The notes below the pieces were generated by a model. That model was not told the DNA's origin. It worked only from the letters and a program-made list of their open reading frames with translations, and did not search any database. Shown here piece by piece: positions 1 through 64,000 of a stretch of 64,000 bases of DNA. Each line of letters begins with the position of its first letter. Within the stretch, counting starts at the first letter, position 1. Source of the stretch: Schizochytrium sp. TIO01. Lineage: Eukaryota > Protista > Bigyra: Labyrinthulomycetes. Location of the stretch: assembly GCA_004764695.1 (NCBI GenBank), contig SMSO01000032.1:5860483-5924482 (forward strand), given 5' to 3'. A program made the position numbers and the translations under genes.

Positions 1-213
1 ACCCAAACTACCATAATTATCGTGCTGACCTGCTTTCTCTGTTTGCCGCTGTTCTGCATTTTGATGTTATGTTTAATTCGATGTTATAAGCAACGCTCCC
101 ATAAGACCAGGAGTATAATAAGTAATACCAAACAAGTAGTGTACACAGAAATTCCAAAAGAAAAGGAAAAAATCAATTTGAATCGCTTAAACACTAAAGA
201 TATGCCGATTTAA
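1..213 (+). CDS. C-terminal end of a probable membrane protein, truncated at window start
   Basis: Frame open from base 1 (TQTTIIIVLTCFLCLPLFCILMLCLIRCYKQR): hydrophobic helix followed by basic residues and a short tail. Confidence 0.6.
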   Translation, partial: TQTTIIIVLTCFLCLPLFCILMLCLIRCYKQRSHKTRSIISNTKQVVYTEIPKEKEKINLNRLNTKDMPI

Positions 214-1109
214 GGAATGAGTGGCATAGAGACTTTATCATGGTACTGGTAGTTTTCGATAATAAAATCTTCAAATTTCATACATTCTAGATCATTGATA
301 GAAGTAGGTTTTCTTTTGAATCGAAGGGTAGGAAATTCGAGCGGAGTACGTGCAATTTGCTTCCGCAATGGTTCTACGTGTTCTTCATAGATATGAGCAT
401 CCCCGATTACATGAATGAATTCATGCGCACGTGCATTAATGCAGCTCGCGATAAGCCGGGTTAACACAGCGTATGATGCGATGTTAAAGGGGAGTCCAAG
501 TCCGATATCGGCCGATCGCTGGAACAATAAACATGATAGATTATTGGACTCATCGAGATACATTTGAAATGTACAATGGCAAGGTGAGAGATTCATTTTG
601 TGGAGATCTTGGGGATTCCAAAATGAAACGACATGGCGCCGCGACGCACGGTCGTTACGAAGACCTTGAATAAGTCGGGACAGTTGATCTACTCCTTGGC
701 CTCTGTAGTCGCAATGCATACCTTTATACTCAGCTCCAGAGTGACGTAGTTGGAATCCATACATAGGTCCAATATCACCTCCTCGATAGTGTCCAAGGCC
801 TACGGAATCGAGGTGTGATTTGGAAGCATGAGCATCCCAAATCTTCACTTGTTTTCGGCTCAGTTCATTTGTATCTGTTGAACCCCTAATAAACCACAGT
901 AGTTCTTCTATAACACCTCTAAAGAAAACTTTTTTAGTTGTGAGTAATGGAATTCGCTGCTCTTCGTCAAGTTTAAACCGGAGTGTTTTACCAAACAAAG
1001 ATCGTGTTTTTGCTCCATTACGCCCGGCCCTCACATGCCCATTGTCGATACAATCCCGGACAAGAGCAAGATATGCCTCCTCGCCGTACTCGTTGTTATT
1101 AGACGTCAT
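210..1109 (-). CDS. thyA: Thymidylate synthase (ThyA type)
   Basis: PLLTTKKV, EELLWF, GPMYGFQ, catalytic PCH, QRSADIGLGLPFNIASY, GDAHIY motifs. Confidence 0.97.
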   Translation of the reverse strand: MTSNNNEYGEEAYLALVRDCIDNGHVRAGRNGAKTRSLFGKTLRFKLDEEQRIPLLTTKKVFFRGVIEELLWFIRGSTDTNELSRKQVKIWDAHASKSHLDSVGLGHYRGGDIGPMYGFQLRHSGAEYKGMHCDYRGQGVDQLSRLIQGLRNDRASRRHVVSFWNPQDLHKMNLSPCHCTFQMYLDESNNLSCLLFQRSADIGLGLPFNIASYAVLTRLIASCINARAHEFIHVIGDAHIYEEHVEPLRKQIARTPLEFPTLRFKRKPTSINDLECMKFEDFIIENYQYHDKVSMPLIP

Positions 1110-1233
1110 CGTCTCTTTTCGGTGTTTGCTGCATTTGAAAGATAAGTATATTAAAAAATGATACCAAACCCCTAACTCAGGATAGGTTTTACATTATTCA
1201 TGGTTATACATCTTGTTCAGTTGATTTCGTACT

Positions 1234-2331
1234 ATGTGTGTCAATACCAATAAATTTAGATTCGTCTGGCCCATGTCCGTAAAAGACTCTAAGAGAATCA
1301 TGATCAGTATGTTAAATGAACTTCCGAAAGGAATATTATTTGATACTCCCAGATTTGAAAGAATGTGGACTTCTGCATATCATAAAAAGTACATGCGGTG
1401 GTTTCAATATGTACTAACGGACTTGTGTCACCTATCTAACGTACGGTTTTGTCCTGATTGTGAAAAGTATAAATTTGTGTATGAATTCAGACTTGCGCAC
1501 AACTCCCCTGACGGTCTACGCAAACATTGTAGTCGATGCATATACAACAGACGTAGTGAAGTGACGGTAAGAATTAACACAGCATCTGCGCGGTTTAATG
1601 ATGAGAACTTTGACCCACGGGAGTTTCGAGAAGATATAGAAAGAAAGTTAGTGAAACAGAATTACTCATGTTGTTATACAATGGTACCATTTTCGCGAGG
1701 AAACGCAAGGCATCCGTTCGCTATGAGTATAGAACGCATTGATAGAACCATTCAGCGTTATTCGGATACAAAAAATACTGTTCTCACATTGAAGATTTTA
1801 AATGTTGGTGGACGGTTAAATTGGACATCAAAACTCACCTTACAGATACTTTTCCCTGAACTTGTTACAGTACGTACACTGAGTAATTACTCAAGACGAT
1901 CACAGGAAAGTTTTTTAAAATCGGTGTTATCCCGATGTAGAGATTCTTGTAAAACAAGAAACAAACGGCGTTTCTTAGAAAACCATGTGATGGAACTTAC
2001 CGTCGGGCAATTGCGAGAGATGCTCCGCAAACAAAAGGGACGGTGTTACTTTACGAATCTTCCGCTCGTTCTTTCGTCTTCGCATGAATTCAGTCTCTCC
2101 GTGGACCGAATTGATAATTCAATAGGGTATGTACAGTCCAATATCCGACTTGTTATCTCTAGAATGAATCTATCTAGTCAAACTTGGACGGATGAATTAT
2201 ACAAAGACTTCCATGAGCATTTGATGCGGAACAAAGAGAAGATTATCCGAGGCGCTGGCTTTTCTATGTGTGAAATAGGTAGTCGTAGGTTAAGATATTT
2301 TCTACGGGCAATTTCAACTAAAAGTACGTAA
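1234..2331 (+). CDS. Tandem HNH/His-Me-like putative homing endonuclease with N-terminal Zn ribbon
   Basis: CPDC...DGLRKHCSRC; two similar modules, CCYTMVPF...MSIERID...Y...N and GRCYFTNLPL...SVDRIDNSIGYVQSNIRLV...N. Confidence 0.7.
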   Translation: MCVNTNKFRFVWPMSVKDSKRIMISMLNELPKGILFDTPRFERMWTSAYHKKYMRWFQYVLTDLCHLSNVRFCPDCEKYKFVYEFRLAHNSPDGLRKHCSRCIYNRRSEVTVRINTASARFNDENFDPREFREDIERKLVKQNYSCCYTMVPFSRGNARHPFAMSIERIDRTIQRYSDTKNTVLTLKILNVGGRLNWTSKLTLQILFPELVTVRTLSNYSRRSQESFLKSVLSRCRDSCKTRNKRRFLENHVMELTVGQLREMLRKQKGRCYFTNLPLVLSSSHEFSLSVDRIDNSIGYVQSNIRLVISRMNLSSQTWTDELYKDFHEHLMRNKEKIIRGAGFSMCEIGSRRLRYFLRAISTKST

Positions 2332-2386
2332 CAATTATATACATTACCTACTGTAAAATAATATAAATTCGATAATCACATTCATC

Positions 2387-4843
2387 ATGACGAACCTGGC
2401 CTTGATCGAGACTCAGCAAAACCTTAATTCGGAAACCCAGCCCCGAGAAGTTAGCCAAGTCACCGACTACAAGAGCAATATCTGCAAGATGAACAAGAAC
2501 TCCAAGATCTTTATCGTGAAGCGCAATGGTGACATTGTTACCCCTGATTTCAATGCTGTCCTTCAGCGCATTGGATCTATGTGCGAAGGTCTCAACGCCG
2601 ATTTTGTTGATCCTGCGCAAGTAGCCCAGAAAACTATCAACGGTATCGTTGCGAATATGACAACCGCGCAGATTGATGATCTCTCTGCTTCCGTAGCCTC
2701 CAACATGGTGTATATCCACCCTGACTATGGATTGTTGGCTGGACGTCTTATCATGTCCAATCTACAGAAAAAGTGTCCTAAAACCTTTTCTGAGTCCATT
2801 CGGATCGGGTGGGAAGCTGGCGTCATTGCGGATGACGTGTACGAGTTTGTTCGTACCAATAAAGCCATTCTAAATAGTAGTATTCGTCCCAAGAACGACC
2901 TGAACTACAATGCATTTGCTGCCACCACCCTGAAGAACGCATACCTTTTGCGTGCTAATGGGGATCTGATTGAAACCCCCCAGTACGCTTTCATGCGTGT
3001 GGCTGTAGGAATTCATGCTGGCGACGTGGATAAGGCCATTGATACATACAACATGCTTTCTAGTGGCATGTACATTCACTCATCTCCCACCATTTTTAAT
3101 GCGGGTACGAAAATGCCCCAGATGGCATCTTGTTTTCTTGTAGATATGCAAGATGACTCAATCTATGGTATCTTTACAACCCTTCGTACCTGTGCGCTCA
3201 TTTCAAAGATGGCAGGTGGAATCGGGCTTACTGTAAGTAAGGTGCGTTCCAAGGGTTGTCGAATCAATGGTACCAATGGTGAATCAGCTGGAATCATCCC
3301 GATGCTCAGATGCTTCAATAGTACAGCTAGGTATGTCAATCAGGCCGGTAGGCGCAAAGGAAGTTTTGCAATCTTCATTCAACCTCATCACCCAGACCTA
3401 CTTGACTTTCTAGAATTGAAAAATCCGTTCGGAGACGAAGAGTTGCGCACACGCGACCTTTTCACAGCAATTTACGCTTCCAATCTATTTTTCAAGCGTG
3501 TAGAGACACCTGGTGCCTTGTGGACGTTTTTTGATCCAGTTCACACTGCTCATCTGAATGATCTCTACGATGATCATGATGATCTTGCCTACACTCGCGA
3601 GTATGAACGTCTTGAAAAGGAAGGAACACACGTTGTTCGTCAGATGCAAGCGCGTGATGTTTGGAACACTATCATTAATAACCAACTCAAGAGCGGTGTA
3701 CCTTATATCACCAATAAGGATCGTGTGAATGAAACTTCCAACCATAAAAACCTTGGCCCTATCCGTTCAAGTAATCTGTGCAATGAAATTGTTCAGTATT
3801 CCTCCCCGGACGAGACAGCCGTGTGCAACCTGGCTAGTATCTGCCTCCCGAAATTTACCAATGAAGACTGTACAGATGTCGACTGTGAAAAGATTGCACA
3901 TTACACAGGAAAGGTTGTGGAAAACCTGAATAAGGTCATCGATAGGTCGTGTTATCCCACGGATTGTTCCAAACGTTCCAACGAACGCCACCGGCCTGTT
4001 GGTGTGGGTGTGTCGGGATTGGCGGATTTGTTCTGGAAGCTTCGGATTCCTTTCGATTCGACTAAGGCGCGTGAGGTAAACAAGAAGATTTTCGAGAGTA
4101 TGTATTTTGGTGCTCTACGAAAGAGCGTCGATCTCGCGAAAGAGTATGGTCATTATGAGAGTTACTTGGAGAATGGTGGGTGTCCCCTGAGCCGTGGTCA
4201 ACTGAATTGTGACCTGTGGGACACAAAACCAGCACTTGCATGTTTTGATTGGGATGGACTCCGCCAAGACTTGGCCAAGTATGGTGCACGTTCAAGTTTG
4301 CATATTGCCCTTATGCCAACGGCGACTAGTTCAACCATTTTGGGCGTAAATGAAGCTTTTGAGCCAGTGACTTCTAATATGTACATGAGAAAAACACTCT
4401 CTGGTGAGTTTTTTATTGTGAACAGATTTCTCGTCGAAGACCTGTGTAAAAGAGGCCTGTGGGATGATAATGGAATCATGGCGAAACGTATCCGTAGTGC
4501 AGATGGTTCTATTGCCGAAATAGATTCGATTCCTGATGACATCAAGGCGTTGTACAAGACTGTGTGGGAAATGGGTAACAGGAGTATTATTGACATGGCA
4601 GCTGAACGATCACCGTGGGTTGATCAGAGTCAATCGATGAACCTATTCCTCTCAAATCCCACGCCTCGACAGCTATCATCGATGTATTTCTATGCCCAGC
4701 GTAAAAAACTCAAGACAATTGTCTACTATCTTCGCATGCAGACCGCATCGACCACCTCACATGTTGGACTTCGTAATCAAGAAACTGGGAGCATTTCGAG
4801 CAACGAACAGAATGAAGAAGAATGTTTGGCTTGTTCTGCATAA
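2387..4843 (+). CDS. nrdA: Ribonucleotide reductase class Ia large subunit; probable true start 2489
   Basis: ATP-cone IVKRNG, SPTIFNAG, SCFL, SNLCNE, MPTATSS, DQSQSMNL, YYLR, C-terminal CLACSA. Confidence 0.98.
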   Translation: MTNLALIETQQNLNSETQPREVSQVTDYKSNICKMNKNSKIFIVKRNGDIVTPDFNAVLQRIGSMCEGLNADFVDPAQVAQKTINGIVANMTTAQIDDLSASVASNMVYIHPDYGLLAGRLIMSNLQKKCPKTFSESIRIGWEAGVIADDVYEFVRTNKAILNSSIRPKNDLNYNAFAATTLKNAYLLRANGDLIETPQYAFMRVAVGIHAGDVDKAIDTYNMLSSGMYIHSSPTIFNAGTKMPQMASCFLVDMQDDSIYGIFTTLRTCALISKMAGGIGLTVSKVRSKGCRINGTNGESAGIIPMLRCFNSTARYVNQAGRRKGSFAIFIQPHHPDLLDFLELKNPFGDEELRTRDLFTAIYASNLFFKRVETPGALWTFFDPVHTAHLNDLYDDHDDLAYTREYERLEKEGTHVVRQMQARDVWNTIINNQLKSGVPYITNKDRVNETSNHKNLGPIRSSNLCNEIVQYSSPDETAVCNLASICLPKFTNEDCTDVDCEKIAHYTGKVVENLNKVIDRSCYPTDCSKRSNERHRPVGVGVSGLADLFWKLRIPFDSTKAREVNKKIFESMYFGALRKSVDLAKEYGHYESYLENGGCPLSRGQLNCDLWDTKPALACFDWDGLRQDLAKYGARSSLHIALMPTATSSTILGVNEAFEPVTSNMYMRKTLSGEFFIVNRFLVEDLCKRGLWDDNGIMAKRIRSADGSIAEIDSIPDDIKALYKTVWEMGNRSIIDMAAERSPWVDQSQSMNLFLSNPTPRQLSSMYFYAQRKKLKTIVYYLRMQTASTTSHVGLRNQETGSISSNEQNEEECLACSA

Positions 4844-4861
4844 TATGATAATTAGATTAAG

Positions 4862-7800
4862 TTAAAGAATTGTTGGATTTGATATGATAATATTGCGTTG
4901 TAGCCTTTTCTGGGCCTTCGACTTACGATACGTGTGTATGCAAATTGCAACGATGACCACTAGAATGATCAAAAATAATGATCCGCCTATGATAGATCCA
5001 TATAAAATGAGTTGTTGTGATCCAAGACTGCTACTAGTTGGAGGAGTTGTTGGTTCCGGGGTTGCTGATGGTTGGTAATGTGTAGGTGCTGATGTTGTTG
5101 GAGAAGTAGGGCTGGAAGTTGTCGGAGTTTGTGGGCTATAAGTGGGTCCGACAGATGGTACCCTTGTAAGTGTAGGTGGTGGTGAAGCGGTGATAGGACT
5201 TTTAGTAGGAGTGATTGATGTTGGAACTTGAGTAGGATTCATTGTCGGGGCCCTAGTTGGGTTTTCGACACTATAGATACAGTTAGCCATGTCGCCGAAC
5301 CAGATGGAACGGCATGACTCTTTAGTGTTTCCAGTTGCCCACGTGCCTGTGTCATATGTGTTACTCATCATGTCAGGACCTACACAGTCGTAAAGGTTGC
5401 ATCTTAAAAGATGGCTGTCATCAGACAAAGTAATTAGAACCGAATTGCATGTACCTGTATTATCCTTAATATTATAATCGATACATTTGTCAGCACAGAA
5501 TACATAGGGATCATAGGGTTCAGGAAGATCTGACTCAGAGTATGGTCCATAAATAGTAAGTGTATTATCACACAAAAGTTTGTTATGTTGGTTCTGATAG
5601 GTCCACTTACCGTCTTCTGCAAAGAACTCTGTATTGTCATAATCTAAGGTTTCGTAGAAGCAAGTTCTTTTCTTATATTCTTCAGTATAAAGTGCATTAC
5701 TTGAACATTCAAGCTTTGGAATTTCTCTTGCATCTACTTCTGAAGTATAAAATTCACCATTCACATTGCATGAGCTAGACATAGTATAACCCTTATTGGA
5801 GATAAATGGGGCCAATGTAGGCATCATTGTGGGAGAAGGAGTAAGCACTGGTGCTTTTGTAGGAACCATAGTTGTCGGTCGGTTTGATGGGTATAGAGTA
5901 GGTAGTAAGGTTGGTGTATTGGTAGGTGCTGACGTTGGACCGATTGAAGGATACTCAGTTGGTTGTTGTGTGGGCGCCGGTGTTGGGTATAAAGTCGGTT
6001 GTTGTGTTGATTCTAAATATTGTTGCACCTCTAATGAACACTGTGGCATATCATTAAACCAAATAGATCGGCATGATTCCTTGGTGTTACCGGTTGCCCA
6101 GTATCCAATTAGGTATTCATCACTTGTAAGCGTAGGTCCGACACAGTCATTTAGCCAGCATCTCACAGCGTATGTGTCTTCAGATTGTGAAATGTATACA
6201 GAATTGCAAACACCAGCTCCAGACGTTGTATAGTTAATACATCTTTCTGCACAAAAAACATATGGATCATAGGGGGTAGGAAGGGTGTTATAAGGAAATG
6301 GCCCATCCTCAACCTGTACCCCATCACAATTTAACCTGTTATGTTTATTTTGATACGTCCATTTACCGTCCTCAGCGAAAAATGTAGTATTGTCATAATC
6401 AAGTGTTTCGAATGAACAACTTCCTTGCTTATTCTGATCAGTATAAAGATTACTTGAATCACATTCCATTTCTGGAATCATCCGTCCATCCACCCACGAC
6501 TCCATAAAATCACCATTATGAGAGCAACTACTAGACATTGCATATCCGCGAGTAGACATGAATGGAGCACTAGTGGGGTACGCGGTAGGAGAAAATGTTG
6601 GAACAGGTGCCATCGTCGGTTCATTTGATGGGTAATAAGTTGGTGAGATAGTCGGAAATGATGTTGGTGCATTCGTTGGTACTATGGTAGGATTAAGGGT
6701 AGGGTTATTGGTAGGGGTTTGTGATGGTGTAATGGTCGGATATTCTGTAGGGTAATATGTAGGAATCAATGTTGGTGTTAGTGTTGGCATGTTTGTTGGG
6801 TCAGGCGTGGGATAGTAGGTCGGATTATTTGTAGGGGTAGCGGAAGGATATAGTGTGGGTGAAAGAGTAGGATCGACTGTTGGCAAAAGCGTTGGTGAGT
6901 GTGTAGGTGAAAGAGTAGGATCGACTGTTGGCAAAAGCGTTGGTGAGTGTGTAGGTGAAAGAGTAGGATCGACTGTGGGCAAAAGCGTTGGTGAGTGTGT
7001 AGGTGAAAGAGTAGGATCGACTGTAGGCAAAAGCGTTGGTGAGTGTGTAGGTGAAAGGGTATTTAAAAGATACTCATCCACTGCACTTGAGCACTCTGAC
7101 ATATCTTTAAACCAAATCGAGCGACCAGACTCTTTTGTGTTGCCAGTTGCCCAATATCCGGTGGTATAGTTATCACTCGTCATGTTAGGACCAACACAGT
7201 CATACATATAACATCGCAATGCATACGTGTCATCGGCTTGAGCTATGTAAACAGAATTGCATACTCCGTCACCTGAATGGGTGTGATTAATACATTTCTC
7301 TGCGCAGAACACATAAGGGTCGTATGGTAAGGGTAGACTAGAATAAGCGTACGGTCCGTCTGCGACTTCAACACTGTCGCACATCCATTTATTATGTCTA
7401 TCTTGATATGTCCACTTTCCATCCTCGCCGAAAAATGTAGTATTATCGTAATCAAGTGTTTCATATGTACATTCCGTCTGTTGATTCTGCTCCGAGTATA
7501 ACTTAAGAGGGTCACAATCCATTTCTGGAATCATTCGACCATCCACCCAGGATTCCATAAAATCACCATTGTGGGCACAAGTGCTAGACATTGCATATCC
7601 TCGATTATTCACGTATGGTGCCCCTGTTGGTGCATAACTTGGGACAGATGATGGTGTCAGAGTTGTTGGAGTGCCTGTTGGTGTATTCGTGCTCATATCA
7701 GTTGGCGAGATCGTCGGTTCTATTGTAGGTTTATTAGTGGGACTTATGGTAGGATTCAAAGTTGGTGTTAATGTTGGTGAATCGGTTGGAGATTCAGTTG

Positions 7801-10120
7801 GACTCGATGTGGGTGTTAAGGTTGGTGAATCTGTAGGGGAATCCGTGGGATTCAAAGTAGGTGTTAAGGTTGGTGATTCGGTAGGACTCGAAGTAGGTAT
7901 TAAGGTTGGCGATTCAGTAGGGAATTCAGTAGGACTTGAAGTGGGTGTTAAGGTTGGTGATTTGGTAGGGAAGTCAGTAGGACTCGAAGTAGGTATTAAG
8001 GTTGGTGATTCAGTAGGGAAATCCGTAGGATTTGAAGTAGGTGTTAAGGTTGGCGATTCAGTAGGGAAGTCAGTAGGATCTGAAGTAGGTGTTAAGGTTG
8101 GCGAATTTGTAGGAGATTCAGACGGATTCAAAGTAGGATTCAAAGTAGGATTCAAAGTAGGATTCGAAGTAGGATTCGAAGTAGGATTTGAAGTAGGTGT
8201 TAAGGTCGGTGACTCGGTAGGGGATTCAGTAGGACTCGATGTGGGTGTTAAGGTTGGTGAATCTGTAGGTGAATACGTAGGATTCAAAGTAGGTGTTAAG
8301 GTTGGTGATTCGGTAGGACTCGAAGTAGGTATTAAGGTTGGCGATTCAGTAGGGAATTCAGTAGGACTTGAAGTGGGTGTTAAGGTTGGTGATTTGGTAG
8401 GGAAGTCAGTAGGACTCGAAGTAGGTATTAAGGTTGGTGATTCAGTAGGGGAATCCGTAGGATTTGAAGTAGGTGTTAAGGTTGGCGAATTTGTAGGAGA
8501 TTCAGACGGATTCAAAGTAGGATTCGAAGTAGGATTCAAAGTAGGATTTGAAGTAGGTGTTAAGGTTGGGGAATCGGTAGGCGATTCAGTAGGACTTGAA
8601 GTAGGTGTTAAAGTTGGTGACTCAGTTGGGAAATTAGTAGGATTCGAAGTAGGTGTTAAGGTTGGTGAATTAGTGGGATTTGAAGTTGGTGAATCAGTAG
8701 GACTGTTTGTTGGTTCTTCAGTGATGTTATACCAATCAGCGTTGAAAACATCTCCTAATATTGCAGGAAATGTACTTTCTGCTCCACCCGCGAAAACATC
8801 AAATGGGGCATTAACGTAAATAGGATGTTCTGTTGTACCAAAAACTATAACACAAGATTCTGTTCCATCAATATACAATGTTGCATTACTACCATCAATA
8901 ACTTCTACATCAATATGATGCAAGTTCCCCAATTCTAAATCAATTTCCGAATCACAACCCTGGTTCGAATTTGATGTCGTTGATACCCTCAGAAGAAGCG
9001 TTGTAGAACCTTGTTTAATAAATAAAGCAGGTTGTCGCACATAAGCGGATGATTGTCTTTCTGATCCACGCTGAATGACACCCTGAGCAGTAGATGAGTA
9101 TATTTCATTCAATTGCATATCAAAACTGAAGTGGTAAGAATCTGTAATGATAATGTCTTCTTGAATTTTCGTTCGTGTCATAGATGGTGCGTTTGTTGGG
9201 GATAAGGTTGGTATATTTGTGGGAACTAGCGTTGGTTCTGAAGTTGGATTCAGAGTTGGATAGTTTGTGGGAACTAGCGTTGGTTCTGAAGTTGGATTCA
9301 GAGTTGGATAGTTTGTGGGAACTAGCGTTGGTTCTGAGGTGGGATTTAGAGTTGGGTAATTTGTTGGGAGTAGCGTAGGTTCTGAAGTAGGATTTAGAGT
9401 TGGGTTATTTGTTGGTGTGAATGTAGGATATAATGTAGGACTATGAGTGGGTGCGCTTGTTGGTGGGAAGTTAATTTGATCGTAACACTGACTCATATTA
9501 TGGAACCATATTGATCTCCCAGATTCCTTTGTATTACCGGTCGCCCAGTAACCTGATGCATAAGTATTACTTGTCATATCTGGCCCAACACAGTCATTTA
9601 ACCAACACCTTATATTGTACGTATCATCTGCTTGGGCTATATAAACCGAATTGCATACACCATCACCTGAAAGGGTGTAATTAATGCATTTATCTGCACA
9701 GAATACATAAGGATCATACGGTACAGGTAGACTATCATAATCATACGGTCCATCTTCTATCTGAATGCTGGCACAATTAAGTTTGTTATGACGATCCTGG
9801 TACGTCCACTTACCATCTACTCCGAAAAATGTAGTATTATCATAGTCCAAAGTTTCATACACGCACTTTGACATTCGATTTGAAGAGGTATACAGCTTCG
9901 TGGGGTCGCAGTCCATTTTAGGAATCATTCGTCCATCAACCCAAGATTCCATGTATTCCCCATTGAGATTACACGTGCTAGACATTGCATATCCCCTATT
10001 ACTCATGTATGGTGCTCCTGTTGGGGCAAACGTTGGACCTTGTGATGGTGTGAGTGTAGCCGAGACACTAAGTGATAGTAAACAATACCATGATAGATAA
10101 AGTAAGCTTAAGTTGATCAT
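4862..10120 (-). CDS. 1752-aa type I membrane glycoprotein: four Cys-rich (PAN/apple-like) repeats, a possible LamG-like domain and mucin-like P-T-x-x linkers
   Basis: Signal peptide; four copies of GYAMSS.C..NG...ES.VDGR.IP...YETLDYDNT.FF..DGKWTYQ..HN...PYDPYVFCA.KC...WATGNTKES.RSIWF; C-terminal TM helix and basic tail. Confidence 0.85.
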   Translation of the reverse strand: MINLSLLYLSWYCLLSLSVSATLTPSQGPTFAPTGAPYMSNRGYAMSSTCNLNGEYMESWVDGRMIPKMDCDPTKLYTSSNRMSKCVYETLDYDNTTFFGVDGKWTYQDRHNKLNCASIQIEDGPYDYDSLPVPYDPYVFCADKCINYTLSGDGVCNSVYIAQADDTYNIRCWLNDCVGPDMTSNTYASGYWATGNTKESGRSIWFHNMSQCYDQINFPPTSAPTHSPTLYPTFTPTNNPTLNPTSEPTLLPTNYPTLNPTSEPTLVPTNYPTLNPTSEPTLVPTNYPTLNPTSEPTLVPTNIPTLSPTNAPSMTRTKIQEDIIITDSYHFSFDMQLNEIYSSTAQGVIQRGSERQSSAYVRQPALFIKQGSTTLLLRVSTTSNSNQGCDSEIDLELGNLHHIDVEVIDGSNATLYIDGTESCVIVFGTTEHPIYVNAPFDVFAGGAESTFPAILGDVFNADWYNITEEPTNSPTDSPTSNPTNSPTLTPTSNPTNFPTESPTLTPTSSPTESPTDSPTLTPTSNPTLNPTSNPTLNPSESPTNSPTLTPTSNPTDSPTESPTLIPTSSPTDFPTKSPTLTPTSSPTEFPTESPTLIPTSSPTESPTLTPTLNPTYSPTDSPTLTPTSSPTESPTESPTLTPTSNPTSNPTSNPTLNPTLNPTLNPSESPTNSPTLTPTSDPTDFPTESPTLTPTSNPTDFPTESPTLIPTSSPTDFPTKSPTLTPTSSPTEFPTESPTLIPTSSPTESPTLTPTLNPTDSPTDSPTLTPTSSPTESPTDSPTLTPTLNPTISPTNKPTIEPTISPTDMSTNTPTGTPTTLTPSSVPSYAPTGAPYVNNRGYAMSSTCAHNGDFMESWVDGRMIPEMDCDPLKLYSEQNQQTECTYETLDYDNTTFFGEDGKWTYQDRHNKWMCDSVEVADGPYAYSSLPLPYDPYVFCAEKCINHTHSGDGVCNSVYIAQADDTYALRCYMYDCVGPNMTSDNYTTGYWATGNTKESGRSIWFKDMSECSSAVDEYLLNTLSPTHSPTLLPTVDPTLSPTHSPTLLPTVDPTLSPTHSPTLLPTVDPTLSPTHSPTLLPTVDPTLSPTLYPSATPTNNPTYYPTPDPTNMPTLTPTLIPTYYPTEYPTITPSQTPTNNPTLNPTIVPTNAPTSFPTISPTYYPSNEPTMAPVPTFSPTAYPTSAPFMSTRGYAMSSSCSHNGDFMESWVDGRMIPEMECDSSNLYTDQNKQGSCSFETLDYDNTTFFAEDGKWTYQNKHNRLNCDGVQVEDGPFPYNTLPTPYDPYVFCAERCINYTTSGAGVCNSVYISQSEDTYAVRCWLNDCVGPTLTSDEYLIGYWATGNTKESCRSIWFNDMPQCSLEVQQYLESTQQPTLYPTPAPTQQPTEYPSIGPTSAPTNTPTLLPTLYPSNRPTTMVPTKAPVLTPSPTMMPTLAPFISNKGYTMSSSCNVNGEFYTSEVDAREIPKLECSSNALYTEEYKKRTCFYETLDYDNTEFFAEDGKWTYQNQHNKLLCDNTLTIYGPYSESDLPEPYDPYVFCADKCIDYNIKDNTGTCNSVLITLSDDSHLLRCNLYDCVGPDMMSNTYDTGTWATGNTKESCRSIWFGDMANCIYSVENPTRAPTMNPTQVPTSITPTKSPITASPPPTLTRVPSVGPTYSPQTPTTSSPTSPTTSAPTHYQPSATPEPTTPPTSSSLGSQQLILYGSIIGGSLFLIILVVIVAICIHTYRKSKAQKRLQRNIIISNPTIL
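6853..7058. repeat. 48-bp coding tandem repeat, about 4 copies (PTLSPTHSPTLLPTVD)
   Basis: gtgtaggtgaaagagtaggatcgactgttggcaaaagcgttggtgagt repeated almost exactly. Confidence 0.9.
7770..8715. repeat. 12-bp-period P-T-x-x coding repeat with a higher-order duplication of about 420 bp
   Basis: Repeated gtaggtgttaaggttggt units; the block near 7795-8160 recurs near 8228-8530. Confidence 0.85.
9217..9410. repeat. 48-bp coding tandem repeat, about 4 copies (PTNYPTLNPTSEPTLV)
   Basis: tttgtgggaactagcgttggttctgaagttggattcagagttggatag repeated. Confidence 0.85.
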
Positions 10121-10185
10121 TTATACTCTTTATGTTATATTGATTCTATAAGCATATAATGGGAAAGTCAAAGAACATATACATA

Positions 10186-10530
10186 TTATATGACTTTAAT
10201 GTGAGAAATAAATAGTATTATTCCTAAACCGGTAAAATGTTCCGAAAACGTAGAGAGCCCTTTAACTAATATCGGTAGTGGAACACTCCGCGCTTTATTG
10301 CTTAGTTCTAAATTTCTGTTCCATGAATCATCCAGCACGAGTGTATCTTCGGGTAATCCACATTCGGCTTGAAGTAGTTTGAGATCATTGGCACCGTCAT
10401 CAAATGATAAACATAGATCTGTATTCCACCAATTTTGTAACTTATCAAATAAGTCCTCTTCAGGGCTAGCCTCTAATTGCATTAGAGATCCATCAAATAG
10501 ATCTTGTATACTAATACAATCTACTGTCAT
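10186..10530 (-). CDS. Small acidic hypothetical protein downstream of repeat array A
   Basis: ATG-initiated 114-aa ORF; D/E-rich with scattered W/F/L; hydrophobic C-terminus; preceded by CACCAAAC-type repeats. Confidence 0.55.
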   Translation of the reverse strand: MTVDCISIQDLFDGSLMQLEASPEEDLFDKLQNWWNTDLCLSFDDGANDLKLLQAECGLPEDTLVLDDSWNRNLELSNKARSVPLPILVKGLSTFSEHFTGLGIILFISHIKVI

Positions 10531-10628
10531 TTGTGAAAATTCAGTCTTGCGTTTGGTGTTTGGTGCTTGGTGTTTGGTGCTTTAAAGCTTGGAATATATC
10601 ATAATTACTAATGTAAGTTACAAGGATT

Positions 10629-10848
10629 ATTCGTTGACTAACAATAAGGTTTCTCGAAGGTTGCCTCTTGTTCTTGAGGAACATTCGTTGACTAACAATA
10701 AGGTTTCTCGAAGGTTGCCTTTTGTTCTTGAGGAACATTCGTTGAATATCAATAAGGTTTCTCGAAGGTTGTCTTTGTTCCTGAGGAACATTCGCTGAAC
10801 ATCAATAAGATTTCTCGAAAGTAGCTTTCTTGTTCCTGAGGAACATTC
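10629..10848. repeat. Intergenic tandem array A: 4 units of 53-55 bp
   Basis: Unit attcgttgactaacaataaggtttctcgaaggttgcctcttgttcttgaggaac starts at 10629, 10683, 10737 and 10790, diverging progressively. Confidence 0.95.
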
Positions 10849-10858
10849 TTTCGGTGTA

Positions 10859-11323
10859 TCACGATGATGATGTCTGAAGCTCAAACAAAAAGATAAGTTG
10901 TTGGTAGTTGACGAGGTGATTGATTAATTGGTCACGTAAAAGTCCATATAACTCTCCAGCGTCGCCATCTAGTCTGGCTTTATTTGCCTTGTTTATAATG
11001 GCTTTATATTCAACAATAGAAGATAGGATCTGTCGGTGGCAAGGGTGATCTTCACAAAATGCAACGCGTTTGTAAAATTGTGGATCGTGGAAAGTTTTAA
11101 AAATCGCCGTAGTTTCTGTATAGTCCATTTCTTTGACACACGCTTGAAACACTGTGTCAATATCTTCGACTTCTACATCATGCATTGATCGTTTTTTGGA
11201 AGACCGAATCTGCTGAGCGTTGGTGTTTGATTGTGTAAAGTTATGTTGCCGATTATTATGACGTGGTGTGTAGACAGTAATGAATTCTAGAAGCTTTCGC
11301 TCCACATCTGTTAGTTTATCCAT
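10859..11323 (-). CDS. Hypothetical protein
   Basis: 154-aa ATG ORF filling the gap between array A and RNR2. Confidence 0.7.
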   Translation of the reverse strand: MDKLTDVERKLLEFITVYTPRHNNRQHNFTQSNTNAQQIRSSKKRSMHDVEVEDIDTVFQACVKEMDYTETTAIFKTFHDPQFYKRVAFCEDHPCHRQILSSIVEYKAIINKANKARLDGDAGELYGLLRDQLINHLVNYQQLIFLFELQTSSS

Positions 11324-11413
11324 TGACCTCGTAGGTGTTACCGAAATATATGGTATCTATCACAGTTCATATAAGGTTTAAAGTATCAATTCCGCATTCA
11401 AGTCGAGATGCAA

Positions 11414-11426
11414 GCAAACCCCTAAC
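11414..11426 (+). promoter_or_regulatory. Putative early promoter/initiator motif GCAAACCCCTAAC (RNR small subunit)
   Basis: Identical 13-mer also lies 5' of dUTPase; variants lie 5' of more than 10 other genes. Confidence 0.7.
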
Positions 11427-11449
11427 GTAAATCAATCGAAGGTAAAAAA

Positions 11450-12466
11450 ATGATGACAATGAAGAAGAATGAAGGTGAGGTAGAGGAATACCCACTCACG
11501 ATTCGTGATGTGAAGCGTAGATACTCTTGTTTCCCAACGCACCACCATGATCTTTGGGCCCTCTACAATGATCGCGCACTAGGGACGATCTGGACCCCTG
11601 GAGATGTTGACTTGAGTGGTGATAAGGATCATTGGGACAACAAGCTCACTGCGGATGAGCGTCACTTTCTGACACATGTTCTTTGCTTTTTTGCATCTGC
11701 AGATGCTATAGTAGCTGAGAATATCAGTATCAACTTCATGACTGAGGTAGATGTTTTGGAGATCAAAATGTTCTACTCATACCAGGAGGGAAATGAGCAG
11801 ATTCACAGCCAAGTGTACTCCACCTTGATTCTAACATACCTCGTTGAACAGAAAGCTCAAGACGAAGCATTCCGTGCAGTCGAGCACATTCCTGGTGTTG
11901 CAGCCAAAGCAAACTGGGCTCTCAAGTTCTCGGACCGATCAGTAGCTCCATTTGCTGAAAGATTGATCGCATTCATCTGCCTCGAAGGTATTATGTTTGC
12001 AGGTTCTTTTGCAGCCATCTTCTACTTTCGCAGTCGCAATCTCCTTCCTGGACTCAGTCATGCAAACTCCTACATTATGCAGGATGAAATGCTCCATGTG
12101 GACTTTGCCATTGCCGTTTACTCGTACATGAAATCCCACCTGCGGCTTTCGGAAGAACGTGTTCATGAAATTTTCTCAGAGGCCGTTGAAATTGAGATGG
12201 ACTTTCTGGAAAATTCCATCCCAGTCGGACTGATCGGTCTAAATGCCGACATGATGAAGAATTATATCAAGTTCATGACAGACTCTTGGTTAGTTGCGCT
12301 TGGGTACAGCCCAATGTACGACATTACAGAGAATCCGCTCGACTTTATGGAGTTGGCCAATGTCAAGTGCAAGACCAACTTTTTTGAACGCCGCACAATC
12401 GAGTACGTCACTGGGCGCGGCATTTCTACTGAGGATCAAGCTTTCTCTCTCGATGCTGAGTTCTAA
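11450..12466 (+). CDS. nrdB: Ribonucleotide reductase small subunit
   Basis: WTPGDVDLS.D, FFASADAIV.EN, EQIHSQVYS, EGIMFAGSF, DEMLH, NFFERR, C-terminal LDAEF. Confidence 0.98.
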   Translation: MMTMKKNEGEVEEYPLTIRDVKRRYSCFPTHHHDLWALYNDRALGTIWTPGDVDLSGDKDHWDNKLTADERHFLTHVLCFFASADAIVAENISINFMTEVDVLEIKMFYSYQEGNEQIHSQVYSTLILTYLVEQKAQDEAFRAVEHIPGVAAKANWALKFSDRSVAPFAERLIAFICLEGIMFAGSFAAIFYFRSRNLLPGLSHANSYIMQDEMLHVDFAIAVYSYMKSHLRLSEERVHEIFSEAVEIEMDFLENSIPVGLIGLNADMMKNYIKFMTDSWLVALGYSPMYDITENPLDFMELANVKCKTNFFERRTIEYVTGRGISTEDQAFSLDAEF

Positions 12467-12486
12467 ATAAAAGTTTAATCATAGTT

Positions 12487-13428
12487 TCAATTTACATGTC
12501 TAGTTGCTAAATACATTGATAGAGGTAGAGTATTAACCGTCGTATTTGTTAAAAGTGGATTGAAAACACATTGATTGATAGCTACAGGGCTTAGATAATC
12601 TGCGTTATCAAGCTTGCGAATAAAAGATGAACGCAAAATTAGCTTTAGACGCTCGACGATCATCACAGCTAGTTTAATAGCTCCCCGCACATCGATTCCT
12701 TGATCACAGTACTTCGACAACAAATGTACCATAACCGCACGTTCGAGTCTCGAGAAGGGATTGTGATCAGCAAAGCAATAAGATAGATGCTCGGGTGGAA
12801 AAAGCTGCAAACGGTGCAGAATTGCTTGATCGATACCATTTTCATCGTATTCACAGTGTTGACCACTCAGGTGATTTACAAAATCTTCCCCGCAGGAATC
12901 GCCTCTATGAAAAAGGTCATTTAGCAAAATGGCAGCTTTGACCTTATGCCACCCTTTACCGTTAGGATCTGTTTGGCGTTCAATAAATGCATGAAACATA
13001 TTCTCGCCTGGCGTAAGTTGCGGGAATGGTCCATCATCGGCACTATGTAGTCTATGTTTATCCGAGTGTGTCATCTTAAGGCGAAGAAATTTGGGTAACA
13101 ACTTATGATCAGCCTTTTTAGGGAATGGGTCCTTATCGGTTCTCACACTTACACTATCACCATCATCATCACGATCATCATTGGATTCATCAACGACTTC
13201 GGCCATAGGGATATAACGACGTGCCTGTGATTTTGCACTGTACTCGTGTGCCTCTTGTTCCTTGGCATGTCGTGTGCGCCGTGCACTCCTCCGATCCGCC
13301 TTTTCACTGTCAAACGCGTCATTCAGAACGCTTCCACCCAATGTCTGAAGCCCGTCTCCGTCTAGGGTTGGTCCCCCGCCGCTTGATTCAATGTTACTGT
13401 ATCGTCTAAGTGACTTCTTATGATGCAT
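12487..13428 (-). CDS. Hypothetical protein with disordered N-terminus (ORF open to 13530; ATG at 13428 preferred)
   Basis: Long ORF; the 13428 start avoids overlap with the resolvase gene. Confidence 0.7.
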   Translation of the reverse strand: MHHKKSLRRYSNIESSGGGPTLDGDGLQTLGGSVLNDAFDSEKADRRSARRTRHAKEQEAHEYSAKSQARRYIPMAEVVDESNDDRDDDGDSVSVRTDKDPFPKKADHKLLPKFLRLKMTHSDKHRLHSADDGPFPQLTPGENMFHAFIERQTDPNGKGWHKVKAAILLNDLFHRGDSCGEDFVNHLSGQHCEYDENGIDQAILHRLQLFPPEHLSYCFADHNPFSRLERAVMVHLLSKYCDQGIDVRGAIKLAVMIVERLKLILRSSFIRKLDNADYLSPVAINQCVFNPLLTNTTVNTLPLSMYLATRHVN

Positions 13429-13495
13429 CCTGATAATTAATGATTTTCTAGTATATAATAGCAAAAGGATTCCATGTATATATTCGTGAACTCCC

Positions 13496-14083
13496 ATGAT
13501 TATTCTATCAATCGATCCTGGGATCGTCAATATGGGAGTTGCGATCTACAATAGTGACTCTGAAGAAATCATTTTTGCTAAGAAATTATCTTTAGGTAAA
13601 AGAATGCGGGATGTGCAAGAAAAAAATACTATAAATGATATCTATAAAATTTTCTTTGACCCTTCGAAATCACCTATTGCAGAATTTATTGACCGTATTC
13701 AAGTTATTCTCATTGAACAACAAATGAAAAGAAGGTTTTTGATTATTCAACACGTTATTGGTGCTATAGCCATGATGCTCAATATCAAGTACTATTTTGT
13801 TCCTCCTCAAGTCATAAAAAGACATTTCGGGTTTGGCCACAAGAAGGGGGCTAAGAAGTCATCCTCCTCTTCTGTCTCGACATCTAGAGGAAAAACAAAA
13901 AAAAGCATGCATCGGGCGAATAAGAAGAACGCTATTGATATTGTAGACAGAATTTTACCTGAAATCTTGCAGAAGAACAACAAAACTTTGAAAACGGCAA
14001 CAAGGTCTATTACAATTAAGGATGATGATATTGCAGACGCTTTCTTACAAGCCTTATGGTTTAGTCAAACCAATAGAATCTAA
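13496..14083 (+). CDS. RuvC-like Holliday junction resolvase (poxvirus A22-like)
   Basis: ILSIDPGIVNMG, ILIEQQ, and KDDDIADAFLQA carry the RNase H-fold acidic residues. Confidence 0.9.
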   Translation: MIILSIDPGIVNMGVAIYNSDSEEIIFAKKLSLGKRMRDVQEKNTINDIYKIFFDPSKSPIAEFIDRIQVILIEQQMKRRFLIIQHVIGAIAMMLNIKYYFVPPQVIKRHFGFGHKKGAKKSSSSSVSTSRGKTKKSMHRANKKNAIDIVDRILPEILQKNNKTLKTATRSITIKDDDIADAFLQALWFSQTNRI

Positions 14084-14656
14084 AAGTGGAACCAGTGTCT
14101 TGTTGATGTACAGTGTTGCGCGCTCTAAGTCGTCCTGTGACTTGAGACCTGCTGTATTGATAGCACCAGATGAAAAAATACTAAATGTGGTCTTGGAGTC
14201 CCCAAATGGTCTTAAACGCAAAGCCGAGAAGGACTGTCGATCCATCATAACAATAGGACGGTGCCCACCATATGCAGTACACGGGTCGTTCCCTGAGAAT
14301 AAGTCATCAATAGTACTTCCGCCCAATTCATCATATAGACGGTCTAAGTCAACTGTATAAGGATAATAATACTTTACAACCAAGTTCCGTAGTGTTACAC
14401 ACTTTGGTACTACACCAAACAACCGAATCATCTCATTTGAAACGGCGTCCAAAGTTAGCGTTTGGGTAAAGAGGATAAAGTATCCAGATTGATACATGTT
14501 CACTGTGAAGTCCTTAGAATAAAAAGTGAGGCGCCACGTACAGTCTTTCTTCACAACACAATTCCAGTGAGTGTGAGCAAACTTTTTCAAGTTGACCTCT
14601 ATTCCCATATGAACACTGATTGCCATATTGGTGATATGAGGTAATATTTCTACCAT
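14054..14656 (-). CDS. Divergent TATA-binding protein-like factor
   Basis: Two TBP repeats: ITNMAISVHMGIEVNLKKFA...VNMYQSGY and RNLVV...VDLDRL...FSALRLR...TFSIFSSGAINTAGLKS; ATG at 14656. Confidence 0.85.
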   Translation of the reverse strand: MVEILPHITNMAISVHMGIEVNLKKFAHTHWNCVVKKDCTWRLTFYSKDFTVNMYQSGYFILFTQTLTLDAVSNEMIRLFGVVPKCVTLRNLVVKYYYPYTVDLDRLYDELGGSTIDDLFSGNDPCTAYGGHRPIVMMDRQSFSALRLRPFGDSKTTFSIFSSGAINTAGLKSQDDLERATLYINKTLVPLLDSIGLTKP

Positions 14657-14676
14657 TGTGCATATGTGTGTATATG

Positions 14677-14700
14677 AAAACCTAACGATTAGGGGTTTGC
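14677..14700. promoter_or_regulatory. Overlapping opposite-strand promoter motifs between the divergent TBP and ORF14714 genes
   Basis: aaaacctaac-ga-ttaggggtttgc: a motif-like copy on each strand forming an imperfect palindrome. Confidence 0.55.
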
Positions 14701-14713
14701 AGACCCATAAAGT

Positions 14714-15325
14714 ATGGCTGAAGTTTCCCAAATTTTTATAGAATCGGCAGATGAAATTGTGAAAATTATTGTTGATGAATTAATAAAAGAAAATGCTACA
14801 CGGATGCAGATACTTGACACATTTTATGAAATGATTGTAAATGAACTTCAGTTCAACTTTGACAGTGAGTATGTGTACTTTCTAAACCCAAAGTTAGATT
14901 GTACAACAAAACTTTCAATTAAAATCAATGAAACTTGTCCACGTAAGTTATTAGAATGCATACGCTTTATGATCACACACGAATACATGCGGTCAAACAT
15001 TAAGAATGCGGTGTTTCGAATTCATTTTAGAGATTGCATAGGTGATGTGTTTTTCGATTCAAATGATGACCCTTTGAGATGTGCTCTATTTCATGGACTG
15101 TGTAAATACCGTAAACTGTTTGACAAGTCATTCATACTAAACTATTTACTCGATAAATACACTCAGTCAAAATCAAAGCTGGCGAAAATGAACATTATCA
15201 CACTCGTTGGCTTGGATGCTAAAAATGCAATTGCTGAACTTCTTTATACTAGTCGCACTCTATTTGTTATTAAATCGATATTAAATCAACCTTACCACTC
15301 AAGTTGTTGCTACTCGCCATTCTAG
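14714..15325 (+). CDS. Hypothetical protein
   Basis: 203-aa ATG ORF. Confidence 0.7.
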   Translation: MAEVSQIFIESADEIVKIIVDELIKENATRMQILDTFYEMIVNELQFNFDSEYVYFLNPKLDCTTKLSIKINETCPRKLLECIRFMITHEYMRSNIKNAVFRIHFRDCIGDVFFDSNDDPLRCALFHGLCKYRKLFDKSFILNYLLDKYTQSKSKLAKMNIITLVGLDAKNAIAELLYTSRTLFVIKSILNQPYHSSCCYSPF

Positions 15326-15536
15326 ATGTCGTATTGTATACAATATCGTACACACGATAAGAACCCATGTGTAACCCATGTTGATCCCATAGTGGAATCA
15401 CCTGATCAACCTTGAGTAAGTTATCCAAACTATAGTCATGGTCACTTATCGTGAATCTACAATGTAAAGCAAAACCATCATCATAAACAAGTTTCAATTT
15501 AGCACTAGAATCTGTGTATAGACGCATAACCATCAC
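15270..15536 (-). CDS. Small hypothetical protein
   Basis: 88-aa ORF filling a gap; overlaps the 3' end of the neighbour. Confidence 0.45.
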   Translation of the reverse strand: MMVMRLYTDSSAKLKLVYDDGFALHCRFTISDHDYSLDNLLKVDQVIPLWDQHGLHMGSYRVYDIVYNTTSRMASSNNLSGKVDLISI

Positions 15537-15587
15537 TTAACTTCATCGTATTTATGATTAGACATATACTTTGTGGTAAGTAGAGAG

Positions 15588-16151
15588 TTATTCACTCTCC
15601 ACAAAAATGTTATCGGAAACCTCTACACAACACGCCCTCGCCCACATCAAGCGAGGCATTGCCTTGTATCCCTTGAAAATCTTGAAGCCTGAACTCGTCA
15701 AAACGATAAACTCCTGGTTACACTTCATTCGGAAGGTCAGTTCGTCCAATACATCTTGAAATGTTAAAAACTCTCCGTCCAGGGATCCATGAATGATTGC
15801 ATCACGTAAAAGTTGAATTAGTTTATCAGTCGAAAGATACTCGGTATTTGTTACCATGACTGGAGTAGACGCTCTAGAAAATGAAGGGGATGGCGTTCGA
15901 CACAAAATTGGGTCGGAATCACTAAAGTACTTGAATGAATCAACATCCTCAACTTCTTCCAAAACGGAAGTCTTATCACTTTCACACGCTTCCTCTTCCT
16001 CTAGTGTCGATTCGAGTAAAGTGAAAGTCGGGATTTCTCTTCTTTTACCCGACCGACTGTTCCGGAAGGTATTCTTCAAGGCTTCTAGAATAAGTCCGAA
16101 TGCTACTATAGTGACAACGCCACTACCAAATGATACATAATCGGTCTGCAT
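15588..16151 (-). CDS. Hypothetical protein with N-terminal hydrophobic helix (ATG at 16151 preferred)
   Basis: GVVTIVAFGLILEAL helix; acidic/Ser-rich middle; motif-like ACAAACACCAAAC upstream at 16181-16193. Confidence 0.7.
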   Translation of the reverse strand: MQTDYVSFGSGVVTIVAFGLILEALKNTFRNSRSGKRREIPTFTLLESTLEEEEACESDKTSVLEEVEDVDSFKYFSDSDPILCRTPSPSFSRASTPVMVTNTEYLSTDKLIQLLRDAIIHGSLDGEFLTFQDVLDELTFRMKCNQEFIVLTSSGFKIFKGYKAMPRLMWARACCVEVSDNIFVESE

Positions 16152-16246
16152 AGTTCCGTCTCCAATATGAGTACGTGTGAGTTTGGTGTTTGTTGCCAAT
16201 ATATGATGTTGAAACAAATGGTTAGTGGTAGCAGTCCAAAATACAC

Positions 16247-16786
16247 ATGGAGGAACTAAAGAGAATTTCGAAGAGCTTCAGACTTGCACAGAAACAATTC
16301 AGAAAGTGCAAAGGTGAAGCAAGTATACTTGAAAAGAGTATATGGCCATACCTTATTCAGAGATATAACGTTCTTATTGATGTTCAAGGCCCGTCCCGTG
16401 AAAATGTAATAGAACTCTATAACATATGTAACGTAGGAAAGTATCTACATGAATTCATAGACGCGCTTCGGAACTTTGAGATTTTTTCATTTCTGTTTGA
16501 AAACCTTCGCGAAGAAACTATGTCGATACTGAAATTTGTTGGAAGTGAGGAAGTCAATAATATCATTGAATTCGTGCCGGAGTTTACTTTTTTAAAAAAT
16601 AGGATGCTAAGTCACAAATATAATTTTAACTACTTCATTATTAACGATGATGGCACATGTGACATGGAAACATTAATCAACAGTATCAATTGTTACGAAA
16701 ACATAAAACCTTTGTTAGAATCAATACAAAAGTTTTACCCACCTAGGAAAGGTGTGAGTATTACTGAATTCAGAATGTGGGATTAG
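16247..16786 (+). CDS. Hypothetical protein
   Basis: 179-aa ATG ORF. Confidence 0.7.
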   Translation: MEELKRISKSFRLAQKQFRKCKGEASILEKSIWPYLIQRYNVLIDVQGPSRENVIELYNICNVGKYLHEFIDALRNFEIFSFLFENLREETMSILKFVGSEEVNNIIEFVPEFTFLKNRMLSHKYNFNYFIINDDGTCDMETLINSINCYENIKPLLESIQKFYPPRKGVSITEFRMWD

Positions 16787-16845
16787 CTAATGAAAAATTT
16801 AGGAGGCAGCGAGCAAACCCGGAATAGATTGAGGTCCAAGTCATT

Positions 16846-17976
16846 GTGGCGATACAAATGTCGAACCTTGTCAAGACAGTGACAAATGGCATGGGGTTTG
16901 TTACTATTGAACGTCGGGTGGATCTCAGGAATGGCATCATGTCCTATGTTCCACCAAGAGTTCGTAAGCAGTTGAGTATGCAGAAATTTGACAATGACCA
17001 GGACTTCATCAGGTCTGTCCAAGAAAAGCATCCCGATGTACTCAATAAAAATACGGATCTACGCATCTTTATATTTGTCGAAGCATACAATCAGATCTAT
17101 AGCCTTTTCGACTTTCATGCAGATGCGCTATGTCTACCTTTACACGTTGTTTTGGATATCTACGATAACGGAATACAAGAGAATGTACTGATTAGAGACT
17201 ACCTCTTTAGTGAAAAGCAATCCCTGATTCCCAACTTATTTCTTCTGGCTATTATGAATGGAAATAAGGGTGTAGAGTTTGAGCATTCATATAGAGCCTA
17301 TCACATACTTTCAAGGTACCTCCTTCACGAAGACCCCATTGAACTCCGTCTTTGCACAACTGAAGACGAAGTTAAACATCTCGTTCGTTATCTTGTGCAC
17401 CAGGGCATGATCGAAATCATCGATGGTATTCCTGTCCCAACAAATGCTCCAAAGAACAAAACTGTAAGCAAGTACGTATCATTTCCCGTACCATCGTTTG
17501 CTGCGTTTAGAGCATTCAAGCGTGATTGTGACAACGATACAATTGCACACGTTATACCGCGTCCCTCCAAAATACTTACCAATCAGATCAAGCGCAGTGA
17601 TATTTGTATTAAACTTCAAGATTTCTACTTTGCAACTCAACAGGTGGTATTTAACACACATTCCAAGTCTGGTGTACCGCAGACCCGTGTTGACGAGAAA
17701 CTTGTACGTTTTGTTGAAAGCTCGCGGAAATCTTCAGGCGCAAAATCGGATAATGAACCGACACGGTTCGTTTTAATTCTGAAAAATGCCGATGAGGAGG
17801 CGCGACTCTCAGAGTTCCAACATTGTCATTATGGCCATCTCAATAGACTCCAGAGTGTAGTGCTATGGTTATTACAGTGTACTACTAAGGTGTCTGCGAA
17901 TAATTATGAAGCAATTGCAAAATACTTAATTGACTATACGTTTGCCTACTGTGTAGCAAGTGAGCTTAGTCGGTAA
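16846..17976 (+). CDS. Hypothetical protein, probably early class (first ATG at 16858)
   Basis: 376-aa ORF; GCAAACCCGGAAT motif variant at 16813-16825. Confidence 0.75.
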   Translation: MAIQMSNLVKTVTNGMGFVTIERRVDLRNGIMSYVPPRVRKQLSMQKFDNDQDFIRSVQEKHPDVLNKNTDLRIFIFVEAYNQIYSLFDFHADALCLPLHVVLDIYDNGIQENVLIRDYLFSEKQSLIPNLFLLAIMNGNKGVEFEHSYRAYHILSRYLLHEDPIELRLCTTEDEVKHLVRYLVHQGMIEIIDGIPVPTNAPKNKTVSKYVSFPVPSFAAFRAFKRDCDNDTIAHVIPRPSKILTNQIKRSDICIKLQDFYFATQQVVFNTHSKSGVPQTRVDEKLVRFVESSRKSSGAKSDNEPTRFVLILKNADEEARLSEFQHCHYGHLNRLQSVVLWLLQCTTKVSANNYEAIAKYLIDYTFAYCVASELSR

Positions 17977-18041
17977 TTAAATCATATGTTAGAACCTATT
18001 GTTAGACTATGAAAATATAGAATTCTTTTATTCTCGAGGAA

Positions 18042-19394
18042 ATGCCTATCCGTATAACCCTACATGTAGATAATTTATTTGATGGGCTTATTTTACCAAA
18101 GCCGGAAGATACAGATAATCAAGTACAGTTCTATGAAATCGGCCTGATCAGTAAGCAACCATCTCCAATCACTTTTGGTGTGATCGCAGTATCAAAACCA
18201 GGAGTGAAGATTGAGCAAGAAGGTCTGGCCACAGGAAAGAGCCACAAGAGAGCATCGCAACACCGGGAAGAGAAAAAGGAACAGCATGCCGGTAATAAGC
18301 AAATGTCACAGGATACTATAGCATATAATGGTAAGAATCTTGAAATTGAGGTGTTTCTCGAGAATGAGCTGATGCCTCCGAATTACATCAAAAGGTTCTG
18401 GTCTTCTAGTGTCATGCGCGTTCCAGATGGATGTGAGGAGTTTACTATGCACATATACAAGCTTGTGAAAAATGATCAAGATCGAATTGGTGTCTTATCA
18501 CGCATCGGTGAGTATAGTTCAAGTCAAGATGCGCCCATATTTGATCCTTTCAATGTAAAGATTGGGAATTTTAATATGCAACGGAGTAAGTACTTTGATA
18601 TTTGGTTCGAACGTGTCCCTGGTAAGAGAGGTGGAAATAGTATCATTACAGCACCTAAAGCGGTGGGAGAGATTGAAGTTGACAATACAAACAAGGTTTG
18701 GCAGACACAGCGGGAGTTTTACACACTTATGCAATGCAGTTCTAACCGCTTTCAAGAGGGAGTATGTGCACATATTTTATATGAGCAAGTATTTCAGGGG
18801 TTCTTGGAACTAAAGAGGGACGTTGAAAACGTTCTAGACTTTTGCAAGCTATTCGCAAAGTTCATCTTTGAACATAAATTTACTTACAAGCCCGATGTTA
18901 AATTTAATAAAACAAATGCTTACGCTGATTATGGAGATGCAGCACTTGAACTCTCAGGGGTAGGCGACTGTGAGGATTTTGCACATTTATACATTCGTGT
19001 ATTGCGTATGGCAATGCGTGTGGTTGAATTACTACCTGAAACAAACAGTTATCGTGCTATCCGAAAGAATCTCAACGAACTCAAGCAATTTTACGTTCCC
19101 TTTGTTCACATTTGTCAAATCACAATCGGAGATGTCCCTGCGTACCACGCAACACCATTATTCGTGCCTCGCGAAGATACTCCTAATTTGGCAGCGTTTA
19201 ACATTGAACTCACTTCATTGAATGAATCCTTTACAATCTATCAAAGCGAATATAAGACGTGGCACAAGGAACATTACTTCCTCGTGACACCATTCCATGT
19301 TTTCAAAATTCCAAATGAATTCTTAAAAGAGTTACCTGTTCCGTGGAATCTAGATATAATGTTCATGAATCCACAAAAAATTATAAACTATTAA
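18042..19394 (+). CDS. Transglutaminase-like (papain-fold) cysteine enzyme
   Basis: GDCEDFA catalytic-Cys motif followed by AYHA and NIELT, candidate His and acidic triad members. Confidence 0.65.
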   Translation: MPIRITLHVDNLFDGLILPKPEDTDNQVQFYEIGLISKQPSPITFGVIAVSKPGVKIEQEGLATGKSHKRASQHREEKKEQHAGNKQMSQDTIAYNGKNLEIEVFLENELMPPNYIKRFWSSSVMRVPDGCEEFTMHIYKLVKNDQDRIGVLSRIGEYSSSQDAPIFDPFNVKIGNFNMQRSKYFDIWFERVPGKRGGNSIITAPKAVGEIEVDNTNKVWQTQREFYTLMQCSSNRFQEGVCAHILYEQVFQGFLELKRDVENVLDFCKLFAKFIFEHKFTYKPDVKFNKTNAYADYGDAALELSGVGDCEDFAHLYIRVLRMAMRVVELLPETNSYRAIRKNLNELKQFYVPFVHICQITIGDVPAYHATPLFVPREDTPNLAAFNIELTSLNESFTIYQSEYKTWHKEHYFLVTPFHVFKIPNEFLKELPVPWNLDIMFMNPQKIINY

Positions 19395-20751
19395 CAATTT
19401 CACCCAGTTTGAACCACAATTCACCTATATTGGTTTGGCGAATCTTTTCAATATCTTGTGAAAGAAGATTGTTAACACCCACATAATAGCACCGGCGGGT
19501 GCGCTTATCCCATGCTAGATACTTTGCACTAACATCGACCTGAGATAGAACAATCTCAGCACATGTAGTCACCATCTCTGACGAGACATCCACGAGTCTC
19601 ATGATTTGACGCAATGAGAGTTCATTGTCCTGAAACCACCCACCATAGTTTCGAAAGGGAACACGGGTATGCTTGTAGCGAAGCAAACCGTAAATCTCTT
19701 CAATGTCAGCCAAACCCCACGCCTCACTGTTGTTTGTGCACTGATCTGGACATTCTGTGGGTGTGTCTCTACAAGCATCGCAGGCATAATGGCGATAAAT
19801 TCCTAGTACTTCAAGAACCGTCATGGAGAACGCAAAGATGTCTTGCGCATAAAAAAGCATCTTACTTGGCTGTATATCACTGCGATGTTCCCCACCAAGC
19901 ACTGGTAGAACGAAAGGTACGGTTCCCAGAACTGGTGGCACATACCTATTATTGGCAATGGCAGAGGCACCAAAGTCGATAAGCTTCCATACACCGTCCT
20001 GGTATGTGATATTTTCTAATTTTATGTCATTATGACACAGTCCTCTTTCATGAAGGATTCGGATTCCGCCGTACAGTTGGCCCACAAAAGAGGTCATCAA
20101 GCGCAGATTAAACTGATCATGGCTCGATATAATATTGAAGGCATCAAAACCATAGTAAGGCATGATGGTAAACAAAATGCGATTTTGAAAACTGGAATAA
20201 AATGTATACCCCAAAGGTAAAGAGAGATGGACATCGCATCTGTTTTCAATACATTCGTGGATCTTTTTTTCGTGTTCCCACATGCGGTAAGCCATAGCAA
20301 AATCATTACTATTCTCCACATGAAGGATCTTGATGGTGTGAGATTTGGTGCTGTTAACATAGACACAACGGAAATCTGCACAATAGATAGGTGTGAACTC
20401 TTCCGGCTGTGTACCAGTCACTGACGCAATCATATTGCAGGCAACAGGATCAGACCCCACAATGCTTTCCAGCATAGGTGCGCCGACGGCATCACAGAGC
20501 CTATCCTCATGGACAACACATTTATCTGTGTTGATATCAAATACCAACATCGAGTCTGCACTCTCTTGACTGAGAGTATCATCGGTGCTACCGGAACCCG
20601 ATGTCGTTGTAGATGTACTAAAGAAGCGAGTATTGCTTCGCTGATGATAAAAAGACATCAGTGATTTAGTAGATCTCATGAATACACTACGCATGAGCCG
20701 CCACACGCGTTTAGTTGCTGCCACAGGACGTTCACTCATCGTAAAACCCAA
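19381..20751 (-). CDS. Ser/Thr protein kinase (first ATG at 20739)
   Basis: TIKI, HNDIKLEN, LIDFG, GTVPF, DIFAF subdomains. Confidence 0.9.
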   Translation of the reverse strand: MGFTMSERPVAATKRVWRLMRSVFMRSTKSLMSFYHQRSNTRFFSTSTTTSGSGSTDDTLSQESADSMLVFDINTDKCVVHEDRLCDAVGAPMLESIVGSDPVACNMIASVTGTQPEEFTPIYCADFRCVYVNSTKSHTIKILHVENSNDFAMAYRMWEHEKKIHECIENRCDVHLSLPLGYTFYSSFQNRILFTIMPYYGFDAFNIISSHDQFNLRLMTSFVGQLYGGIRILHERGLCHNDIKLENITYQDGVWKLIDFGASAIANNRYVPPVLGTVPFVLPVLGGEHRSDIQPSKMLFYAQDIFAFSMTVLEVLGIYRHYACDACRDTPTECPDQCTNNSEAWGLADIEEIYGLLRYKHTRVPFRNYGGWFQDNELSLRQIMRLVDVSSEMVTTCAEIVLSQVDVSAKYLAWDKRTRRCYYVGVNNLLSQDIEKIRQTNIGELWFKLGEIVNSL

Positions 20752-20836
20752 TCACTCTATTTCTATATACTAGTATATCAGAGATGCCAAATGAGTTATG
20801 GGTTTGCTGAGTCAAACGATAAGACAATAAAGAAAT

Positions 20837-21328
20837 ATGCAGTTGCAACTGCAACAAACGCGAAGATTGATAAAAACAATTGATTTTTTAAATCCATTCC
20901 TTACCGGGGGTGATATCTATAGTTTGGGAATTGCTATTCATCTGGATGGAAAGGAAGTGTGGAACTTGATACGAGCCAAAGTCCTCTCTGTGTACGGCGA
21001 GTTTATGAGTTCTCGGATGAAGAGATATTTATTCCAGAACATTCGGTCAATTGCACAGTTTCACCATGATCTTCCAGAAATACACATTATTATTTGCTCT
21101 TCGGAAGTTCTGCGAAAAAGAATAATGGTTGACAAACATTTAATGCTGCATGATAAATTGAGGCTTTTATCTATAGTTGATGCATCAGTCAATGTACTAA
21201 ATAAAAACAAAATCGACAAGCGCCATGATTTCTCATTTTTAAGATATACGATCCGTACGAGGTATTTTACAAACCGCCGAATTATTGCAGTTCCTAAATC
21301 ATGCCGTTCTTTGATACGGCACACGTAG
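20837..21328 (+). CDS. Hypothetical protein
   Basis: 163-aa ATG ORF. Confidence 0.6.
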   Translation: MQLQLQQTRRLIKTIDFLNPFLTGGDIYSLGIAIHLDGKEVWNLIRAKVLSVYGEFMSSRMKRYLFQNIRSIAQFHHDLPEIHIIICSSEVLRKRIMVDKHLMLHDKLRLLSIVDASVNVLNKNKIDKRHDFSFLRYTIRTRYFTNRRIIAVPKSCRSLIRHT

Positions 21329-22308
21329 AGGTCGTCTTTAGATCAGAAGAAGACGAGGCTCTGGAAGAGTGTGATGGAACATGCGCAAATGGAACCCGGT
21401 GTTTATGTATCACCGATGTTGGGACTGAGAAGGCTGGAAAAGCATTTTTCCCTGGAAATGCATTTTGTATACTATGTACTCGCCATCGAGTACAGACTGG
21501 TGTGAGCATTGCTCCTTATGTAAATTACGACGTAGAATTTGATAAGAGCGCCCTCAATCCATCTACACATCATACCATCGGGGCTTTTGTTCGGTATGAC
21601 CGGTCTGATTACAGACTTCTTCCGGAATTCCCAGAGAACGATAGTTGTGGAAAGGAACTAAAGAGGAACAGTATAGATCAGTCACTATTACCTACCCCAT
21701 CGAAAGAAAAAGAGGACTGGTTAACTCGTCTTTTTGAAGTTCGAAATAGAAAATTTATTCCCCCACGGGCTACAGGAATGTTTCTAGAATGTTCTGAACT
21801 TACCAGTATATACTCTGAGAAACAAAGATTTGCGTGGAGTGTTTGCGTATGTATGAATCCGTGGTGCAACGCCAACATTCTATCATATGTTTCAAGTGAG
21901 AATGAAGTTGGAATTAAAGACGTCGCCATCGACGTGATTCAATCGACGACAAACTGTATGGCGTGTGGATCGGAGGTACATTATATTTATCCCGATTCTA
22001 AACGAAACATAGTTGATGTAAATATCGTTGATGGTACGGGTACTAAGCAGACAAGAACTTTTCATATTACAACGTGTGTATTTTGCAATGTTCTAATATA
22101 CTTTAATGCACATCAGACGCTTCAGACATGCTCATCATGTTGTGAAGAATTCAAAGAACAGACACATGCACTCGATAGAGTATGTCATTATTGTAGCATA
22201 CCAATCACAGCGGGACGACGCTCTGGCAATGGCTTCCAAGTTCAACGCATCGGGAACAAAGATGTGCTCCTTTGTCGCAAACATAGACTCAAGCAACGTA
22301 AAATATAG
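21301..22308 (+). CDS. Cys-rich multi-Zn-binding protein
   Basis: CxxC pairs CILC, CMAC, CVFC, CSSC and CHYC, plus CMNPWC and terminal LCRKH. Confidence 0.75.
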   Translation: MPFFDTAHVEVVFRSEEDEALEECDGTCANGTRCLCITDVGTEKAGKAFFPGNAFCILCTRHRVQTGVSIAPYVNYDVEFDKSALNPSTHHTIGAFVRYDRSDYRLLPEFPENDSCGKELKRNSIDQSLLPTPSKEKEDWLTRLFEVRNRKFIPPRATGMFLECSELTSIYSEKQRFAWSVCVCMNPWCNANILSYVSSENEVGIKDVAIDVIQSTTNCMACGSEVHYIYPDSKRNIVDVNIVDGTGTKQTRTFHITTCVFCNVLIYFNAHQTLQTCSSCCEEFKEQTHALDRVCHYCSIPITAGRRSGNGFQVQRIGNKDVLLCRKHRLKQRKI

Positions 22309-22380
22309 AACTCATAAGTAAAAATATACTTGACAGCATTGATAGTGAGGAGGAGGTCAATCTAACCCACTAAGACTACA

Positions 22381-24807
22381 ATGACAAATCAGTCGTGGTT
22401 ATATTCAGCAATCCTTGTGCTTGGTCTGGCTTCTTCAATGGTTTATAGAACTCGCGGACTAACATACTCGTCAGATGATCCATTCTGTGTAAGTGGTAGC
22501 TTTGGTACCTGTAAAATTGGCGATGGTGATTTCACAGGGCAACATGCTATTAGCCTGTCATACACCAAGTCTGATTCAATCTCCGATAAGGTAATATTGG
22601 ACGACGGAGGCTATTACTTTATGAACAATACAGCACAAGATGGTACTGCCTATGATTTAGTCATAAAGTACGGAAATTCACAACTTGATAAGTTCAAGTA
22701 CAATTTCAGGATTTGGCCACTATCAGCTGAGGCTAATTTGAATTGCTCAACAAGTGTGCTTTACTATGGCGAGGCTGACAATTACATTTTCGAACAAATT
22801 CCACTTACTATGCGTGATTCTGGACTTAGCCAATACTGCTCTTTAGATATTAATAGTCGCTTGACTCTAGAGCAGCTGAGTGATGACACCAATATTTACT
22901 TTGGACTGTCAAATCTCACTGATGATGGTGAGGAATTTATCATCGAATATGATTATGATACCACAGTCATTGCAAGTGATCATGATTCTCTGTATCACTA
23001 TTATTTCGATGAGATCATGACGGACACTACAACTCAGGACAGTGAAATTTATGTAATTCTTGAACTCGGTGTGACCAGTATTAATAGTGATGCGATCAGT
23101 CCAAATTGTAAAAATCTGTCAGAAATCATGGAGAATCTGTATTTGAATGGTGATTCTGAAAATTGTACACTCACCTATGATGCAAACTTTACAGTACCTG
23201 ATGAGCCGGCCTACTTCGACACTGCCACTTATCTTTATAGAATCTCTCATGAAAAGTTGAAACAGTGTTCAAAATCTTTCTACAATGATGGCTCAAAGTT
23301 GTTTGCCTATACGACTATTAATCCGTTGGTTGAAAACACCGACGCTACATGCTTTTATTTCCAAGAAGAGGATGCGAGTACTGAACTAACGTACACAACG
23401 AGTGTAGAAATTGACAACGAAAGTGCAGAGCAGTTCACATACTACTCAGAGGACGTCATTTCCGTAACCGTTGAGCGTTGTGCACCAACCGAAGACTATG
23501 TTGTTCCCCAGACCTACATTAAGGCTATTGTTCAGACCAAGTCAGTCGGAGACAACATCCAGATCAACACAGAAGATGTGTACCCCACACTGAGTGGTTC
23601 CAAGTTGTTCTTTGGTCACGATATCACAGCCAAGGACCCTCAGCCTGTTCAGTCTTGTACCACAACTTATGACGCTACCAACATGATCAATATGACAACA
23701 TGCCAACATCTTTTGCATACGAGAACATGTGAAAATGTAGAACTCTCGGCCTCCAACAAATGTGTGCTTTCTCGCAATGAAGAGCGTTATATTGACGATC
23801 TTGAATTCACAGAGTATGTTGGTAGCAGTCTATTTTATGTCGTCCATGGTGCTGAAGAGCTGTACACCAATCTAGAAAACATGGAGTTTGATACTTCTGT
23901 TTGTGTGGGTGGAGATAACATTTTGTCATTGACGGATGTTTCAAGTATTTTCCCACCGACAATCAAGATCCAGAATTTTGATTCTGGCGTGGCAGCAAAT
24001 TGGACAAACTACTCACGTGATGATACAGATTTAAGTCTACTAAGAGATGTCATTGTTCGTGTGGGAGCCGGAGAGGAAAGCGGGCTCACTTTTACAAGCA
24101 TGGAAGTCTCAGTCAAGAATCTTCTTGTAACTCTCCGTGAGCCTACTGGATCTAACGATGTGGTTGCACAAGTATCCATCAATGCTGGACAAAAGGTTAC
24201 CAACATGAAGGATGAGTCTAGCGACTACTACACAGATCCCATCTTTTGTTCATATTATGTGTATAATACTTCAGACGATCGTTGCCAAACATTCTTTAGT
24301 CATGGCCGTAATAATGCATTGAATAATGACGGTGAAGCTCTCGATTCTAATGTAACGAACGAAGTATGTGGGTTATCCACAACAGAAGTTGGCGATGCCG
24401 ACTCAGCAAACGTCGACTTTGTGCGCTTTAACCCTAGCGTGTGGTTTCCTGACCAATACGATCGACCATACCTCATCATGGATATTCAGGTCACGGCAGT
24501 ACTTGGAAGCTGTGGAAGTCGTGTATTTACGGGTGACAACACCAAGATTGACACTATGTACTTTACTATCTCGGAGTCTATGAGTATCGGCGACTATCAG
24601 GGTGCAGATGTAACAGATTCAAACTTTACAGGCAACCTCTTTCAGGATTACCCCGCCATGGCTGCACTAATGATTCTTCTCGTGGTCATGATCTTCATGA
24701 TCTTTACTGTATTCATGTACGACCGGTTCTGCCGTGGTCGCTCAGGTAAGGAAAATGTGAGTGCAGCAGGTTACCGCGGAACTCGAGGTCAGCATTTCGA
24801 CTTTTAA
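22381..24807 (+). CDS. 808-aa type I membrane glycoprotein, candidate envelope protein
   Basis: Signal peptide, many N-x-S/T sequons, spaced Cys, TM helix AALMILLVVMIFMIFTVFMY, short cytoplasmic tail. Confidence 0.8.
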   Translation: MTNQSWLYSAILVLGLASSMVYRTRGLTYSSDDPFCVSGSFGTCKIGDGDFTGQHAISLSYTKSDSISDKVILDDGGYYFMNNTAQDGTAYDLVIKYGNSQLDKFKYNFRIWPLSAEANLNCSTSVLYYGEADNYIFEQIPLTMRDSGLSQYCSLDINSRLTLEQLSDDTNIYFGLSNLTDDGEEFIIEYDYDTTVIASDHDSLYHYYFDEIMTDTTTQDSEIYVILELGVTSINSDAISPNCKNLSEIMENLYLNGDSENCTLTYDANFTVPDEPAYFDTATYLYRISHEKLKQCSKSFYNDGSKLFAYTTINPLVENTDATCFYFQEEDASTELTYTTSVEIDNESAEQFTYYSEDVISVTVERCAPTEDYVVPQTYIKAIVQTKSVGDNIQINTEDVYPTLSGSKLFFGHDITAKDPQPVQSCTTTYDATNMINMTTCQHLLHTRTCENVELSASNKCVLSRNEERYIDDLEFTEYVGSSLFYVVHGAEELYTNLENMEFDTSVCVGGDNILSLTDVSSIFPPTIKIQNFDSGVAANWTNYSRDDTDLSLLRDVIVRVGAGEESGLTFTSMEVSVKNLLVTLREPTGSNDVVAQVSINAGQKVTNMKDESSDYYTDPIFCSYYVYNTSDDRCQTFFSHGRNNALNNDGEALDSNVTNEVCGLSTTEVGDADSANVDFVRFNPSVWFPDQYDRPYLIMDIQVTAVLGSCGSRVFTGDNTKIDTMYFTISESMSIGDYQGADVTDSNFTGNLFQDYPAMAALMILLVVMIFMIFTVFMYDRFCRGRSGKENVSAAGYRGTRGQHFDF

Positions 24808-24820
24808 ATTTTATAACAAT

Positions 24821-26086
24821 TTATGATAGACCTGTTTTTAATATTAATTTTAGACCATTACTTTCTTTCACGTTTATGATTTTCGGGGGTGAGTTCACCC
24901 TCTCTCGGGGCATGCTGGTGAGAAATTCATGGTACTCATCAAAATCATCGTCACGTTTGCACCAATATTTCATTGCTATTGGCATTAACTCGCGCAGCGT
25001 TGGATTCTCAGCGGGATCAATACCGCTAAGAATCATGACATAAATACAATACTTAGGTAATGCATAATTATTGCTGCTATGAACCATGATAGATACATTA
25101 TCGTCCTCGCTAAAATTGATGACTCCATCAGGATTAAAAGTCTCAAGACAGATATAGTAGTCAGAGAGATAAGTTCTAAGACTAAAGTCCCATTTTTTGA
25201 AGTTGGAATTACAATATTCGGCGTTGTAGATGGAGACCATTCGCTCAAAGAAATACTCATTGTCATCTGTGTTCTTATTCTGCTGTCTTTGATAAACATC
25301 ATTCACCTCCTCCCACCATTTTGAGAACTTGATTGATGGCTCAAACAGTTTATAGGGATCGATATCGTTTGCATCTGTCGTGTTAGGGTAAATTGCGTCT
25401 TCTGCGGCGTTCAGTTGGCGCATTCCATCTAATTTGGCTATCCATTCTAGTATGTGTTGAGCGAGTAATCCTGGCAACGCAGCCTTGAGTGGATTTATGA
25501 TTCGTTCGTCATTGAAATTTTTGCCAGCCACCTCGTAATTGTCGAAGAATCTCTGCTTTCTCATGATAGACCATGTTAAGGCCCATTGGTTCTTCTGCAT
25601 ATCCATTATTGTATCATAGTGACATAAGCGAACAGAATCATAAAGTGCATAATATAATCTAATCAGATACGCAGGCCAGGTGCGATTGTTCGTTGTACCC
25701 TTGCTATAAAACAGGTCGATTTCGTCCCCGACATATTTAGCAGTAATATTCTTCGTGTAGGAATATTTGTCATACAATGCCCAGTTAGACGGAACATGTT
25801 TATTCGACAAATAAGCTTGGAAGACATACTCATACGAGGTCGATGCGAATGCACAAAGAAAGCAGTTCAAGTATATCTGCACTTCCATATCTGTCAGAGT
25901 ATCTTTTCTAGCCAAGGATTCTTTTTCTTCGACGATTATTTCGTCTGTTTCTTCGTCGACTATTATTTCGTCTTGTTCTTCTTCTTCCTCCTCCAGAACC
26001 TGACCCTCTCCTTCTTCCTCCTTCTCATCATCCTCGTCCTTCCCACCCCTTAACGGTTTCTCCAGAGCACTTGTATTCCTGTGCAA
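24821..26086 (-). CDS. Hypothetical protein with acidic N-terminus; possibly the 3' part of a gene starting at 26309
   Basis: 421-aa ORF with a TTG start and no ATG before the poly-E tract; overlaps ORF 26028-26309 in another frame. Confidence 0.75.
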   Translation of the reverse strand: MHRNTSALEKPLRGGKDEDDEKEEEGEGQVLEEEEEEQDEIIVDEETDEIIVEEKESLARKDTLTDMEVQIYLNCFLCAFASTSYEYVFQAYLSNKHVPSNWALYDKYSYTKNITAKYVGDEIDLFYSKGTTNNRTWPAYLIRLYYALYDSVRLCHYDTIMDMQKNQWALTWSIMRKQRFFDNYEVAGKNFNDERIINPLKAALPGLLAQHILEWIAKLDGMRQLNAAEDAIYPNTTDANDIDPYKLFEPSIKFSKWWEEVNDVYQRQQNKNTDDNEYFFERMVSIYNAEYCNSNFKKWDFSLRTYLSDYYICLETFNPDGVINFSEDDNVSIMVHSSNNYALPKYCIYVMILSGIDPAENPTLRELMPIAMKYWCKRDDDFDEYHEFLTSMPRERVNSPPKIINVKESNGLKLILKTGLS

Positions 26087-26309
26087 GATAACCTTTTCTT
26101 GTAAAGAGGAATCTTCTTTTAGAAGAAGTTTCGAAGCTCAATTTAATATACTCGTCATACTCACTACTACTACTACTACTACTTCGCTTTCTCTTGTGTC
26201 CCGCACTCGTACGAACCTTCTTCTTCCTGGACTTGTTCTTTTTGCTGCCTTTGCTTGCCTTTCCTTTCGGGGGCTCAGAGGCCTTGTTGGATGACCCCCA
26301 ACCCCACAT
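26028..26309 (-). CDS. Basic K/S-rich ORF; candidate 5' exon or 5' segment of the preceding gene
   Basis: ATG ORF with NLS-like KKNKSRKKK and KRKR and an (AGT)7 poly-Ser run. Confidence 0.55.
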   Translation of the reverse strand: MWGWGSSNKASEPPKGKASKGSKKNKSRKKKVRTSAGHKRKRSSSSSSSEYDEYIKLSFETSSKRRFLFTRKGYLAQEYKCSGETVKGWEGRG

Positions 26310-26691
26310 AGTACTTGTTTAGTTACTTACTTCTATTTATACATAAAAATTACCTACACATTAAACACGATCGAAATGCATTTCCGCGCGAAGAAACGAA
26401 CACTCTGCGACAGTCTAATAAAGTTGGCTGGGCCAGTGTCCCGACCAGCATCGAGGCGAGCGAGGGTATCGATCTGTCTTCCCATGCATCCACTCGAGCA
26501 ACAAGATGAAAGAGAGTGTGCAGATGCGGCGGCGTTGCACCTGCAGAATTCAGTCTGCGTGTCCAGGGCAGTCACGGACACATGCACACATAATATAGAA
26601 ACGTCGTACTTTAAACTGAGTTCGTGCTCTTTACCATACAAATTGTAGTAATACACACCCTTCATCTCCTAATAATAAGAGAACTCCTGAC

Positions 26692-26800
26692 TTAAAAAAA
26701 AAAAAGAAAGAAAGAAAGAAAAGGAGTGGAGCAGTAACACCAAAACCAAAACCAAAACCAAAACCAGAAGCCACAGAATCCACAGAATCCACAGAAGCCC
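26692..26800. repeat. Microsatellite cluster 5' of the REase-kinase gene
   Basis: A12 followed by (GAAA)n, (CCAAAA)x4 and (CCACAGAAT/G)x3. Confidence 0.85.
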
Positions 26801-26807
26801 AAGAACA

Positions 26808-28955
26808 ATGCCGAGTGTATTGAAAATAATCAGTTCGTCTAGAGCCGTCTCCGCTGTCGCCTCCACTATAGGCAACGTTGTGGGTAGTAGCGCTCGCCAA
26901 AGTATGAACAGAGTGCCCAGACGGAGCTTCCACCCCTCATTACCCGGCGCTACCATGACTCCCGTGCCCGACGCGGCCAAGCAATTCCAGGACAAAATCG
27001 GAGAACTGAGGGCTCATGTTGCTGAAGAGAGGGCGAAGAGTGCAACCTTGCTTTCAACGATTGAAGAACACAAGGCTGAACGTAGAGAAGTTCGTCAAGA
27101 AATTAAAGATGAGAAGGCAACAGCAATCGGTCTGGTAGGTAAGCGTGACTTTATGTTCGTCCAATCCGCATTGAAGCCCGGAGGGCGAATTACAGATGAA
27201 CATCTTGTTACACGGATGAATAGATTATCCGGGCAAGATATCGATGATTTCACATCAGTAATAGCTTCGGTGGAGTCTCTACTTGATCTCGAGAAGACCC
27301 TCGAAAATTTGGACAGGCGGATTGAGGACTGCCTAAACGACGTCAGAAATATCGATGCTCATATTAGGGAGCTCGGTGAGAGAGTGGTATATTATGAGGC
27401 CAAGATTGAGGCCATCATGACTAGGAACGCACCGATTTCTGACAAGTTTGCCCCCTACCTCCCTGGAATGGGTGGATCGGGCATGGGGGGTGGAAACGTA
27501 ACCAAGGCTTCGAATCTTGTGAACTTCCCCGCGTCCCCCATGCGTACGAGAAAACTACCCTTCGATGTACTTCTGGATTATTGTGATAAACAGGGCTACC
27601 TTGATAAATTGTCTCACAACAATACCTCGATTTCAGTGGAAAATACTCTAATTGCCGCTGATTGTTTGTATGCTGGAAACGAGGGCACCATCACTGGGCC
27701 TGCGAGCAACCTTTTAGCGACTGTCTTAAAGGCCATGAAAACTTCAACACCCGAGAGCGTTATTTCACCTGAGCTGACCTGCTATATGGGAAGTTCCAGT
27801 AATTTTGTCGGAAACCCAGACTTTATGATTGCAAAAGAGGAAGTACAGGATTCCAATGAATCAAAACTATTCCCTCTTCTTGCGGGAGAGCTGAAGGGAC
27901 CCGGGTATACTGAGACTAATTTATTTGAGAAATACTGTGATCACACTTGCAAGAACGTAAATTGCGGCTCACAGCGTCATAACCCATGTTCGGTGATCCG
28001 CCAGCTCTACAATTACATGGTGACGAATGGTTTGCTGGTGGGTATTTGTACCAACTATTACAATACGGCTGTTTTCATTCGCGATTGCTCGGGGAATTTG
28101 CTGATTACACCAAGTGTTGCCTCTACCAGAGGGGGTGACCTTGATGCTAAGAGCCCGAGCGCGACTCAGCTCATAGCGCTGGCAATAATGATTTCAGAAG
28201 AACGAACTGTACCTGAACTTGGTGACGGGGACGAGGTTGTTCTTGTGAAGTGTGACGGGCGTGAATGTAATAATCATACAAGGCTACCCGAAGAATGTAA
28301 GCATGAAAACGATGCATACAAGAATGGAAACAAACCAACGCATCAAGACCATCAAGAGTACCGAGACCGTAGAATGCAGATCTTCGGTTTTTCTCTCACC
28401 TCGAATGATGAACCTATTGCCTTTCTCGAGCTCGGTCCGTATGTCGGACTCCCAGAGGGTCGAACTGGGAAGACTCTCCGTATCAGTCTCCCGCATGGTG
28501 AAAAGGGTAAAGTGGATGGCGTTCTGAAGATACTTGATACATTCAAGCAGTCAGACCAAATAAAGGAAATCGACCACGAAGCTACAATTTACAAGAAACT
28601 GTCAGCACTGCAAGGAACCTGTATCCCCGAGTTCGTTGATTATGGTATGTTCAAGGAGGGATTTTTGTACGGCTTGGGAACCACTTACGCCGGCGACTCC
28701 GTTTCCAATGAGGATGTCACGGATGAGTTTCTGGCTAAAGCTGTGGCTGCTCTCGAGAAGATCCACTCATATGGTGTGTTGCATGGCGATGTGCGTCGTG
28801 AAAACATTGTGTGCAACAAAGAGGCTGGAAATGCACCGGTGATTATTGACTTTGGTATGGCCATTGACGCAGAGGAAGAAAAGCTCACTCCGGAAGAGTT
28901 CGAGAAGCGGGCTGAAGGAGAAATCGTGCAGCTCCGAAGGAGCTTAGCAAGGTAG
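26808..28955 (+). CDS. Crinkler-like effector: coiled-coil N-terminus, PD-(D/E)XK REase-like domain and C-terminal kinase
   Basis: NPDF...AGELK...RQLYNYMVTNGLLVGICTNY; kinase VLKI, HEATIYKKL, HGDVRRENI, IIDFG. Confidence 0.75.
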   Translation: MPSVLKIISSSRAVSAVASTIGNVVGSSARQSMNRVPRRSFHPSLPGATMTPVPDAAKQFQDKIGELRAHVAEERAKSATLLSTIEEHKAERREVRQEIKDEKATAIGLVGKRDFMFVQSALKPGGRITDEHLVTRMNRLSGQDIDDFTSVIASVESLLDLEKTLENLDRRIEDCLNDVRNIDAHIRELGERVVYYEAKIEAIMTRNAPISDKFAPYLPGMGGSGMGGGNVTKASNLVNFPASPMRTRKLPFDVLLDYCDKQGYLDKLSHNNTSISVENTLIAADCLYAGNEGTITGPASNLLATVLKAMKTSTPESVISPELTCYMGSSSNFVGNPDFMIAKEEVQDSNESKLFPLLAGELKGPGYTETNLFEKYCDHTCKNVNCGSQRHNPCSVIRQLYNYMVTNGLLVGICTNYYNTAVFIRDCSGNLLITPSVASTRGGDLDAKSPSATQLIALAIMISEERTVPELGDGDEVVLVKCDGRECNNHTRLPEECKHENDAYKNGNKPTHQDHQEYRDRRMQIFGFSLTSNDEPIAFLELGPYVGLPEGRTGKTLRISLPHGEKGKVDGVLKILDTFKQSDQIKEIDHEATIYKKLSALQGTCIPEFVDYGMFKEGFLYGLGTTYAGDSVSNEDVTDEFLAKAVAALEKIHSYGVLHGDVRRENIVCNKEAGNAPVIIDFGMAIDAEEEKLTPEEFEKRAEGEIVQLRRSLAR

Positions 28956-29657
28956 CGAATCTTTTAATCCAATTTGTACCAAAATGTGCAGTAGGAAGTT
29001 GGGGATTTCATTAGAAATTGTAAACCCTTATAATAAAACATATGACCCTTTAAAAAAAAAGAGTCGTACTTTCACACCTTTCCTGATAATTTACGCTCTG
29101 AAGGAATGAGTATGGTAACTGTTCTACAACAGTACGTTTCGCAACGTTCAAAGGAAGAATAAGATAATAATATGAAACTATGCAATTCATAGGTTAGAAT
29201 GTTTATATTATTTGTTACCTAAAGAGCTGACTTCGCAGGTGCCAGGGAAGGAAGGACTAACATTGCCTTGGTCCGGGGCCTGCTGATACGCTTTTGCGCT
29301 TTATTATTATAGTTATCATGTGGGTAATTGCGTTCATACAACAACGGTATGCTACGAGAAGCAGTTTGCTGAGGCATCGCACTTGCTCTTGACTGGGGTT
29401 TTGGTTTTGCTTTCATATTTCGCGCTTGCGAAGAAGCAACAGCTTTTTTATAACTGTGTCAGTTCAAGACGTAAAGTTCTAATCGCTTGACTTTTTAATA
29501 TTTATTTTAATGAATCGGAAGTGTTATTTTTTTTTTCTGTATTCTGTTTATTAAGTGAAGTTAAAGAAAATTCATTATTAAGCGAAAGTTGCATTGTTTG
29601 CACTAGCACAAAGAATCTGGAGGTTATAAAAAAGCCTAGAAGGAATGGCATTTGGTT

Positions 29658-30344
29658 CTAGGTATAAATATAATACCAAAGGCAATAACCTAGTTCACCA
29701 GTGAACTTTTCACCGTATCGAGTTTCCAATTCAGCAGTAACATAATCAATGATTAGGTAACTCGGTAGCTTGATGTATTCTGTTTCTCCATAAACATTTT
29801 CTACTTGGCGCCTATGCAACGTTGAAGATACCTCGCGGACTTCGGGATTAACCACGATGTCGTACAGTGGGGTGCTTGCTTCATCAAGTGCATAGTTATG
29901 CTTAACTACAATAAGATCATAAGGTACACCAAAGTATTTAAGGTGAGTGCACCTAGAACCTGTGGTTTCCAGAAAAGTCTCAACGCTTGTAATTGCAGCA
30001 GCTAAATTGAGTGTTTGCATCTTCTGATTCATTGCACTATGTGTAATGGGAAACTGTTGTGTACCTTCAAGGGGTGTGGCGACTAGTTCGGTTGTCAAGT
30101 GGAAGGGTATGTAAGTTGGTTCAGAAAGGGTAATGGCCTCCCCCATAGAATCAACCGTACTCGCAATGTAGTTCACATTCATGGAAGCCAACTTGATCAA
30201 TACGCTTAGTAGGACACATAAGAAAAATATAGAGAACCTCTTAATGTTCCGGTAATGCGAATTCATAATTCTGCGTAACTTTTCTAACCCTCGACCAAAC
30301 TTGAGGTTACCAAATTCAAGATCCACTCGGTTATCGAAACCCAT
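29658..30344 (-). CDS. Membrane-anchored protein with a degenerate peptide-deformylase-like domain
   Basis: TM FSIFFLCVLLSVLI; FGVPYDLIVV...VVNPEV...LIIDYVT...FTGELGYCL spacing resembles PDF, but EGCLS and HExxH are absent. Confidence 0.5.
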   Translation of the reverse strand: MGFDNRVDLEFGNLKFGRGLEKLRRIMNSHYRNIKRFSIFFLCVLLSVLIKLASMNVNYIASTVDSMGEAITLSEPTYIPFHLTTELVATPLEGTQQFPITHSAMNQKMQTLNLAAAITSVETFLETTGSRCTHLKYFGVPYDLIVVKHNYALDEASTPLYDIVVNPEVREVSSTLHRRQVENVYGETEYIKLPSYLIIDYVTAELETRYGEKFTGELGYCLWYYIYT

Positions 30345-30375
30345 ACTTACAAGCTTACATGATATAGCTCATCTA

Positions 30376-30816
30376 TCAATATTCGTATAGAGGTTTAGTT
30401 ACTAAAATTGTAGTCGAGACTTCATGAAGTTCATTGGCATCATTCTGCATAATCAGACTAGGCAATCTCAATATTCTTTTAGCACAGTGTCTATATTTAA
30501 TGGATGGGAAAAATACCTCTGGGAGCCATACACTATACGCCATATCCCGAGTGCAGTTATAATGAGACTTGTCTCTCTGACGAGTTGTGAGTCGTATGCA
30601 TTCAATCAAAATATGTTGAAATAATCCTTTATACTGGGGACAGACTCTCAAGAAATCAGTCACAAAATACAAGAAAATTCGGTAGTCCTTGTAAATTCTG
30701 CGAAGTTTTTTCCTTACAACAGTATACACACGGTGGTAGTCAAGGGGATCATCGTAGGTTACATAACCGACAAGCAAGTTTGTATTCATCTGATCAACAA
30801 TTTCTTCCAAACTCAT
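30376..30816 (-). CDS. Hypothetical protein
   Basis: 146-aa ATG ORF in a co-oriented run. Confidence 0.65.
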   Translation of the reverse strand: MSLEEIVDQMNTNLLVGYVTYDDPLDYHRVYTVVRKKLRRIYKDYRIFLYFVTDFLRVCPQYKGLFQHILIECIRLTTRQRDKSHYNCTRDMAYSVWLPEVFFPSIKYRHCAKRILRLPSLIMQNDANELHEVSTTILVTKPLYEY

Positions 30817-30841
30817 GAAAAATCTTTGTATTCAGTAAAAC

Positions 30842-31063
30842 TTAAAAGACAATATATTTTTCTAGTAGTTCATCACTACACTCACTATCAGGGTTTACAA
30901 CTTCAAAATATATGCCACATGTCTTGCTTGACTGGTATGCGTGATTATGACGTTTCCGGTTCCAAACATACGATATAAGAGCCCATGATAACTTTTCTCG
31001 CAAGCCCAAATTGTGGAAGATATACCCTCCCAGGTAAATCAATAGAGTAGTTTTTGATGTCAT
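30842..31063 (-). CDS. Small hypothetical protein
   Basis: 73-aa ATG ORF filling the gap after RPB1. Confidence 0.5.
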   Translation of the reverse strand: MTSKTTLLIYLGGYIFHNLGLREKLSWALISYVWNRKRHNHAYQSSKTCGIYFEVVNPDSECSDELLEKYIVF

Positions 31064-31071
31064 CTAGGTTT

Positions 31072-33600
31072 CTATAATTCATCAAATGTTCTCATATACG
31101 TCCCATCTAGACCATCTTCACCATACTGGAAACTAACAACCTGACCATTGGTCATATTCTGTACAATACGTGAACCCGAACCGGCGTCGTTCACAACAAT
31201 TCTCTCAAGAGTCTTAACGAGACGCCGCTGTTGATCACCCGTCACACTTGTTTTACATGATGTGTCGATCAAATTGATGCGAGATGGTTTAGCGTGTGAC
31301 CAAAACTCGATCGGTGTCAGGCCCTTGATAAATGAGTTCTTAATAAAGCCACGTGCCTCTAGAGAGTAATCAAACTTTGTTAAATGAGGTAGATACCTTG
31401 TTTCATTGCTCATCTCAGGAAGCAGACGGCCTTGGGCGCTAAACTGTTGTGAAAGCATCCGAGTAATTTGATTAAAGTTGACCATCGAACCCTTTGAACC
31501 AGCGTTGATCATGTCTAGAATTCTATTACTACCAATGCAAGACTCAGGGGCTGCAATCTGGGTAATGCTATTTAAAGCAGCACAAAGCTTATCCTCATCT
31601 GGCATCCTTCCACGCATTTCCAAGTCTTCGCGGATTACCCTATCAACACCATCAATGTTTAGGGGCGTGTGCTCTACTACACAATCCGAAATACCCACTG
31701 AGAAACCATGGTAGTCCATAAAATGCTCTGCCACACGTTGTACACGTTCCAAAAATAGACACGCTTTATTATGGCCATACATGAGAAAAACTCTATGAAT
31801 GAGACTATTATCAGCAATCCCTAATGTAGCCTTAGTAAATGTAGCCTCTATAATTTCACCATTTCGAATGAGAACTCCTGCATGATTATAGTGTTCTCCA
31901 AGATCAATTTCCAGATCCCGCAAGACACAGTTGATGAGCTGGAAACCGACATACAGCCGCCTGGGTTTAAGTAGGACTGGGATAATAAAGTCCTCATACG
32001 CAACCTCCACACCAGCTTGATACAAAATGCTTCCAAAATCAACCTCTTCTAAGGGGTGGTTAGACATCAAATGAGCACCAAGTAAACTATCTTGAGTAAG
32101 ACCTAGTAAAGGCTTACTACTTTGACTACACACGATACTACTACTCATCATCATGAGCTCTTCGAGTTCAGCTCGAGCCTCGTCACTTTGGGGAACATGA
32201 ATATTAAATTCATCTCCATCGCAATCACCATTAAATGATGGTAAGCTTGAATAGTTTAATCTGATTGTGTCGCAAGGGAACATCCTGACCCGCATGGCTG
32301 TCATAGAGCCTCTGTGAAGACTCGGTTGCCTATTTACAGCCACAATATCCCCATTCTCCAAACTACGCTCGATAGTATCACCGACCTCCACGAATTCAGC
32401 GACATTACTTAAAAGACTAGCATCAAACCTTTTACCATTAGACCTTTTTGTTACATAACGTATAGACCACTTTGTAAGCATATGTTGATTATATACATTG
32501 ACAACGCGTGGAACAGTCAAGTTTTTACAAATAGAGATCGGAAGACCCACTTCATTTAGACCCAACTTGGGATCACCCGAGAGGACGCTTCGTGCAGAGA
32601 ATTCAACTCGCTTACCCATTAAATTACCCCGTACAATGCCCTTTTTACGATCTATCATTTGACGCAGTCCACCGGCATCAGACGTTTTTACGCGTAAGGA
32701 TTGTGTTGTGTTTTTAATGTCAAAAAGGATATTTACAGCATCTTGTAGTTCGTGATGGTACTCTTCAATAAGGCCACTATGGAGTTTTCGTTCTATAGCG
32801 TTCCGTAATTGAGCATTCTTTTTCAGGATTGTACTGTAAAGACTTGTAATGTGACTGGGATACCACGTTCCCTTTGAAACATTGGGGAAACGAACTGTTA
32901 TAGGTAGAATTGGAAGATTTTCTATAAAAACAGCATCAGCCAAGTCCCGGTAGGATTCAAAAACCTTGTTGTCCAAAACTTGCATGTAAGTATCTTTAGG
33001 GATGCTAGCAATGAATTGATAAACCTCGAAACTAGAGACGATAATTTCATTCCCATTCTCATCGGGCACTGTTCTCTTGAAGTAAAATTTCAAACCAGCA
33101 CGTTTCATTGCATTTGCCAAAATGTTATCCATTAACTCCTCACCCTCCTCCTCCTGGCCCTGATGATCTTCGGAAAGTTTACGCCTCTTTTTGGCCGATC
33201 GCACACTTGACCTAAGAGGGTGTTGTTTTCGCACTTTTGAAAGCTTGTAGTAAAAGTGCTTTTCCTTACAATCCGCCTTTCCACATTTACCACAAAATGT
33301 TTTTAGAATCATAGTTAACAGAGGTTTGATAAACATCGGATTAACCACAGGACGAATAAGGACGCAATGTCCGAAATGACCTGGACAGTCTCGGGAGCTC
33401 TTTTTACATGTCCCACAAGGCATGTTTAGAAATGCACCAAAGCGTAAGTCATGAAGCGTGTTGTTATTCTTGAATATAACTGTTGGCGAGGCAACATCAA
33501 CAATGACTTTAGAAATTGAAGACGCAATCTCTACATTACTTGTTGGTTGAAAAACAACGCGACCAATCTCTTTATCCTCAATGTTCATGACCATGTTCAA
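31072..33600 (-). CDS. rpb1: DNA-directed RNA polymerase largest subunit, N-terminal half (split RPB1)
   Basis: CGTC...CPGHFGH, RGNLMGKRVEFSARSV, NRQPSLHR, FNGDCDGDEFN, SGSKG-like AGSKG, bridge helix; ends just after YGEDG at 842 aa. Confidence 0.95.
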   Translation of the reverse strand: MNMVMNIEDKEIGRVVFQPTSNVEIASSISKVIVDVASPTVIFKNNNTLHDLRFGAFLNMPCGTCKKSSRDCPGHFGHCVLIRPVVNPMFIKPLLTMILKTFCGKCGKADCKEKHFYYKLSKVRKQHPLRSSVRSAKKRRKLSEDHQGQEEEGEELMDNILANAMKRAGLKFYFKRTVPDENGNEIIVSSFEVYQFIASIPKDTYMQVLDNKVFESYRDLADAVFIENLPILPITVRFPNVSKGTWYPSHITSLYSTILKKNAQLRNAIERKLHSGLIEEYHHELQDAVNILFDIKNTTQSLRVKTSDAGGLRQMIDRKKGIVRGNLMGKRVEFSARSVLSGDPKLGLNEVGLPISICKNLTVPRVVNVYNQHMLTKWSIRYVTKRSNGKRFDASLLSNVAEFVEVGDTIERSLENGDIVAVNRQPSLHRGSMTAMRVRMFPCDTIRLNYSSLPSFNGDCDGDEFNIHVPQSDEARAELEELMMMSSSIVCSQSSKPLLGLTQDSLLGAHLMSNHPLEEVDFGSILYQAGVEVAYEDFIIPVLLKPRRLYVGFQLINCVLRDLEIDLGEHYNHAGVLIRNGEIIEATFTKATLGIADNSLIHRVFLMYGHNKACLFLERVQRVAEHFMDYHGFSVGISDCVVEHTPLNIDGVDRVIREDLEMRGRMPDEDKLCAALNSITQIAAPESCIGSNRILDMINAGSKGSMVNFNQITRMLSQQFSAQGRLLPEMSNETRYLPHLTKFDYSLEARGFIKNSFIKGLTPIEFWSHAKPSRINLIDTSCKTSVTGDQQRRLVKTLERIVVNDAGSGSRIVQNMTNGQVVSFQYGEDGLDGTYMRTFDEL

Positions 33601-33641
33601 TTGGTCTTACACATAATGTATTCGCAATATATCATTAATCT

Positions 33642-36600
33642 TTACTTTGTTGTCTTTGCGAAGAAGCTACTGATGAGTTCCTTAGACTTGAGTGGTTTAA
33701 CGGCCTTTTTATCAATCTTTTTCTTTTTCGGAGGGGGTGCGGTGACATTTTTGAGCACCTTACCATCTAATGATAAAGATACTTGACGCGTAGAGTATTT
33801 TTCCGAAATGTCCGGCCCTTCCTCGGACCTTATACGCTTGTTCGTTACATACGTTTGACAACCCAAGTGACTTAACATGTCTCCCTCCCTAGACGAAGCC
33901 ACAGAGGTCTCGGTGTAGCTGGATGGACGCAGTAACTTCTCCGATTTTAATCTACCGAATGCATACTCCAAATAAGTACGCATGGGTTTATCAATGAACG
34001 TTGTGGAGTAGTAATTGTAATCAAGCGGAACGTTTTGCAATGAGCGGGCAAGCTCCATATCAATAAGAGCATGCTGGACATCGGTGCGTTTGTGCTCTTT
34101 GCGGAGAACGACATATTCAAACCGTTCACCTAGAACGGGACATTCGGCAGGCCCTAAACGGCTCACCATGCGCTTCCAACAATCAATGTGAGCTCCTGGC
34201 TTTCCATTGCCTGACCCACCTATCTTGTTGATCTTTTTAGTAATACCAAATTCTTCCAAGGGGATCCTACCCGCAAATAGATCTTCCATGGTGGACTTCA
34301 CGTGATTGTACGCAGCATCCTCATCCTTTTCGACGATGAATTTTTCAAAAAATCCTTTCATTGCCCTCGTACATAAAAGCGCAGTATCACGGCGAATATA
34401 ACGGATACCCATGGCTTTGAGTTTAAATTTGGTTGGGTCATTTTCATAGAGAGCCCCGATGTAGTTTTTCTTTTTAGAAATCATAAAGGGGTAAAAGGTT
34501 TTTTCATACTCAAAGTTGTGAGGCGCATATCCTTTGAGGCAGTCTACACGAAAACTTTTCTCAATGAGATGGCCATACGAAATCGCCTTCTCAATACTCA
34601 CACCAGGCAGTTTGAAGAAAATTGAATCTGTGTCACCATAAATGACAATCGCAGCAAGAGGTTCTCCTGTCAACCTAGTATAATTTGCTTCTACGTACTC
34701 TTTGAACATGACTAGCATAAAACGACCACGCCCCGTAATAGTTCGCGCAAGTGGCAACAAAGGAACGGTCGCGTCTTTGGAACCCAACATACCATACAGT
34801 GAATTCATGACGATCTTTGTTCCCAGTTGAATGGATTCGTACACATTATATCCATCAGAGTCTGCATCGAATTGGTCGCGTGCATTCTTGGCTTCTTTGC
34901 GTTCGCGCGCCAGATCAGTTTGCATCTTAACAAAGATACCTTCATGAACACGCTTGGCAATAAAATACTCTTTGTCGATGAGTTTATAGTCATCAGGGTG
35001 CAATACACGATCATGATCATCCAGACAGTAAGTATCCCAACTCAAATTATCACAACGCATCACACTAGGGTAAAGAGAAGCAGCATCACAGACCACAACA
35101 GGATCTTTGTGATAACCAACAGTAGGTTCAAGTACAAACGCACCATCGTAGCTCCCTTCAAAGGTTGGCTTCTGACTTTTGGTAAAACTCGGGATGAGGA
35201 AGTTTGATGCACGAGTATAATGCTGAATCTTGCTAATGAGCTTAAATACTAGCCCCTTGTCCAAGACGACATTGACATTTGTACCAAGGACACTAGCCAT
35301 ACCAAGCGATTTCACGACCAACGACGCAACGCGGTCAAGTGACAACAACAAAAGCGAATCTTTTAGACAGTATTTTGCGATCGTAGCTCTCCCCTGGGGA
35401 CTCTTAAAAAATTCAGGAATATCACGATACCTGAGATCCTCTTTATTGTCATCGTGCAAAAAATGTGAGCAAACAGACTTCAATGAGTATGACCGAAGTC
35501 GCAAGGTAACATCACCCTTTAATATTTCGAACATATCCATCATGGTCATACCAGGTGAATTGTAAATATTCACAAGACGTTCTCCACTTTGATTACTAGA
35601 ACGTGATACCTTTTGAAAGCTCAATTTACAACCACGCCTCCATGTCAACTCTTTTGCGTAGGAAATACGTAGAACATCCATCCGGCTAAGAATGTAAGGC
35701 ATATCAAATTGGTTGCTATTGTAACCAATCATGAATTCGATCGAATACTCGCGTACAAGTTTAGCAAAGTAAACTAGCATCTGGTCTTCCGATTCAAACG
35801 ATATGTAGTCATCTGAACTAGGCGTCTCCTGTAAGCATAGAACACCCTGGCGAATAATATCTTTCGTTCCATCTGAAATAACAAATGAAATCTGAATCAC
35901 AGGACAACTTTCTGGATAAGGGAAGACGTTCACATCATAAGTGAGACATTCAATGTCAAAGTACATATTTCTGGGAATGTAAAGTGGTACGTCTGGATCT
36001 TGTGTGCGATAGAGCTTAGTACAAGAACCAATATGGTACTTTGCCGTACAGCTAAGTTTGTTTTCAGCAAGTTTTATGCCCTCAAATGTGACGGCAGTAC
36101 CAGTAGCAATATCATGGGATACCATGAACTTCGAGACCGGGCAGAGATTAGCCTCAAAAAATAACCAGCCAGGGTGTTTTTTAGAAAGACGCGCAAACAG
36201 AGCCTTGGTGACGGTCGGGCTGAGAGTGTAGATTTTGATAAATTTCCCACACTTACGCTGGAACCCATACACTGACTTGTGATCGTTAACAATCTCAAAC
36301 TTCAACACAAGTTCACAGTTTGTGTTTACTAGGATATGTCCCCCTTGGCGGGGTACTTCTTTTCCAGAGTTCATGATGGACCTAAATCTATCGGGAAAGA
36401 GATGGTTATTATAAAACCATACTTGATTATTAACGACACGTACAACTTCCTGGTATCGGGGGTGATTTCCTGACGAAGCCGGTCCATCTTCATTTCGAAT
36501 CTGTACATAAAAAAAGTCACAGAGGGGTTTGGTGATCAGATATGTCGTTGAACGATCACGTGCATCACGCGCATAGATGAAAGCATTGGCGCCACTAACA

Positions 36601-37097
36601 GTGTCTTCCCAATCGACATTGACTATGTGGGCAGTGCCTTTAAATGATTCTTCAGGTAGTTCCTCATGAACTCTCGATCGCTTGATAGAAATAGAGTTCA
36701 AATGCGCATCCGGAGGTTTCTTGTTTGTGTCAGATTTCTGGCCGAGATCATGTTTCGAATCACAGTCATTGTAAATGACGTTACTTCTTCTCTTGAGTGC
36801 ACTAAGCTCTTCAACAAAAGAATCCACATTGGATTTCTCATGTAGATTATGCAAAAATGTTTCCCAGATTCGCTTCACGTTATTGAAATGATGGGTATCA
36901 CCAATTTGATCAATGTCGGAAACCGTTGAAGTTTCTAGGGCAAGTCGAATGTCATCCTGTACAGTCATCAATCCATTGATGATCTGCGTCCATGACTCTA
37001 CATATGAAGGGTCGTCTTCAAACACATCAATCTTATGCACAATGCCCAGTGCCTTCGCGTTCTCCAAGAGTTTAGAATCCATTTTTTTTCTATTCAA
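33642..37097 (-). CDS. polB: Family B DNA polymerase (delta-like); first ATG at 37082
   Basis: ExoI FDIEC, ExoII GYNSNQFD, ExoIII YCLKDS; Pol DAASLYPS, K...NSLYG, YGDTDS, KKNY. Confidence 0.98.
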   Translation of the reverse strand: MNRKKMDSKLLENAKALGIVHKIDVFEDDPSYVESWTQIINGLMTVQDDIRLALETSTVSDIDQIGDTHHFNNVKRIWETFLHNLHEKSNVDSFVEELSALKRRSNVIYNDCDSKHDLGQKSDTNKKPPDAHLNSISIKRSRVHEELPEESFKGTAHIVNVDWEDTVSGANAFIYARDARDRSTTYLITKPLCDFFYVQIRNEDGPASSGNHPRYQEVVRVVNNQVWFYNNHLFPDRFRSIMNSGKEVPRQGGHILVNTNCELVLKFEIVNDHKSVYGFQRKCGKFIKIYTLSPTVTKALFARLSKKHPGWLFFEANLCPVSKFMVSHDIATGTAVTFEGIKLAENKLSCTAKYHIGSCTKLYRTQDPDVPLYIPRNMYFDIECLTYDVNVFPYPESCPVIQISFVISDGTKDIIRQGVLCLQETPSSDDYISFESEDQMLVYFAKLVREYSIEFMIGYNSNQFDMPYILSRMDVLRISYAKELTWRRGCKLSFQKVSRSSNQSGERLVNIYNSPGMTMMDMFEILKGDVTLRLRSYSLKSVCSHFLHDDNKEDLRYRDIPEFFKSPQGRATIAKYCLKDSLLLLSLDRVASLVVKSLGMASVLGTNVNVVLDKGLVFKLISKIQHYTRASNFLIPSFTKSQKPTFEGSYDGAFVLEPTVGYHKDPVVVCDAASLYPSVMRCDNLSWDTYCLDDHDRVLHPDDYKLIDKEYFIAKRVHEGIFVKMQTDLARERKEAKNARDQFDADSDGYNVYESIQLGTKIVMNSLYGMLGSKDATVPLLPLARTITGRGRFMLVMFKEYVEANYTRLTGEPLAAIVIYGDTDSIFFKLPGVSIEKAISYGHLIEKSFRVDCLKGYAPHNFEYEKTFYPFMISKKKNYIGALYENDPTKFKLKAMGIRYIRRDTALLCTRAMKGFFEKFIVEKDEDAAYNHVKSTMEDLFAGRIPLEEFGITKKINKIGGSGNGKPGAHIDCWKRMVSRLGPAECPVLGERFEYVVLRKEHKRTDVQHALIDMELARSLQNVPLDYNYYSTTFIDKPMRTYLEYAFGRLKSEKLLRPSSYTETSVASSREGDMLSHLGCQTYVTNKRIRSEEGPDISEKYSTRQVSLSLDGKVLKNVTAPPPKKKKIDKKAVKPLKSKELISSFFAKTTK

Positions 37098-37144
37098 TCA
37101 AGAAGAGTATAGCAGATGGAGTTTCAATTGGCTGACGATGCGGT

Positions 37145-37157
37145 GTTAAGGTTTTGC
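37145..37157 (-). promoter_or_regulatory. Putative early motif GCAAAACCTTAAC (PolB)
   Basis: Reverse complement of gttaaggttttgc, about 60 nt 5' of the ATG. Confidence 0.65.
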
Positions 37158-37196
37158 TGCCCTTCAGCACCGTAATTATCAATGCAATGAATTTTA

Positions 37197-37362
37197 TTCG
37201 AGAAACAATTTCACTCTGGCTCTTTTCGGGCGAACTGCGCAGTTTTAACGCGAATGAACATTTTGAACTAGGTTCTCGTTGCTAGTTGTCGCAATGCCCC
37301 TCTACATCGGCTATTTGACTAATTTGCACGATAACTTCAATCGTGTTCCAGGAACATTCGTT
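37197..37362. promoter_or_regulatory. Single copy of the array-A regulatory module upstream of PolB
   Basis: TTCGAGAAAC at 37197 (reverse complement of array-A GTTTCTCGAA), TTGACTAA at 37315, TGTTCC-A-GGAACATTCGTT at 37344-37362. Confidence 0.55.
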
Positions 37363-37506
37363 CCTCAACTGATTTACATCTTACTCGGTGATGTGTTTGA
37401 GGTTGCGCATTAATAGATTATCAAACTAATCAATATGATGCATTTAATAACCTACATATTAAAAACTCAAAAAAAAGTATAAATTGATTGACTTTATTAT
37501 AATGTT

Positions 37507-38334
37507 TTATTGGCCTACAAGCTTTTTCCAGATACTACGCTTGTTTCTCTCACCATCACGCTGAGACGTAGCAGAGGGAAACTTGTAAACATTCCGCTTA
37601 TCACGCGTCTGAATAAGCTTATGGATAAGGTTTCCAATCGGCAAAAAATTATCAACATGCACATTGTCATTGTTTTGCCTTTTGGAAGGGTAGAGAGGGA
37701 GCGACATGATATGCATATGAAGATGCATCTTGCTATTGAAAGGTGGCTTCATAAAGCCCATAACGAAGCCTGTAAGCTCGATACTAGCTTCGTCATCAAT
37801 GGTGTCCTGAGCGTACTTCTTAGGGGGGCGACCTGTCAGTGGCATTCCGGCGTTTACCCACTCTTGCGCAAGGCGTTTGCCTGCCTCTTCAAGTGCCATG
37901 AGCATATCAAGATGCTCAACGCCTAGTTGGGAACAATCCTCGATGTCTTCAAAGACAAGAATCAAACGATGAAAGCGACTAGCAGGGTCTTTATCATCAA
38001 TGACAGCAAAATCGTTGCCATAAAGATGCTCGCCTTCTGACTCAAGCTGATGAGCCAAATCGCGAAAATCATTATCATCGCCATGATGGTGCACCCATCG
38101 ATTCCACTTGGCCTTATGATATTCAGAAAGCCTGACGTAAGTCTCATCCCGTGACTCACAGCCTTCACTCATCACAAGGTCAAGATGTAGAGAATCGAGC
38201 GTGCTTAACACTCCATCAATTTGATCCAAACTTAGCCCAACATCACTAGAAAGCGCATTGGCAAATGCGTCACTAAGATGCGTCATCCTTCTCCCTGGTC
38301 TCTTGAGTTCGGGGTTTGATACTAAAGAAAACAT
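37507..38334 (-). CDS. HIT-family nucleotide hydrolase (HINT3-like); probable start 38286
   Basis: IDDKDPASRFH and GFMKPPFNSKMHLHMH (HxHxH triad in a PPF.S context). Confidence 0.8.
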   Translation of the reverse strand: MFSLVSNPELKRPGRRMTHLSDAFANALSSDVGLSLDQIDGVLSTLDSLHLDLVMSEGCESRDETYVRLSEYHKAKWNRWVHHHGDDNDFRDLAHQLESEGEHLYGNDFAVIDDKDPASRFHRLILVFEDIEDCSQLGVEHLDMLMALEEAGKRLAQEWVNAGMPLTGRPPKKYAQDTIDDEASIELTGFVMGFMKPPFNSKMHLHMHIMSLPLYPSKRQNNDNVHVDNFLPIGNLIHKLIQTRDKRNVYKFPSATSQRDGERNKRSIWKKLVGQ

Positions 38335-38344
38335 TTGTTTACAT

Positions 38345-39055
38345 TTAACTAGTACTAGAGGAACTAGGACTCTGATTCATACGAACATTAAGGAACCCAT
38401 TCACCATAGCGAGCTGAATGGACATCGAAAGTTCTTCTGGAAAGGCAGGGAACTTACTCATGTCATTCTCAGAAGGGAATGTCGAAGCCCAGAAGAACAA
38501 GTCCTTGTGGAGAAATTTCATAAATACAAGACTCCGTCGGAGGAACAAATCTTCCCACGGAGAGTTATAGTTTCCTACCAATGCATAATTGACAATAGAC
38601 TGGTATACACTTACAACAAAATTCGCATGATCAATAAAGTTCATTCGAGGATTCTTTGACTTGACTTCCTCAAACCCAATACGTTCAACGAACTTCATGA
38701 GAATCTTATCAAAGTACTCTCCAATCTTTAGCTCGGGGCCGACCTTTGCATCCAGTGATTCGTTGAACTTTCCTAAGTTATTCCGGAACTCATCGTCCAA
38801 AAGAGAACGACAGAAACTATGATGGGGAATCATGTGACATAATGACATGTACTGATTCAGAGCCATAATTAACCAGAACCGAGGATTCTTCATACTTGAA
38901 CCACCATATTCCAACAAACCACGGGTAATAACACTAGCATCACGGAATGACTTGGCACGGTAACGATAGTATTCGTCCGGACTAATGCTTTCACTCTCTA
39001 CGTTAGAGGAAGGTACTGCTGGTGGAACACCTGTAGCAGCAGGAACCGTAGCCAT
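38345..39055 (-). CDS. Hypothetical helical protein (ATG at 39055 preferred)
   Basis: Long ORF; this start avoids overlap with the divergent neighbour. Confidence 0.7.
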   Translation of the reverse strand: MATVPAATGVPPAVPSSNVESESISPDEYYRYRAKSFRDASVITRGLLEYGGSSMKNPRFWLIMALNQYMSLCHMIPHHSFCRSLLDDEFRNNLGKFNESLDAKVGPELKIGEYFDKILMKFVERIGFEEVKSKNPRMNFIDHANFVVSVYQSIVNYALVGNYNSPWEDLFLRRSLVFMKFLHKDLFFWASTFPSENDMSKFPAFPEELSMSIQLAMVNGFLNVRMNQSPSSSSTS

Positions 39056-39123
39056 AGTACCACAATTCAAGTATATGTTCCTTTCGAGACAAATTACACA
39101 TATAGAGTATACGTCAACACAAG

Positions 39124-39582
39124 ATGTCATCCAACGACACAACAATAATCCCCGTGATTAGAGCTACACAATTAGACACAACAGCGGGGCCGTTCTTTAT
39201 CACTCTCCTAAAAAGCCAGTCAACCTCCAAAAAGGTGTGGAGAGTTTCCCAACGCGATGCAGAGCACATCGGCTTCAACCCATCGGGCGTTCAAAGTTTC
39301 ACCGTCAACCACCGAGAACTGAGTTCTCTATTCGGTTCAAACTTGATGGCGAAATACCATTTCTATCAAACCTTTCACACCATTCTCATGTTCAATAGAT
39401 TAAACCTCGCATCTCCTACAAAGTTATATACCCACTTCGACGACAAAAACCGCCAATTCATCATTCGGTATAAAATATCAAGGGATGAAAGTGTCACTAT
39501 ACCGGAGATGGTAGCAAGCCCTTATGTTTCATTACAATTAGTCAACTCTCCGCCCAGTCTGAAAATGATTTTCAAGTATTAA
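39124..39582 (+). CDS. Hypothetical protein
   Basis: 152-aa ATG ORF. Confidence 0.65.
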   Translation: MSSNDTTIIPVIRATQLDTTAGPFFITLLKSQSTSKKVWRVSQRDAEHIGFNPSGVQSFTVNHRELSSLFGSNLMAKYHFYQTFHTILMFNRLNLASPTKLYTHFDDKNRQFIIRYKISRDESVTIPEMVASPYVSLQLVNSPPSLKMIFKY

Positions 39583-39616
39583 TATTACTTATGATAAATG
39601 TTCCATAAACTAGTCG

Positions 39617-40744
39617 CTATTCTTTCTCGAAAGCTTCTTCATGTGTTCTCTTGGAACAACCCGAATCGGGAGAGTCATACTCAAACGGGTCCAAGTCGTG
39701 GTAAAGTTTTGCTACTTCCCGGACGTGCTCAGGTAACATCGTTGATTGACATTCGGCAAGTATTGATTTGGCGCGGTCTTGGAAGATGGCATCAACGTGT
39801 TGATCATGGCGATCAAGCGGAATCTCTAGAATGTCGAGCGCATCACGGGAGCCAATTTTTTGGCTATCAACCACAATCAAGTACATACCAATCACCCGCG
39901 CATGCTTCTCGCGAAACATACGTTCAAACATACGTCGGTAAATGCTGAGTTGAATGCCATATTTGACAATAGGCATGTTCCTCTGCATCATCAAGCTAGG
40001 GAGATGCTTGCCTCGAGACGACTCACTTAGTTCATGAATTGGTTTTCGCGGGTTCTTAGGGGGCCTTTTCACACCACCCTTACAACGTTTATAATCAATG
40101 ATGACATAACCATCCTTTTCCGGATTGTACAACAGGCCGTCAATCATGCCACTGATATGCAGCTCTGGATGAAACATGCAAAACTCAGTGCGATAAAACT
40201 CATGTGCACCACGATGAATACCAAAATATTCGCAAAACTCCTCAAAGTATGCATACTCAGGAACACTTGCGCGCAAACGCTCACAAGTTGCATCATACGT
40301 GGACTTGTAATCATCAGGATTGTCTAGGTAATAAGCCGTCATGTTTCCCATATCCTCAAAGTGCCCATGCATGATCGTTCCAGCCGTAGCACCCTCAGAC
40401 CATTTCGATCGAATATTCTCCACCGTCCGACAACCATAATACCGATATGACACATCTGTGTCAACAAGCTCCTTGTGTGTTGGACTTGCCAAAATACGGA
40501 CTGCAACAGGATCTAAGTTCGTAGGAAAGTAATATGAAATAATACCAGTGGTTGACTTCAAAGGTAAACACCCCAATCCATCCGATGTAGATACCCAATC
40601 CTCTAGATAGGGACTAAAACACGTATAAGAATGATCAGCCTCCGTGAAGTGGATCAACCGATCGTAACGTGTCGCATTCTTTGAAGCACCCTCCAAATAC
40701 CGCACCTTTAGAGGGGCAACTGCGCTAGACACCGACATGGACAC
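39617..40744 (-). CDS. PD-(D/E)XK RecB-like exonuclease
   Basis: GTIMH, RTE, ISGMIDGL, IIDYKR, QLSIY motifs; GCAAACCCTTAAC upstream at 40758-40770. Confidence 0.85.
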   Translation of the reverse strand: MSMSVSSAVAPLKVRYLEGASKNATRYDRLIHFTEADHSYTCFSPYLEDWVSTSDGLGCLPLKSTTGIISYYFPTNLDPVAVRILASPTHKELVDTDVSYRYYGCRTVENIRSKWSEGATAGTIMHGHFEDMGNMTAYYLDNPDDYKSTYDATCERLRASVPEYAYFEEFCEYFGIHRGAHEFYRTEFCMFHPELHISGMIDGLLYNPEKDGYVIIDYKRCKGGVKRPPKNPRKPIHELSESSRGKHLPSLMMQRNMPIVKYGIQLSIYRRMFERMFREKHARVIGMYLIVVDSQKIGSRDALDILEIPLDRHDQHVDAIFQDRAKSILAECQSTMLPEHVREVAKLYHDLDPFEYDSPDSGCSKRTHEEAFEKE

Positions 40745-40797
40745 AACAACAAAAACAGTTAAGGGTTTGCTTTCAAAATATATTCAATATCTTTATT

Positions 40798-42243
40798 TTA
40801 TTCACTTCTTTTCATACGGAAAAGGGATTGTCTACCTCCAGGCAAGTCTACAAATGCTTTATTAACAAGTACAAAAGAACCTGGTTGGAAGTTTTCATTT
40901 TCTTTATATTTCCCATAGAAATTTGTAAATGCTGTCTGAACACGATCTCGAAGCGTCTTGGATCCATCTTTGATTTGTTCACGATCCTTTCCACAAATTT
41001 CTTTTCTGCATTTTTTCAGATCATCAATTGATGCAAACGCTGGAAATGTTTCAGGTCCGGTATTATCAAGTATACGTTCATAAGTTTCTTGCTCAGTCTG
41101 GTTTTCTTCTATTTTCTGAAAAGATAGATTGTAGTCCTTAGCAAGCTGATTTGAAGTTAATTCACCACTAAGAAGCTTATGAATTCCTTTACTTACAGCT
41201 CTAGCACGTATGACTTTTTCTCCAGACAATTCAATATCCCAGTTCAGCTTATTGTGTGTATTATCCTTACCAGTATACCATTTTAATATGGTATATTCGG
41301 AAGGAAAAAATACTTCACCCGTATCCCAAATTAATTTTGTATCACCTTCTCCGTCTGGATTATTTAATACATCATGTTTGAATTTGTTAACAGCTTCTTT
41401 ATAAGCATCTTCATTAATTCCAGAGAGTTCAAGAAACCCTTTTTCTGATTTTTCAATGGTGTCTGTTATCGATAATCCAGTTTTATTTGAAAATAGGGTC
41501 TTACTGTCTTGCTCGGTATCACACCAGTATAGAAATGATAACCCATACACCTTATCATGTAATCCTAACAAAAAGTTCATATAAAACTCCCAATCATCAT
41601 CAATCATTGGAAAGCCATCTTTTTCCGGGACGTCATGCTTACCATCAAGTTTGTTAAGAAGATCTATCACTGCAACACTTGTAATACCTGAAGCTTTTAA
41701 TTCTCCGAATGTGGTTTTTTTATAGCGTCCATCTTCTGCATAAGCACCAAATCCAAAAGGTACACGAATGAGTGCCGTTGCCATATCTGATTTTGGAATC
41801 TTTGCATTGGAATCAATCTCCTCGTGAGATTCACTTGCATCTTGATGTTCATGTGCGTGCGGATTATCATACTCTCCGTGAGCTTCACCGGATTTCTTAG
41901 AATGGTCTTGATCGCCAAAGGAATTATGTTCAAATAAATCGACAGGAATTTCATGTAATAATTCCCCTAATTCATCGTCATTCGATTCACCATCACCAAA
42001 CATACTCACATCAACGCTAACGGTGTCATCATTCTTATTATTATCAACATTATGATTGTTAACTTCAAAATCTGTTTTTGGCATGTTTTCATTTCCCCAA
42101 AATAGGTCCATATCTGGTCCATCATTCTTAGAGCTAATTTCGGGAATATTAGCTCTATCTTCCGGATTATTGTTCATTAATTCCTTAAGCTTTTTGTTGC
42201 CGAGAATGCTAATAAGAATATTTTCCAAATTATAGACTGTCAT
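40798..42243 (-). CDS. Hypothetical acidic protein in an AT-rich gene
   Basis: 481-aa ATG ORF; N-terminal motif shared with ORF 42328-43608. Confidence 0.8.
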   Translation of the reverse strand: MTVYNLENILISILGNKKLKELMNNNPEDRANIPEISSKNDGPDMDLFWGNENMPKTDFEVNNHNVDNNKNDDTVSVDVSMFGDGESNDDELGELLHEIPVDLFEHNSFGDQDHSKKSGEAHGEYDNPHAHEHQDASESHEEIDSNAKIPKSDMATALIRVPFGFGAYAEDGRYKKTTFGELKASGITSVAVIDLLNKLDGKHDVPEKDGFPMIDDDWEFYMNFLLGLHDKVYGLSFLYWCDTEQDSKTLFSNKTGLSITDTIEKSEKGFLELSGINEDAYKEAVNKFKHDVLNNPDGEGDTKLIWDTGEVFFPSEYTILKWYTGKDNTHNKLNWDIELSGEKVIRARAVSKGIHKLLSGELTSNQLAKDYNLSFQKIEENQTEQETYERILDNTGPETFPAFASIDDLKKCRKEICGKDREQIKDGSKTLRDRVQTAFTNFYGKYKENENFQPGSFVLVNKAFVDLPGGRQSLFRMKRSE

Positions 42244-42327
42244 TCTCTTTTTCTACTTCAAGGATTTATAACGTGAACAAAGCAAGTTATTTCAGTATTA
42301 GAATTAAGGTTTTCAAATATACTTATA

Positions 42328-43608
42328 TCATTCAGTAGACCAATCATTTTCATCATCAGAGACTCCTTGCACTTCTACACGGCGTTTAATGGTCGAAAAT
42401 TTTCCTCGTATATCGTTAAGGGTCTTCATTAAATCACGAATATTTTCATTATTTTGGGATATACTGGTCAATATCTGTGCGTTTGCCTTATGAAATGGAC
42501 TAGGCTGATTTCCTGGTTTCCTTTTAAATTCAGCTACGGCGTTCATAATTTCAATAGCATCGTTTCTCACGCTATTATAACGAGTATCGTTAGTAATTTT
42601 TTTAATTTTTCCATATACGTCCTTACGCGCTTTCTTATCAGATTCAATTTGTTTTAGCTGCTCAGAAAAGTCATTAACCCAACCCGTAATAGTTTTTACT
42701 TTATCTTGCAGATATGTATTAATTTGATCTAGGTCCATCCCTTCCAATACGTCTTTTTTTCCAATTACAGGTACTTTATTTATCATACCTCCCAATAACC
42801 CCTGATTACTTCCTTGATTACTTCCTTGATTAGTTTCTTGATTAGGTTCTCCGGCTGGTTTTAATCCTTTTTTACGAGCTATCAACTGATGCACAAGTGA
42901 TCCCTCACCAGATCCACCAATATTATTTATCTTAGAACCGATAGTACCAGCATTTGGACCCGTAGCATCAAATTTACCTGTACGAACAGGTTTATTTAGC
43001 GTGTCAAGATCTGTATTTTTTATACCACCTAAGAAGGGTAGCTGTGGTTTCCCTACATTTGGATTTCTAACAGCAGGTTCATTGGACTTGATGCCAGCCT
43101 CTGGATTTGTAACAGCCTGTGGTTGTTCAAATTCATGTTCATTTGTAACCTCATCTTTACCTGAACCACCAGGTTTATTTTGCGGATTATTATCATTCGC
43201 CACACGTTTGGGTACGTGTCCACCTGCTCTCTTATTAAGCATATTGTTCAGGTCTCTAAATGGATCTTTTGAGTTGGCATTTTCTCCTTGGTTGGCATTT
43301 TCTCCTTGGTTGGCATTTTGATTAGTCTTGGGTACCGTATTCCCATATCGTGTCCTTGTCGCACCGAAAGACATACCGTCTAGGTGTTGCGTAGATTGTT
43401 CTTCTGGTGTCGACTGTTGTGTCAGTCTCTGTCGTCGTGGTGGCATCGGTGGAGGTATGTTATTCTGTGCTTTCGGGTCACCAGGTTGTCGAGTAGGTAC
43501 TGTTTCCGCAGGTCTTCCCTGCAAGATTTGAATATAGTTATCTTCATCTCCGGCGATTTGTCGTAAGATATCGATAAGCTTGTAATATTTCATACTGTTT
43601 CTATTCAA
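42328..43608 (-). CDS. Candidate WASP/VCA-like actin nucleation-promoting factor (ATG at 43593)
   Basis: PPPMPPRR; WH2/C-like segments DLNNMLNKR, PFLGGIKNTDLDTLNKP, SLVHQLIARKKGLKP; acidic Trp C-terminus SDDENDWSTE. Confidence 0.5.
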   Translation of the reverse strand: MNRNSMKYYKLIDILRQIAGDEDNYIQILQGRPAETVPTRQPGDPKAQNNIPPPMPPRRQRLTQQSTPEEQSTQHLDGMSFGATRTRYGNTVPKTNQNANQGENANQGENANSKDPFRDLNNMLNKRAGGHVPKRVANDNNPQNKPGGSGKDEVTNEHEFEQPQAVTNPEAGIKSNEPAVRNPNVGKPQLPFLGGIKNTDLDTLNKPVRTGKFDATGPNAGTIGSKINNIGGSGEGSLVHQLIARKKGLKPAGEPNQETNQGSNQGSNQGLLGGMINKVPVIGKKDVLEGMDLDQINTYLQDKVKTITGWVNDFSEQLKQIESDKKARKDVYGKIKKITNDTRYNSVRNDAIEIMNAVAEFKRKPGNQPSPFHKANAQILTSISQNNENIRDLMKTLNDIRGKFSTIKRRVEVQGVSDDENDWSTE

Positions 43609-43629
43609 GGTATGGATTAAACATTTTAC

Positions 43630-44988
43630 TTATAGAAAGGTAGATTTAAGTTCAGGTCTAAGAACACCCAAGTTATCCATGAGAACTCGCATTAGATTAT
43701 GAATAATGCTGTTGCCTGTTTGCCGCGTAAGATCGATCATGTTTCCAGTTTGGTATTTTGGAAGCAAACCATTGGTTCGTGTCATCATGATATATGCCAC
43801 ATATTGTGCGAAATAAGTAATAAATCCATCATCTGAAATACAGTGGAGGAAAATACTGACTCCATTTGACCAAACGGTGTGAGCTTTCTTTAGACTAGGT
43901 GTAATCATAAGTTTGATATCCTCGATTGCCGTTGCCCATCCACTCAATAATGCGTCTGTAAACTCATATCGTAGTGTAGTTCTGATACGATCATGAAGAG
44001 TGACAGTTCTGCAACCGTGTACTAGAATGAGACTCGTAAAATCCTTACCTAAGGATCCAGCCACAAGCTTGACAAAGTACAACTCGCGATCAGAGTCAGT
44101 ATACCGCTGAATTACATAATTAACAGTCTCTCCGGGTACGCACCTATCAGCTTCGCATGTACATTCACAAATGCAATCTTGGCTGCGTCTTTGTGCGTAT
44201 TTTTTTCGTTTTTTGGGTACATGTGGAACTTGGAATTCATGTGAACCTTTCTCATGACCTACACGTGACCCCTTATCATCATGCCGCTTCCTTTGGAACA
44301 TTAATAGATCACGACCATTTGAATGTGTGGGTTGTATACTAACTTGAGTGTTACTTGATCCAAACCTTTCATTTGAATCATCTGATAGAAATTTATCAAT
44401 GGTTCCATCAGAGCTGACACTAGCTACATCTGGACCGACATTCATGGGTACATGCGCTTTCTGCAGAATTGTACCTTGAGATTGTGTGCTATCAAATGAT
44501 TTCCCCAAACTGATTGGTGTCGATGCTGCTGCTGGCGTATGTCTGGAGTGCCGTGAGGCACTTGTGGGGCGTGTAGTTGTGCTATATTGACTGATTGTGG
44601 CCTGCCTGGTCTGATTAGTATTAGTATAATAACTTTGGCCATCAGTATACTCATTATCAAGACCGTCAAGCGGAGAGGTCGGATCAGAATGGCTCACTGA
44701 GACTCCGTTTTCAGAATCCTCTTCTTCATGAACCACCGATAGAGGTGTTCTAGTAAATTGAGGTTCTTGGCGAGTACGCACAGATTCTGCAGCAGCTTCC
44801 TCCCTTGTTTGGAACATAGTCTGATCGTTTGATTTCGCGTCAGTATTACCATGAACCGAACCTATGTGCGATTGATAAGCTTCGGTACGATCTGAGTTTT
44901 CTGTTCTACCAGAAACACCCGTTGTATGAGTTGCGACTGATCCGGGTCCTTTTGGGATTCCCCAATTCATATTTGTTAGATTATTCAT
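43630..44988 (-). CDS. Hypothetical protein: S/T-rich disordered N-half, CxCxCxC cluster, helical C-domain
   Basis: 452-aa ATG ORF; DCICECTCEADRC. Confidence 0.8.
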   Translation of the reverse strand: MNNLTNMNWGIPKGPGSVATHTTGVSGRTENSDRTEAYQSHIGSVHGNTDAKSNDQTMFQTREEAAAESVRTRQEPQFTRTPLSVVHEEEDSENGVSVSHSDPTSPLDGLDNEYTDGQSYYTNTNQTRQATISQYSTTTRPTSASRHSRHTPAAASTPISLGKSFDSTQSQGTILQKAHVPMNVGPDVASVSSDGTIDKFLSDDSNERFGSSNTQVSIQPTHSNGRDLLMFQRKRHDDKGSRVGHEKGSHEFQVPHVPKKRKKYAQRRSQDCICECTCEADRCVPGETVNYVIQRYTDSDRELYFVKLVAGSLGKDFTSLILVHGCRTVTLHDRIRTTLRYEFTDALLSGWATAIEDIKLMITPSLKKAHTVWSNGVSIFLHCISDDGFITYFAQYVAYIMMTRTNGLLPKYQTGNMIDLTRQTGNSIIHNLMRVLMDNLGVLRPELKSTFL

Positions 44989-47900
44989 CTCTATCTATTT
45001 TTCTGCGTTTCGTAGCCGTCATATAAAAATCTTGCGCAAAGACACTTTCTGGTGTCATCGCTTTGAGTTGATTGATTTTTTCATACATAGTTGAAAGTTG
45101 CTGATTCAAGGCATTAACCCTTTCCCTGGACACGGAGAGTAGGGATAACTGAAGAAACTGGGAACGAAGGTCTATTGGAATACCCAAGGTCGACTCCATA
45201 AAGGCTTCTATGGACTCGCGGGGTAATCTGATGTCAAGGGAACCTTTTACAATAGCTGCCAGAAACGCACATTTGTGTTCTGTATGAGTAATCTCTTTTC
45301 CGAGCTGACCTACATCATAAGCGAGTCGCTTTTCAATATACTCTAAACGGAGCTTCATCCAGTAGCGGATAATTGCTGCTGGTGTTTCGAAAGTCACAAC
45401 ATGACCATTTCTATCAAGGAGGTTCATATTTTTCTTGGACACTTGTGTTGTAAGTTTGAATAACTTTAGGAGATCCGCATCATCAGTCGGCCATTTCTCA
45501 CCGGGATAGAGTATGAATTCGGGCGAGTTCTCGTCGCGATGATTCACTTCAAATCTCTTCAAAGTCTTTGACTCAACTAATGAAGTAAGAACTGTGTCTT
45601 TGTACCGATCGATTGCAACACCAATAGGAAGTTCTGTAATGACATAATGTCCACCTTGTTTTGAAACGGAGCCTTGAAAGAACCAATTTATATCATCCTC
45701 CGTGGTCAGGTTGTTCGCAGAGTACCCTTTGTACCATGGAAGCAAGGGACTTAGACATGCATCATCCTGGTGCGGGTTCGCAATGAGTTCACTGATAACC
45801 TTTTCTAAATCTTCAACCTTGAAACACGGGACGGTTGTGCGGTATCCTGTTGCAATACCCGCTGCTCCATTAACCAAAACCATGGGCAATTTGGGAACAT
45901 AAAACTGAGGTTCGACAACCATATTTTCATCAATGTTGTTTGTAAGAATAGGAAAGTCACCTGAATCAAACACTCGAGTGGCAGCTTCTGTCAAGCGAGT
46001 GTGAATGTAACGTGGAGATGCTGTATCTTGACCGGACATGAGTCGGGACCCAAAAGCACCATCCGGCTGCAAGAGGTTCATATTGTTGCTTCCAGGGTAG
46101 TCTTGAGCCATACGAATAATGGCCTGTTGAAGGGCCACTTCACCGTGGACATAGTTAGACTCGGACGCTACGTACGCAGCAAGTTGGGCGACCTTAAAGG
46201 GTAGGTTCCGGTTTTTACTAAACTTGAGAAAACTTCCGTACAGAATTTTTCGCTGACACACCTTGAGACCATCAATCGCTGAAGGAATTGCACGCCGAAA
46301 TGTGTAAAGGGAGTAACTCTTCATTTCCGTCTCTACAAAGTCAGCAATAGGTACTTCTTTGGCGTGAACATCATAACTTGGCATTGAAATCCCGCCCTCG
46401 CCAGTGCTGATTTGACAGAGCCATTCCTTACGCCATGCAGCACGAGTGGGATCAAAAATATTAGCCAGGAGTGGTGATACCTTATCCGATCCACAAAGCA
46501 TCTTTAGATGTGTAGCTTTCATGTCTTTAAAGTAAGACACAGTATCTGAACGTAGGGAAGTACCCAAGCCCTTAAGATGCTGAACATGGAATCTCTTCAT
46601 AACAGATTCACCCTTTTCGCTGACAAAATGATCGTAATCCCGAGGTGTGTAAAATGCTCGAGGTTTAACATCACCAGGGCCTTTGGCGAGAATCGCTGGC
46701 GTAATGAATCGGAACAAGAACCCTTTCGAACGGATGAGAGCCGGCCAGAACTTATCAATGAAATTGATAATAAGACCCGAAATATGCCCGGTCCCATCCA
46801 CATCTGCATCTGTGAGGATACACATCTTTCCGTACCGAAGAGTCTTGCGTTCCTCGGCCGTTGCGTAGCTCTTCCCAAAGTTCAGACCCAGAATTTGCAT
46901 CAAGTTGCACACTTCCTTGTTTTCACGAAGTTGTTTAGGGCTTGCACCACGGACATTTAAAAGTTTTCCACGAAGTGGGAAAACGCCGTAGTACTTTCGG
47001 CCAATCACACTCATACCGATACTTACAAATGTCTTGGCCGAGTCTCCCTCGACAAGGAAAAGCATTGCGGCATCGCTAGCAGCTGTACCGGCAGCATGTG
47101 CATCATCTAACTTTTCAATTCGAAGATTGCGCACCTTACCCTTGCTGTTCAAGGCAGACTTGACACCATTCAGAGCCTTTTCGCTCAAACTTGTTTCAAG
47201 CAATTCGAGTAAACCCGAGCTCTTGGCCATGCGCAAAACTTTGTCGTCATCAATCTTCATCATGGCCGCAACGGGAGACATAAGTGTTGTCTTGGTCTGG
47301 GACGGGAAGATCGGGTTTTTCATGCGTAAGTTCACAAACACGTGGAGCTTACTTTCAATAAAGTTGCGACTGAGTCTTGCTTGAGTATTCGACCCATACT
47401 TCTTGCTCAGATAGTTGGACAGCGCACTAACTACACGATTCGTAACGTGTCGAGTATGCGTACTCGTGGGGTTCTTCGTTTCAAGGTTGTTCACAAAGGA
47501 GCAATGTTCAAAACTTCCAGTCTTGGACATACCAACAGCATACTGGAATTCTACACTACTATCATTGGTACCTTCACCCTCTTGATACATGAACTTGCCA
47601 ATATCAAACATACCAACGAATGCCTTGAATGAGTTCACATTCACACGCTCGTTGTTCAGGCAGATTTTCACCTGTCTAGACTTCATGATAGCACTAACGC
47701 ACATCAAACGGGTACGAATCTGATCAAAGATGTTTTGATCGATCTTCTGACCACCAAAAAGCTTCGCACAAGGTTGGAACAGAACGCTAGTGATAGCATT
47801 CTTGGGGGGAGCCTTCTTGCGAGACGTGACTTTCACATTTTCTTTGACGCTCATGTTATTGGTCCAACGCTGAACGAGGTATCGATTCGTCACAGGGTCG

Positions 47901-48394
47901 AAACAACGCACTTCCATCATATCAGACATGATGTTGGTCAGCTTCACGCCAAGACCGTGCATACCTGTTCCTTCACGATTCGCATTGAAGTTCGACCCAG
48001 ACATCGGCTCACCAAAAATCACAACGGGAACCCAGTCGCTTAGCGACTCGTTGAAAACTCTCTGCTCAACTTCAATATGCTTTCCGTTGTTGGTCACAAG
48101 AACAGTGTTCTTTTCAAGATCAACACTCACACGAATCACGTCACACGGCGGATCCCGGAGGCAATTATCAACAGCATTATCAATGACTTCGTTGATAATT
48201 TTCAGGAGACCTTCATTCTGGGGAACCTCTTGATGAAGCTCTATGATGTTCCTCGTGGAATCATGCAGGTAAGCTGGACTAGAGACAGTTTCCGTGCCAC
48301 CAACGTACATACCAGGGTTCATAAGAACATGCTCTTGGGTACTCAACAGCCTGTACTGGCTGGTATCCTGCATCGGTGCTGGCGAGGTATTCAT
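44981..48394 (-). CDS. top2: DNA topoisomerase IIA
   Basis: EVIDNAVDN, GMHGLGVKLTN, EGDSA, PLRGKLLN, DADVDG, DGLK..QRK, catalytic SPRY. Confidence 0.97.
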   Translation of the reverse strand: MNTSPAPMQDTSQYRLLSTQEHVLMNPGMYVGGTETVSSPAYLHDSTRNIIELHQEVPQNEGLLKIINEVIDNAVDNCLRDPPCDVIRVSVDLEKNTVLVTNNGKHIEVEQRVFNESLSDWVPVVIFGEPMSGSNFNANREGTGMHGLGVKLTNIMSDMMEVRCFDPVTNRYLVQRWTNNMSVKENVKVTSRKKAPPKNAITSVLFQPCAKLFGGQKIDQNIFDQIRTRLMCVSAIMKSRQVKICLNNERVNVNSFKAFVGMFDIGKFMYQEGEGTNDSSVEFQYAVGMSKTGSFEHCSFVNNLETKNPTSTHTRHVTNRVVSALSNYLSKKYGSNTQARLSRNFIESKLHVFVNLRMKNPIFPSQTKTTLMSPVAAMMKIDDDKVLRMAKSSGLLELLETSLSEKALNGVKSALNSKGKVRNLRIEKLDDAHAAGTAASDAAMLFLVEGDSAKTFVSIGMSVIGRKYYGVFPLRGKLLNVRGASPKQLRENKEVCNLMQILGLNFGKSYATAEERKTLRYGKMCILTDADVDGTGHISGLIINFIDKFWPALIRSKGFLFRFITPAILAKGPGDVKPRAFYTPRDYDHFVSEKGESVMKRFHVQHLKGLGTSLRSDTVSYFKDMKATHLKMLCGSDKVSPLLANIFDPTRAAWRKEWLCQISTGEGGISMPSYDVHAKEVPIADFVETEMKSYSLYTFRRAIPSAIDGLKVCQRKILYGSFLKFSKNRNLPFKVAQLAAYVASESNYVHGEVALQQAIIRMAQDYPGSNNMNLLQPDGAFGSRLMSGQDTASPRYIHTRLTEAATRVFDSGDFPILTNNIDENMVVEPQFYVPKLPMVLVNGAAGIATGYRTTVPCFKVEDLEKVISELIANPHQDDACLSPLLPWYKGYSANNLTTEDDINWFFQGSVSKQGGHYVITELPIGVAIDRYKDTVLTSLVESKTLKRFEVNHRDENSPEFILYPGEKWPTDDADLLKLFKLTTQVSKKNMNLLDRNGHVVTFETPAAIIRYWMKLRLEYIEKRLAYDVGQLGKEITHTEHKCAFLAAIVKGSLDIRLPRESIEAFMESTLGIPIDLRSQFLQLSLLSVSRERVNALNQQLSTMYEKINQLKAMTPESVFAQDFYMTATKRRKIDRDE

Positions 48395-48794
48395 CGTAAA
48401 TGTTTAAAGACACGGCGAGTTCCGGGTTTACTTCTTCACCATGCCAATATTTTTGATAATTATTAAATTGGTTATAAATTATATCTGATCATAGTTGTTT
48501 ATTATTTGAGAAGGTTTGATACATCATTCTTCTCGAAGAATTGAAAAACACTATAGTTTTCAAAGTAATAGTAGCTATTAATTTTTCACACCGGGTCAAC
48601 CTTTCTCTAACCCCGAAAAGAATGTCTGAAGAAAGTTCCAGCGAGAGCAAATATCTTTGCAAACCCAAAGCTCCAGCTCATCAACCTATCAAAGAACGAG
48701 AAAGAATATCTTCATAATTACTAAGCCATTTTAAACAATCACTTGACAAGACAATGGAGACTTTGAATAATGGAAATTTCCTTTTTTTTATTTC

Positions 48795-49331
48795 TTACAT
48801 TTCATATGGCATTGTAATAGAGGCCTCAAAACGCTTGATCCACTTGTGCTTATGTGGTAATGCCAAAACCTTACCAGACCTTCTTCTAGAAGGCATCTTA
48901 ACGTTCCGATGTTTCATCTTACGCTTGGCTGTATTAACAAGAGATACAAAAGTTGCATTCTCTCGGGTATAAGGGTCAACACCAAAAGGTATTTCATTTC
49001 TCTCCTGTGCAATTTCACGATCCATACGTAAGTTTCGAAGAACGCGCATATCATCCACCTTAAGTAGACCTTGGCGAACGTAGTCTTCAATAATCCTATC
49101 TTGACCGTCTGATGTCATAACATTATCCGTGTAGTCACTATGATCCCTTGGTTCGTACAAGTTATCACTATTGTGTGTACTACGATTAAGGTGCTTTTCG
49201 TAAAGCTCCAACTTACGGAAGTCCCTATCAATAGTCGACATCTTCCTCGGGGTTTGTCTGGAATTATGCCGATCTCTATGCGAGGTTGTCATAACATAAT
49301 TCCCATTTCCAGGTGGACGGGGCCGAGACAT
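48795..49331 (-). CDS. Basic R-rich hypothetical protein
   Basis: 178-aa ATG ORF. Confidence 0.65.
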   Translation of the reverse strand: MSRPRPPGNGNYVMTTSHRDRHNSRQTPRKMSTIDRDFRKLELYEKHLNRSTHNSDNLYEPRDHSDYTDNVMTSDGQDRIIEDYVRQGLLKVDDMRVLRNLRMDREIAQERNEIPFGVDPYTRENATFVSLVNTAKRKMKHRNVKMPSRRRSGKVLALPHKHKWIKRFEASITMPYEM

Positions 49332-49423
49332 GATTACAAGTTTATGATCAAAGATTTCAACAGTCTACTTATGATTTAAATACTCTGGCTCTTTGAATAA
49401 AATTCCAATATAGTACTACTGTA

Positions 49424-49744
49424 GTTAAGGGTATATAAAATCTGTAGTAGTTGGAAAATCACAAGTAGCCCTGGGTCCCTACCCTCGGGTGCTGCGAATT
49501 TGAGGATTCCTGGATAGGAGTTAATATGGTGGGGGTAGAATAGACATGCGATTATTGATTTTGAAATCCCAAAAATTCAAATTCTCAACCCAAAACTCCA
49601 ACTCTCCCATATTAAAGTGACTTTTCTCCGCAGAAAATCTAGATAGAGACTCATGTACTTTTCAAAAAGGTATCGCTTTTATCGCTTTTATCGCTTTTAT
49701 CGCTTTTATTCGGGGGGTATAAACCGAGTTAAGAAATGACGGAA
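49424..49744 (+). repeat. Inverted repeat, left copy (about 320 bp)
   Basis: Reverse complement of 58432-58753 with about 21 differences by manual alignment (~93%); (TATCGCTTT)x4 at 49671-49706. Confidence 0.97.
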
Positions 49745-50063
49745 ATACTAACCCTTAATATGGAGACCTCGTATTTCGCATGTTACTATTAAGAATACTA
49801 AAAATCTCTATGATCTTATTGGGATAGATATAGCCCGCTTAATTTTATGTGGACTTACTCTTAGTTGAGTTGGTATATAGATTGAATACCAAAATGGTTC
49901 CATTCCTCCATACGTAAGATTATCATGAACCTTCGCTGTGAAGACGGACTATGTAAAACACAAATGATTAGGCCATTAACGGGGACATAGCCATTGGGCG
50001 ACAAGGATTAACGTTTAGAGTATCAAAAATAGTAAATTACTTTTGTATTTAAAGTGTTGTATT

Positions 50064-50369
50064 TCAATATTTGCCATAACATATCACAAGTGGGAGTAGA
50101 GAGGAAATAAAAACACCACCTGCAATGGCGATATACGTGCCAACAACTGATACACGTTGACAAACTGGATTTTCATCATCAAATTCATGACAAACGCTTC
50201 GCATAACGAGTCCTTGAATGACGAGTTGAAAACCTACCTCAGCAAGGATCGTTGCATCTATTGTGATTCTGATACGTTGTCTATAATTTGAATTCTCAGC
50301 TTCTTCTTCGTCGCTAGCTTCGAACCAATTTGCGAGTACATTCATGTTACCCAGTCGAGCCAAAACCAC
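50064..50369 (-). CDS. Small membrane protein with two hydrophobic segments
   Basis: ATILAEVGFQLVIQGLVM and VVGTYIAIAGGVFISSLLPLVI with a Cys pair in the loop. Confidence 0.6.
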   Translation of the reverse strand: MVLARLGNMNVLANWFEASDEEEAENSNYRQRIRITIDATILAEVGFQLVIQGLVMRSVCHEFDDENPVCQRVSVVGTYIAIAGGVFISSLLPLVICYGKY

Positions 50370-51384
50370 CGTCGCCCCGACTTGTTGTTTCGCTTGGAGC
50401 AGTGGTTATTTGTTGAATCTTTACAGACGAGTCGTGTGTGCGTGGAATCAGCTGACAAATTCGAGCAGGCAGTTCGAGGTCTGGTTTACTCTGATCAAAC
50501 TTGAACAATGCTATGATGAGGTTTCCTCTATAAGAAGTATCTATGACTCCAATGCTATTTGCTAACATATACCCTTTCTTCGCAAGAGAACTTCTGGCAA
50601 CAACCTCTAGGTAGTATCCCATCGGTGGAATAACTTGAATACCGGTGTCATAATAAATAAGTGACGGACCGTCCCGTTTCATCTCACTAATGACCGTTAG
50701 ATCAAATCCGGTATCACTTGCACGAACCTTGCTAGGAACTACAGCTTCGGAACTAGCCTTAAGAACCCTGATAATTCCACTAGGTGAAACATAGCGACAA
50801 TAATCACGATAGTTACTGTAGAAGGTACGCACACCAAAAGAAGGTTCCGTCATGACGTCACCGTAAAGACAAGAGAGGAAGTCCTGACCAACACAACCGG
50901 GAAATTGAATTAAGTCCGAGGTGTTAGATAATATTTCACCAGCGACACCAAAGAGCTTCTGAAAGTATTGATTGGGAAGATTACTCACAATGGGCATGCT
51001 CACCATTGAATTTTCCGTATCAATCTTCCCGGTCGCTTCAAAGAAGCCTCTCCAGAATTCGCGGGCCAGAGGATCCTCGTTGGTAAACGTTTCATAGCAA
51101 ACCCTATCAAGCAGCATAGAACGGGTAAGAGAAGAAAGTTCGGGTGAATATATATTCAACACGTAGGTGGAATTGTTATCACAATCAACATGTTTCATGA
51201 TCCTTGCTCGATTATTGTTGCCCACCTCCCTTTTAAAATACTCATTCATGATGAATCCATGAATATCGCGAAGACCTTCAAGCCGGTCATCGTCCATGGC
51301 AATCACGGTGATGACCTCGGCACTATAGTGTCCAGCACCGAACGTCCATCCTAGAAAGTATGAATTCAAATGGTGAACACTCAT
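50347..51384 (-). CDS. dut: dUTPase fused to an N-terminal LAGLIDADG-like domain
   Basis: ASDTGFDL, ARSSLAK, GVIDTSYRG, CQLI, RGDGGFGSTG; N-terminal YFLGWTFGAG and FWRGFFEATG. Confidence 0.9.
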   Translation of the reverse strand: MSVHHLNSYFLGWTFGAGHYSAEVITVIAMDDDRLEGLRDIHGFIMNEYFKREVGNNNRARIMKHVDCDNNSTYVLNIYSPELSSLTRSMLLDRVCYETFTNEDPLAREFWRGFFEATGKIDTENSMVSMPIVSNLPNQYFQKLFGVAGEILSNTSDLIQFPGCVGQDFLSCLYGDVMTEPSFGVRTFYSNYRDYCRYVSPSGIIRVLKASSEAVVPSKVRASDTGFDLTVISEMKRDGPSLIYYDTGIQVIPPMGYYLEVVARSSLAKKGYMLANSIGVIDTSYRGNLIIALFKFDQSKPDLELPARICQLIPRTHDSSVKIQQITTAPSETTSRGDGGFGSTG

Positions 51385-51389
51385 TTTGA

Positions 51390-51402
51390 GTTAGGGGTTT
51401 GC
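51390..51402 (-). promoter_or_regulatory. Putative early motif GCAAACCCCTAAC (dUTPase)
   Basis: Identical to the RNR2 copy; ends 5 nt before the ATG. Confidence 0.7.
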
Positions 51403-51455
51403 TGATCAAATGCTTGTCCAAACTTACAACGAAGAATTATTTTATAACAATCAAG

Positions 51456-54404
51456 TTATCTATTCACATACAAAACCGTTCGATCTCTTTCCGACTTTTC
51501 TTGGAAGATGATATAGATGAGAATACAAAGACCTAATCCTGATCCGACTGATATGAGAACAATTTTGAGAACATTCTGTACACTCTCTGTATCAGGAGTG
51601 CTGTAATTAGGGTTAACATAGCAAATAGATCCATCCGAGAGGACGCCCGTGCTAATAGCCGTACGTGACTGACTAACGGCTTCACATTTGGCATCCTCGG
51701 AGGAGGAACATTCCTTGATAAACCGGAAATTGGAAAGTAAAGTTGATTCAACACTAGACATACCTGCCAATGTTTCCAAAATGTCAGTGTCAATCGAAAC
51801 AGACTCCCAATCAACAAAAAGGACACAGTCTGTGTCATCCTGTATCATGTAGCCGCGGCAGATTGAATCATTATCAGCACAAATATTCTGACATAACTCC
51901 CGTGCTTCCGTATCAGTCAGGGCCGTTTGGTGGCGAAGGACGTAAGAGGTGGACGCATCACAACGTCGGTTGGAGAGTGTTTCAAAAGAGCCAGATGAAC
52001 TACTAAAGAGGGAGAGATAATCGTATCGGCTGTAACAAATGGATTGATCCAAATTCTCATAGGAGTCGGCTTCGATGTTCCATGTGTCCCGCTCAGGGTG
52101 AGTATAGAAACCATACATACCGGTAACATTCCATCGGTCATTTACATCAACGTACACAAGTGGCTCAAGAGCACCAGCCAAACCCTTATTGACCGTCTGC
52201 CGCCAGAGTGTCACAAATGAGCTATAGTCGTATTTAGCAAAGGCTGCAATAGAGGTATACATGACACACTGAAAGCTTGCAGCAGCTCGATCCAAGAAAT
52301 GTACAGTAAATCCCTTACACACGTCGTCACGTGAGTCACAGTAATCTCTACAGTAGCTCAGTTTGGCATCATCCTTATCTAACACAGTCATATTGACATA
52401 ATCATCCTCGGTGGTATCAATTGCAGTTGATAGTGTTGCCTGAATGGGTGAATAACCAGAGGCACTGGCGCATGATGAACCACCCGAGTACACAAAGGGA
52501 GATGCAGGGTCTAGGTAAGGGTTTGCAATACCAGGCTTTGTTACACAGACAATACTTTCATCATCAGTGTTAGAGATTAATTTACGATCAGCCTGGATGA
52601 GGACAATGGTACGGCTGTTCCAGCTGACTTCCTTATAATCAGAAGACCGCATTGTAGCATCTTCGCGAATGAGGAAATCACATTGCTTATAAAGAGAATT
52701 GGCTGTACGCGTAGTATACTCAATGCCAGCGCACCAATCATCCTCCTGACAACAAATAGAGGAACAGATATCGAAAACCTCACTGTTACTTGTGGGTGCA
52801 CTCAGGCGATACACATAATCGTCCCTTAGAGAACCTGCACAGTTTCCTTCGCGGACATATTTGAGTGTTGCACGACAGGTAGTGGTAGCAAACTCACTGA
52901 TATCACTGCTAACGCCTCTCGTTGTAAGACGGTAGGGTTGAACCTGTGCAGAAGTACATGAGGAAAATGCAGTTGCGTCGCGACAATCAATATCAGAGAG
53001 ACTTTGTGGCCACTGAAGATCACTTCCACCACTGACGAGGTTAGAATCTGATAAAAGTTCACATGTGTTATCATACAAATTATATCCCAAGCAAAAGTCT
53101 GCGTTAAAGCGGCACATTGTTCGACAGCGTCCCTGAGTCCAGGTGCCACCTGTAGGAGTAGGTACTTCAATTGTGACTCCAGAAACAAATGGACTAGAAG
53201 CAATTGTGTTAAGTCCTGCTGTGCAGAAATCATTGGATGTTACTCCTCCTGATTCTGCATTTTCTGAACAATCAATGCTGAAGAGGAACGTGTAGTCTGC
53301 AACTGCAAAGTATTCTGATGCATAGTCATCTCGGACATACAGAGGATAGGAAAGGGAACCATCCACATAATTCATGAACCTAAAATAGCTCGTTTTATTA
53401 TACATTTTCCACGGGCTTAATGCTGACGGTAGTGTTTTCGGTGTAAAGTCGTTGGAAGGAATGATAGTCAGATCTGTAAAATGCTGATGGAGAGTGTTGA
53501 AGAAAGAAATACTAAAGTCTGTATAGGTGGCCATACCGGCTAGTTTAGCAATATCAGTGAGGATCCGGCACACACTTCCATCAAGTTCGAGATAACCCAT
53601 GCATACATTCTCATAGGGGAAAAAAAGTTTCTGACAGGTATCACTACAGTCTGTAGAGTTGGGCAAAAGTTCAATATCCATGATGACGGCATTTCCCTCG
53701 GTACTATCAAAATCAATATCAACATCAAAGTAGTACGTAAACGGCGAAGGAGAGGGTACGGGTAACGCAAGCGGGTCAGGGGCCCGAGAGGAGACAAAAC
53801 TAATGTAAGCGGTTGTGTCTGTGCGGAGACTATCGTCATCGTAAAGCATGCTTTCAATAAAGCTTGCGTTGGGACGGAGTCCTAGGTAAGGATGGGTCTC
53901 ATCGGAAACAGAGCTCACTACCCAATCCTCATTGAGAAACAACATTGTGGCAAGAGGATAGTCAGATAGGTGGGTTGCGTAGTTCTCGGAAGACGGTTCG
54001 GCAACAAGTCCTGGGTATTTATTATGATTTTCGATTGTTGTTCTTTTAAAGAATCGATCAATGGATGATGCCCGCATCCTGTACATACTTGTAAGAGGAT
54101 GACAAATAGCAGAAGGTGTATAAACGACACCAACGCAAATCCACCCCGTATCATTTAAACAGTATGACTTACAGTCTGCAAGTGACGCTTTACTCTCTCC
54201 TCGCATTGTGACAACAAAAGGCAATGAGTACGCAACTTCTGCGGAAGCACCAAGTCGGAACACATGATCTGACCACTCGTAGTCACCTGAGCCCACAGTT
54301 GTGAGAGTCTCTACCGTAAGCTGAGCAAAGGATGCCGTCCTTGCTAGGAGTGCAGCTACAATCGCAATCATACAATTGTATCTCATCATAACCATGTTGA
54401 ACAA
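51456..54404 (-). CDS. Type I membrane protein with about 6 PAN/apple-like modules
   Basis: Repeated CxxxC...C.G.....C pattern (CKSYC, CSDTC, CRTMC, CSSIC, CRDYC, CQNIC); signal peptide; C-terminal TM helix. Confidence 0.8.
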   Translation of the reverse strand: MFNMVMMRYNCMIAIVAALLARTASFAQLTVETLTTVGSGDYEWSDHVFRLGASAEVAYSLPFVVTMRGESKASLADCKSYCLNDTGWICVGVVYTPSAICHPLTSMYRMRASSIDRFFKRTTIENHNKYPGLVAEPSSENYATHLSDYPLATMLFLNEDWVVSSVSDETHPYLGLRPNASFIESMLYDDDSLRTDTTAYISFVSSRAPDPLALPVPSPSPFTYYFDVDIDFDSTEGNAVIMDIELLPNSTDCSDTCQKLFFPYENVCMGYLELDGSVCRILTDIAKLAGMATYTDFSISFFNTLHQHFTDLTIIPSNDFTPKTLPSALSPWKMYNKTSYFRFMNYVDGSLSYPLYVRDDYASEYFAVADYTFLFSIDCSENAESGGVTSNDFCTAGLNTIASSPFVSGVTIEVPTPTGGTWTQGRCRTMCRFNADFCLGYNLYDNTCELLSDSNLVSGGSDLQWPQSLSDIDCRDATAFSSCTSAQVQPYRLTTRGVSSDISEFATTTCRATLKYVREGNCAGSLRDDYVYRLSAPTSNSEVFDICSSICCQEDDWCAGIEYTTRTANSLYKQCDFLIREDATMRSSDYKEVSWNSRTIVLIQADRKLISNTDDESIVCVTKPGIANPYLDPASPFVYSGGSSCASASGYSPIQATLSTAIDTTEDDYVNMTVLDKDDAKLSYCRDYCDSRDDVCKGFTVHFLDRAAASFQCVMYTSIAAFAKYDYSSFVTLWRQTVNKGLAGALEPLVYVDVNDRWNVTGMYGFYTHPERDTWNIEADSYENLDQSICYSRYDYLSLFSSSSGSFETLSNRRCDASTSYVLRHQTALTDTEARELCQNICADNDSICRGYMIQDDTDCVLFVDWESVSIDTDILETLAGMSSVESTLLSNFRFIKECSSSEDAKCEAVSQSRTAISTGVLSDGSICYVNPNYSTPDTESVQNVLKIVLISVGSGLGLCILIYIIFQEKSERDRTVLYVNR

Positions 54405-54500
54405 CGAGGTGTGTCTAGAACTTTTTATAAGTACATATTCAATCCTTCTTTAATTGAACATATAACGTTAATCTTCAAGAAGAGTTTTAAGAAAGCTACC

Positions 54501-56654
54501 ATGGCAATCTTTATTCCTTCGTATGTGACGCTACTCATGGTCTTGTCAGTGGTTTTAAACGTTGCATGTGTATCCTCTGCACTTTCGGTAGAGAGACTTC
54601 CCGATAATGTACAGCTTGGTCCTACGCTTAATGCTCTGAATCGGATGGAGAGTATGAAGCTCACAACGCGTCCATCGCAATATGAGAAACCATCTGTGTG
54701 GGAAATTGTTGATAGCAAGTTCCTCATCAAGCGGATGTGGCAGTCGCCCTATATGATTATGGACTGGGGAACGGCTGAATCTACACGTGACTCTTCCAAC
54801 CCAGTGGTGGTACCAAGCTCCATTGCTGTTATTGAGAAGGATGATACTTCTGGGGAGTGGGTCGATCGAGGTGTTTACTCGTCAAGCAAAATGGGCAGAC
54901 TAGATAATGACTTGTTTGGAAAGGATTTTGCAATTATTTCCAGTCGCTTTTTGGTGACCACAAGCAAGAGTCCTTCTCATGAATCAGGTTCTGCCATTGT
55001 TGTATTTGACATGGATAGTAGCACGATGGACAAGCTTGTGACACCTTTTCAAGTCCTTGAGTTTCCTACGAATGAGAACATTGGTATTGAGGAGAGGGGC
55101 TCTGCATATTTTGTGGTGAATGGCGAAGAATTCACTTTTGATGAAGCAACGAGTAAGTTCGTGAATAGTGATAGTAATCAGTCCGATAATCATGGCGATT
55201 ATGATCCTCTGGCGAGTATTCATACAGAGCGGAGCCAGAGTGATCAGCGGTCATTTGCAAATGCACAGCAAACTACTTTTGGAGATGGATCATTCCTCGT
55301 AGGCCTCGACGAAGAAAATGGTGTAATTAATTTCACCAATACCAATAGTGGCCTTTCAGCAACGATGGTGTGGGATCAAACCATCTGTCATATTTATAGT
55401 ACAGGGGAGCGCCTTTTCTTTTCTACACCATATCAGTACGCACATGAGAGTAACAACTTCACCGCCGTACTACCAGGCTTTTATAGGATGGAGTCCTCTG
55501 GGTTTAGCCTATCAAAGATTGCTACAGTGGAGACTACTGACGCTATTCTAACGAACGTTACTTCTGTACTGAGTCAGTACACATCCAGTAAGCACCCGTT
55601 CAATGCTGCGGCGCAGTTTGCCCAATTCTCCATCAACGATATAGTTGGACGGAACGTAACTCAGCAGCATTTGACTGGATGTGACTTTATTGTAGATAAT
55701 AATAAGGCTACGGGTAGCATTCTAGTATTTAGCGAGTCAGGTCACTTTGCTAAGATTGCCAAGCTGGCTCGTCATTACCCAGGGATTAGTTATGGTGATC
55801 GAGTGAACGCTACGGTCCTGGCACCGACGCACTCTCCGACCAATTCTCCGACCAACTCTCCAACCAATTCTCCGACCGTAACGAGTGCACCTACCAACTC
55901 TCCAACCCTAAGTCCGATTGTAACGAGTGCGCCCACCAACTCTCCCACTTCTCCAGTTGAGACTGCCCCTCCTACTCAAGGGCCTACCAGTGAGACAAAT
56001 GGTACACAAGACGCGCGAAGGATGCTAATTTCAACTGCATCAGATGCTTTCTGGACAGGTGCTTACCTTGTAAAGGTGGGTAGGTCAACCTCTATTCAGA
56101 TTGACACGGTCATTGCTCTGGACCCCAACGCCACAGTGCAAGGTGAGGGGTGGTTTACACCAACTTATTCAAACCCCATGGTATTTGGGTCAAGTGATAC
56201 GGTTTTATCTTCGGCAATGTCCATGGTCTATGTATGGAGTGCTTCAAATAGCTACAGCGAACCTTCGCGCGTTTTGAACCTAGACACCTCACTCATGACA
56301 ACCTCACGCCATTATAAACATCTTAACACAAATCCTTATCGGAAAGGTGCCGTTGAAGGCACATTGCGTTGTGCAGATGCAACAGTAAGTAACTCATGTG
56401 AAGGATCTTACACGCCTGCACCCTACATTACAGGTTTGCCTGGATACATTGCTTGCGGTGATGAGATACAGGGATGCGTTACGTGTGTAAGTACAATCAA
56501 CCGATCACACATTTGTAGGGAGGCTTTGGATACTGATGTTGCGAACCGTGCTTATGCGATTCCAATGACTAAACTACCCACCAACTCGAACAAAAACAAA
56601 TACAGCATTGTCCTGGAAACACAGGAGAACAGTTGGATGATTTATGAAGATTAA
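54501..56654 (+). CDS. Secreted protein with a P-T-N-S linker (ORF open from 54411)
   Basis: Signal peptide MAIFIPSYVTLLMVLSVVLNVACVSS; PTNS repeats; Cys-rich C-terminus. Confidence 0.8.
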   Translation: MAIFIPSYVTLLMVLSVVLNVACVSSALSVERLPDNVQLGPTLNALNRMESMKLTTRPSQYEKPSVWEIVDSKFLIKRMWQSPYMIMDWGTAESTRDSSNPVVVPSSIAVIEKDDTSGEWVDRGVYSSSKMGRLDNDLFGKDFAIISSRFLVTTSKSPSHESGSAIVVFDMDSSTMDKLVTPFQVLEFPTNENIGIEERGSAYFVVNGEEFTFDEATSKFVNSDSNQSDNHGDYDPLASIHTERSQSDQRSFANAQQTTFGDGSFLVGLDEENGVINFTNTNSGLSATMVWDQTICHIYSTGERLFFSTPYQYAHESNNFTAVLPGFYRMESSGFSLSKIATVETTDAILTNVTSVLSQYTSSKHPFNAAAQFAQFSINDIVGRNVTQQHLTGCDFIVDNNKATGSILVFSESGHFAKIAKLARHYPGISYGDRVNATVLAPTHSPTNSPTNSPTNSPTVTSAPTNSPTLSPIVTSAPTNSPTSPVETAPPTQGPTSETNGTQDARRMLISTASDAFWTGAYLVKVGRSTSIQIDTVIALDPNATVQGEGWFTPTYSNPMVFGSSDTVLSSAMSMVYVWSASNSYSEPSRVLNLDTSLMTTSRHYKHLNTNPYRKGAVEGTLRCADATVSNSCEGSYTPAPYITGLPGYIACGDEIQGCVTCVSTINRSHICREALDTDVANRAYAIPMTKLPTNSNKNKYSIVLETQENSWMIYED

Positions 56655-58333
56655 AAGATTTTGCTTTTCTTAGGATTAGGCCTTTCAAAGTCAAATGGCA
56701 CCTTACGCTTGCTATCAATCACAGGAATACCTTGACACCCTGCTCTAATCCACTTTTGTGAGCGTGCAAAATCGACATCGTTATCATAAGTACACTCGAA
56801 ATAGACACCGCTTGATAGCAATAAGTTCAGGTTCGCCTCTTGTTCCATCGTTTGGCGCTCGGAGTCAAATACGATTTTTTTTATAATCAAACGATCCATT
56901 GCCGTGCTGCAAATAATCCTCATGGTTGAGTAATGTAACTCTTGTAGATTAAGTGGGTTGGCATGAAACTGCTGTAGAATAAGTTTCCATTCATCGGAGG
57001 GGCATGTGTCTTTGTCAAGGCTCAACAGCTCGCGTACTCCTGGAAATCGAACAAGCATGTCACACACATGGTTGAAAGGTTTTGATTGTGGGTCTTCGAT
57101 CATTGCGTTAGCACAAAGCGCATGAAGAGCGGCTATACTCACCCAATTCTTGTTAAGTTGATTCCGCCTGAGCAAGTGCTCTAAGAGATCCAGATCATTG
57201 ATGCTAGAAGCACTAAGAACCAACTGGTAGACATGAAGATCTTCTAACTGGAGCTTGCTTTCCCGTGCAATAAACCCCGCAATTTGATGATCTCCCTGTT
57301 CGATTGCACAGGTGATTAATTTAAAGCCATCAATTGCTCGAATCATAGATCCATCGTCGTAGTGTAATAGTGTATCGACAGTGTCACTGTGACCCATACG
57401 AACGGCTATGGTCAAAGCTTCCACACGTGGCTCTACGGGTAACTGACCCGGTTGAAAGGTCAAAAGCATCTCCATAATAGCATCAGAGTCACCTTGAGCA
57501 GCACACTTGATACAAGCGTAGTCATCTGACGCAATGTCTACTCCGTCACGCGCGAGGAGTAATTCGACGACATCATTAAGCCCCTCTAACGAAGCCTCAC
57601 TTAGAACACGATTGTTCGCATCAAACGCACAATGTTGAATAAGTTCCACCACCAGGTCCTCATCCATGATTCGGATCGCATCCAAGACAGCTTCCGTTGG
57701 GAGGAACGGAGTAAACTTGGGCTTGGTATCTGCCACCACATCAAGAAAATAACGTAGTGCGGTGGAACACTTGTTTTCGATTGAAAATTCAATCATGTGA
57801 GTGGTGATCTTTCGCTGTTTTGACGTCGTGCGATACTGCATAAAGCAATCGATGGATCCGACAAGACCGTGTAAAGCCATTTCCTCACACATATAGAGGC
57901 TGTGATCGTGAAATACTTTTCTCTTTGAAGCAAAGAGTAGCTGGAGCACAAGCACTCGTTTGTGCATAATAGCAGTGTGTGTGGCACGAATCAGCGTGTT
58001 ATCTGAGAACACAGCGCTGGCCAAAAGCATGTTGGCGACCTCAACATGACCGCGTTGACACGCTCCAACAAAAGAAGCATCGTTCTTTGCGTGAATATCG
58101 ACCAGTGTAGTGTTCAAAAGATGTGCAACCACATGAGTGTGCCCATTAAAGCTGGCGGCTCGAAATGCAAAATCATCGTCTCCGTTTGGAAAAAGTTCTC
58201 CTGACGAGTGGTGAACTTCTTCAAGACGCATAAGTGAACTAAGATCACCAACGCTTGCGTCGCGCTGATATTGAAGCGTTGCGCTAGTAGTAGTCGTAAC
58301 GTTGCTCATGGTAGCAGTCGTAGTGTTGCTCAT
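56651..58333 (-). CDS. Ankyrin-repeat protein
   Basis: AFRAASFNGHTHVVAHLL, ACQRGHVEVANMLL, ASLEGLNDVVELLL, AVRMGHSDTVDTLL; GCAAAACCTCAAC upstream at 58386-58398. Confidence 0.9.
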   Translation of the reverse strand: MSNTTTATMSNVTTTTSATLQYQRDASVGDLSSLMRLEEVHHSSGELFPNGDDDFAFRAASFNGHTHVVAHLLNTTLVDIHAKNDASFVGACQRGHVEVANMLLASAVFSDNTLIRATHTAIMHKRVLVLQLLFASKRKVFHDHSLYMCEEMALHGLVGSIDCFMQYRTTSKQRKITTHMIEFSIENKCSTALRYFLDVVADTKPKFTPFLPTEAVLDAIRIMDEDLVVELIQHCAFDANNRVLSEASLEGLNDVVELLLARDGVDIASDDYACIKCAAQGDSDAIMEMLLTFQPGQLPVEPRVEALTIAVRMGHSDTVDTLLHYDDGSMIRAIDGFKLITCAIEQGDHQIAGFIARESKLQLEDLHVYQLVLSASSINDLDLLEHLLRRNQLNKNWVSIAALHALCANAMIEDPQSKPFNHVCDMLVRFPGVRELLSLDKDTCPSDEWKLILQQFHANPLNLQELHYSTMRIICSTAMDRLIIKKIVFDSERQTMEQEANLNLLLSSGVYFECTYDNDVDFARSQKWIRAGCQGIPVIDSKRKVPFDFERPNPKKSKIF

Positions 58334-58431
58334 AGTAGGAATGCTTAGTATAACTTTCTTGTTGATGCTGATGTTGATGCTCGGTGTTGAGGTTTTGCTG
58401 AGATATCGTTGATACTGACTTCATCCCGGAA

Positions 58432-58753
58432 TTCCGTCATTTGATTAACTCGGTCTATACCCCCTCAATAAAAGCGATAAAAGCGATAAAAGCGATAAAA
58501 GCGATACCTTTTTGAAAAGTACATGGGCCTCTATCTAGATTTTTTGCAGAGAAAAGTCACTTTACTATGGGAGAGTTGGAGTTTTGGGTTGAGAATTTGA
58601 ATTTTCGGGATTTCAAAATCGATAATCGCATGTCTATTCTACCCCCACCATATTACCTCCTATCAAAGAATCCTCAGATTGGCGGTACCCGAGGGTAGGG
58701 ACCCAGGGCTACTTGTGATTTTCCAACTACTACAAATTTTATATACCATTAAC
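58432..58753 (-). repeat. Inverted repeat, right copy
   Basis: Reverse complement of 49424-49744; (AAAGCGATA)x4 at 58471-58506. Confidence 0.97.
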
Positions 58754-58815
58754 TCTAATAATATTTCTTTGATACTATATGGTACTTTTGATATACTGTA
58801 TAATACTATAGTATT

Positions 58816-60099
58816 TTGTTGAGAATGCTGGAACTTCTTGGAATGTTCCTTGTAGGAATGTTGAACGCTGAAGTCGCATTCGCAACAACTTATTTTGAAA
58901 ATGATATGATTATGACGCAAACACAGCTAAGAGGAACGTATGGTTCAGAGACTCTCCAGAAGGTTCTCCAGAACGGTGAAATTTACCTTGAACCCGAACT
59001 TACGGATAACTCTAGTCTTATTAATACACTTCTAGAAAATAATAATTTGAGTGCGGCTGTTGACATTTCGGCGTCTAGTAGATGGGCTTACCGCACAGAT
59101 GACGGTCTACAGGCTATTGTTCCATATCATATTAATATGACGTATTTCGGAACAGGGACGCGTGATAAAATTACACAATACTTGACAGAAATGGAGTCGC
59201 AAGTAGAATACGTGAAATTTGTTGCATGGGAGGAAGAAGGTAATAGTAATTACTATGAAGATTACGTTGATATAGTTGATTTAAATGATGGCTGTGCGTC
59301 ACGTGTTGGAAGAGTTGGGGGTCGTCAGGTTCTGACTCTTTCAAGTTCAGGTTGCATTTATCCTGGAACAGTCAAGCACGAAATGCTACATGCTATGGGT
59401 TTCTACCACGAACATTCCCGAGGCGATCGAGATGAATATGTTGTCATTCATTGGGATGATATTGAGTCTGGAGCAGAGGTAAATTTCGAGAAAAGAGCCG
59501 ACAGGATTAACACACTTGGAACAGCATACGATCTAAATTCTGTGATGCATTATCATCGAACTGAATTCGCGGTAAGTAATGCTTCTATTACCGCTATTGA
59601 TGATTTCTATAGAGATCTTGGCGCGAGTGATATAGCTCAGAGTGATATTAGGAGAGTGCAGTTGGTTTATCGTTGCGAAGAGACGCGTGATGATGCTGAA
59701 TTTTGCGATCAAGAGTGCCCTTGTCCGGCCGGCCAATTCCCATGTTATAGTGATGACGACTGCGAATCAGGAACGCATTGCTTGATAGAAAACCAAACAT
59801 GTATGGTAGGAACATTTGCACCCACCATGCCTACTCCAGAGCCAACTTATTCACCGACGAATATCGGGGAAACTTATGCTCCTACACAGTCACCCACAAC
59901 ACGGAAACCTACCAATTATCCTACAGCGTATCCTACAGTGGCATCACCAGGTACTTCCGTCACGATAAGCATCGGTGGAAACTTTTTCCCCGAGGTGATT
60001 GGTTTCTTCAAAGACGCAACTCTTTCCAATGTGAACGGTAAACTTATAATTGTATTGATTATCATCACAACTGGACTCATTGTGAGTACATTGCGATAG
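58816..60099 (+). CDS. Membrane-anchored astacin (M12A) zinc metalloprotease
   Basis: HEMLHAMGFYHEHSRGDRD, Met-turn SVMHY, GCASRVGR, Cys-rich module, PT linker, C-terminal TM helix. Confidence 0.93.
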   Translation: MLRMLELLGMFLVGMLNAEVAFATTYFENDMIMTQTQLRGTYGSETLQKVLQNGEIYLEPELTDNSSLINTLLENNNLSAAVDISASSRWAYRTDDGLQAIVPYHINMTYFGTGTRDKITQYLTEMESQVEYVKFVAWEEEGNSNYYEDYVDIVDLNDGCASRVGRVGGRQVLTLSSSGCIYPGTVKHEMLHAMGFYHEHSRGDRDEYVVIHWDDIESGAEVNFEKRADRINTLGTAYDLNSVMHYHRTEFAVSNASITAIDDFYRDLGASDIAQSDIRRVQLVYRCEETRDDAEFCDQECPCPAGQFPCYSDDDCESGTHCLIENQTCMVGTFAPTMPTPEPTYSPTNIGETYAPTQSPTTRKPTNYPTAYPTVASPGTSVTISIGGNFFPEVIGFFKDATLSNVNGKLIIVLIIITTGLIVSTLR

Positions 60100-60138
60100 C
60101 AATATCATCAATAAGTATAATTCATTTTAGTATCATTA

Positions 60139-61092
60139 TTGATACAACTGCAAATACCCATCATGAGCACAACTGAGCCCGATACCCCAAGTGACTCTGG
60201 TGTTGATGATGACTCTGTTAATAAGTACCTCAAAGATCCGGAGCTGAAAAGAGTTTCCAAGGAAAAGAGCAGGAGGAAACTACAAAATTCATTTGCTAAT
60301 ATCTACGTGCAGTATAAAGAGTACAAGGATCGGGCAGAGTCTATCATGGAAAGGCAAAAGAAAGAAATTGACGAACTTAGACGACTCGTTGAGATGCATT
60401 CAAGTAGTAGTAGTAGTAGTAGTAGTAATAGTAGCAATGACCGCAAAAGGGTCCGGGAATTAGAAGACCAACTGGCGCGCTCAAGAGCTGTGAGCTTGTC
60501 TAAGCGGCGTCAGGTGGGTCACAGGAAGCAGCGTCGAACGAATCTACAGGCTAAGATCAAGGTCACTGATAATGTAAATGAGCTACAGGACATGCTTCAA
60601 GATTTCCTAAAGAAGACGTATCAAGTTCGTCTTGACGCGAATAAGACACCTACTGGGTACTCTACATCTGGAAGAAAGATCACTCCTCGCAACATGCTAA
60701 CGGTTATTGGTCAAGATAATGATATTCTACCTGAGTTCAAGGAACGTTTTCGTGCCCTGCGCCAGTCTCAGTTGTATAAGGATATTTTGCAACAAGACAA
60801 CCAAAAGATGGATAACGATATTGCCCAGCGCACTTCAGATTTTCTGGATAACACTGCGAAGGATTATGACTCGGTGGCGGAAGAATTTCCGTCAGACGAA
60901 GAAAGTGGGGATGGAGATTATCAGGAACAGACATCGGAATCGGAATCGGAATCAGAATCGGATGATGAAGACTATGATTCGGACGAAGAAGAGACTTCAA
61001 AAAAGCACAGGAAGCACAAGAAGCACAAGAAGCATAAGGATAGAATGAAAAATGGTAAGCGTAAGAAGTCTCGCAAGCATCATAGACACTAA
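60139..61092 (+). CDS. Coiled-coil protein with acidic tract and K/H-rich tail (first ATG at 60163)
   Basis: Heptad-like regions, poly-Ser, SESESESESDDED, KKHRKHKKHKKH. Confidence 0.75.
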   Translation: MIQLQIPIMSTTEPDTPSDSGVDDDSVNKYLKDPELKRVSKEKSRRKLQNSFANIYVQYKEYKDRAESIMERQKKEIDELRRLVEMHSSSSSSSSSNSSNDRKRVRELEDQLARSRAVSLSKRRQVGHRKQRRTNLQAKIKVTDNVNELQDMLQDFLKKTYQVRLDANKTPTGYSTSGRKITPRNMLTVIGQDNDILPEFKERFRALRQSQLYKDILQQDNQKMDNDIAQRTSDFLDNTAKDYDSVAEEFPSDEESGDGDYQEQTSESESESESDDEDYDSDEEETSKKHRKHKKHKKHKDRMKNGKRKKSRKHHRH

Positions 61093-61181
61093 ATTTATTG
61101 AAATTATAAAATGTATAAGTTTAATTCTTAAGTGAAACTATTGTACTGTCAATTTCATTTTAAACCAATTAAGGATAAACT

Positions 61182-62351
61182 ATGGAGAGACTAATTCGTG
61201 CGATCCTAGAGAATAAGATTCCTTCGGGTAAAACTATCCCACAGCACTCACGAGAACAGCTTTTAAAGTATGTGCGATCGAAACATGGAGTAGGTGAGCC
61301 CGAGAAGAAGACAATTATTTCATTTCTCTTGCAGGAATACATGGTAAGCACGGTGAAATCAATTGTCTCTATTGGGATCAAGACTCACCGTGGACTCTTG
61401 ACTCGTTTCGATAAACTATGCCTTGAATGTATCATTGCGTTCGAAAGCGATCAAATCGTGCCTTTATATTTCCGCCCCCAAGTCAGCTTTTTTATGGAAA
61501 CTTTGCACCGTGTCTATACTGGTTCTGGTAGTTCATATTTGGTCAATGTTCTTGAGTATCAACCATTTCATGAACTGTCAAAGAAGCCTGAAATCTTGGA
61601 AGAAATTTTACGCAATTACCCGAGTAAGTCCATTCTTCGTCTTACGGGTGCAGGGGCGTATTTAAAAAATGTCATCCTCCACGAAGGGTCTCCTGCAAGA
61701 ATTGAGCGAATGGTAGAATATATTCTCATGGAATCATCTAACTTACACTCTAACTTGAAAGGTATCTGGGTCCTTAGTTTGCTAAACCGCCGGGGCGACT
61801 TCAAGTTCTCAGATAAGTACCTAAGGTCAGTGATACGTGACAATACTAAATCTATTATTTTGAAAGAGTTGGATTACTATTGTCAAAGTCAACTTTTCGA
61901 TGTTGATTTTGGCGCAGCCTTGGTTGTACATTGGTGGAAGCAGGTTGCTTACACTGAGAATAGGGATCGCAGGCAGGATTTGATTCGCAAAATAGACTCC
62001 GTTCTTTGTGTCAAAGCTATGCACGACCAAAGGAACACACTGAGTTTAGAGCATTACAGCGGTGGTGTGGTGGATAAAGTTGTTTTTGATGACTGCTTTA
62101 AGCAATACATGTCAAGATGGAGAACTAAGCGCGTACTCATGGCCAAAAAGATGAAAGATGAAAATAATCATCATAGAAGCATGGAAGACATCGTGACACA
62201 GATGTCCGTTGAACACCCACGCTGGTTTTTCACTGGTGTTCAAGACGCTTATCATGTTCCAGATGTTCGACAGGAAATCTTTTATCTTGTGAGTAACTTT
62301 GAAGGTATGAGCAAAGTAACAGACCCAAAAGACATGGTACGTGTCATTTAG
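61182..62351 (+). CDS. Hypothetical helical protein
   Basis: 389-aa ATG ORF. Confidence 0.75.
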   Translation: MERLIRAILENKIPSGKTIPQHSREQLLKYVRSKHGVGEPEKKTIISFLLQEYMVSTVKSIVSIGIKTHRGLLTRFDKLCLECIIAFESDQIVPLYFRPQVSFFMETLHRVYTGSGSSYLVNVLEYQPFHELSKKPEILEEILRNYPSKSILRLTGAGAYLKNVILHEGSPARIERMVEYILMESSNLHSNLKGIWVLSLLNRRGDFKFSDKYLRSVIRDNTKSIILKELDYYCQSQLFDVDFGAALVVHWWKQVAYTENRDRRQDLIRKIDSVLCVKAMHDQRNTLSLEHYSGGVVDKVVFDDCFKQYMSRWRTKRVLMAKKMKDENNHHRSMEDIVTQMSVEHPRWFFTGVQDAYHVPDVRQEIFYLVSNFEGMSKVTDPKDMVRVI

Positions 62352-62378
62352 ATTGAACTATAATAAATAGAATTGTAA

Positions 62379-62969
62379 TTAGTCTAAGCTTCGATCCGGT
62401 AGTTTCATCATCAAGTCTCTTGGCAATTTCAAACCAAGACACACCCACGAAACATCAAAACTTGCTGCATAGTTACCTCGCCTTGTGGGTCGAGCGTATG
62501 GATCAACTGCGGGTCCGTGGGTGAGTGGGTCTAAAAAACGACACCTCTTACAATGAGCAATGATTTGTGGTTCAAGTGAGTACTTTTCTACTAGTTCATA
62601 AAAATAGCTTGTATAAATTGTTGCTGCGGGAAGAAGAATTGCAAACCGCCGAATTCCCAGCTTCTCAATAATGTGACGTATAACATCATGCTTTCGACTG
62701 AAAGGCGGATTGGTAACTAAAACGAGAGATTTTCCCGGTGGACAATAAGGTACTGTGCTTTTGAAAAAATCTTCTGTGCCTACATTATGAACAACGTGGA
62801 AACCGAAGGATTCCATCACTTGAGTACTAAAATTCGATCCTGGAAATGGCTCCCAGAGTACATCTCGTGAAGGGTCAAGGTGCTCCAGTGCCATCTTGAG
62901 GGCGGAGGGTGGTGTTTCATAGAGATCATTCTTAGATCGGTTTTGAATATCGCTTGTATACAATGACAT
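62379..62969 (-). CDS. Small N6-adenine DNA methyltransferase-like protein
   Basis: DLYETP, motif-I-like WEPFPGS, motif IV VTNPPFS; ATG at 62969. Confidence 0.8.
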   Translation of the reverse strand: MSLYTSDIQNRSKNDLYETPPSALKMALEHLDPSRDVLWEPFPGSNFSTQVMESFGFHVVHNVGTEDFFKSTVPYCPPGKSLVLVTNPPFSRKHDVIRHIIEKLGIRRFAILLPAATIYTSYFYELVEKYSLEPQIIAHCKRCRFLDPLTHGPAVDPYARPTRRGNYAASFDVSWVCLGLKLPRDLMMKLPDRSLD

Positions 62970-63039
62970 TATAATAGTAAAAAAATAATTCTTTATGTTT
63001 TTAACCAACAACAATCATGTATTAGTTTATTGAGCTGAG

Positions 63040-63696
63040 TTATTCGCTGATCATACTACAATAGATCTTAGCAAATCGTTCACGCGATTGTACATCGGGA
63101 AATATGTTCATCCAATCGCTACAAATATAGTGTGACATGAATTGTCTTAGATATTCATAGAGAAAGGCCATAACAACCTTGACACACCAGATTGCCTGAT
63201 AAGAATTGCCTTTCAATCTAGGAAGAATGACATTCACAAATGCGGCATTGAAGTACATACGTTGATGATCAGCCGATGCGTACATCGAGGCGAAATTCAT
63301 CTTGAGAGATGCAAGTGTGCAGCTTCTAGCAAATCTCTGCAAGAGAACGTTGGAATTGATAAAGTACCCAGTCAGGTTCTCGTTGAGTGCAGTAAACTTT
63401 TCAACATAACGTTGGAAACGAAACTTAGGATCACCAAAGTTTTTAAAAGCATGTACTACCTCATCAAAAGAGTTGAGTTGGAAAAGGGGTGGGCTGGTCG
63501 CTTGCTCGAGCTCCCCTACCGTCAAGCCATACGCTGTTATTGAATCGTCACTGAGATTTTCGTTCAAATCAAGAGCATGCTCACCAGTCTCGAAAATGGG
63601 ATCGAGCTCGTAATCAGGCATTTTGGTAAGGAATTGTTTCAAATGTTCCACCTTGCTGTTATCTTTAGTATAATCACGAGTACTATGAGTGGACAT
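63040..63696 (-). CDS. Hypothetical protein downstream of repeat array B (ATG at 63696 preferred)
   Basis: ORF extension to 63858 runs through CAAAACC-type repeats and into array B, so it is probably non-coding leader. Confidence 0.7.
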   Translation of the reverse strand: MSTHSTRDYTKDNSKVEHLKQFLTKMPDYELDPIFETGEHALDLNENLSDDSITAYGLTVGELEQATSPPLFQLNSFDEVVHAFKNFGDPKFRFQRYVEKFTALNENLTGYFINSNVLLQRFARSCTLASLKMNFASMYASADHQRMYFNAAFVNVILPRLKGNSYQAIWCVKVVMAFLYEYLRQFMSHYICSDWMNIFPDVQSRERFAKIYCSMISE

Positions 63697-63814
63697 GGTG
63701 GACAAACAGACACAAAGGGTGCTTTGGTGCTTTGGTGTTTCGGTTTTGATGTTTCGGTTTTGATGTTTGGTTTTGCTCGCGCATCCTACGTTAGTGCAAT
63801 AGGTATATGTCTGT

Positions 63815-64000
63815 GAAGTCAAGGAGAGTTGACTACTCATGTTCTTGGAAGCCATCAAAGCAACGTTCCGAGGAGTTCTAGAGCAGATAGTTTAGATCTT
63901 CGCGAAGTCACTATGAATTGACTACTCATGTTCTTGGAAGCCACCAAAGGAACATTCCGAGAAGTTCTAGAGCAGATAGTTTAGATCTTCGCGAAGTCAA
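63815..64000. repeat. Intergenic tandem array B: 89-bp unit, at least 2 copies, cut by the window end
   Basis: ttgactactcatgttcttggaagcca.caaag.aac.ttccgag.agttctagagcagatagtttagatcttcgcgaagtca starting at 63829 and 63918. Confidence 0.93.

What the first reader, a model, noticed from the sequence alone, without database searches (positions are those of the whole stretch)
10530..10848. Heat-shock-element-like enhancer module shared by two tandem arrays and the PolB promoter: candidate stress-responsive switch
Seen: array A (4 x ~54 bp) carries TTGACTAA (first two units), GTTTCTCGAA and TGTTCYTGAGGAACATTC. Array B (63815-64000) has a different unit length but the same ordered core, TTGACTA...TGTTCTTG...GGAACATTC. 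The PolB upstream region has one copy (TTGACTAA 37315, TGTTCCAGGAACATTCGTT 37344, TTCGAGAAAC 37197), and TTCTCGAAG lies upstream of topo II at 48530. Both arrays sit 5' of a minus-strand orphan gene, followed by CACCAAAC/CAAAACC repeats and then the ATG. Known: GAAnnTTC and TTCnnGAA are the inverted nGAAn pairs bound by eukaryotic heat-shock factor. Inference: multimerised host-factor sites drive two immediate-early orphan regulators plus PolB, which could couple host stress to reactivation of a persistent virus.
Basis: partly seen in the sequence, partly recalled or inferred. Interest (0 to 1): 0.8.

Follow-up and report, generated by a model that had tools for sequence, protein, structure and literature searches.

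The report
Heat-shock-factor-like enhancer arrays in mirusvirus
A likely chromosome-integrated giant virus of a marine protist carries two tandem DNA arrays built from the GAA/TTC pairs that heat-shock-type transcription factors bind, which likely let a host factor keep a few viral genes on while most stay quiet; whether heat would reawaken the virus is untested.

Summary
The window is a close, syntenic relative of AurliV-2, the integrated, mostly quiet mirusvirus of Aurantiochytrium. The arrays and coordinates are real. The shared core is (A)GGAACATTC with a nearby TTC/GAA. Intergenic GAAnnTTC is enriched even with arrays collapsed (8 vs 2.0 expected, 0 of 400 shuffles), and strain differences in array A avoid GAA/TTC bases (1 of 51 vs 18 of 116). 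TTGACTAA is neither enriched nor conserved. No array holds a perfect three-unit heat-shock element. In published unstressed RNA-seq, the orthologue of the array-B gene ranks first of 17 window genes with values, and its divergent partner is also high. PolB is ordinary per kb and has a separate, genome-wide GCAAA(A/C)CC promoter motif. Best reading: multimerised sites for a host HSF-family factor acting as enhancers of latent-phase genes (0.5). A heat-triggered reactivation switch is untested (0.2), and 'immediate-early regulators' has no support.

The parts
10629..10848 (.). Array A: 4.1 x 54-bp units, each with one TTCnnGAA and one GAAnnTTC pair, spaced 26-29 bp apart along the array
   Evidence: a fifth unit in 2 of 4 diverged runs (joint 10829 to 10775)
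10551..10582 (-). 7-bp leader repeats between array A and the ATG, likely in the 5' UTR; copy number varies
   Evidence: indels at 10550 and 10576; also matched by long contigs that otherwise do not lie on the stretch, likely host
10186..10530 (-). ORF10530, 114-aa orphan, orthologue of AurliV-2 ORF958 (no JGI gene model, so no published RNA value)
   Evidence: a contig of run X15 (RNA is a guess) covers 10147-10558
10859..11323 (-). Upstream orphan ORF (AurliV-2 ORF809) whose stop codon lies 10 bp from array A
63829..63999 (.). Array B: 89-bp units, cut by the window end. Unit 2 holds the best intergenic HSE-like site of the window (gapped, in register, at 63950); unit 1 is degenerate
   Evidence: the core is identical upstream of AurliV-2 ORF786
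63718..63775 (-). Leader repeats between array B and the ATG, beginning with a GCAAAACC promoter-type word
63040..63696 (-). ORF63696, 218-aa orphan, orthologue of AurliV-2 ORF786 (Aurli1_13247), 621/398 RNA units in two media
37344..37362 (.). Single palindromic copy of the core, about 260 bp 5' of the PolB ATG and 145 bp 3' of the HIT gene
37145..37157 (-). PolB proximal promoter motif GCAAAACCTTAAC, a class shared with RNR-S, dUTPase, TBP and other genes
33642..37082 (-). Family B DNA polymerase (AurliV-2 ORF946 orthologue)
48527..48540 (.). Single TTCnnGAA dimer inside a short palindrome upstream of topoisomerase II; weak candidate
58828..58851 (-). 24-nt near copy (22 of 24) of the array-B core inside the first codons of the astacin ORF; may be chance or dual use

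Best explanation
Arrays A and B are tandem repeats of GAA/TTC pairs upstream of two orphan genes in an AurliV-2-type mirusvirus, and they likely act as multimerised binding sites for a host heat-shock-factor-family protein that would drive these genes through host RNA polymerase II while most of the provirus is quiet. Shown: the repeats, the enrichment of the 2-bp-spaced GAA/TTC pair, its preferential retention between strains, and high unstressed expression of both genes flanking array B in AurliV-2. Inferred: the identity of the factor (host, HSF family), enhancer action in both directions at array B, and use of Pol II. The sites are non-canonical (dimers, imperfect or gapped triples, a recurring 2+3 spacing), which fits the flexible stramenopile HSFs better than an animal-type heat-shock trimer; basal or life-stage activation is therefore more likely than a pure heat switch. 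The lone PolB copy is at most a minor input on top of PolB's own promoter motif.
For: GAAnnTTC 8 vs 1.97 in collapsed intergenic DNA, 0 of 400 shuffles, best of 14 spacings; 5 of the 8 lie outside A, B and PolB. Two arrays with unrelated unit lengths share the core. GAAnnTTCnnnGAA (either strand) has 6 hits at 5 loci, 3 of them intergenic: A, B and PolB. Strain substitutions in 10629-10795 hit 1 of 51 GAA/TTC bases and 18 of 116 others (Fisher p 0.008; 0.04 with the change at 10761 added). The array-B core is identical in AurliV-2 while flanking bases differ. ORF786 gives 945 reads/kb against a median of 20 for 17 window orthologues with values, and ranks first on raw values too; its divergent partner ORF302 gives 876/kb; the three genes on the other side give 10-18/kb (from PMC12606086 Supplementary Data 2). 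No HSF domain among 44 window proteins, and no 'heat shock' or 'HSF' annotation in the AurliV-2 table, so an HSF-type binder would be the host's. A thraustochytrid expresses a gene annotated as HSF (PMC7760700, passages). Oomycete HSFs bind TTC/GAA with 0-, 1- and 2-bp gaps and many are life-stage regulated (PMC11267843, passages).
Against: No binding or reporter data. No perfect triple, which PMC9157408 gives as the requirement for stable HSF1 binding. The core motif was chosen after seeing A and B, so its p-values are post hoc. Unit 1 of array B has lost two GAA triplets here, and unit 3 of array A is damaged in the diverged runs. The Fisher test uses only the 40 of 195 difference rows shown, from 4 runs that share most changes and so are not independent. 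Array A's gene has no published RNA value; in run X15 its contig depth (5.5) is no higher than RNR-S (9.5), though contig depth cannot rank genes. The expression link rests on one locus; ORF783 (427/kb) and HIT (225/kb) are also well expressed, and I could not see ORF783's upstream DNA. The motif is absent upstream of PolB in the distant relatives L011-L014 (34-37% identity; L012 and L013 are one sequence there, L014 has only 125 nt upstream).
Confidence: 0.5

Rival explanations
1. Strict version of the first reader's idea: the arrays are heat or proteotoxic-stress switches. Activated host HSF induces two immediate-early regulators and PolB and so reactivates the provirus. This is a sub-case of the best explanation.
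For: HSF-register dimers; a gapped in-register site in array B (p 0.014) and imperfect triples in array A (p 0.010) against 3000 shuffles each. AurliV-2 has no known inducer, and its authors leave open that it is active under other conditions. Precedents: ONSEN LTR, EBV Qp, HIV LTR.
Against: The array-B genes are already high at 28 C in rich media. Starvation does not raise AurliV-2 proteins. PolB tracks replicative genes, not ORF786. No regulator signature in either orphan. No perfect triple.
Confidence: 0.2
2. The palindromic units are sites for a virus-encoded protein and work like baculovirus homologous regions or a herpesvirus lytic origin: dispersed palindrome arrays that serve as replication origins and enhancers (comparison recalled, not from a call).
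For: The cores are palindromes with TGTTCC/GGAACA-type arms in array A and at PolB. Array A folds far better than shuffles as single-stranded DNA (z -3.4, 0 of 200). The copies are dispersed, at about 10.7, 37.3 and 63.9 kb, and unit number varies between strains.
Against: Arm spacing differs between loci (3 bp in A, 1 bp at PolB, no matching palindrome in B), which suits a fixed homodimer poorly. The fold score follows trivially from repeated palindromes. The arrays sit in promoter position, and array-B genes are expressed while capsid genes are nearly silent. No clear GC-skew switch at either array.
Confidence: 0.22
3. The arrays are neutral minisatellites amplified from promoter DNA; the HSE likeness is partly chance and partly the sharing of a short duplicated word.
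For: Variable unit number, decayed units and 19 substitutions in 167 bp. 0.5% of 54-bp windows elsewhere also hold two dimers. A 22-of-24 copy sits inside coding DNA.
Against: Substitutions avoid GAA/TTC bases; the same core sits in two arrays of unrelated period and at PolB; expression peaks on both sides of array B.
Confidence: 0.18
4. Array A and the PolB copy are 3'-end (termination or polyadenylation) hairpin signals of the upstream minus-strand genes, as in some giant viruses (recalled), rather than promoter elements.
For: Array A starts 10 bp after the stop of ORF10859-11323, the PolB copy lies 145 bp after the HIT stop, and array A can fold.
Against: In AurliV-2 array B lies between divergent genes, 3' of neither.
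Confidence: 0.07

Closest known systems
AurliV-2 (LE-Chr15), integrated mirusvirus of Aurantiochytrium limacinum (PMC12606086; bioRxiv 10.1101/2023.06.15.545109)
   Same: Same gene order, orientation and near-identical ORF lengths from thymidylate synthase to ORF786 in the table rows read. The array-A gap is 349 bp there and 328 bp here; the array-B core is identical.
   Different: A different strain-level variant. Neither paper's main text has the word 'promoter' (0 occurrences each), so these elements are not described there. The PolB-HIT gap is 396 bp there and 424 bp here, and I could not see whether the PolB copy is kept.
Canonical heat-shock element (three inverted nGAAn units; PMC9157408)
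   Same: 2-bp-spaced inverted GAA/TTC pairs upstream of genes; imperfect and gapped in-register triples.
   Different: No perfect triple; a recurring 2+3 spacing; heat response not shown.
HSE-bearing mobile or viral promoters: ONSEN LTR (PMC13602373), EBV Qp and HIV-1 LTR (PMC9157408)
   Same: A genome-resident or latent element that would borrow a host HSF for its own transcription.
   Different: Here the sites are tandemly amplified in two unrelated arrays inside a roughly 300-kb DNA virus of a stramenopile, and the linked genes are on without heat.
Punuivirus two-class latency architecture (bioRxiv 10.64898/2026.10.09.758095)
   Same: An endogenous giant virus in which latent genes look host-driven while many other genes share a viral promoter motif. 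Here that would be arrays against GCAAA(A/C)CC.
   Different: There the host-like marks are introns and 6mA, 'HSF' and 'enhancer' do not occur in the text, and the virus is a nucleocytovirus, not a mirusvirus.
Multimerised immediate-early enhancers and baculovirus homologous regions (recalled, no call)
   Same: Tandem units with short palindromic factor sites next to early genes.
   Different: Binding factor, kinetics and origin activity are unknown here.

Membership tests
Canonical heat-shock element | Inverted nGAAn pentamers with 2-bp spacing above background | tested here: met
   GAAnnTTC 8 vs 1.97 (0 of 400), TTCnnGAA 5 vs 1.86 (11 of 400)
Canonical heat-shock element | Three contiguous perfect inverted units (TTCnnGAAnnTTC) | tested here: not met
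   0 intergenic and 5 coding perfect triples; definition from PMC9157408
Canonical heat-shock element | Tolerated variants: imperfect or gapped in-register triples | tested here: inconclusive
   Own simple score: A unit 1 p 0.010, B unit 2 p 0.014; A unit 3, B unit 1, PolB and topo II not significant; 6 coding sites score above array B's and 6 tie with it
Canonical heat-shock element | Bound by HSF | not testable with these tools
   needs EMSA, DAP-seq or CUT&Tag
Canonical heat-shock element | Confers heat-inducible transcription | not testable with these tools
   no heat-shock data seen; published values are unstressed (28 C) or starvation
Immediate-early enhancer/promoter | Multimerised factor sites 5' of a gene | tested here: met
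Immediate-early enhancer/promoter | Gene expressed when most viral genes are quiet | tested here: inconclusive
   Holds for the array-B gene's orthologue; no value for the array-A gene
Immediate-early enhancer/promoter | Transcribed without new protein synthesis | not testable with these tools
   needs a cycloheximide experiment
Immediate-early enhancer/promoter | Downstream gene encodes a transcriptional regulator | tested here: inconclusive
   no family, homologue or confident fold for either orphan
hr/oriLyt-like palindrome arrays | Dispersed tandem arrays with palindromic cores | tested here: met
   array B's palindromes differ from array A's
hr/oriLyt-like palindrome arrays | Supports replication in cis and binds a viral factor | not testable with these tools
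   needs a plasmid replication assay
AurliV-2-type mirusvirus | Orthologous, syntenic gene set (PolB, topo II, Rpb1, TBP, HJR, RNR, dUTPase) | tested here: met
   TBP and HJR by Pfam only, as that part of the table was not read
AurliV-2-type mirusvirus | HK97-fold capsid module and chromosomal integration | not tested
   outside the window; no genome held; unreviewed scan notes report a 5S rRNA junction about 70 kb beyond the window

The most novel reading that the evidence does not exclude
An endogenous mirusvirus has wired its latency switch to the host heat-shock factor: amplified HSF-site arrays of variable copy number set a basal latent programme and, under heat or proteotoxic stress, induce orphan master genes and PolB to reactivate a provirus for which no inducer is known.
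Probability: 0.2. Interest if true: 0.8.

Novelty: new variant of a known kind. Interest (0 to 1): 0.5.

Why it matters
My literature searches and the two AurliV-2 papers turned up no promoter or enhancer described for a mirusvirus. Why AurliV-2 is quiet and what would wake it is an open question in PMC12606086. These arrays, together with the separate GCAAA(A/C)CC motif, give a concrete two-class promoter model that can be tested in a cultured host with one heat-shock RNA-seq and one reporter series. If HSF control is real, temperature would link to reactivation of a provirus whose DNA is held by many runs of protist-sized genomes (11 listed runs hold half or more of the query's words), which bears on marine decomposers and on strains used to make fatty acids. 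If the activity is only basal, it still points to the likely latency genes of a mirusvirus.

Tried and rejected
No whole genome was held, so array B beyond 64000, other arrays and host HSP promoters could not be examined. IMG/VR: no PolB relative; the 18-nt core gave 10 single hits with no second array word, treated as chance. Metagenome scan: 5 PolB loci, no shared core upstream; too distant to count strongly. Run search: no RNA holder on record. Of 4 runs guessed as RNA, X17, X18 and X20 had no contig over ORF10530, which is no evidence either way. Orphan searches: ORF63696 had no hit among 41 candidates, one weak repeat-like hit (E 8e-7, residues 8-66), no atlas hit and a model with pLDDT 37 (not searched). 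ORF10530 had no hit; atlas leads to RNase H/3'-5' exonuclease clusters scored 0.83-0.88, below the usable level; its model (pLDDT 50) gave no Foldseek match at E 0.001 and a best Z of 4.2. Rfam: 0 matches in the window. A STAT-type TTCnnnGAA reading was dropped: 3 vs 1.87 expected (110 of 400), and STATs are not known to me in stramenopiles (recalled). TTGACTAA as a W-box or AP-1-like part was dropped. The 11-nt word shared between array A and 54396-54500 appears by eye to come from unit-4 spacer DNA and was treated as chance. Scan notes by sequence and by words returned nothing. Supplements of the bioRxiv preprints were not opened and may hold repeat annotations.

Full report
What the window is. 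Pfam finds thymidylate synthase, both RNR subunits, an A22-type resolvase, TBP, the N-terminal part of Rpb1, PolB, a HIT protein, topoisomerase II, dUTPase, ankyrin and astacin genes among 44 ORFs scanned. The best named PolB relative is from the thraustochytrid Hondaea fermentalgiana (41% identity). Short peptide words from window proteins hit the AurliV-2 table of PMC12606086 and not its AurliV-1 table: 2 of 3 words (all 7 files searched) and 2 of 3 (AurliV-2 file only). The table rows I read (parts 18 and 20-24 of 30) are syntenic with the window. The window is therefore a strain-level relative of AurliV-2, the chromosomally integrated and largely quiet mirusvirus. Of that paper I read the first three of nine parts of the text, the RNA-seq methods section, passages, and those supplement parts. 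Eleven listed runs hold half or more of the words of 9000-14000. Two unreviewed scan notes place a virus/5S rRNA junction about 70 kb beyond the window; I did not test this.

The observation. Array A is 4.1 x 54 bp at 10629-10848 and array B is 1.9 x 89 bp at 63829-63999, cut by the window end. To avoid counting tandem copies as independent, I cut each array to one unit, dropped one arm of a 336-bp inverted repeat and shuffled the 36 remaining intergenic regions 400 times. GGAACATTC was 3 vs 0.03, GAAnnTTC 8 vs 1.97 (0 of 400, best of 14 spacings) and TTCnnGAA 5 vs 1.86 (11 of 400). The 5-bp spacings were also raised (TTC-n5-GAA 5 of 400, GAA-n5-TTC 17 of 400). TTGACTA was 3 vs 1.0 (35 of 400). 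The PolB region shares a 13-nt word with array A, the longest of 24 regions (0 of 100 shuffles). The shared module is real, but it is the GAACATTC core with a neighbouring TTC or GAA, not TTGACTAA.

How HSE-like. PMC9157408 (passages) defines stable HSF1 binding as three contiguous inverted pentamers. No intergenic site meets this; all 5 perfect triples are in coding DNA. Array A units 1 and 2 have triples with one mismatch, array B unit 2 has a gapped in-register site, and PolB has a one-mismatch triple. On my own simple score, A unit 1 and B unit 2 beat shuffles (p 0.010, 0.014), while A unit 3, B unit 1, PolB and topo II do not, and 6 coding sites score higher than array B's. The recurring form is GAAnnTTCnnnGAA: 6 hits at 5 loci, in A, B, PolB, the astacin start and one other coding site. 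Oomycete HSFs, the nearest stramenopile data I found, bind TTC/GAA with 0-, 1- or 2-bp gaps and are often life-stage regulated (PMC11267843, passages). A thraustochytrid expresses a gene annotated as HSF (PMC7760700, passages). No HSF domain was found in the window or named in the AurliV-2 table.

Variation between strains. Contigs of 4 DNA runs were laid on 9800-12600 (40 of 195 difference rows shown). Two runs have an extra 55-bp unit. Of 19 shown substitutions in 10629-10795, 1 hits the 51 GAA/TTC bases and 18 hit the 116 others (p 0.008; p 0.04 when the change at 10761, seen in 2 of 4 runs, is added). Four fall in unit 2's TTGACTAA, and one of them creates a GAA three bases after the TTC, as in the later units. 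The four runs share most changes, so this is roughly one branch. Upstream of AurliV-2 ORF786 the array-B core is identical while TTGACTA is altered. Against strong selection on every unit: unit 1 of array B has lost two GAA triplets in this window. Distant mirusvirus-like PolB loci (34-37% identity) lack the core upstream.

Expression. Of 36 window orthologue rows seen, 17 have RNA values and 19 have none (no model, 'nd' or 'na', which I do not read as zero). The kinase-1 value comes from a row cut at a part boundary and was assigned by order. The parts of the paper I read do not say whether values are length-normalised. ORF786, the array-B gene, ranks first both raw (621/398) and per kb (945/605, against medians of 20/9). 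Its divergent partner across the 726-bp gap, ORF302, gives 876/278 per kb; the three genes on the other side give 10-18. Only 10 AurliV-2 genes exceed 500 units and the capsid genes are nearly silent. These cultures were at 28 C on rich agar. PolB is second raw (204/42), but per kb it equals RNR-S (59 vs 56) and it shifts 4.9-fold between media, like Rpb1 (4.2) and topo II (3.3) and unlike ORF786 (1.6). HIT, which abuts the PolB copy, is also fairly high (225/kb). Starvation raised 45 of 67 AurliV-1 proteins but no AurliV-2 protein (2 of 9 fell). ORF958, the array-A gene, has no gene model. One run guessed to be RNA has a 422-nt contig over 10147-10558 and none over the array or the upstream ORF, which fits a transcript starting just below the array, although a break at the leader repeats could explain the end.

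A second promoter class. GCAAA(A/C)CC occurs 15 times in the window, and 9 of these are in sense within 120 bp of an ATG (p 2e-9, post hoc): RNR-S, TBP, ORF16858, kinase 1, PolB, the PD-(D/E)xK nuclease, dUTPase, ankyrin and ORF63696. It usually continues CCYYAAC. PolB thus has an ordinary proximal motif at -75, with the HSE-like copy about 260 bp away. This resembles the two-class design reported for punuivirus (bioRxiv 10.64898/2026.10.09.758095, abstract and passages).

The orphans. Neither protein has a family, homologue or usable fold. Calling them regulators is a guess.

Mechanism and odds. Most likely (0.5), a host HSF-family factor binds the repeated non-canonical sites and drives the adjacent genes in the latent state, in both directions at array B; binding, factor and polymerase are inferred. 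Within that, a true heat-triggered reactivation switch gets 0.2. Rivals are viral-factor or origin-type palindrome arrays (0.22; array A folds with z -3.4, but arm spacing differs between loci), neutral minisatellites (0.18) and 3'-end hairpins (0.07; fails for array B).

Relation to what is known. HSF use by latent or genome-resident elements is known for EBV Qp and the HIV LTR (PMC9157408) and for ONSEN (PMC13602373, passages). These arrays work like such sites on the best reading but fail the strict HSE test, so I do not file them as heat-shock elements. Searches for mirusvirus with heat shock (6 papers, 5 listed, none on this by title or abstract start), with promoter, motif and upstream and for AurliV-2/LE-Chr15 found no description; 'promoter' has 0 occurrences in PMC12606086 and in bioRxiv 10.1101/2023.06.15.545109 (passages). 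Two other preprints were seen as abstract and outline only. The library lacks most subscription papers, and preprint supplements were not seen.

Verdict. A real, apparently undescribed cis-element family in a mirusvirus provirus, with one good expression correlate and a plausible but unproven HSF link; the stress-switch and immediate-early claims are untested. New variant of a known kind, interest 0.5.

Noticed in passing
window 49397-49732 and 58445-58780: A 336-bp inverted repeat pair (91% complementary), each arm with a 9-bp array of 4.3 copies, flanks 8.7 kb holding dUTPase, two large secreted-type ORFs and an ankyrin gene. Possible invertible segment or old mobile cassette; the genes inside have the same orientation in AurliV-2.
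   Followed up: partly
window, upstream of 9 genes (e.g. 11414, 14700, 20807, 37157, 40770, 51402, 58398): Candidate mirusvirus promoter motif GCAAA(A/C)CCYYAAC at -18 to -80 from the ATG (9 of 15 occurrences, p 2e-9). Several copies contain CCTAA, the host telomere unit named in bioRxiv 10.1101/2023.06.15.545109, so it may be a telo-box-like site. Arguably a stronger signal than the HSE-like core.
   Followed up: partly
window 10551-10582; also 26739-26766: The 7-bp leader repeat matches long, high-depth contigs with 1 mismatch in DNA runs and in runs guessed as RNA, which suggests a host-like 5' UTR repeat. Kinase 2 has a similar ACCAAA leader array, and its orthologue is expressed evenly in both media.
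   Followed up: partly
window 58828-58851: A 22-of-24 copy of the array-B core lies within the first codons of the astacin ORF and is kept in AurliV-2; rough chance estimate 2e-4.
   Followed up: partly
window 62379-62969: An ORF with no Pfam hit whose AurliV-2 orthologue is annotated as N6-adenine methyltransferase-like; of interest given 6mA-marked latent genes in punuivirus.
   Followed up: no
window 31072-33594: The Rpb1 homologue is only 840 aa and ends early in domain 5, which suggests a split large subunit; same length in AurliV-2.
   Followed up: no
window 10400-10830, run X4: Run X4 holds two haplotypes of the array-A region (depths about 15 and 23), one identical to the window and one like the diverged runs: two alleles or two copies of the element.
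   Followed up: no
L012 269-919 and 8498-8721: A distant mirusvirus-like PolB locus also has intergenic tandem arrays (168-, 78-, 83- and 62-bp units) with different motifs, so such arrays may be general in this group.
   Followed up: no
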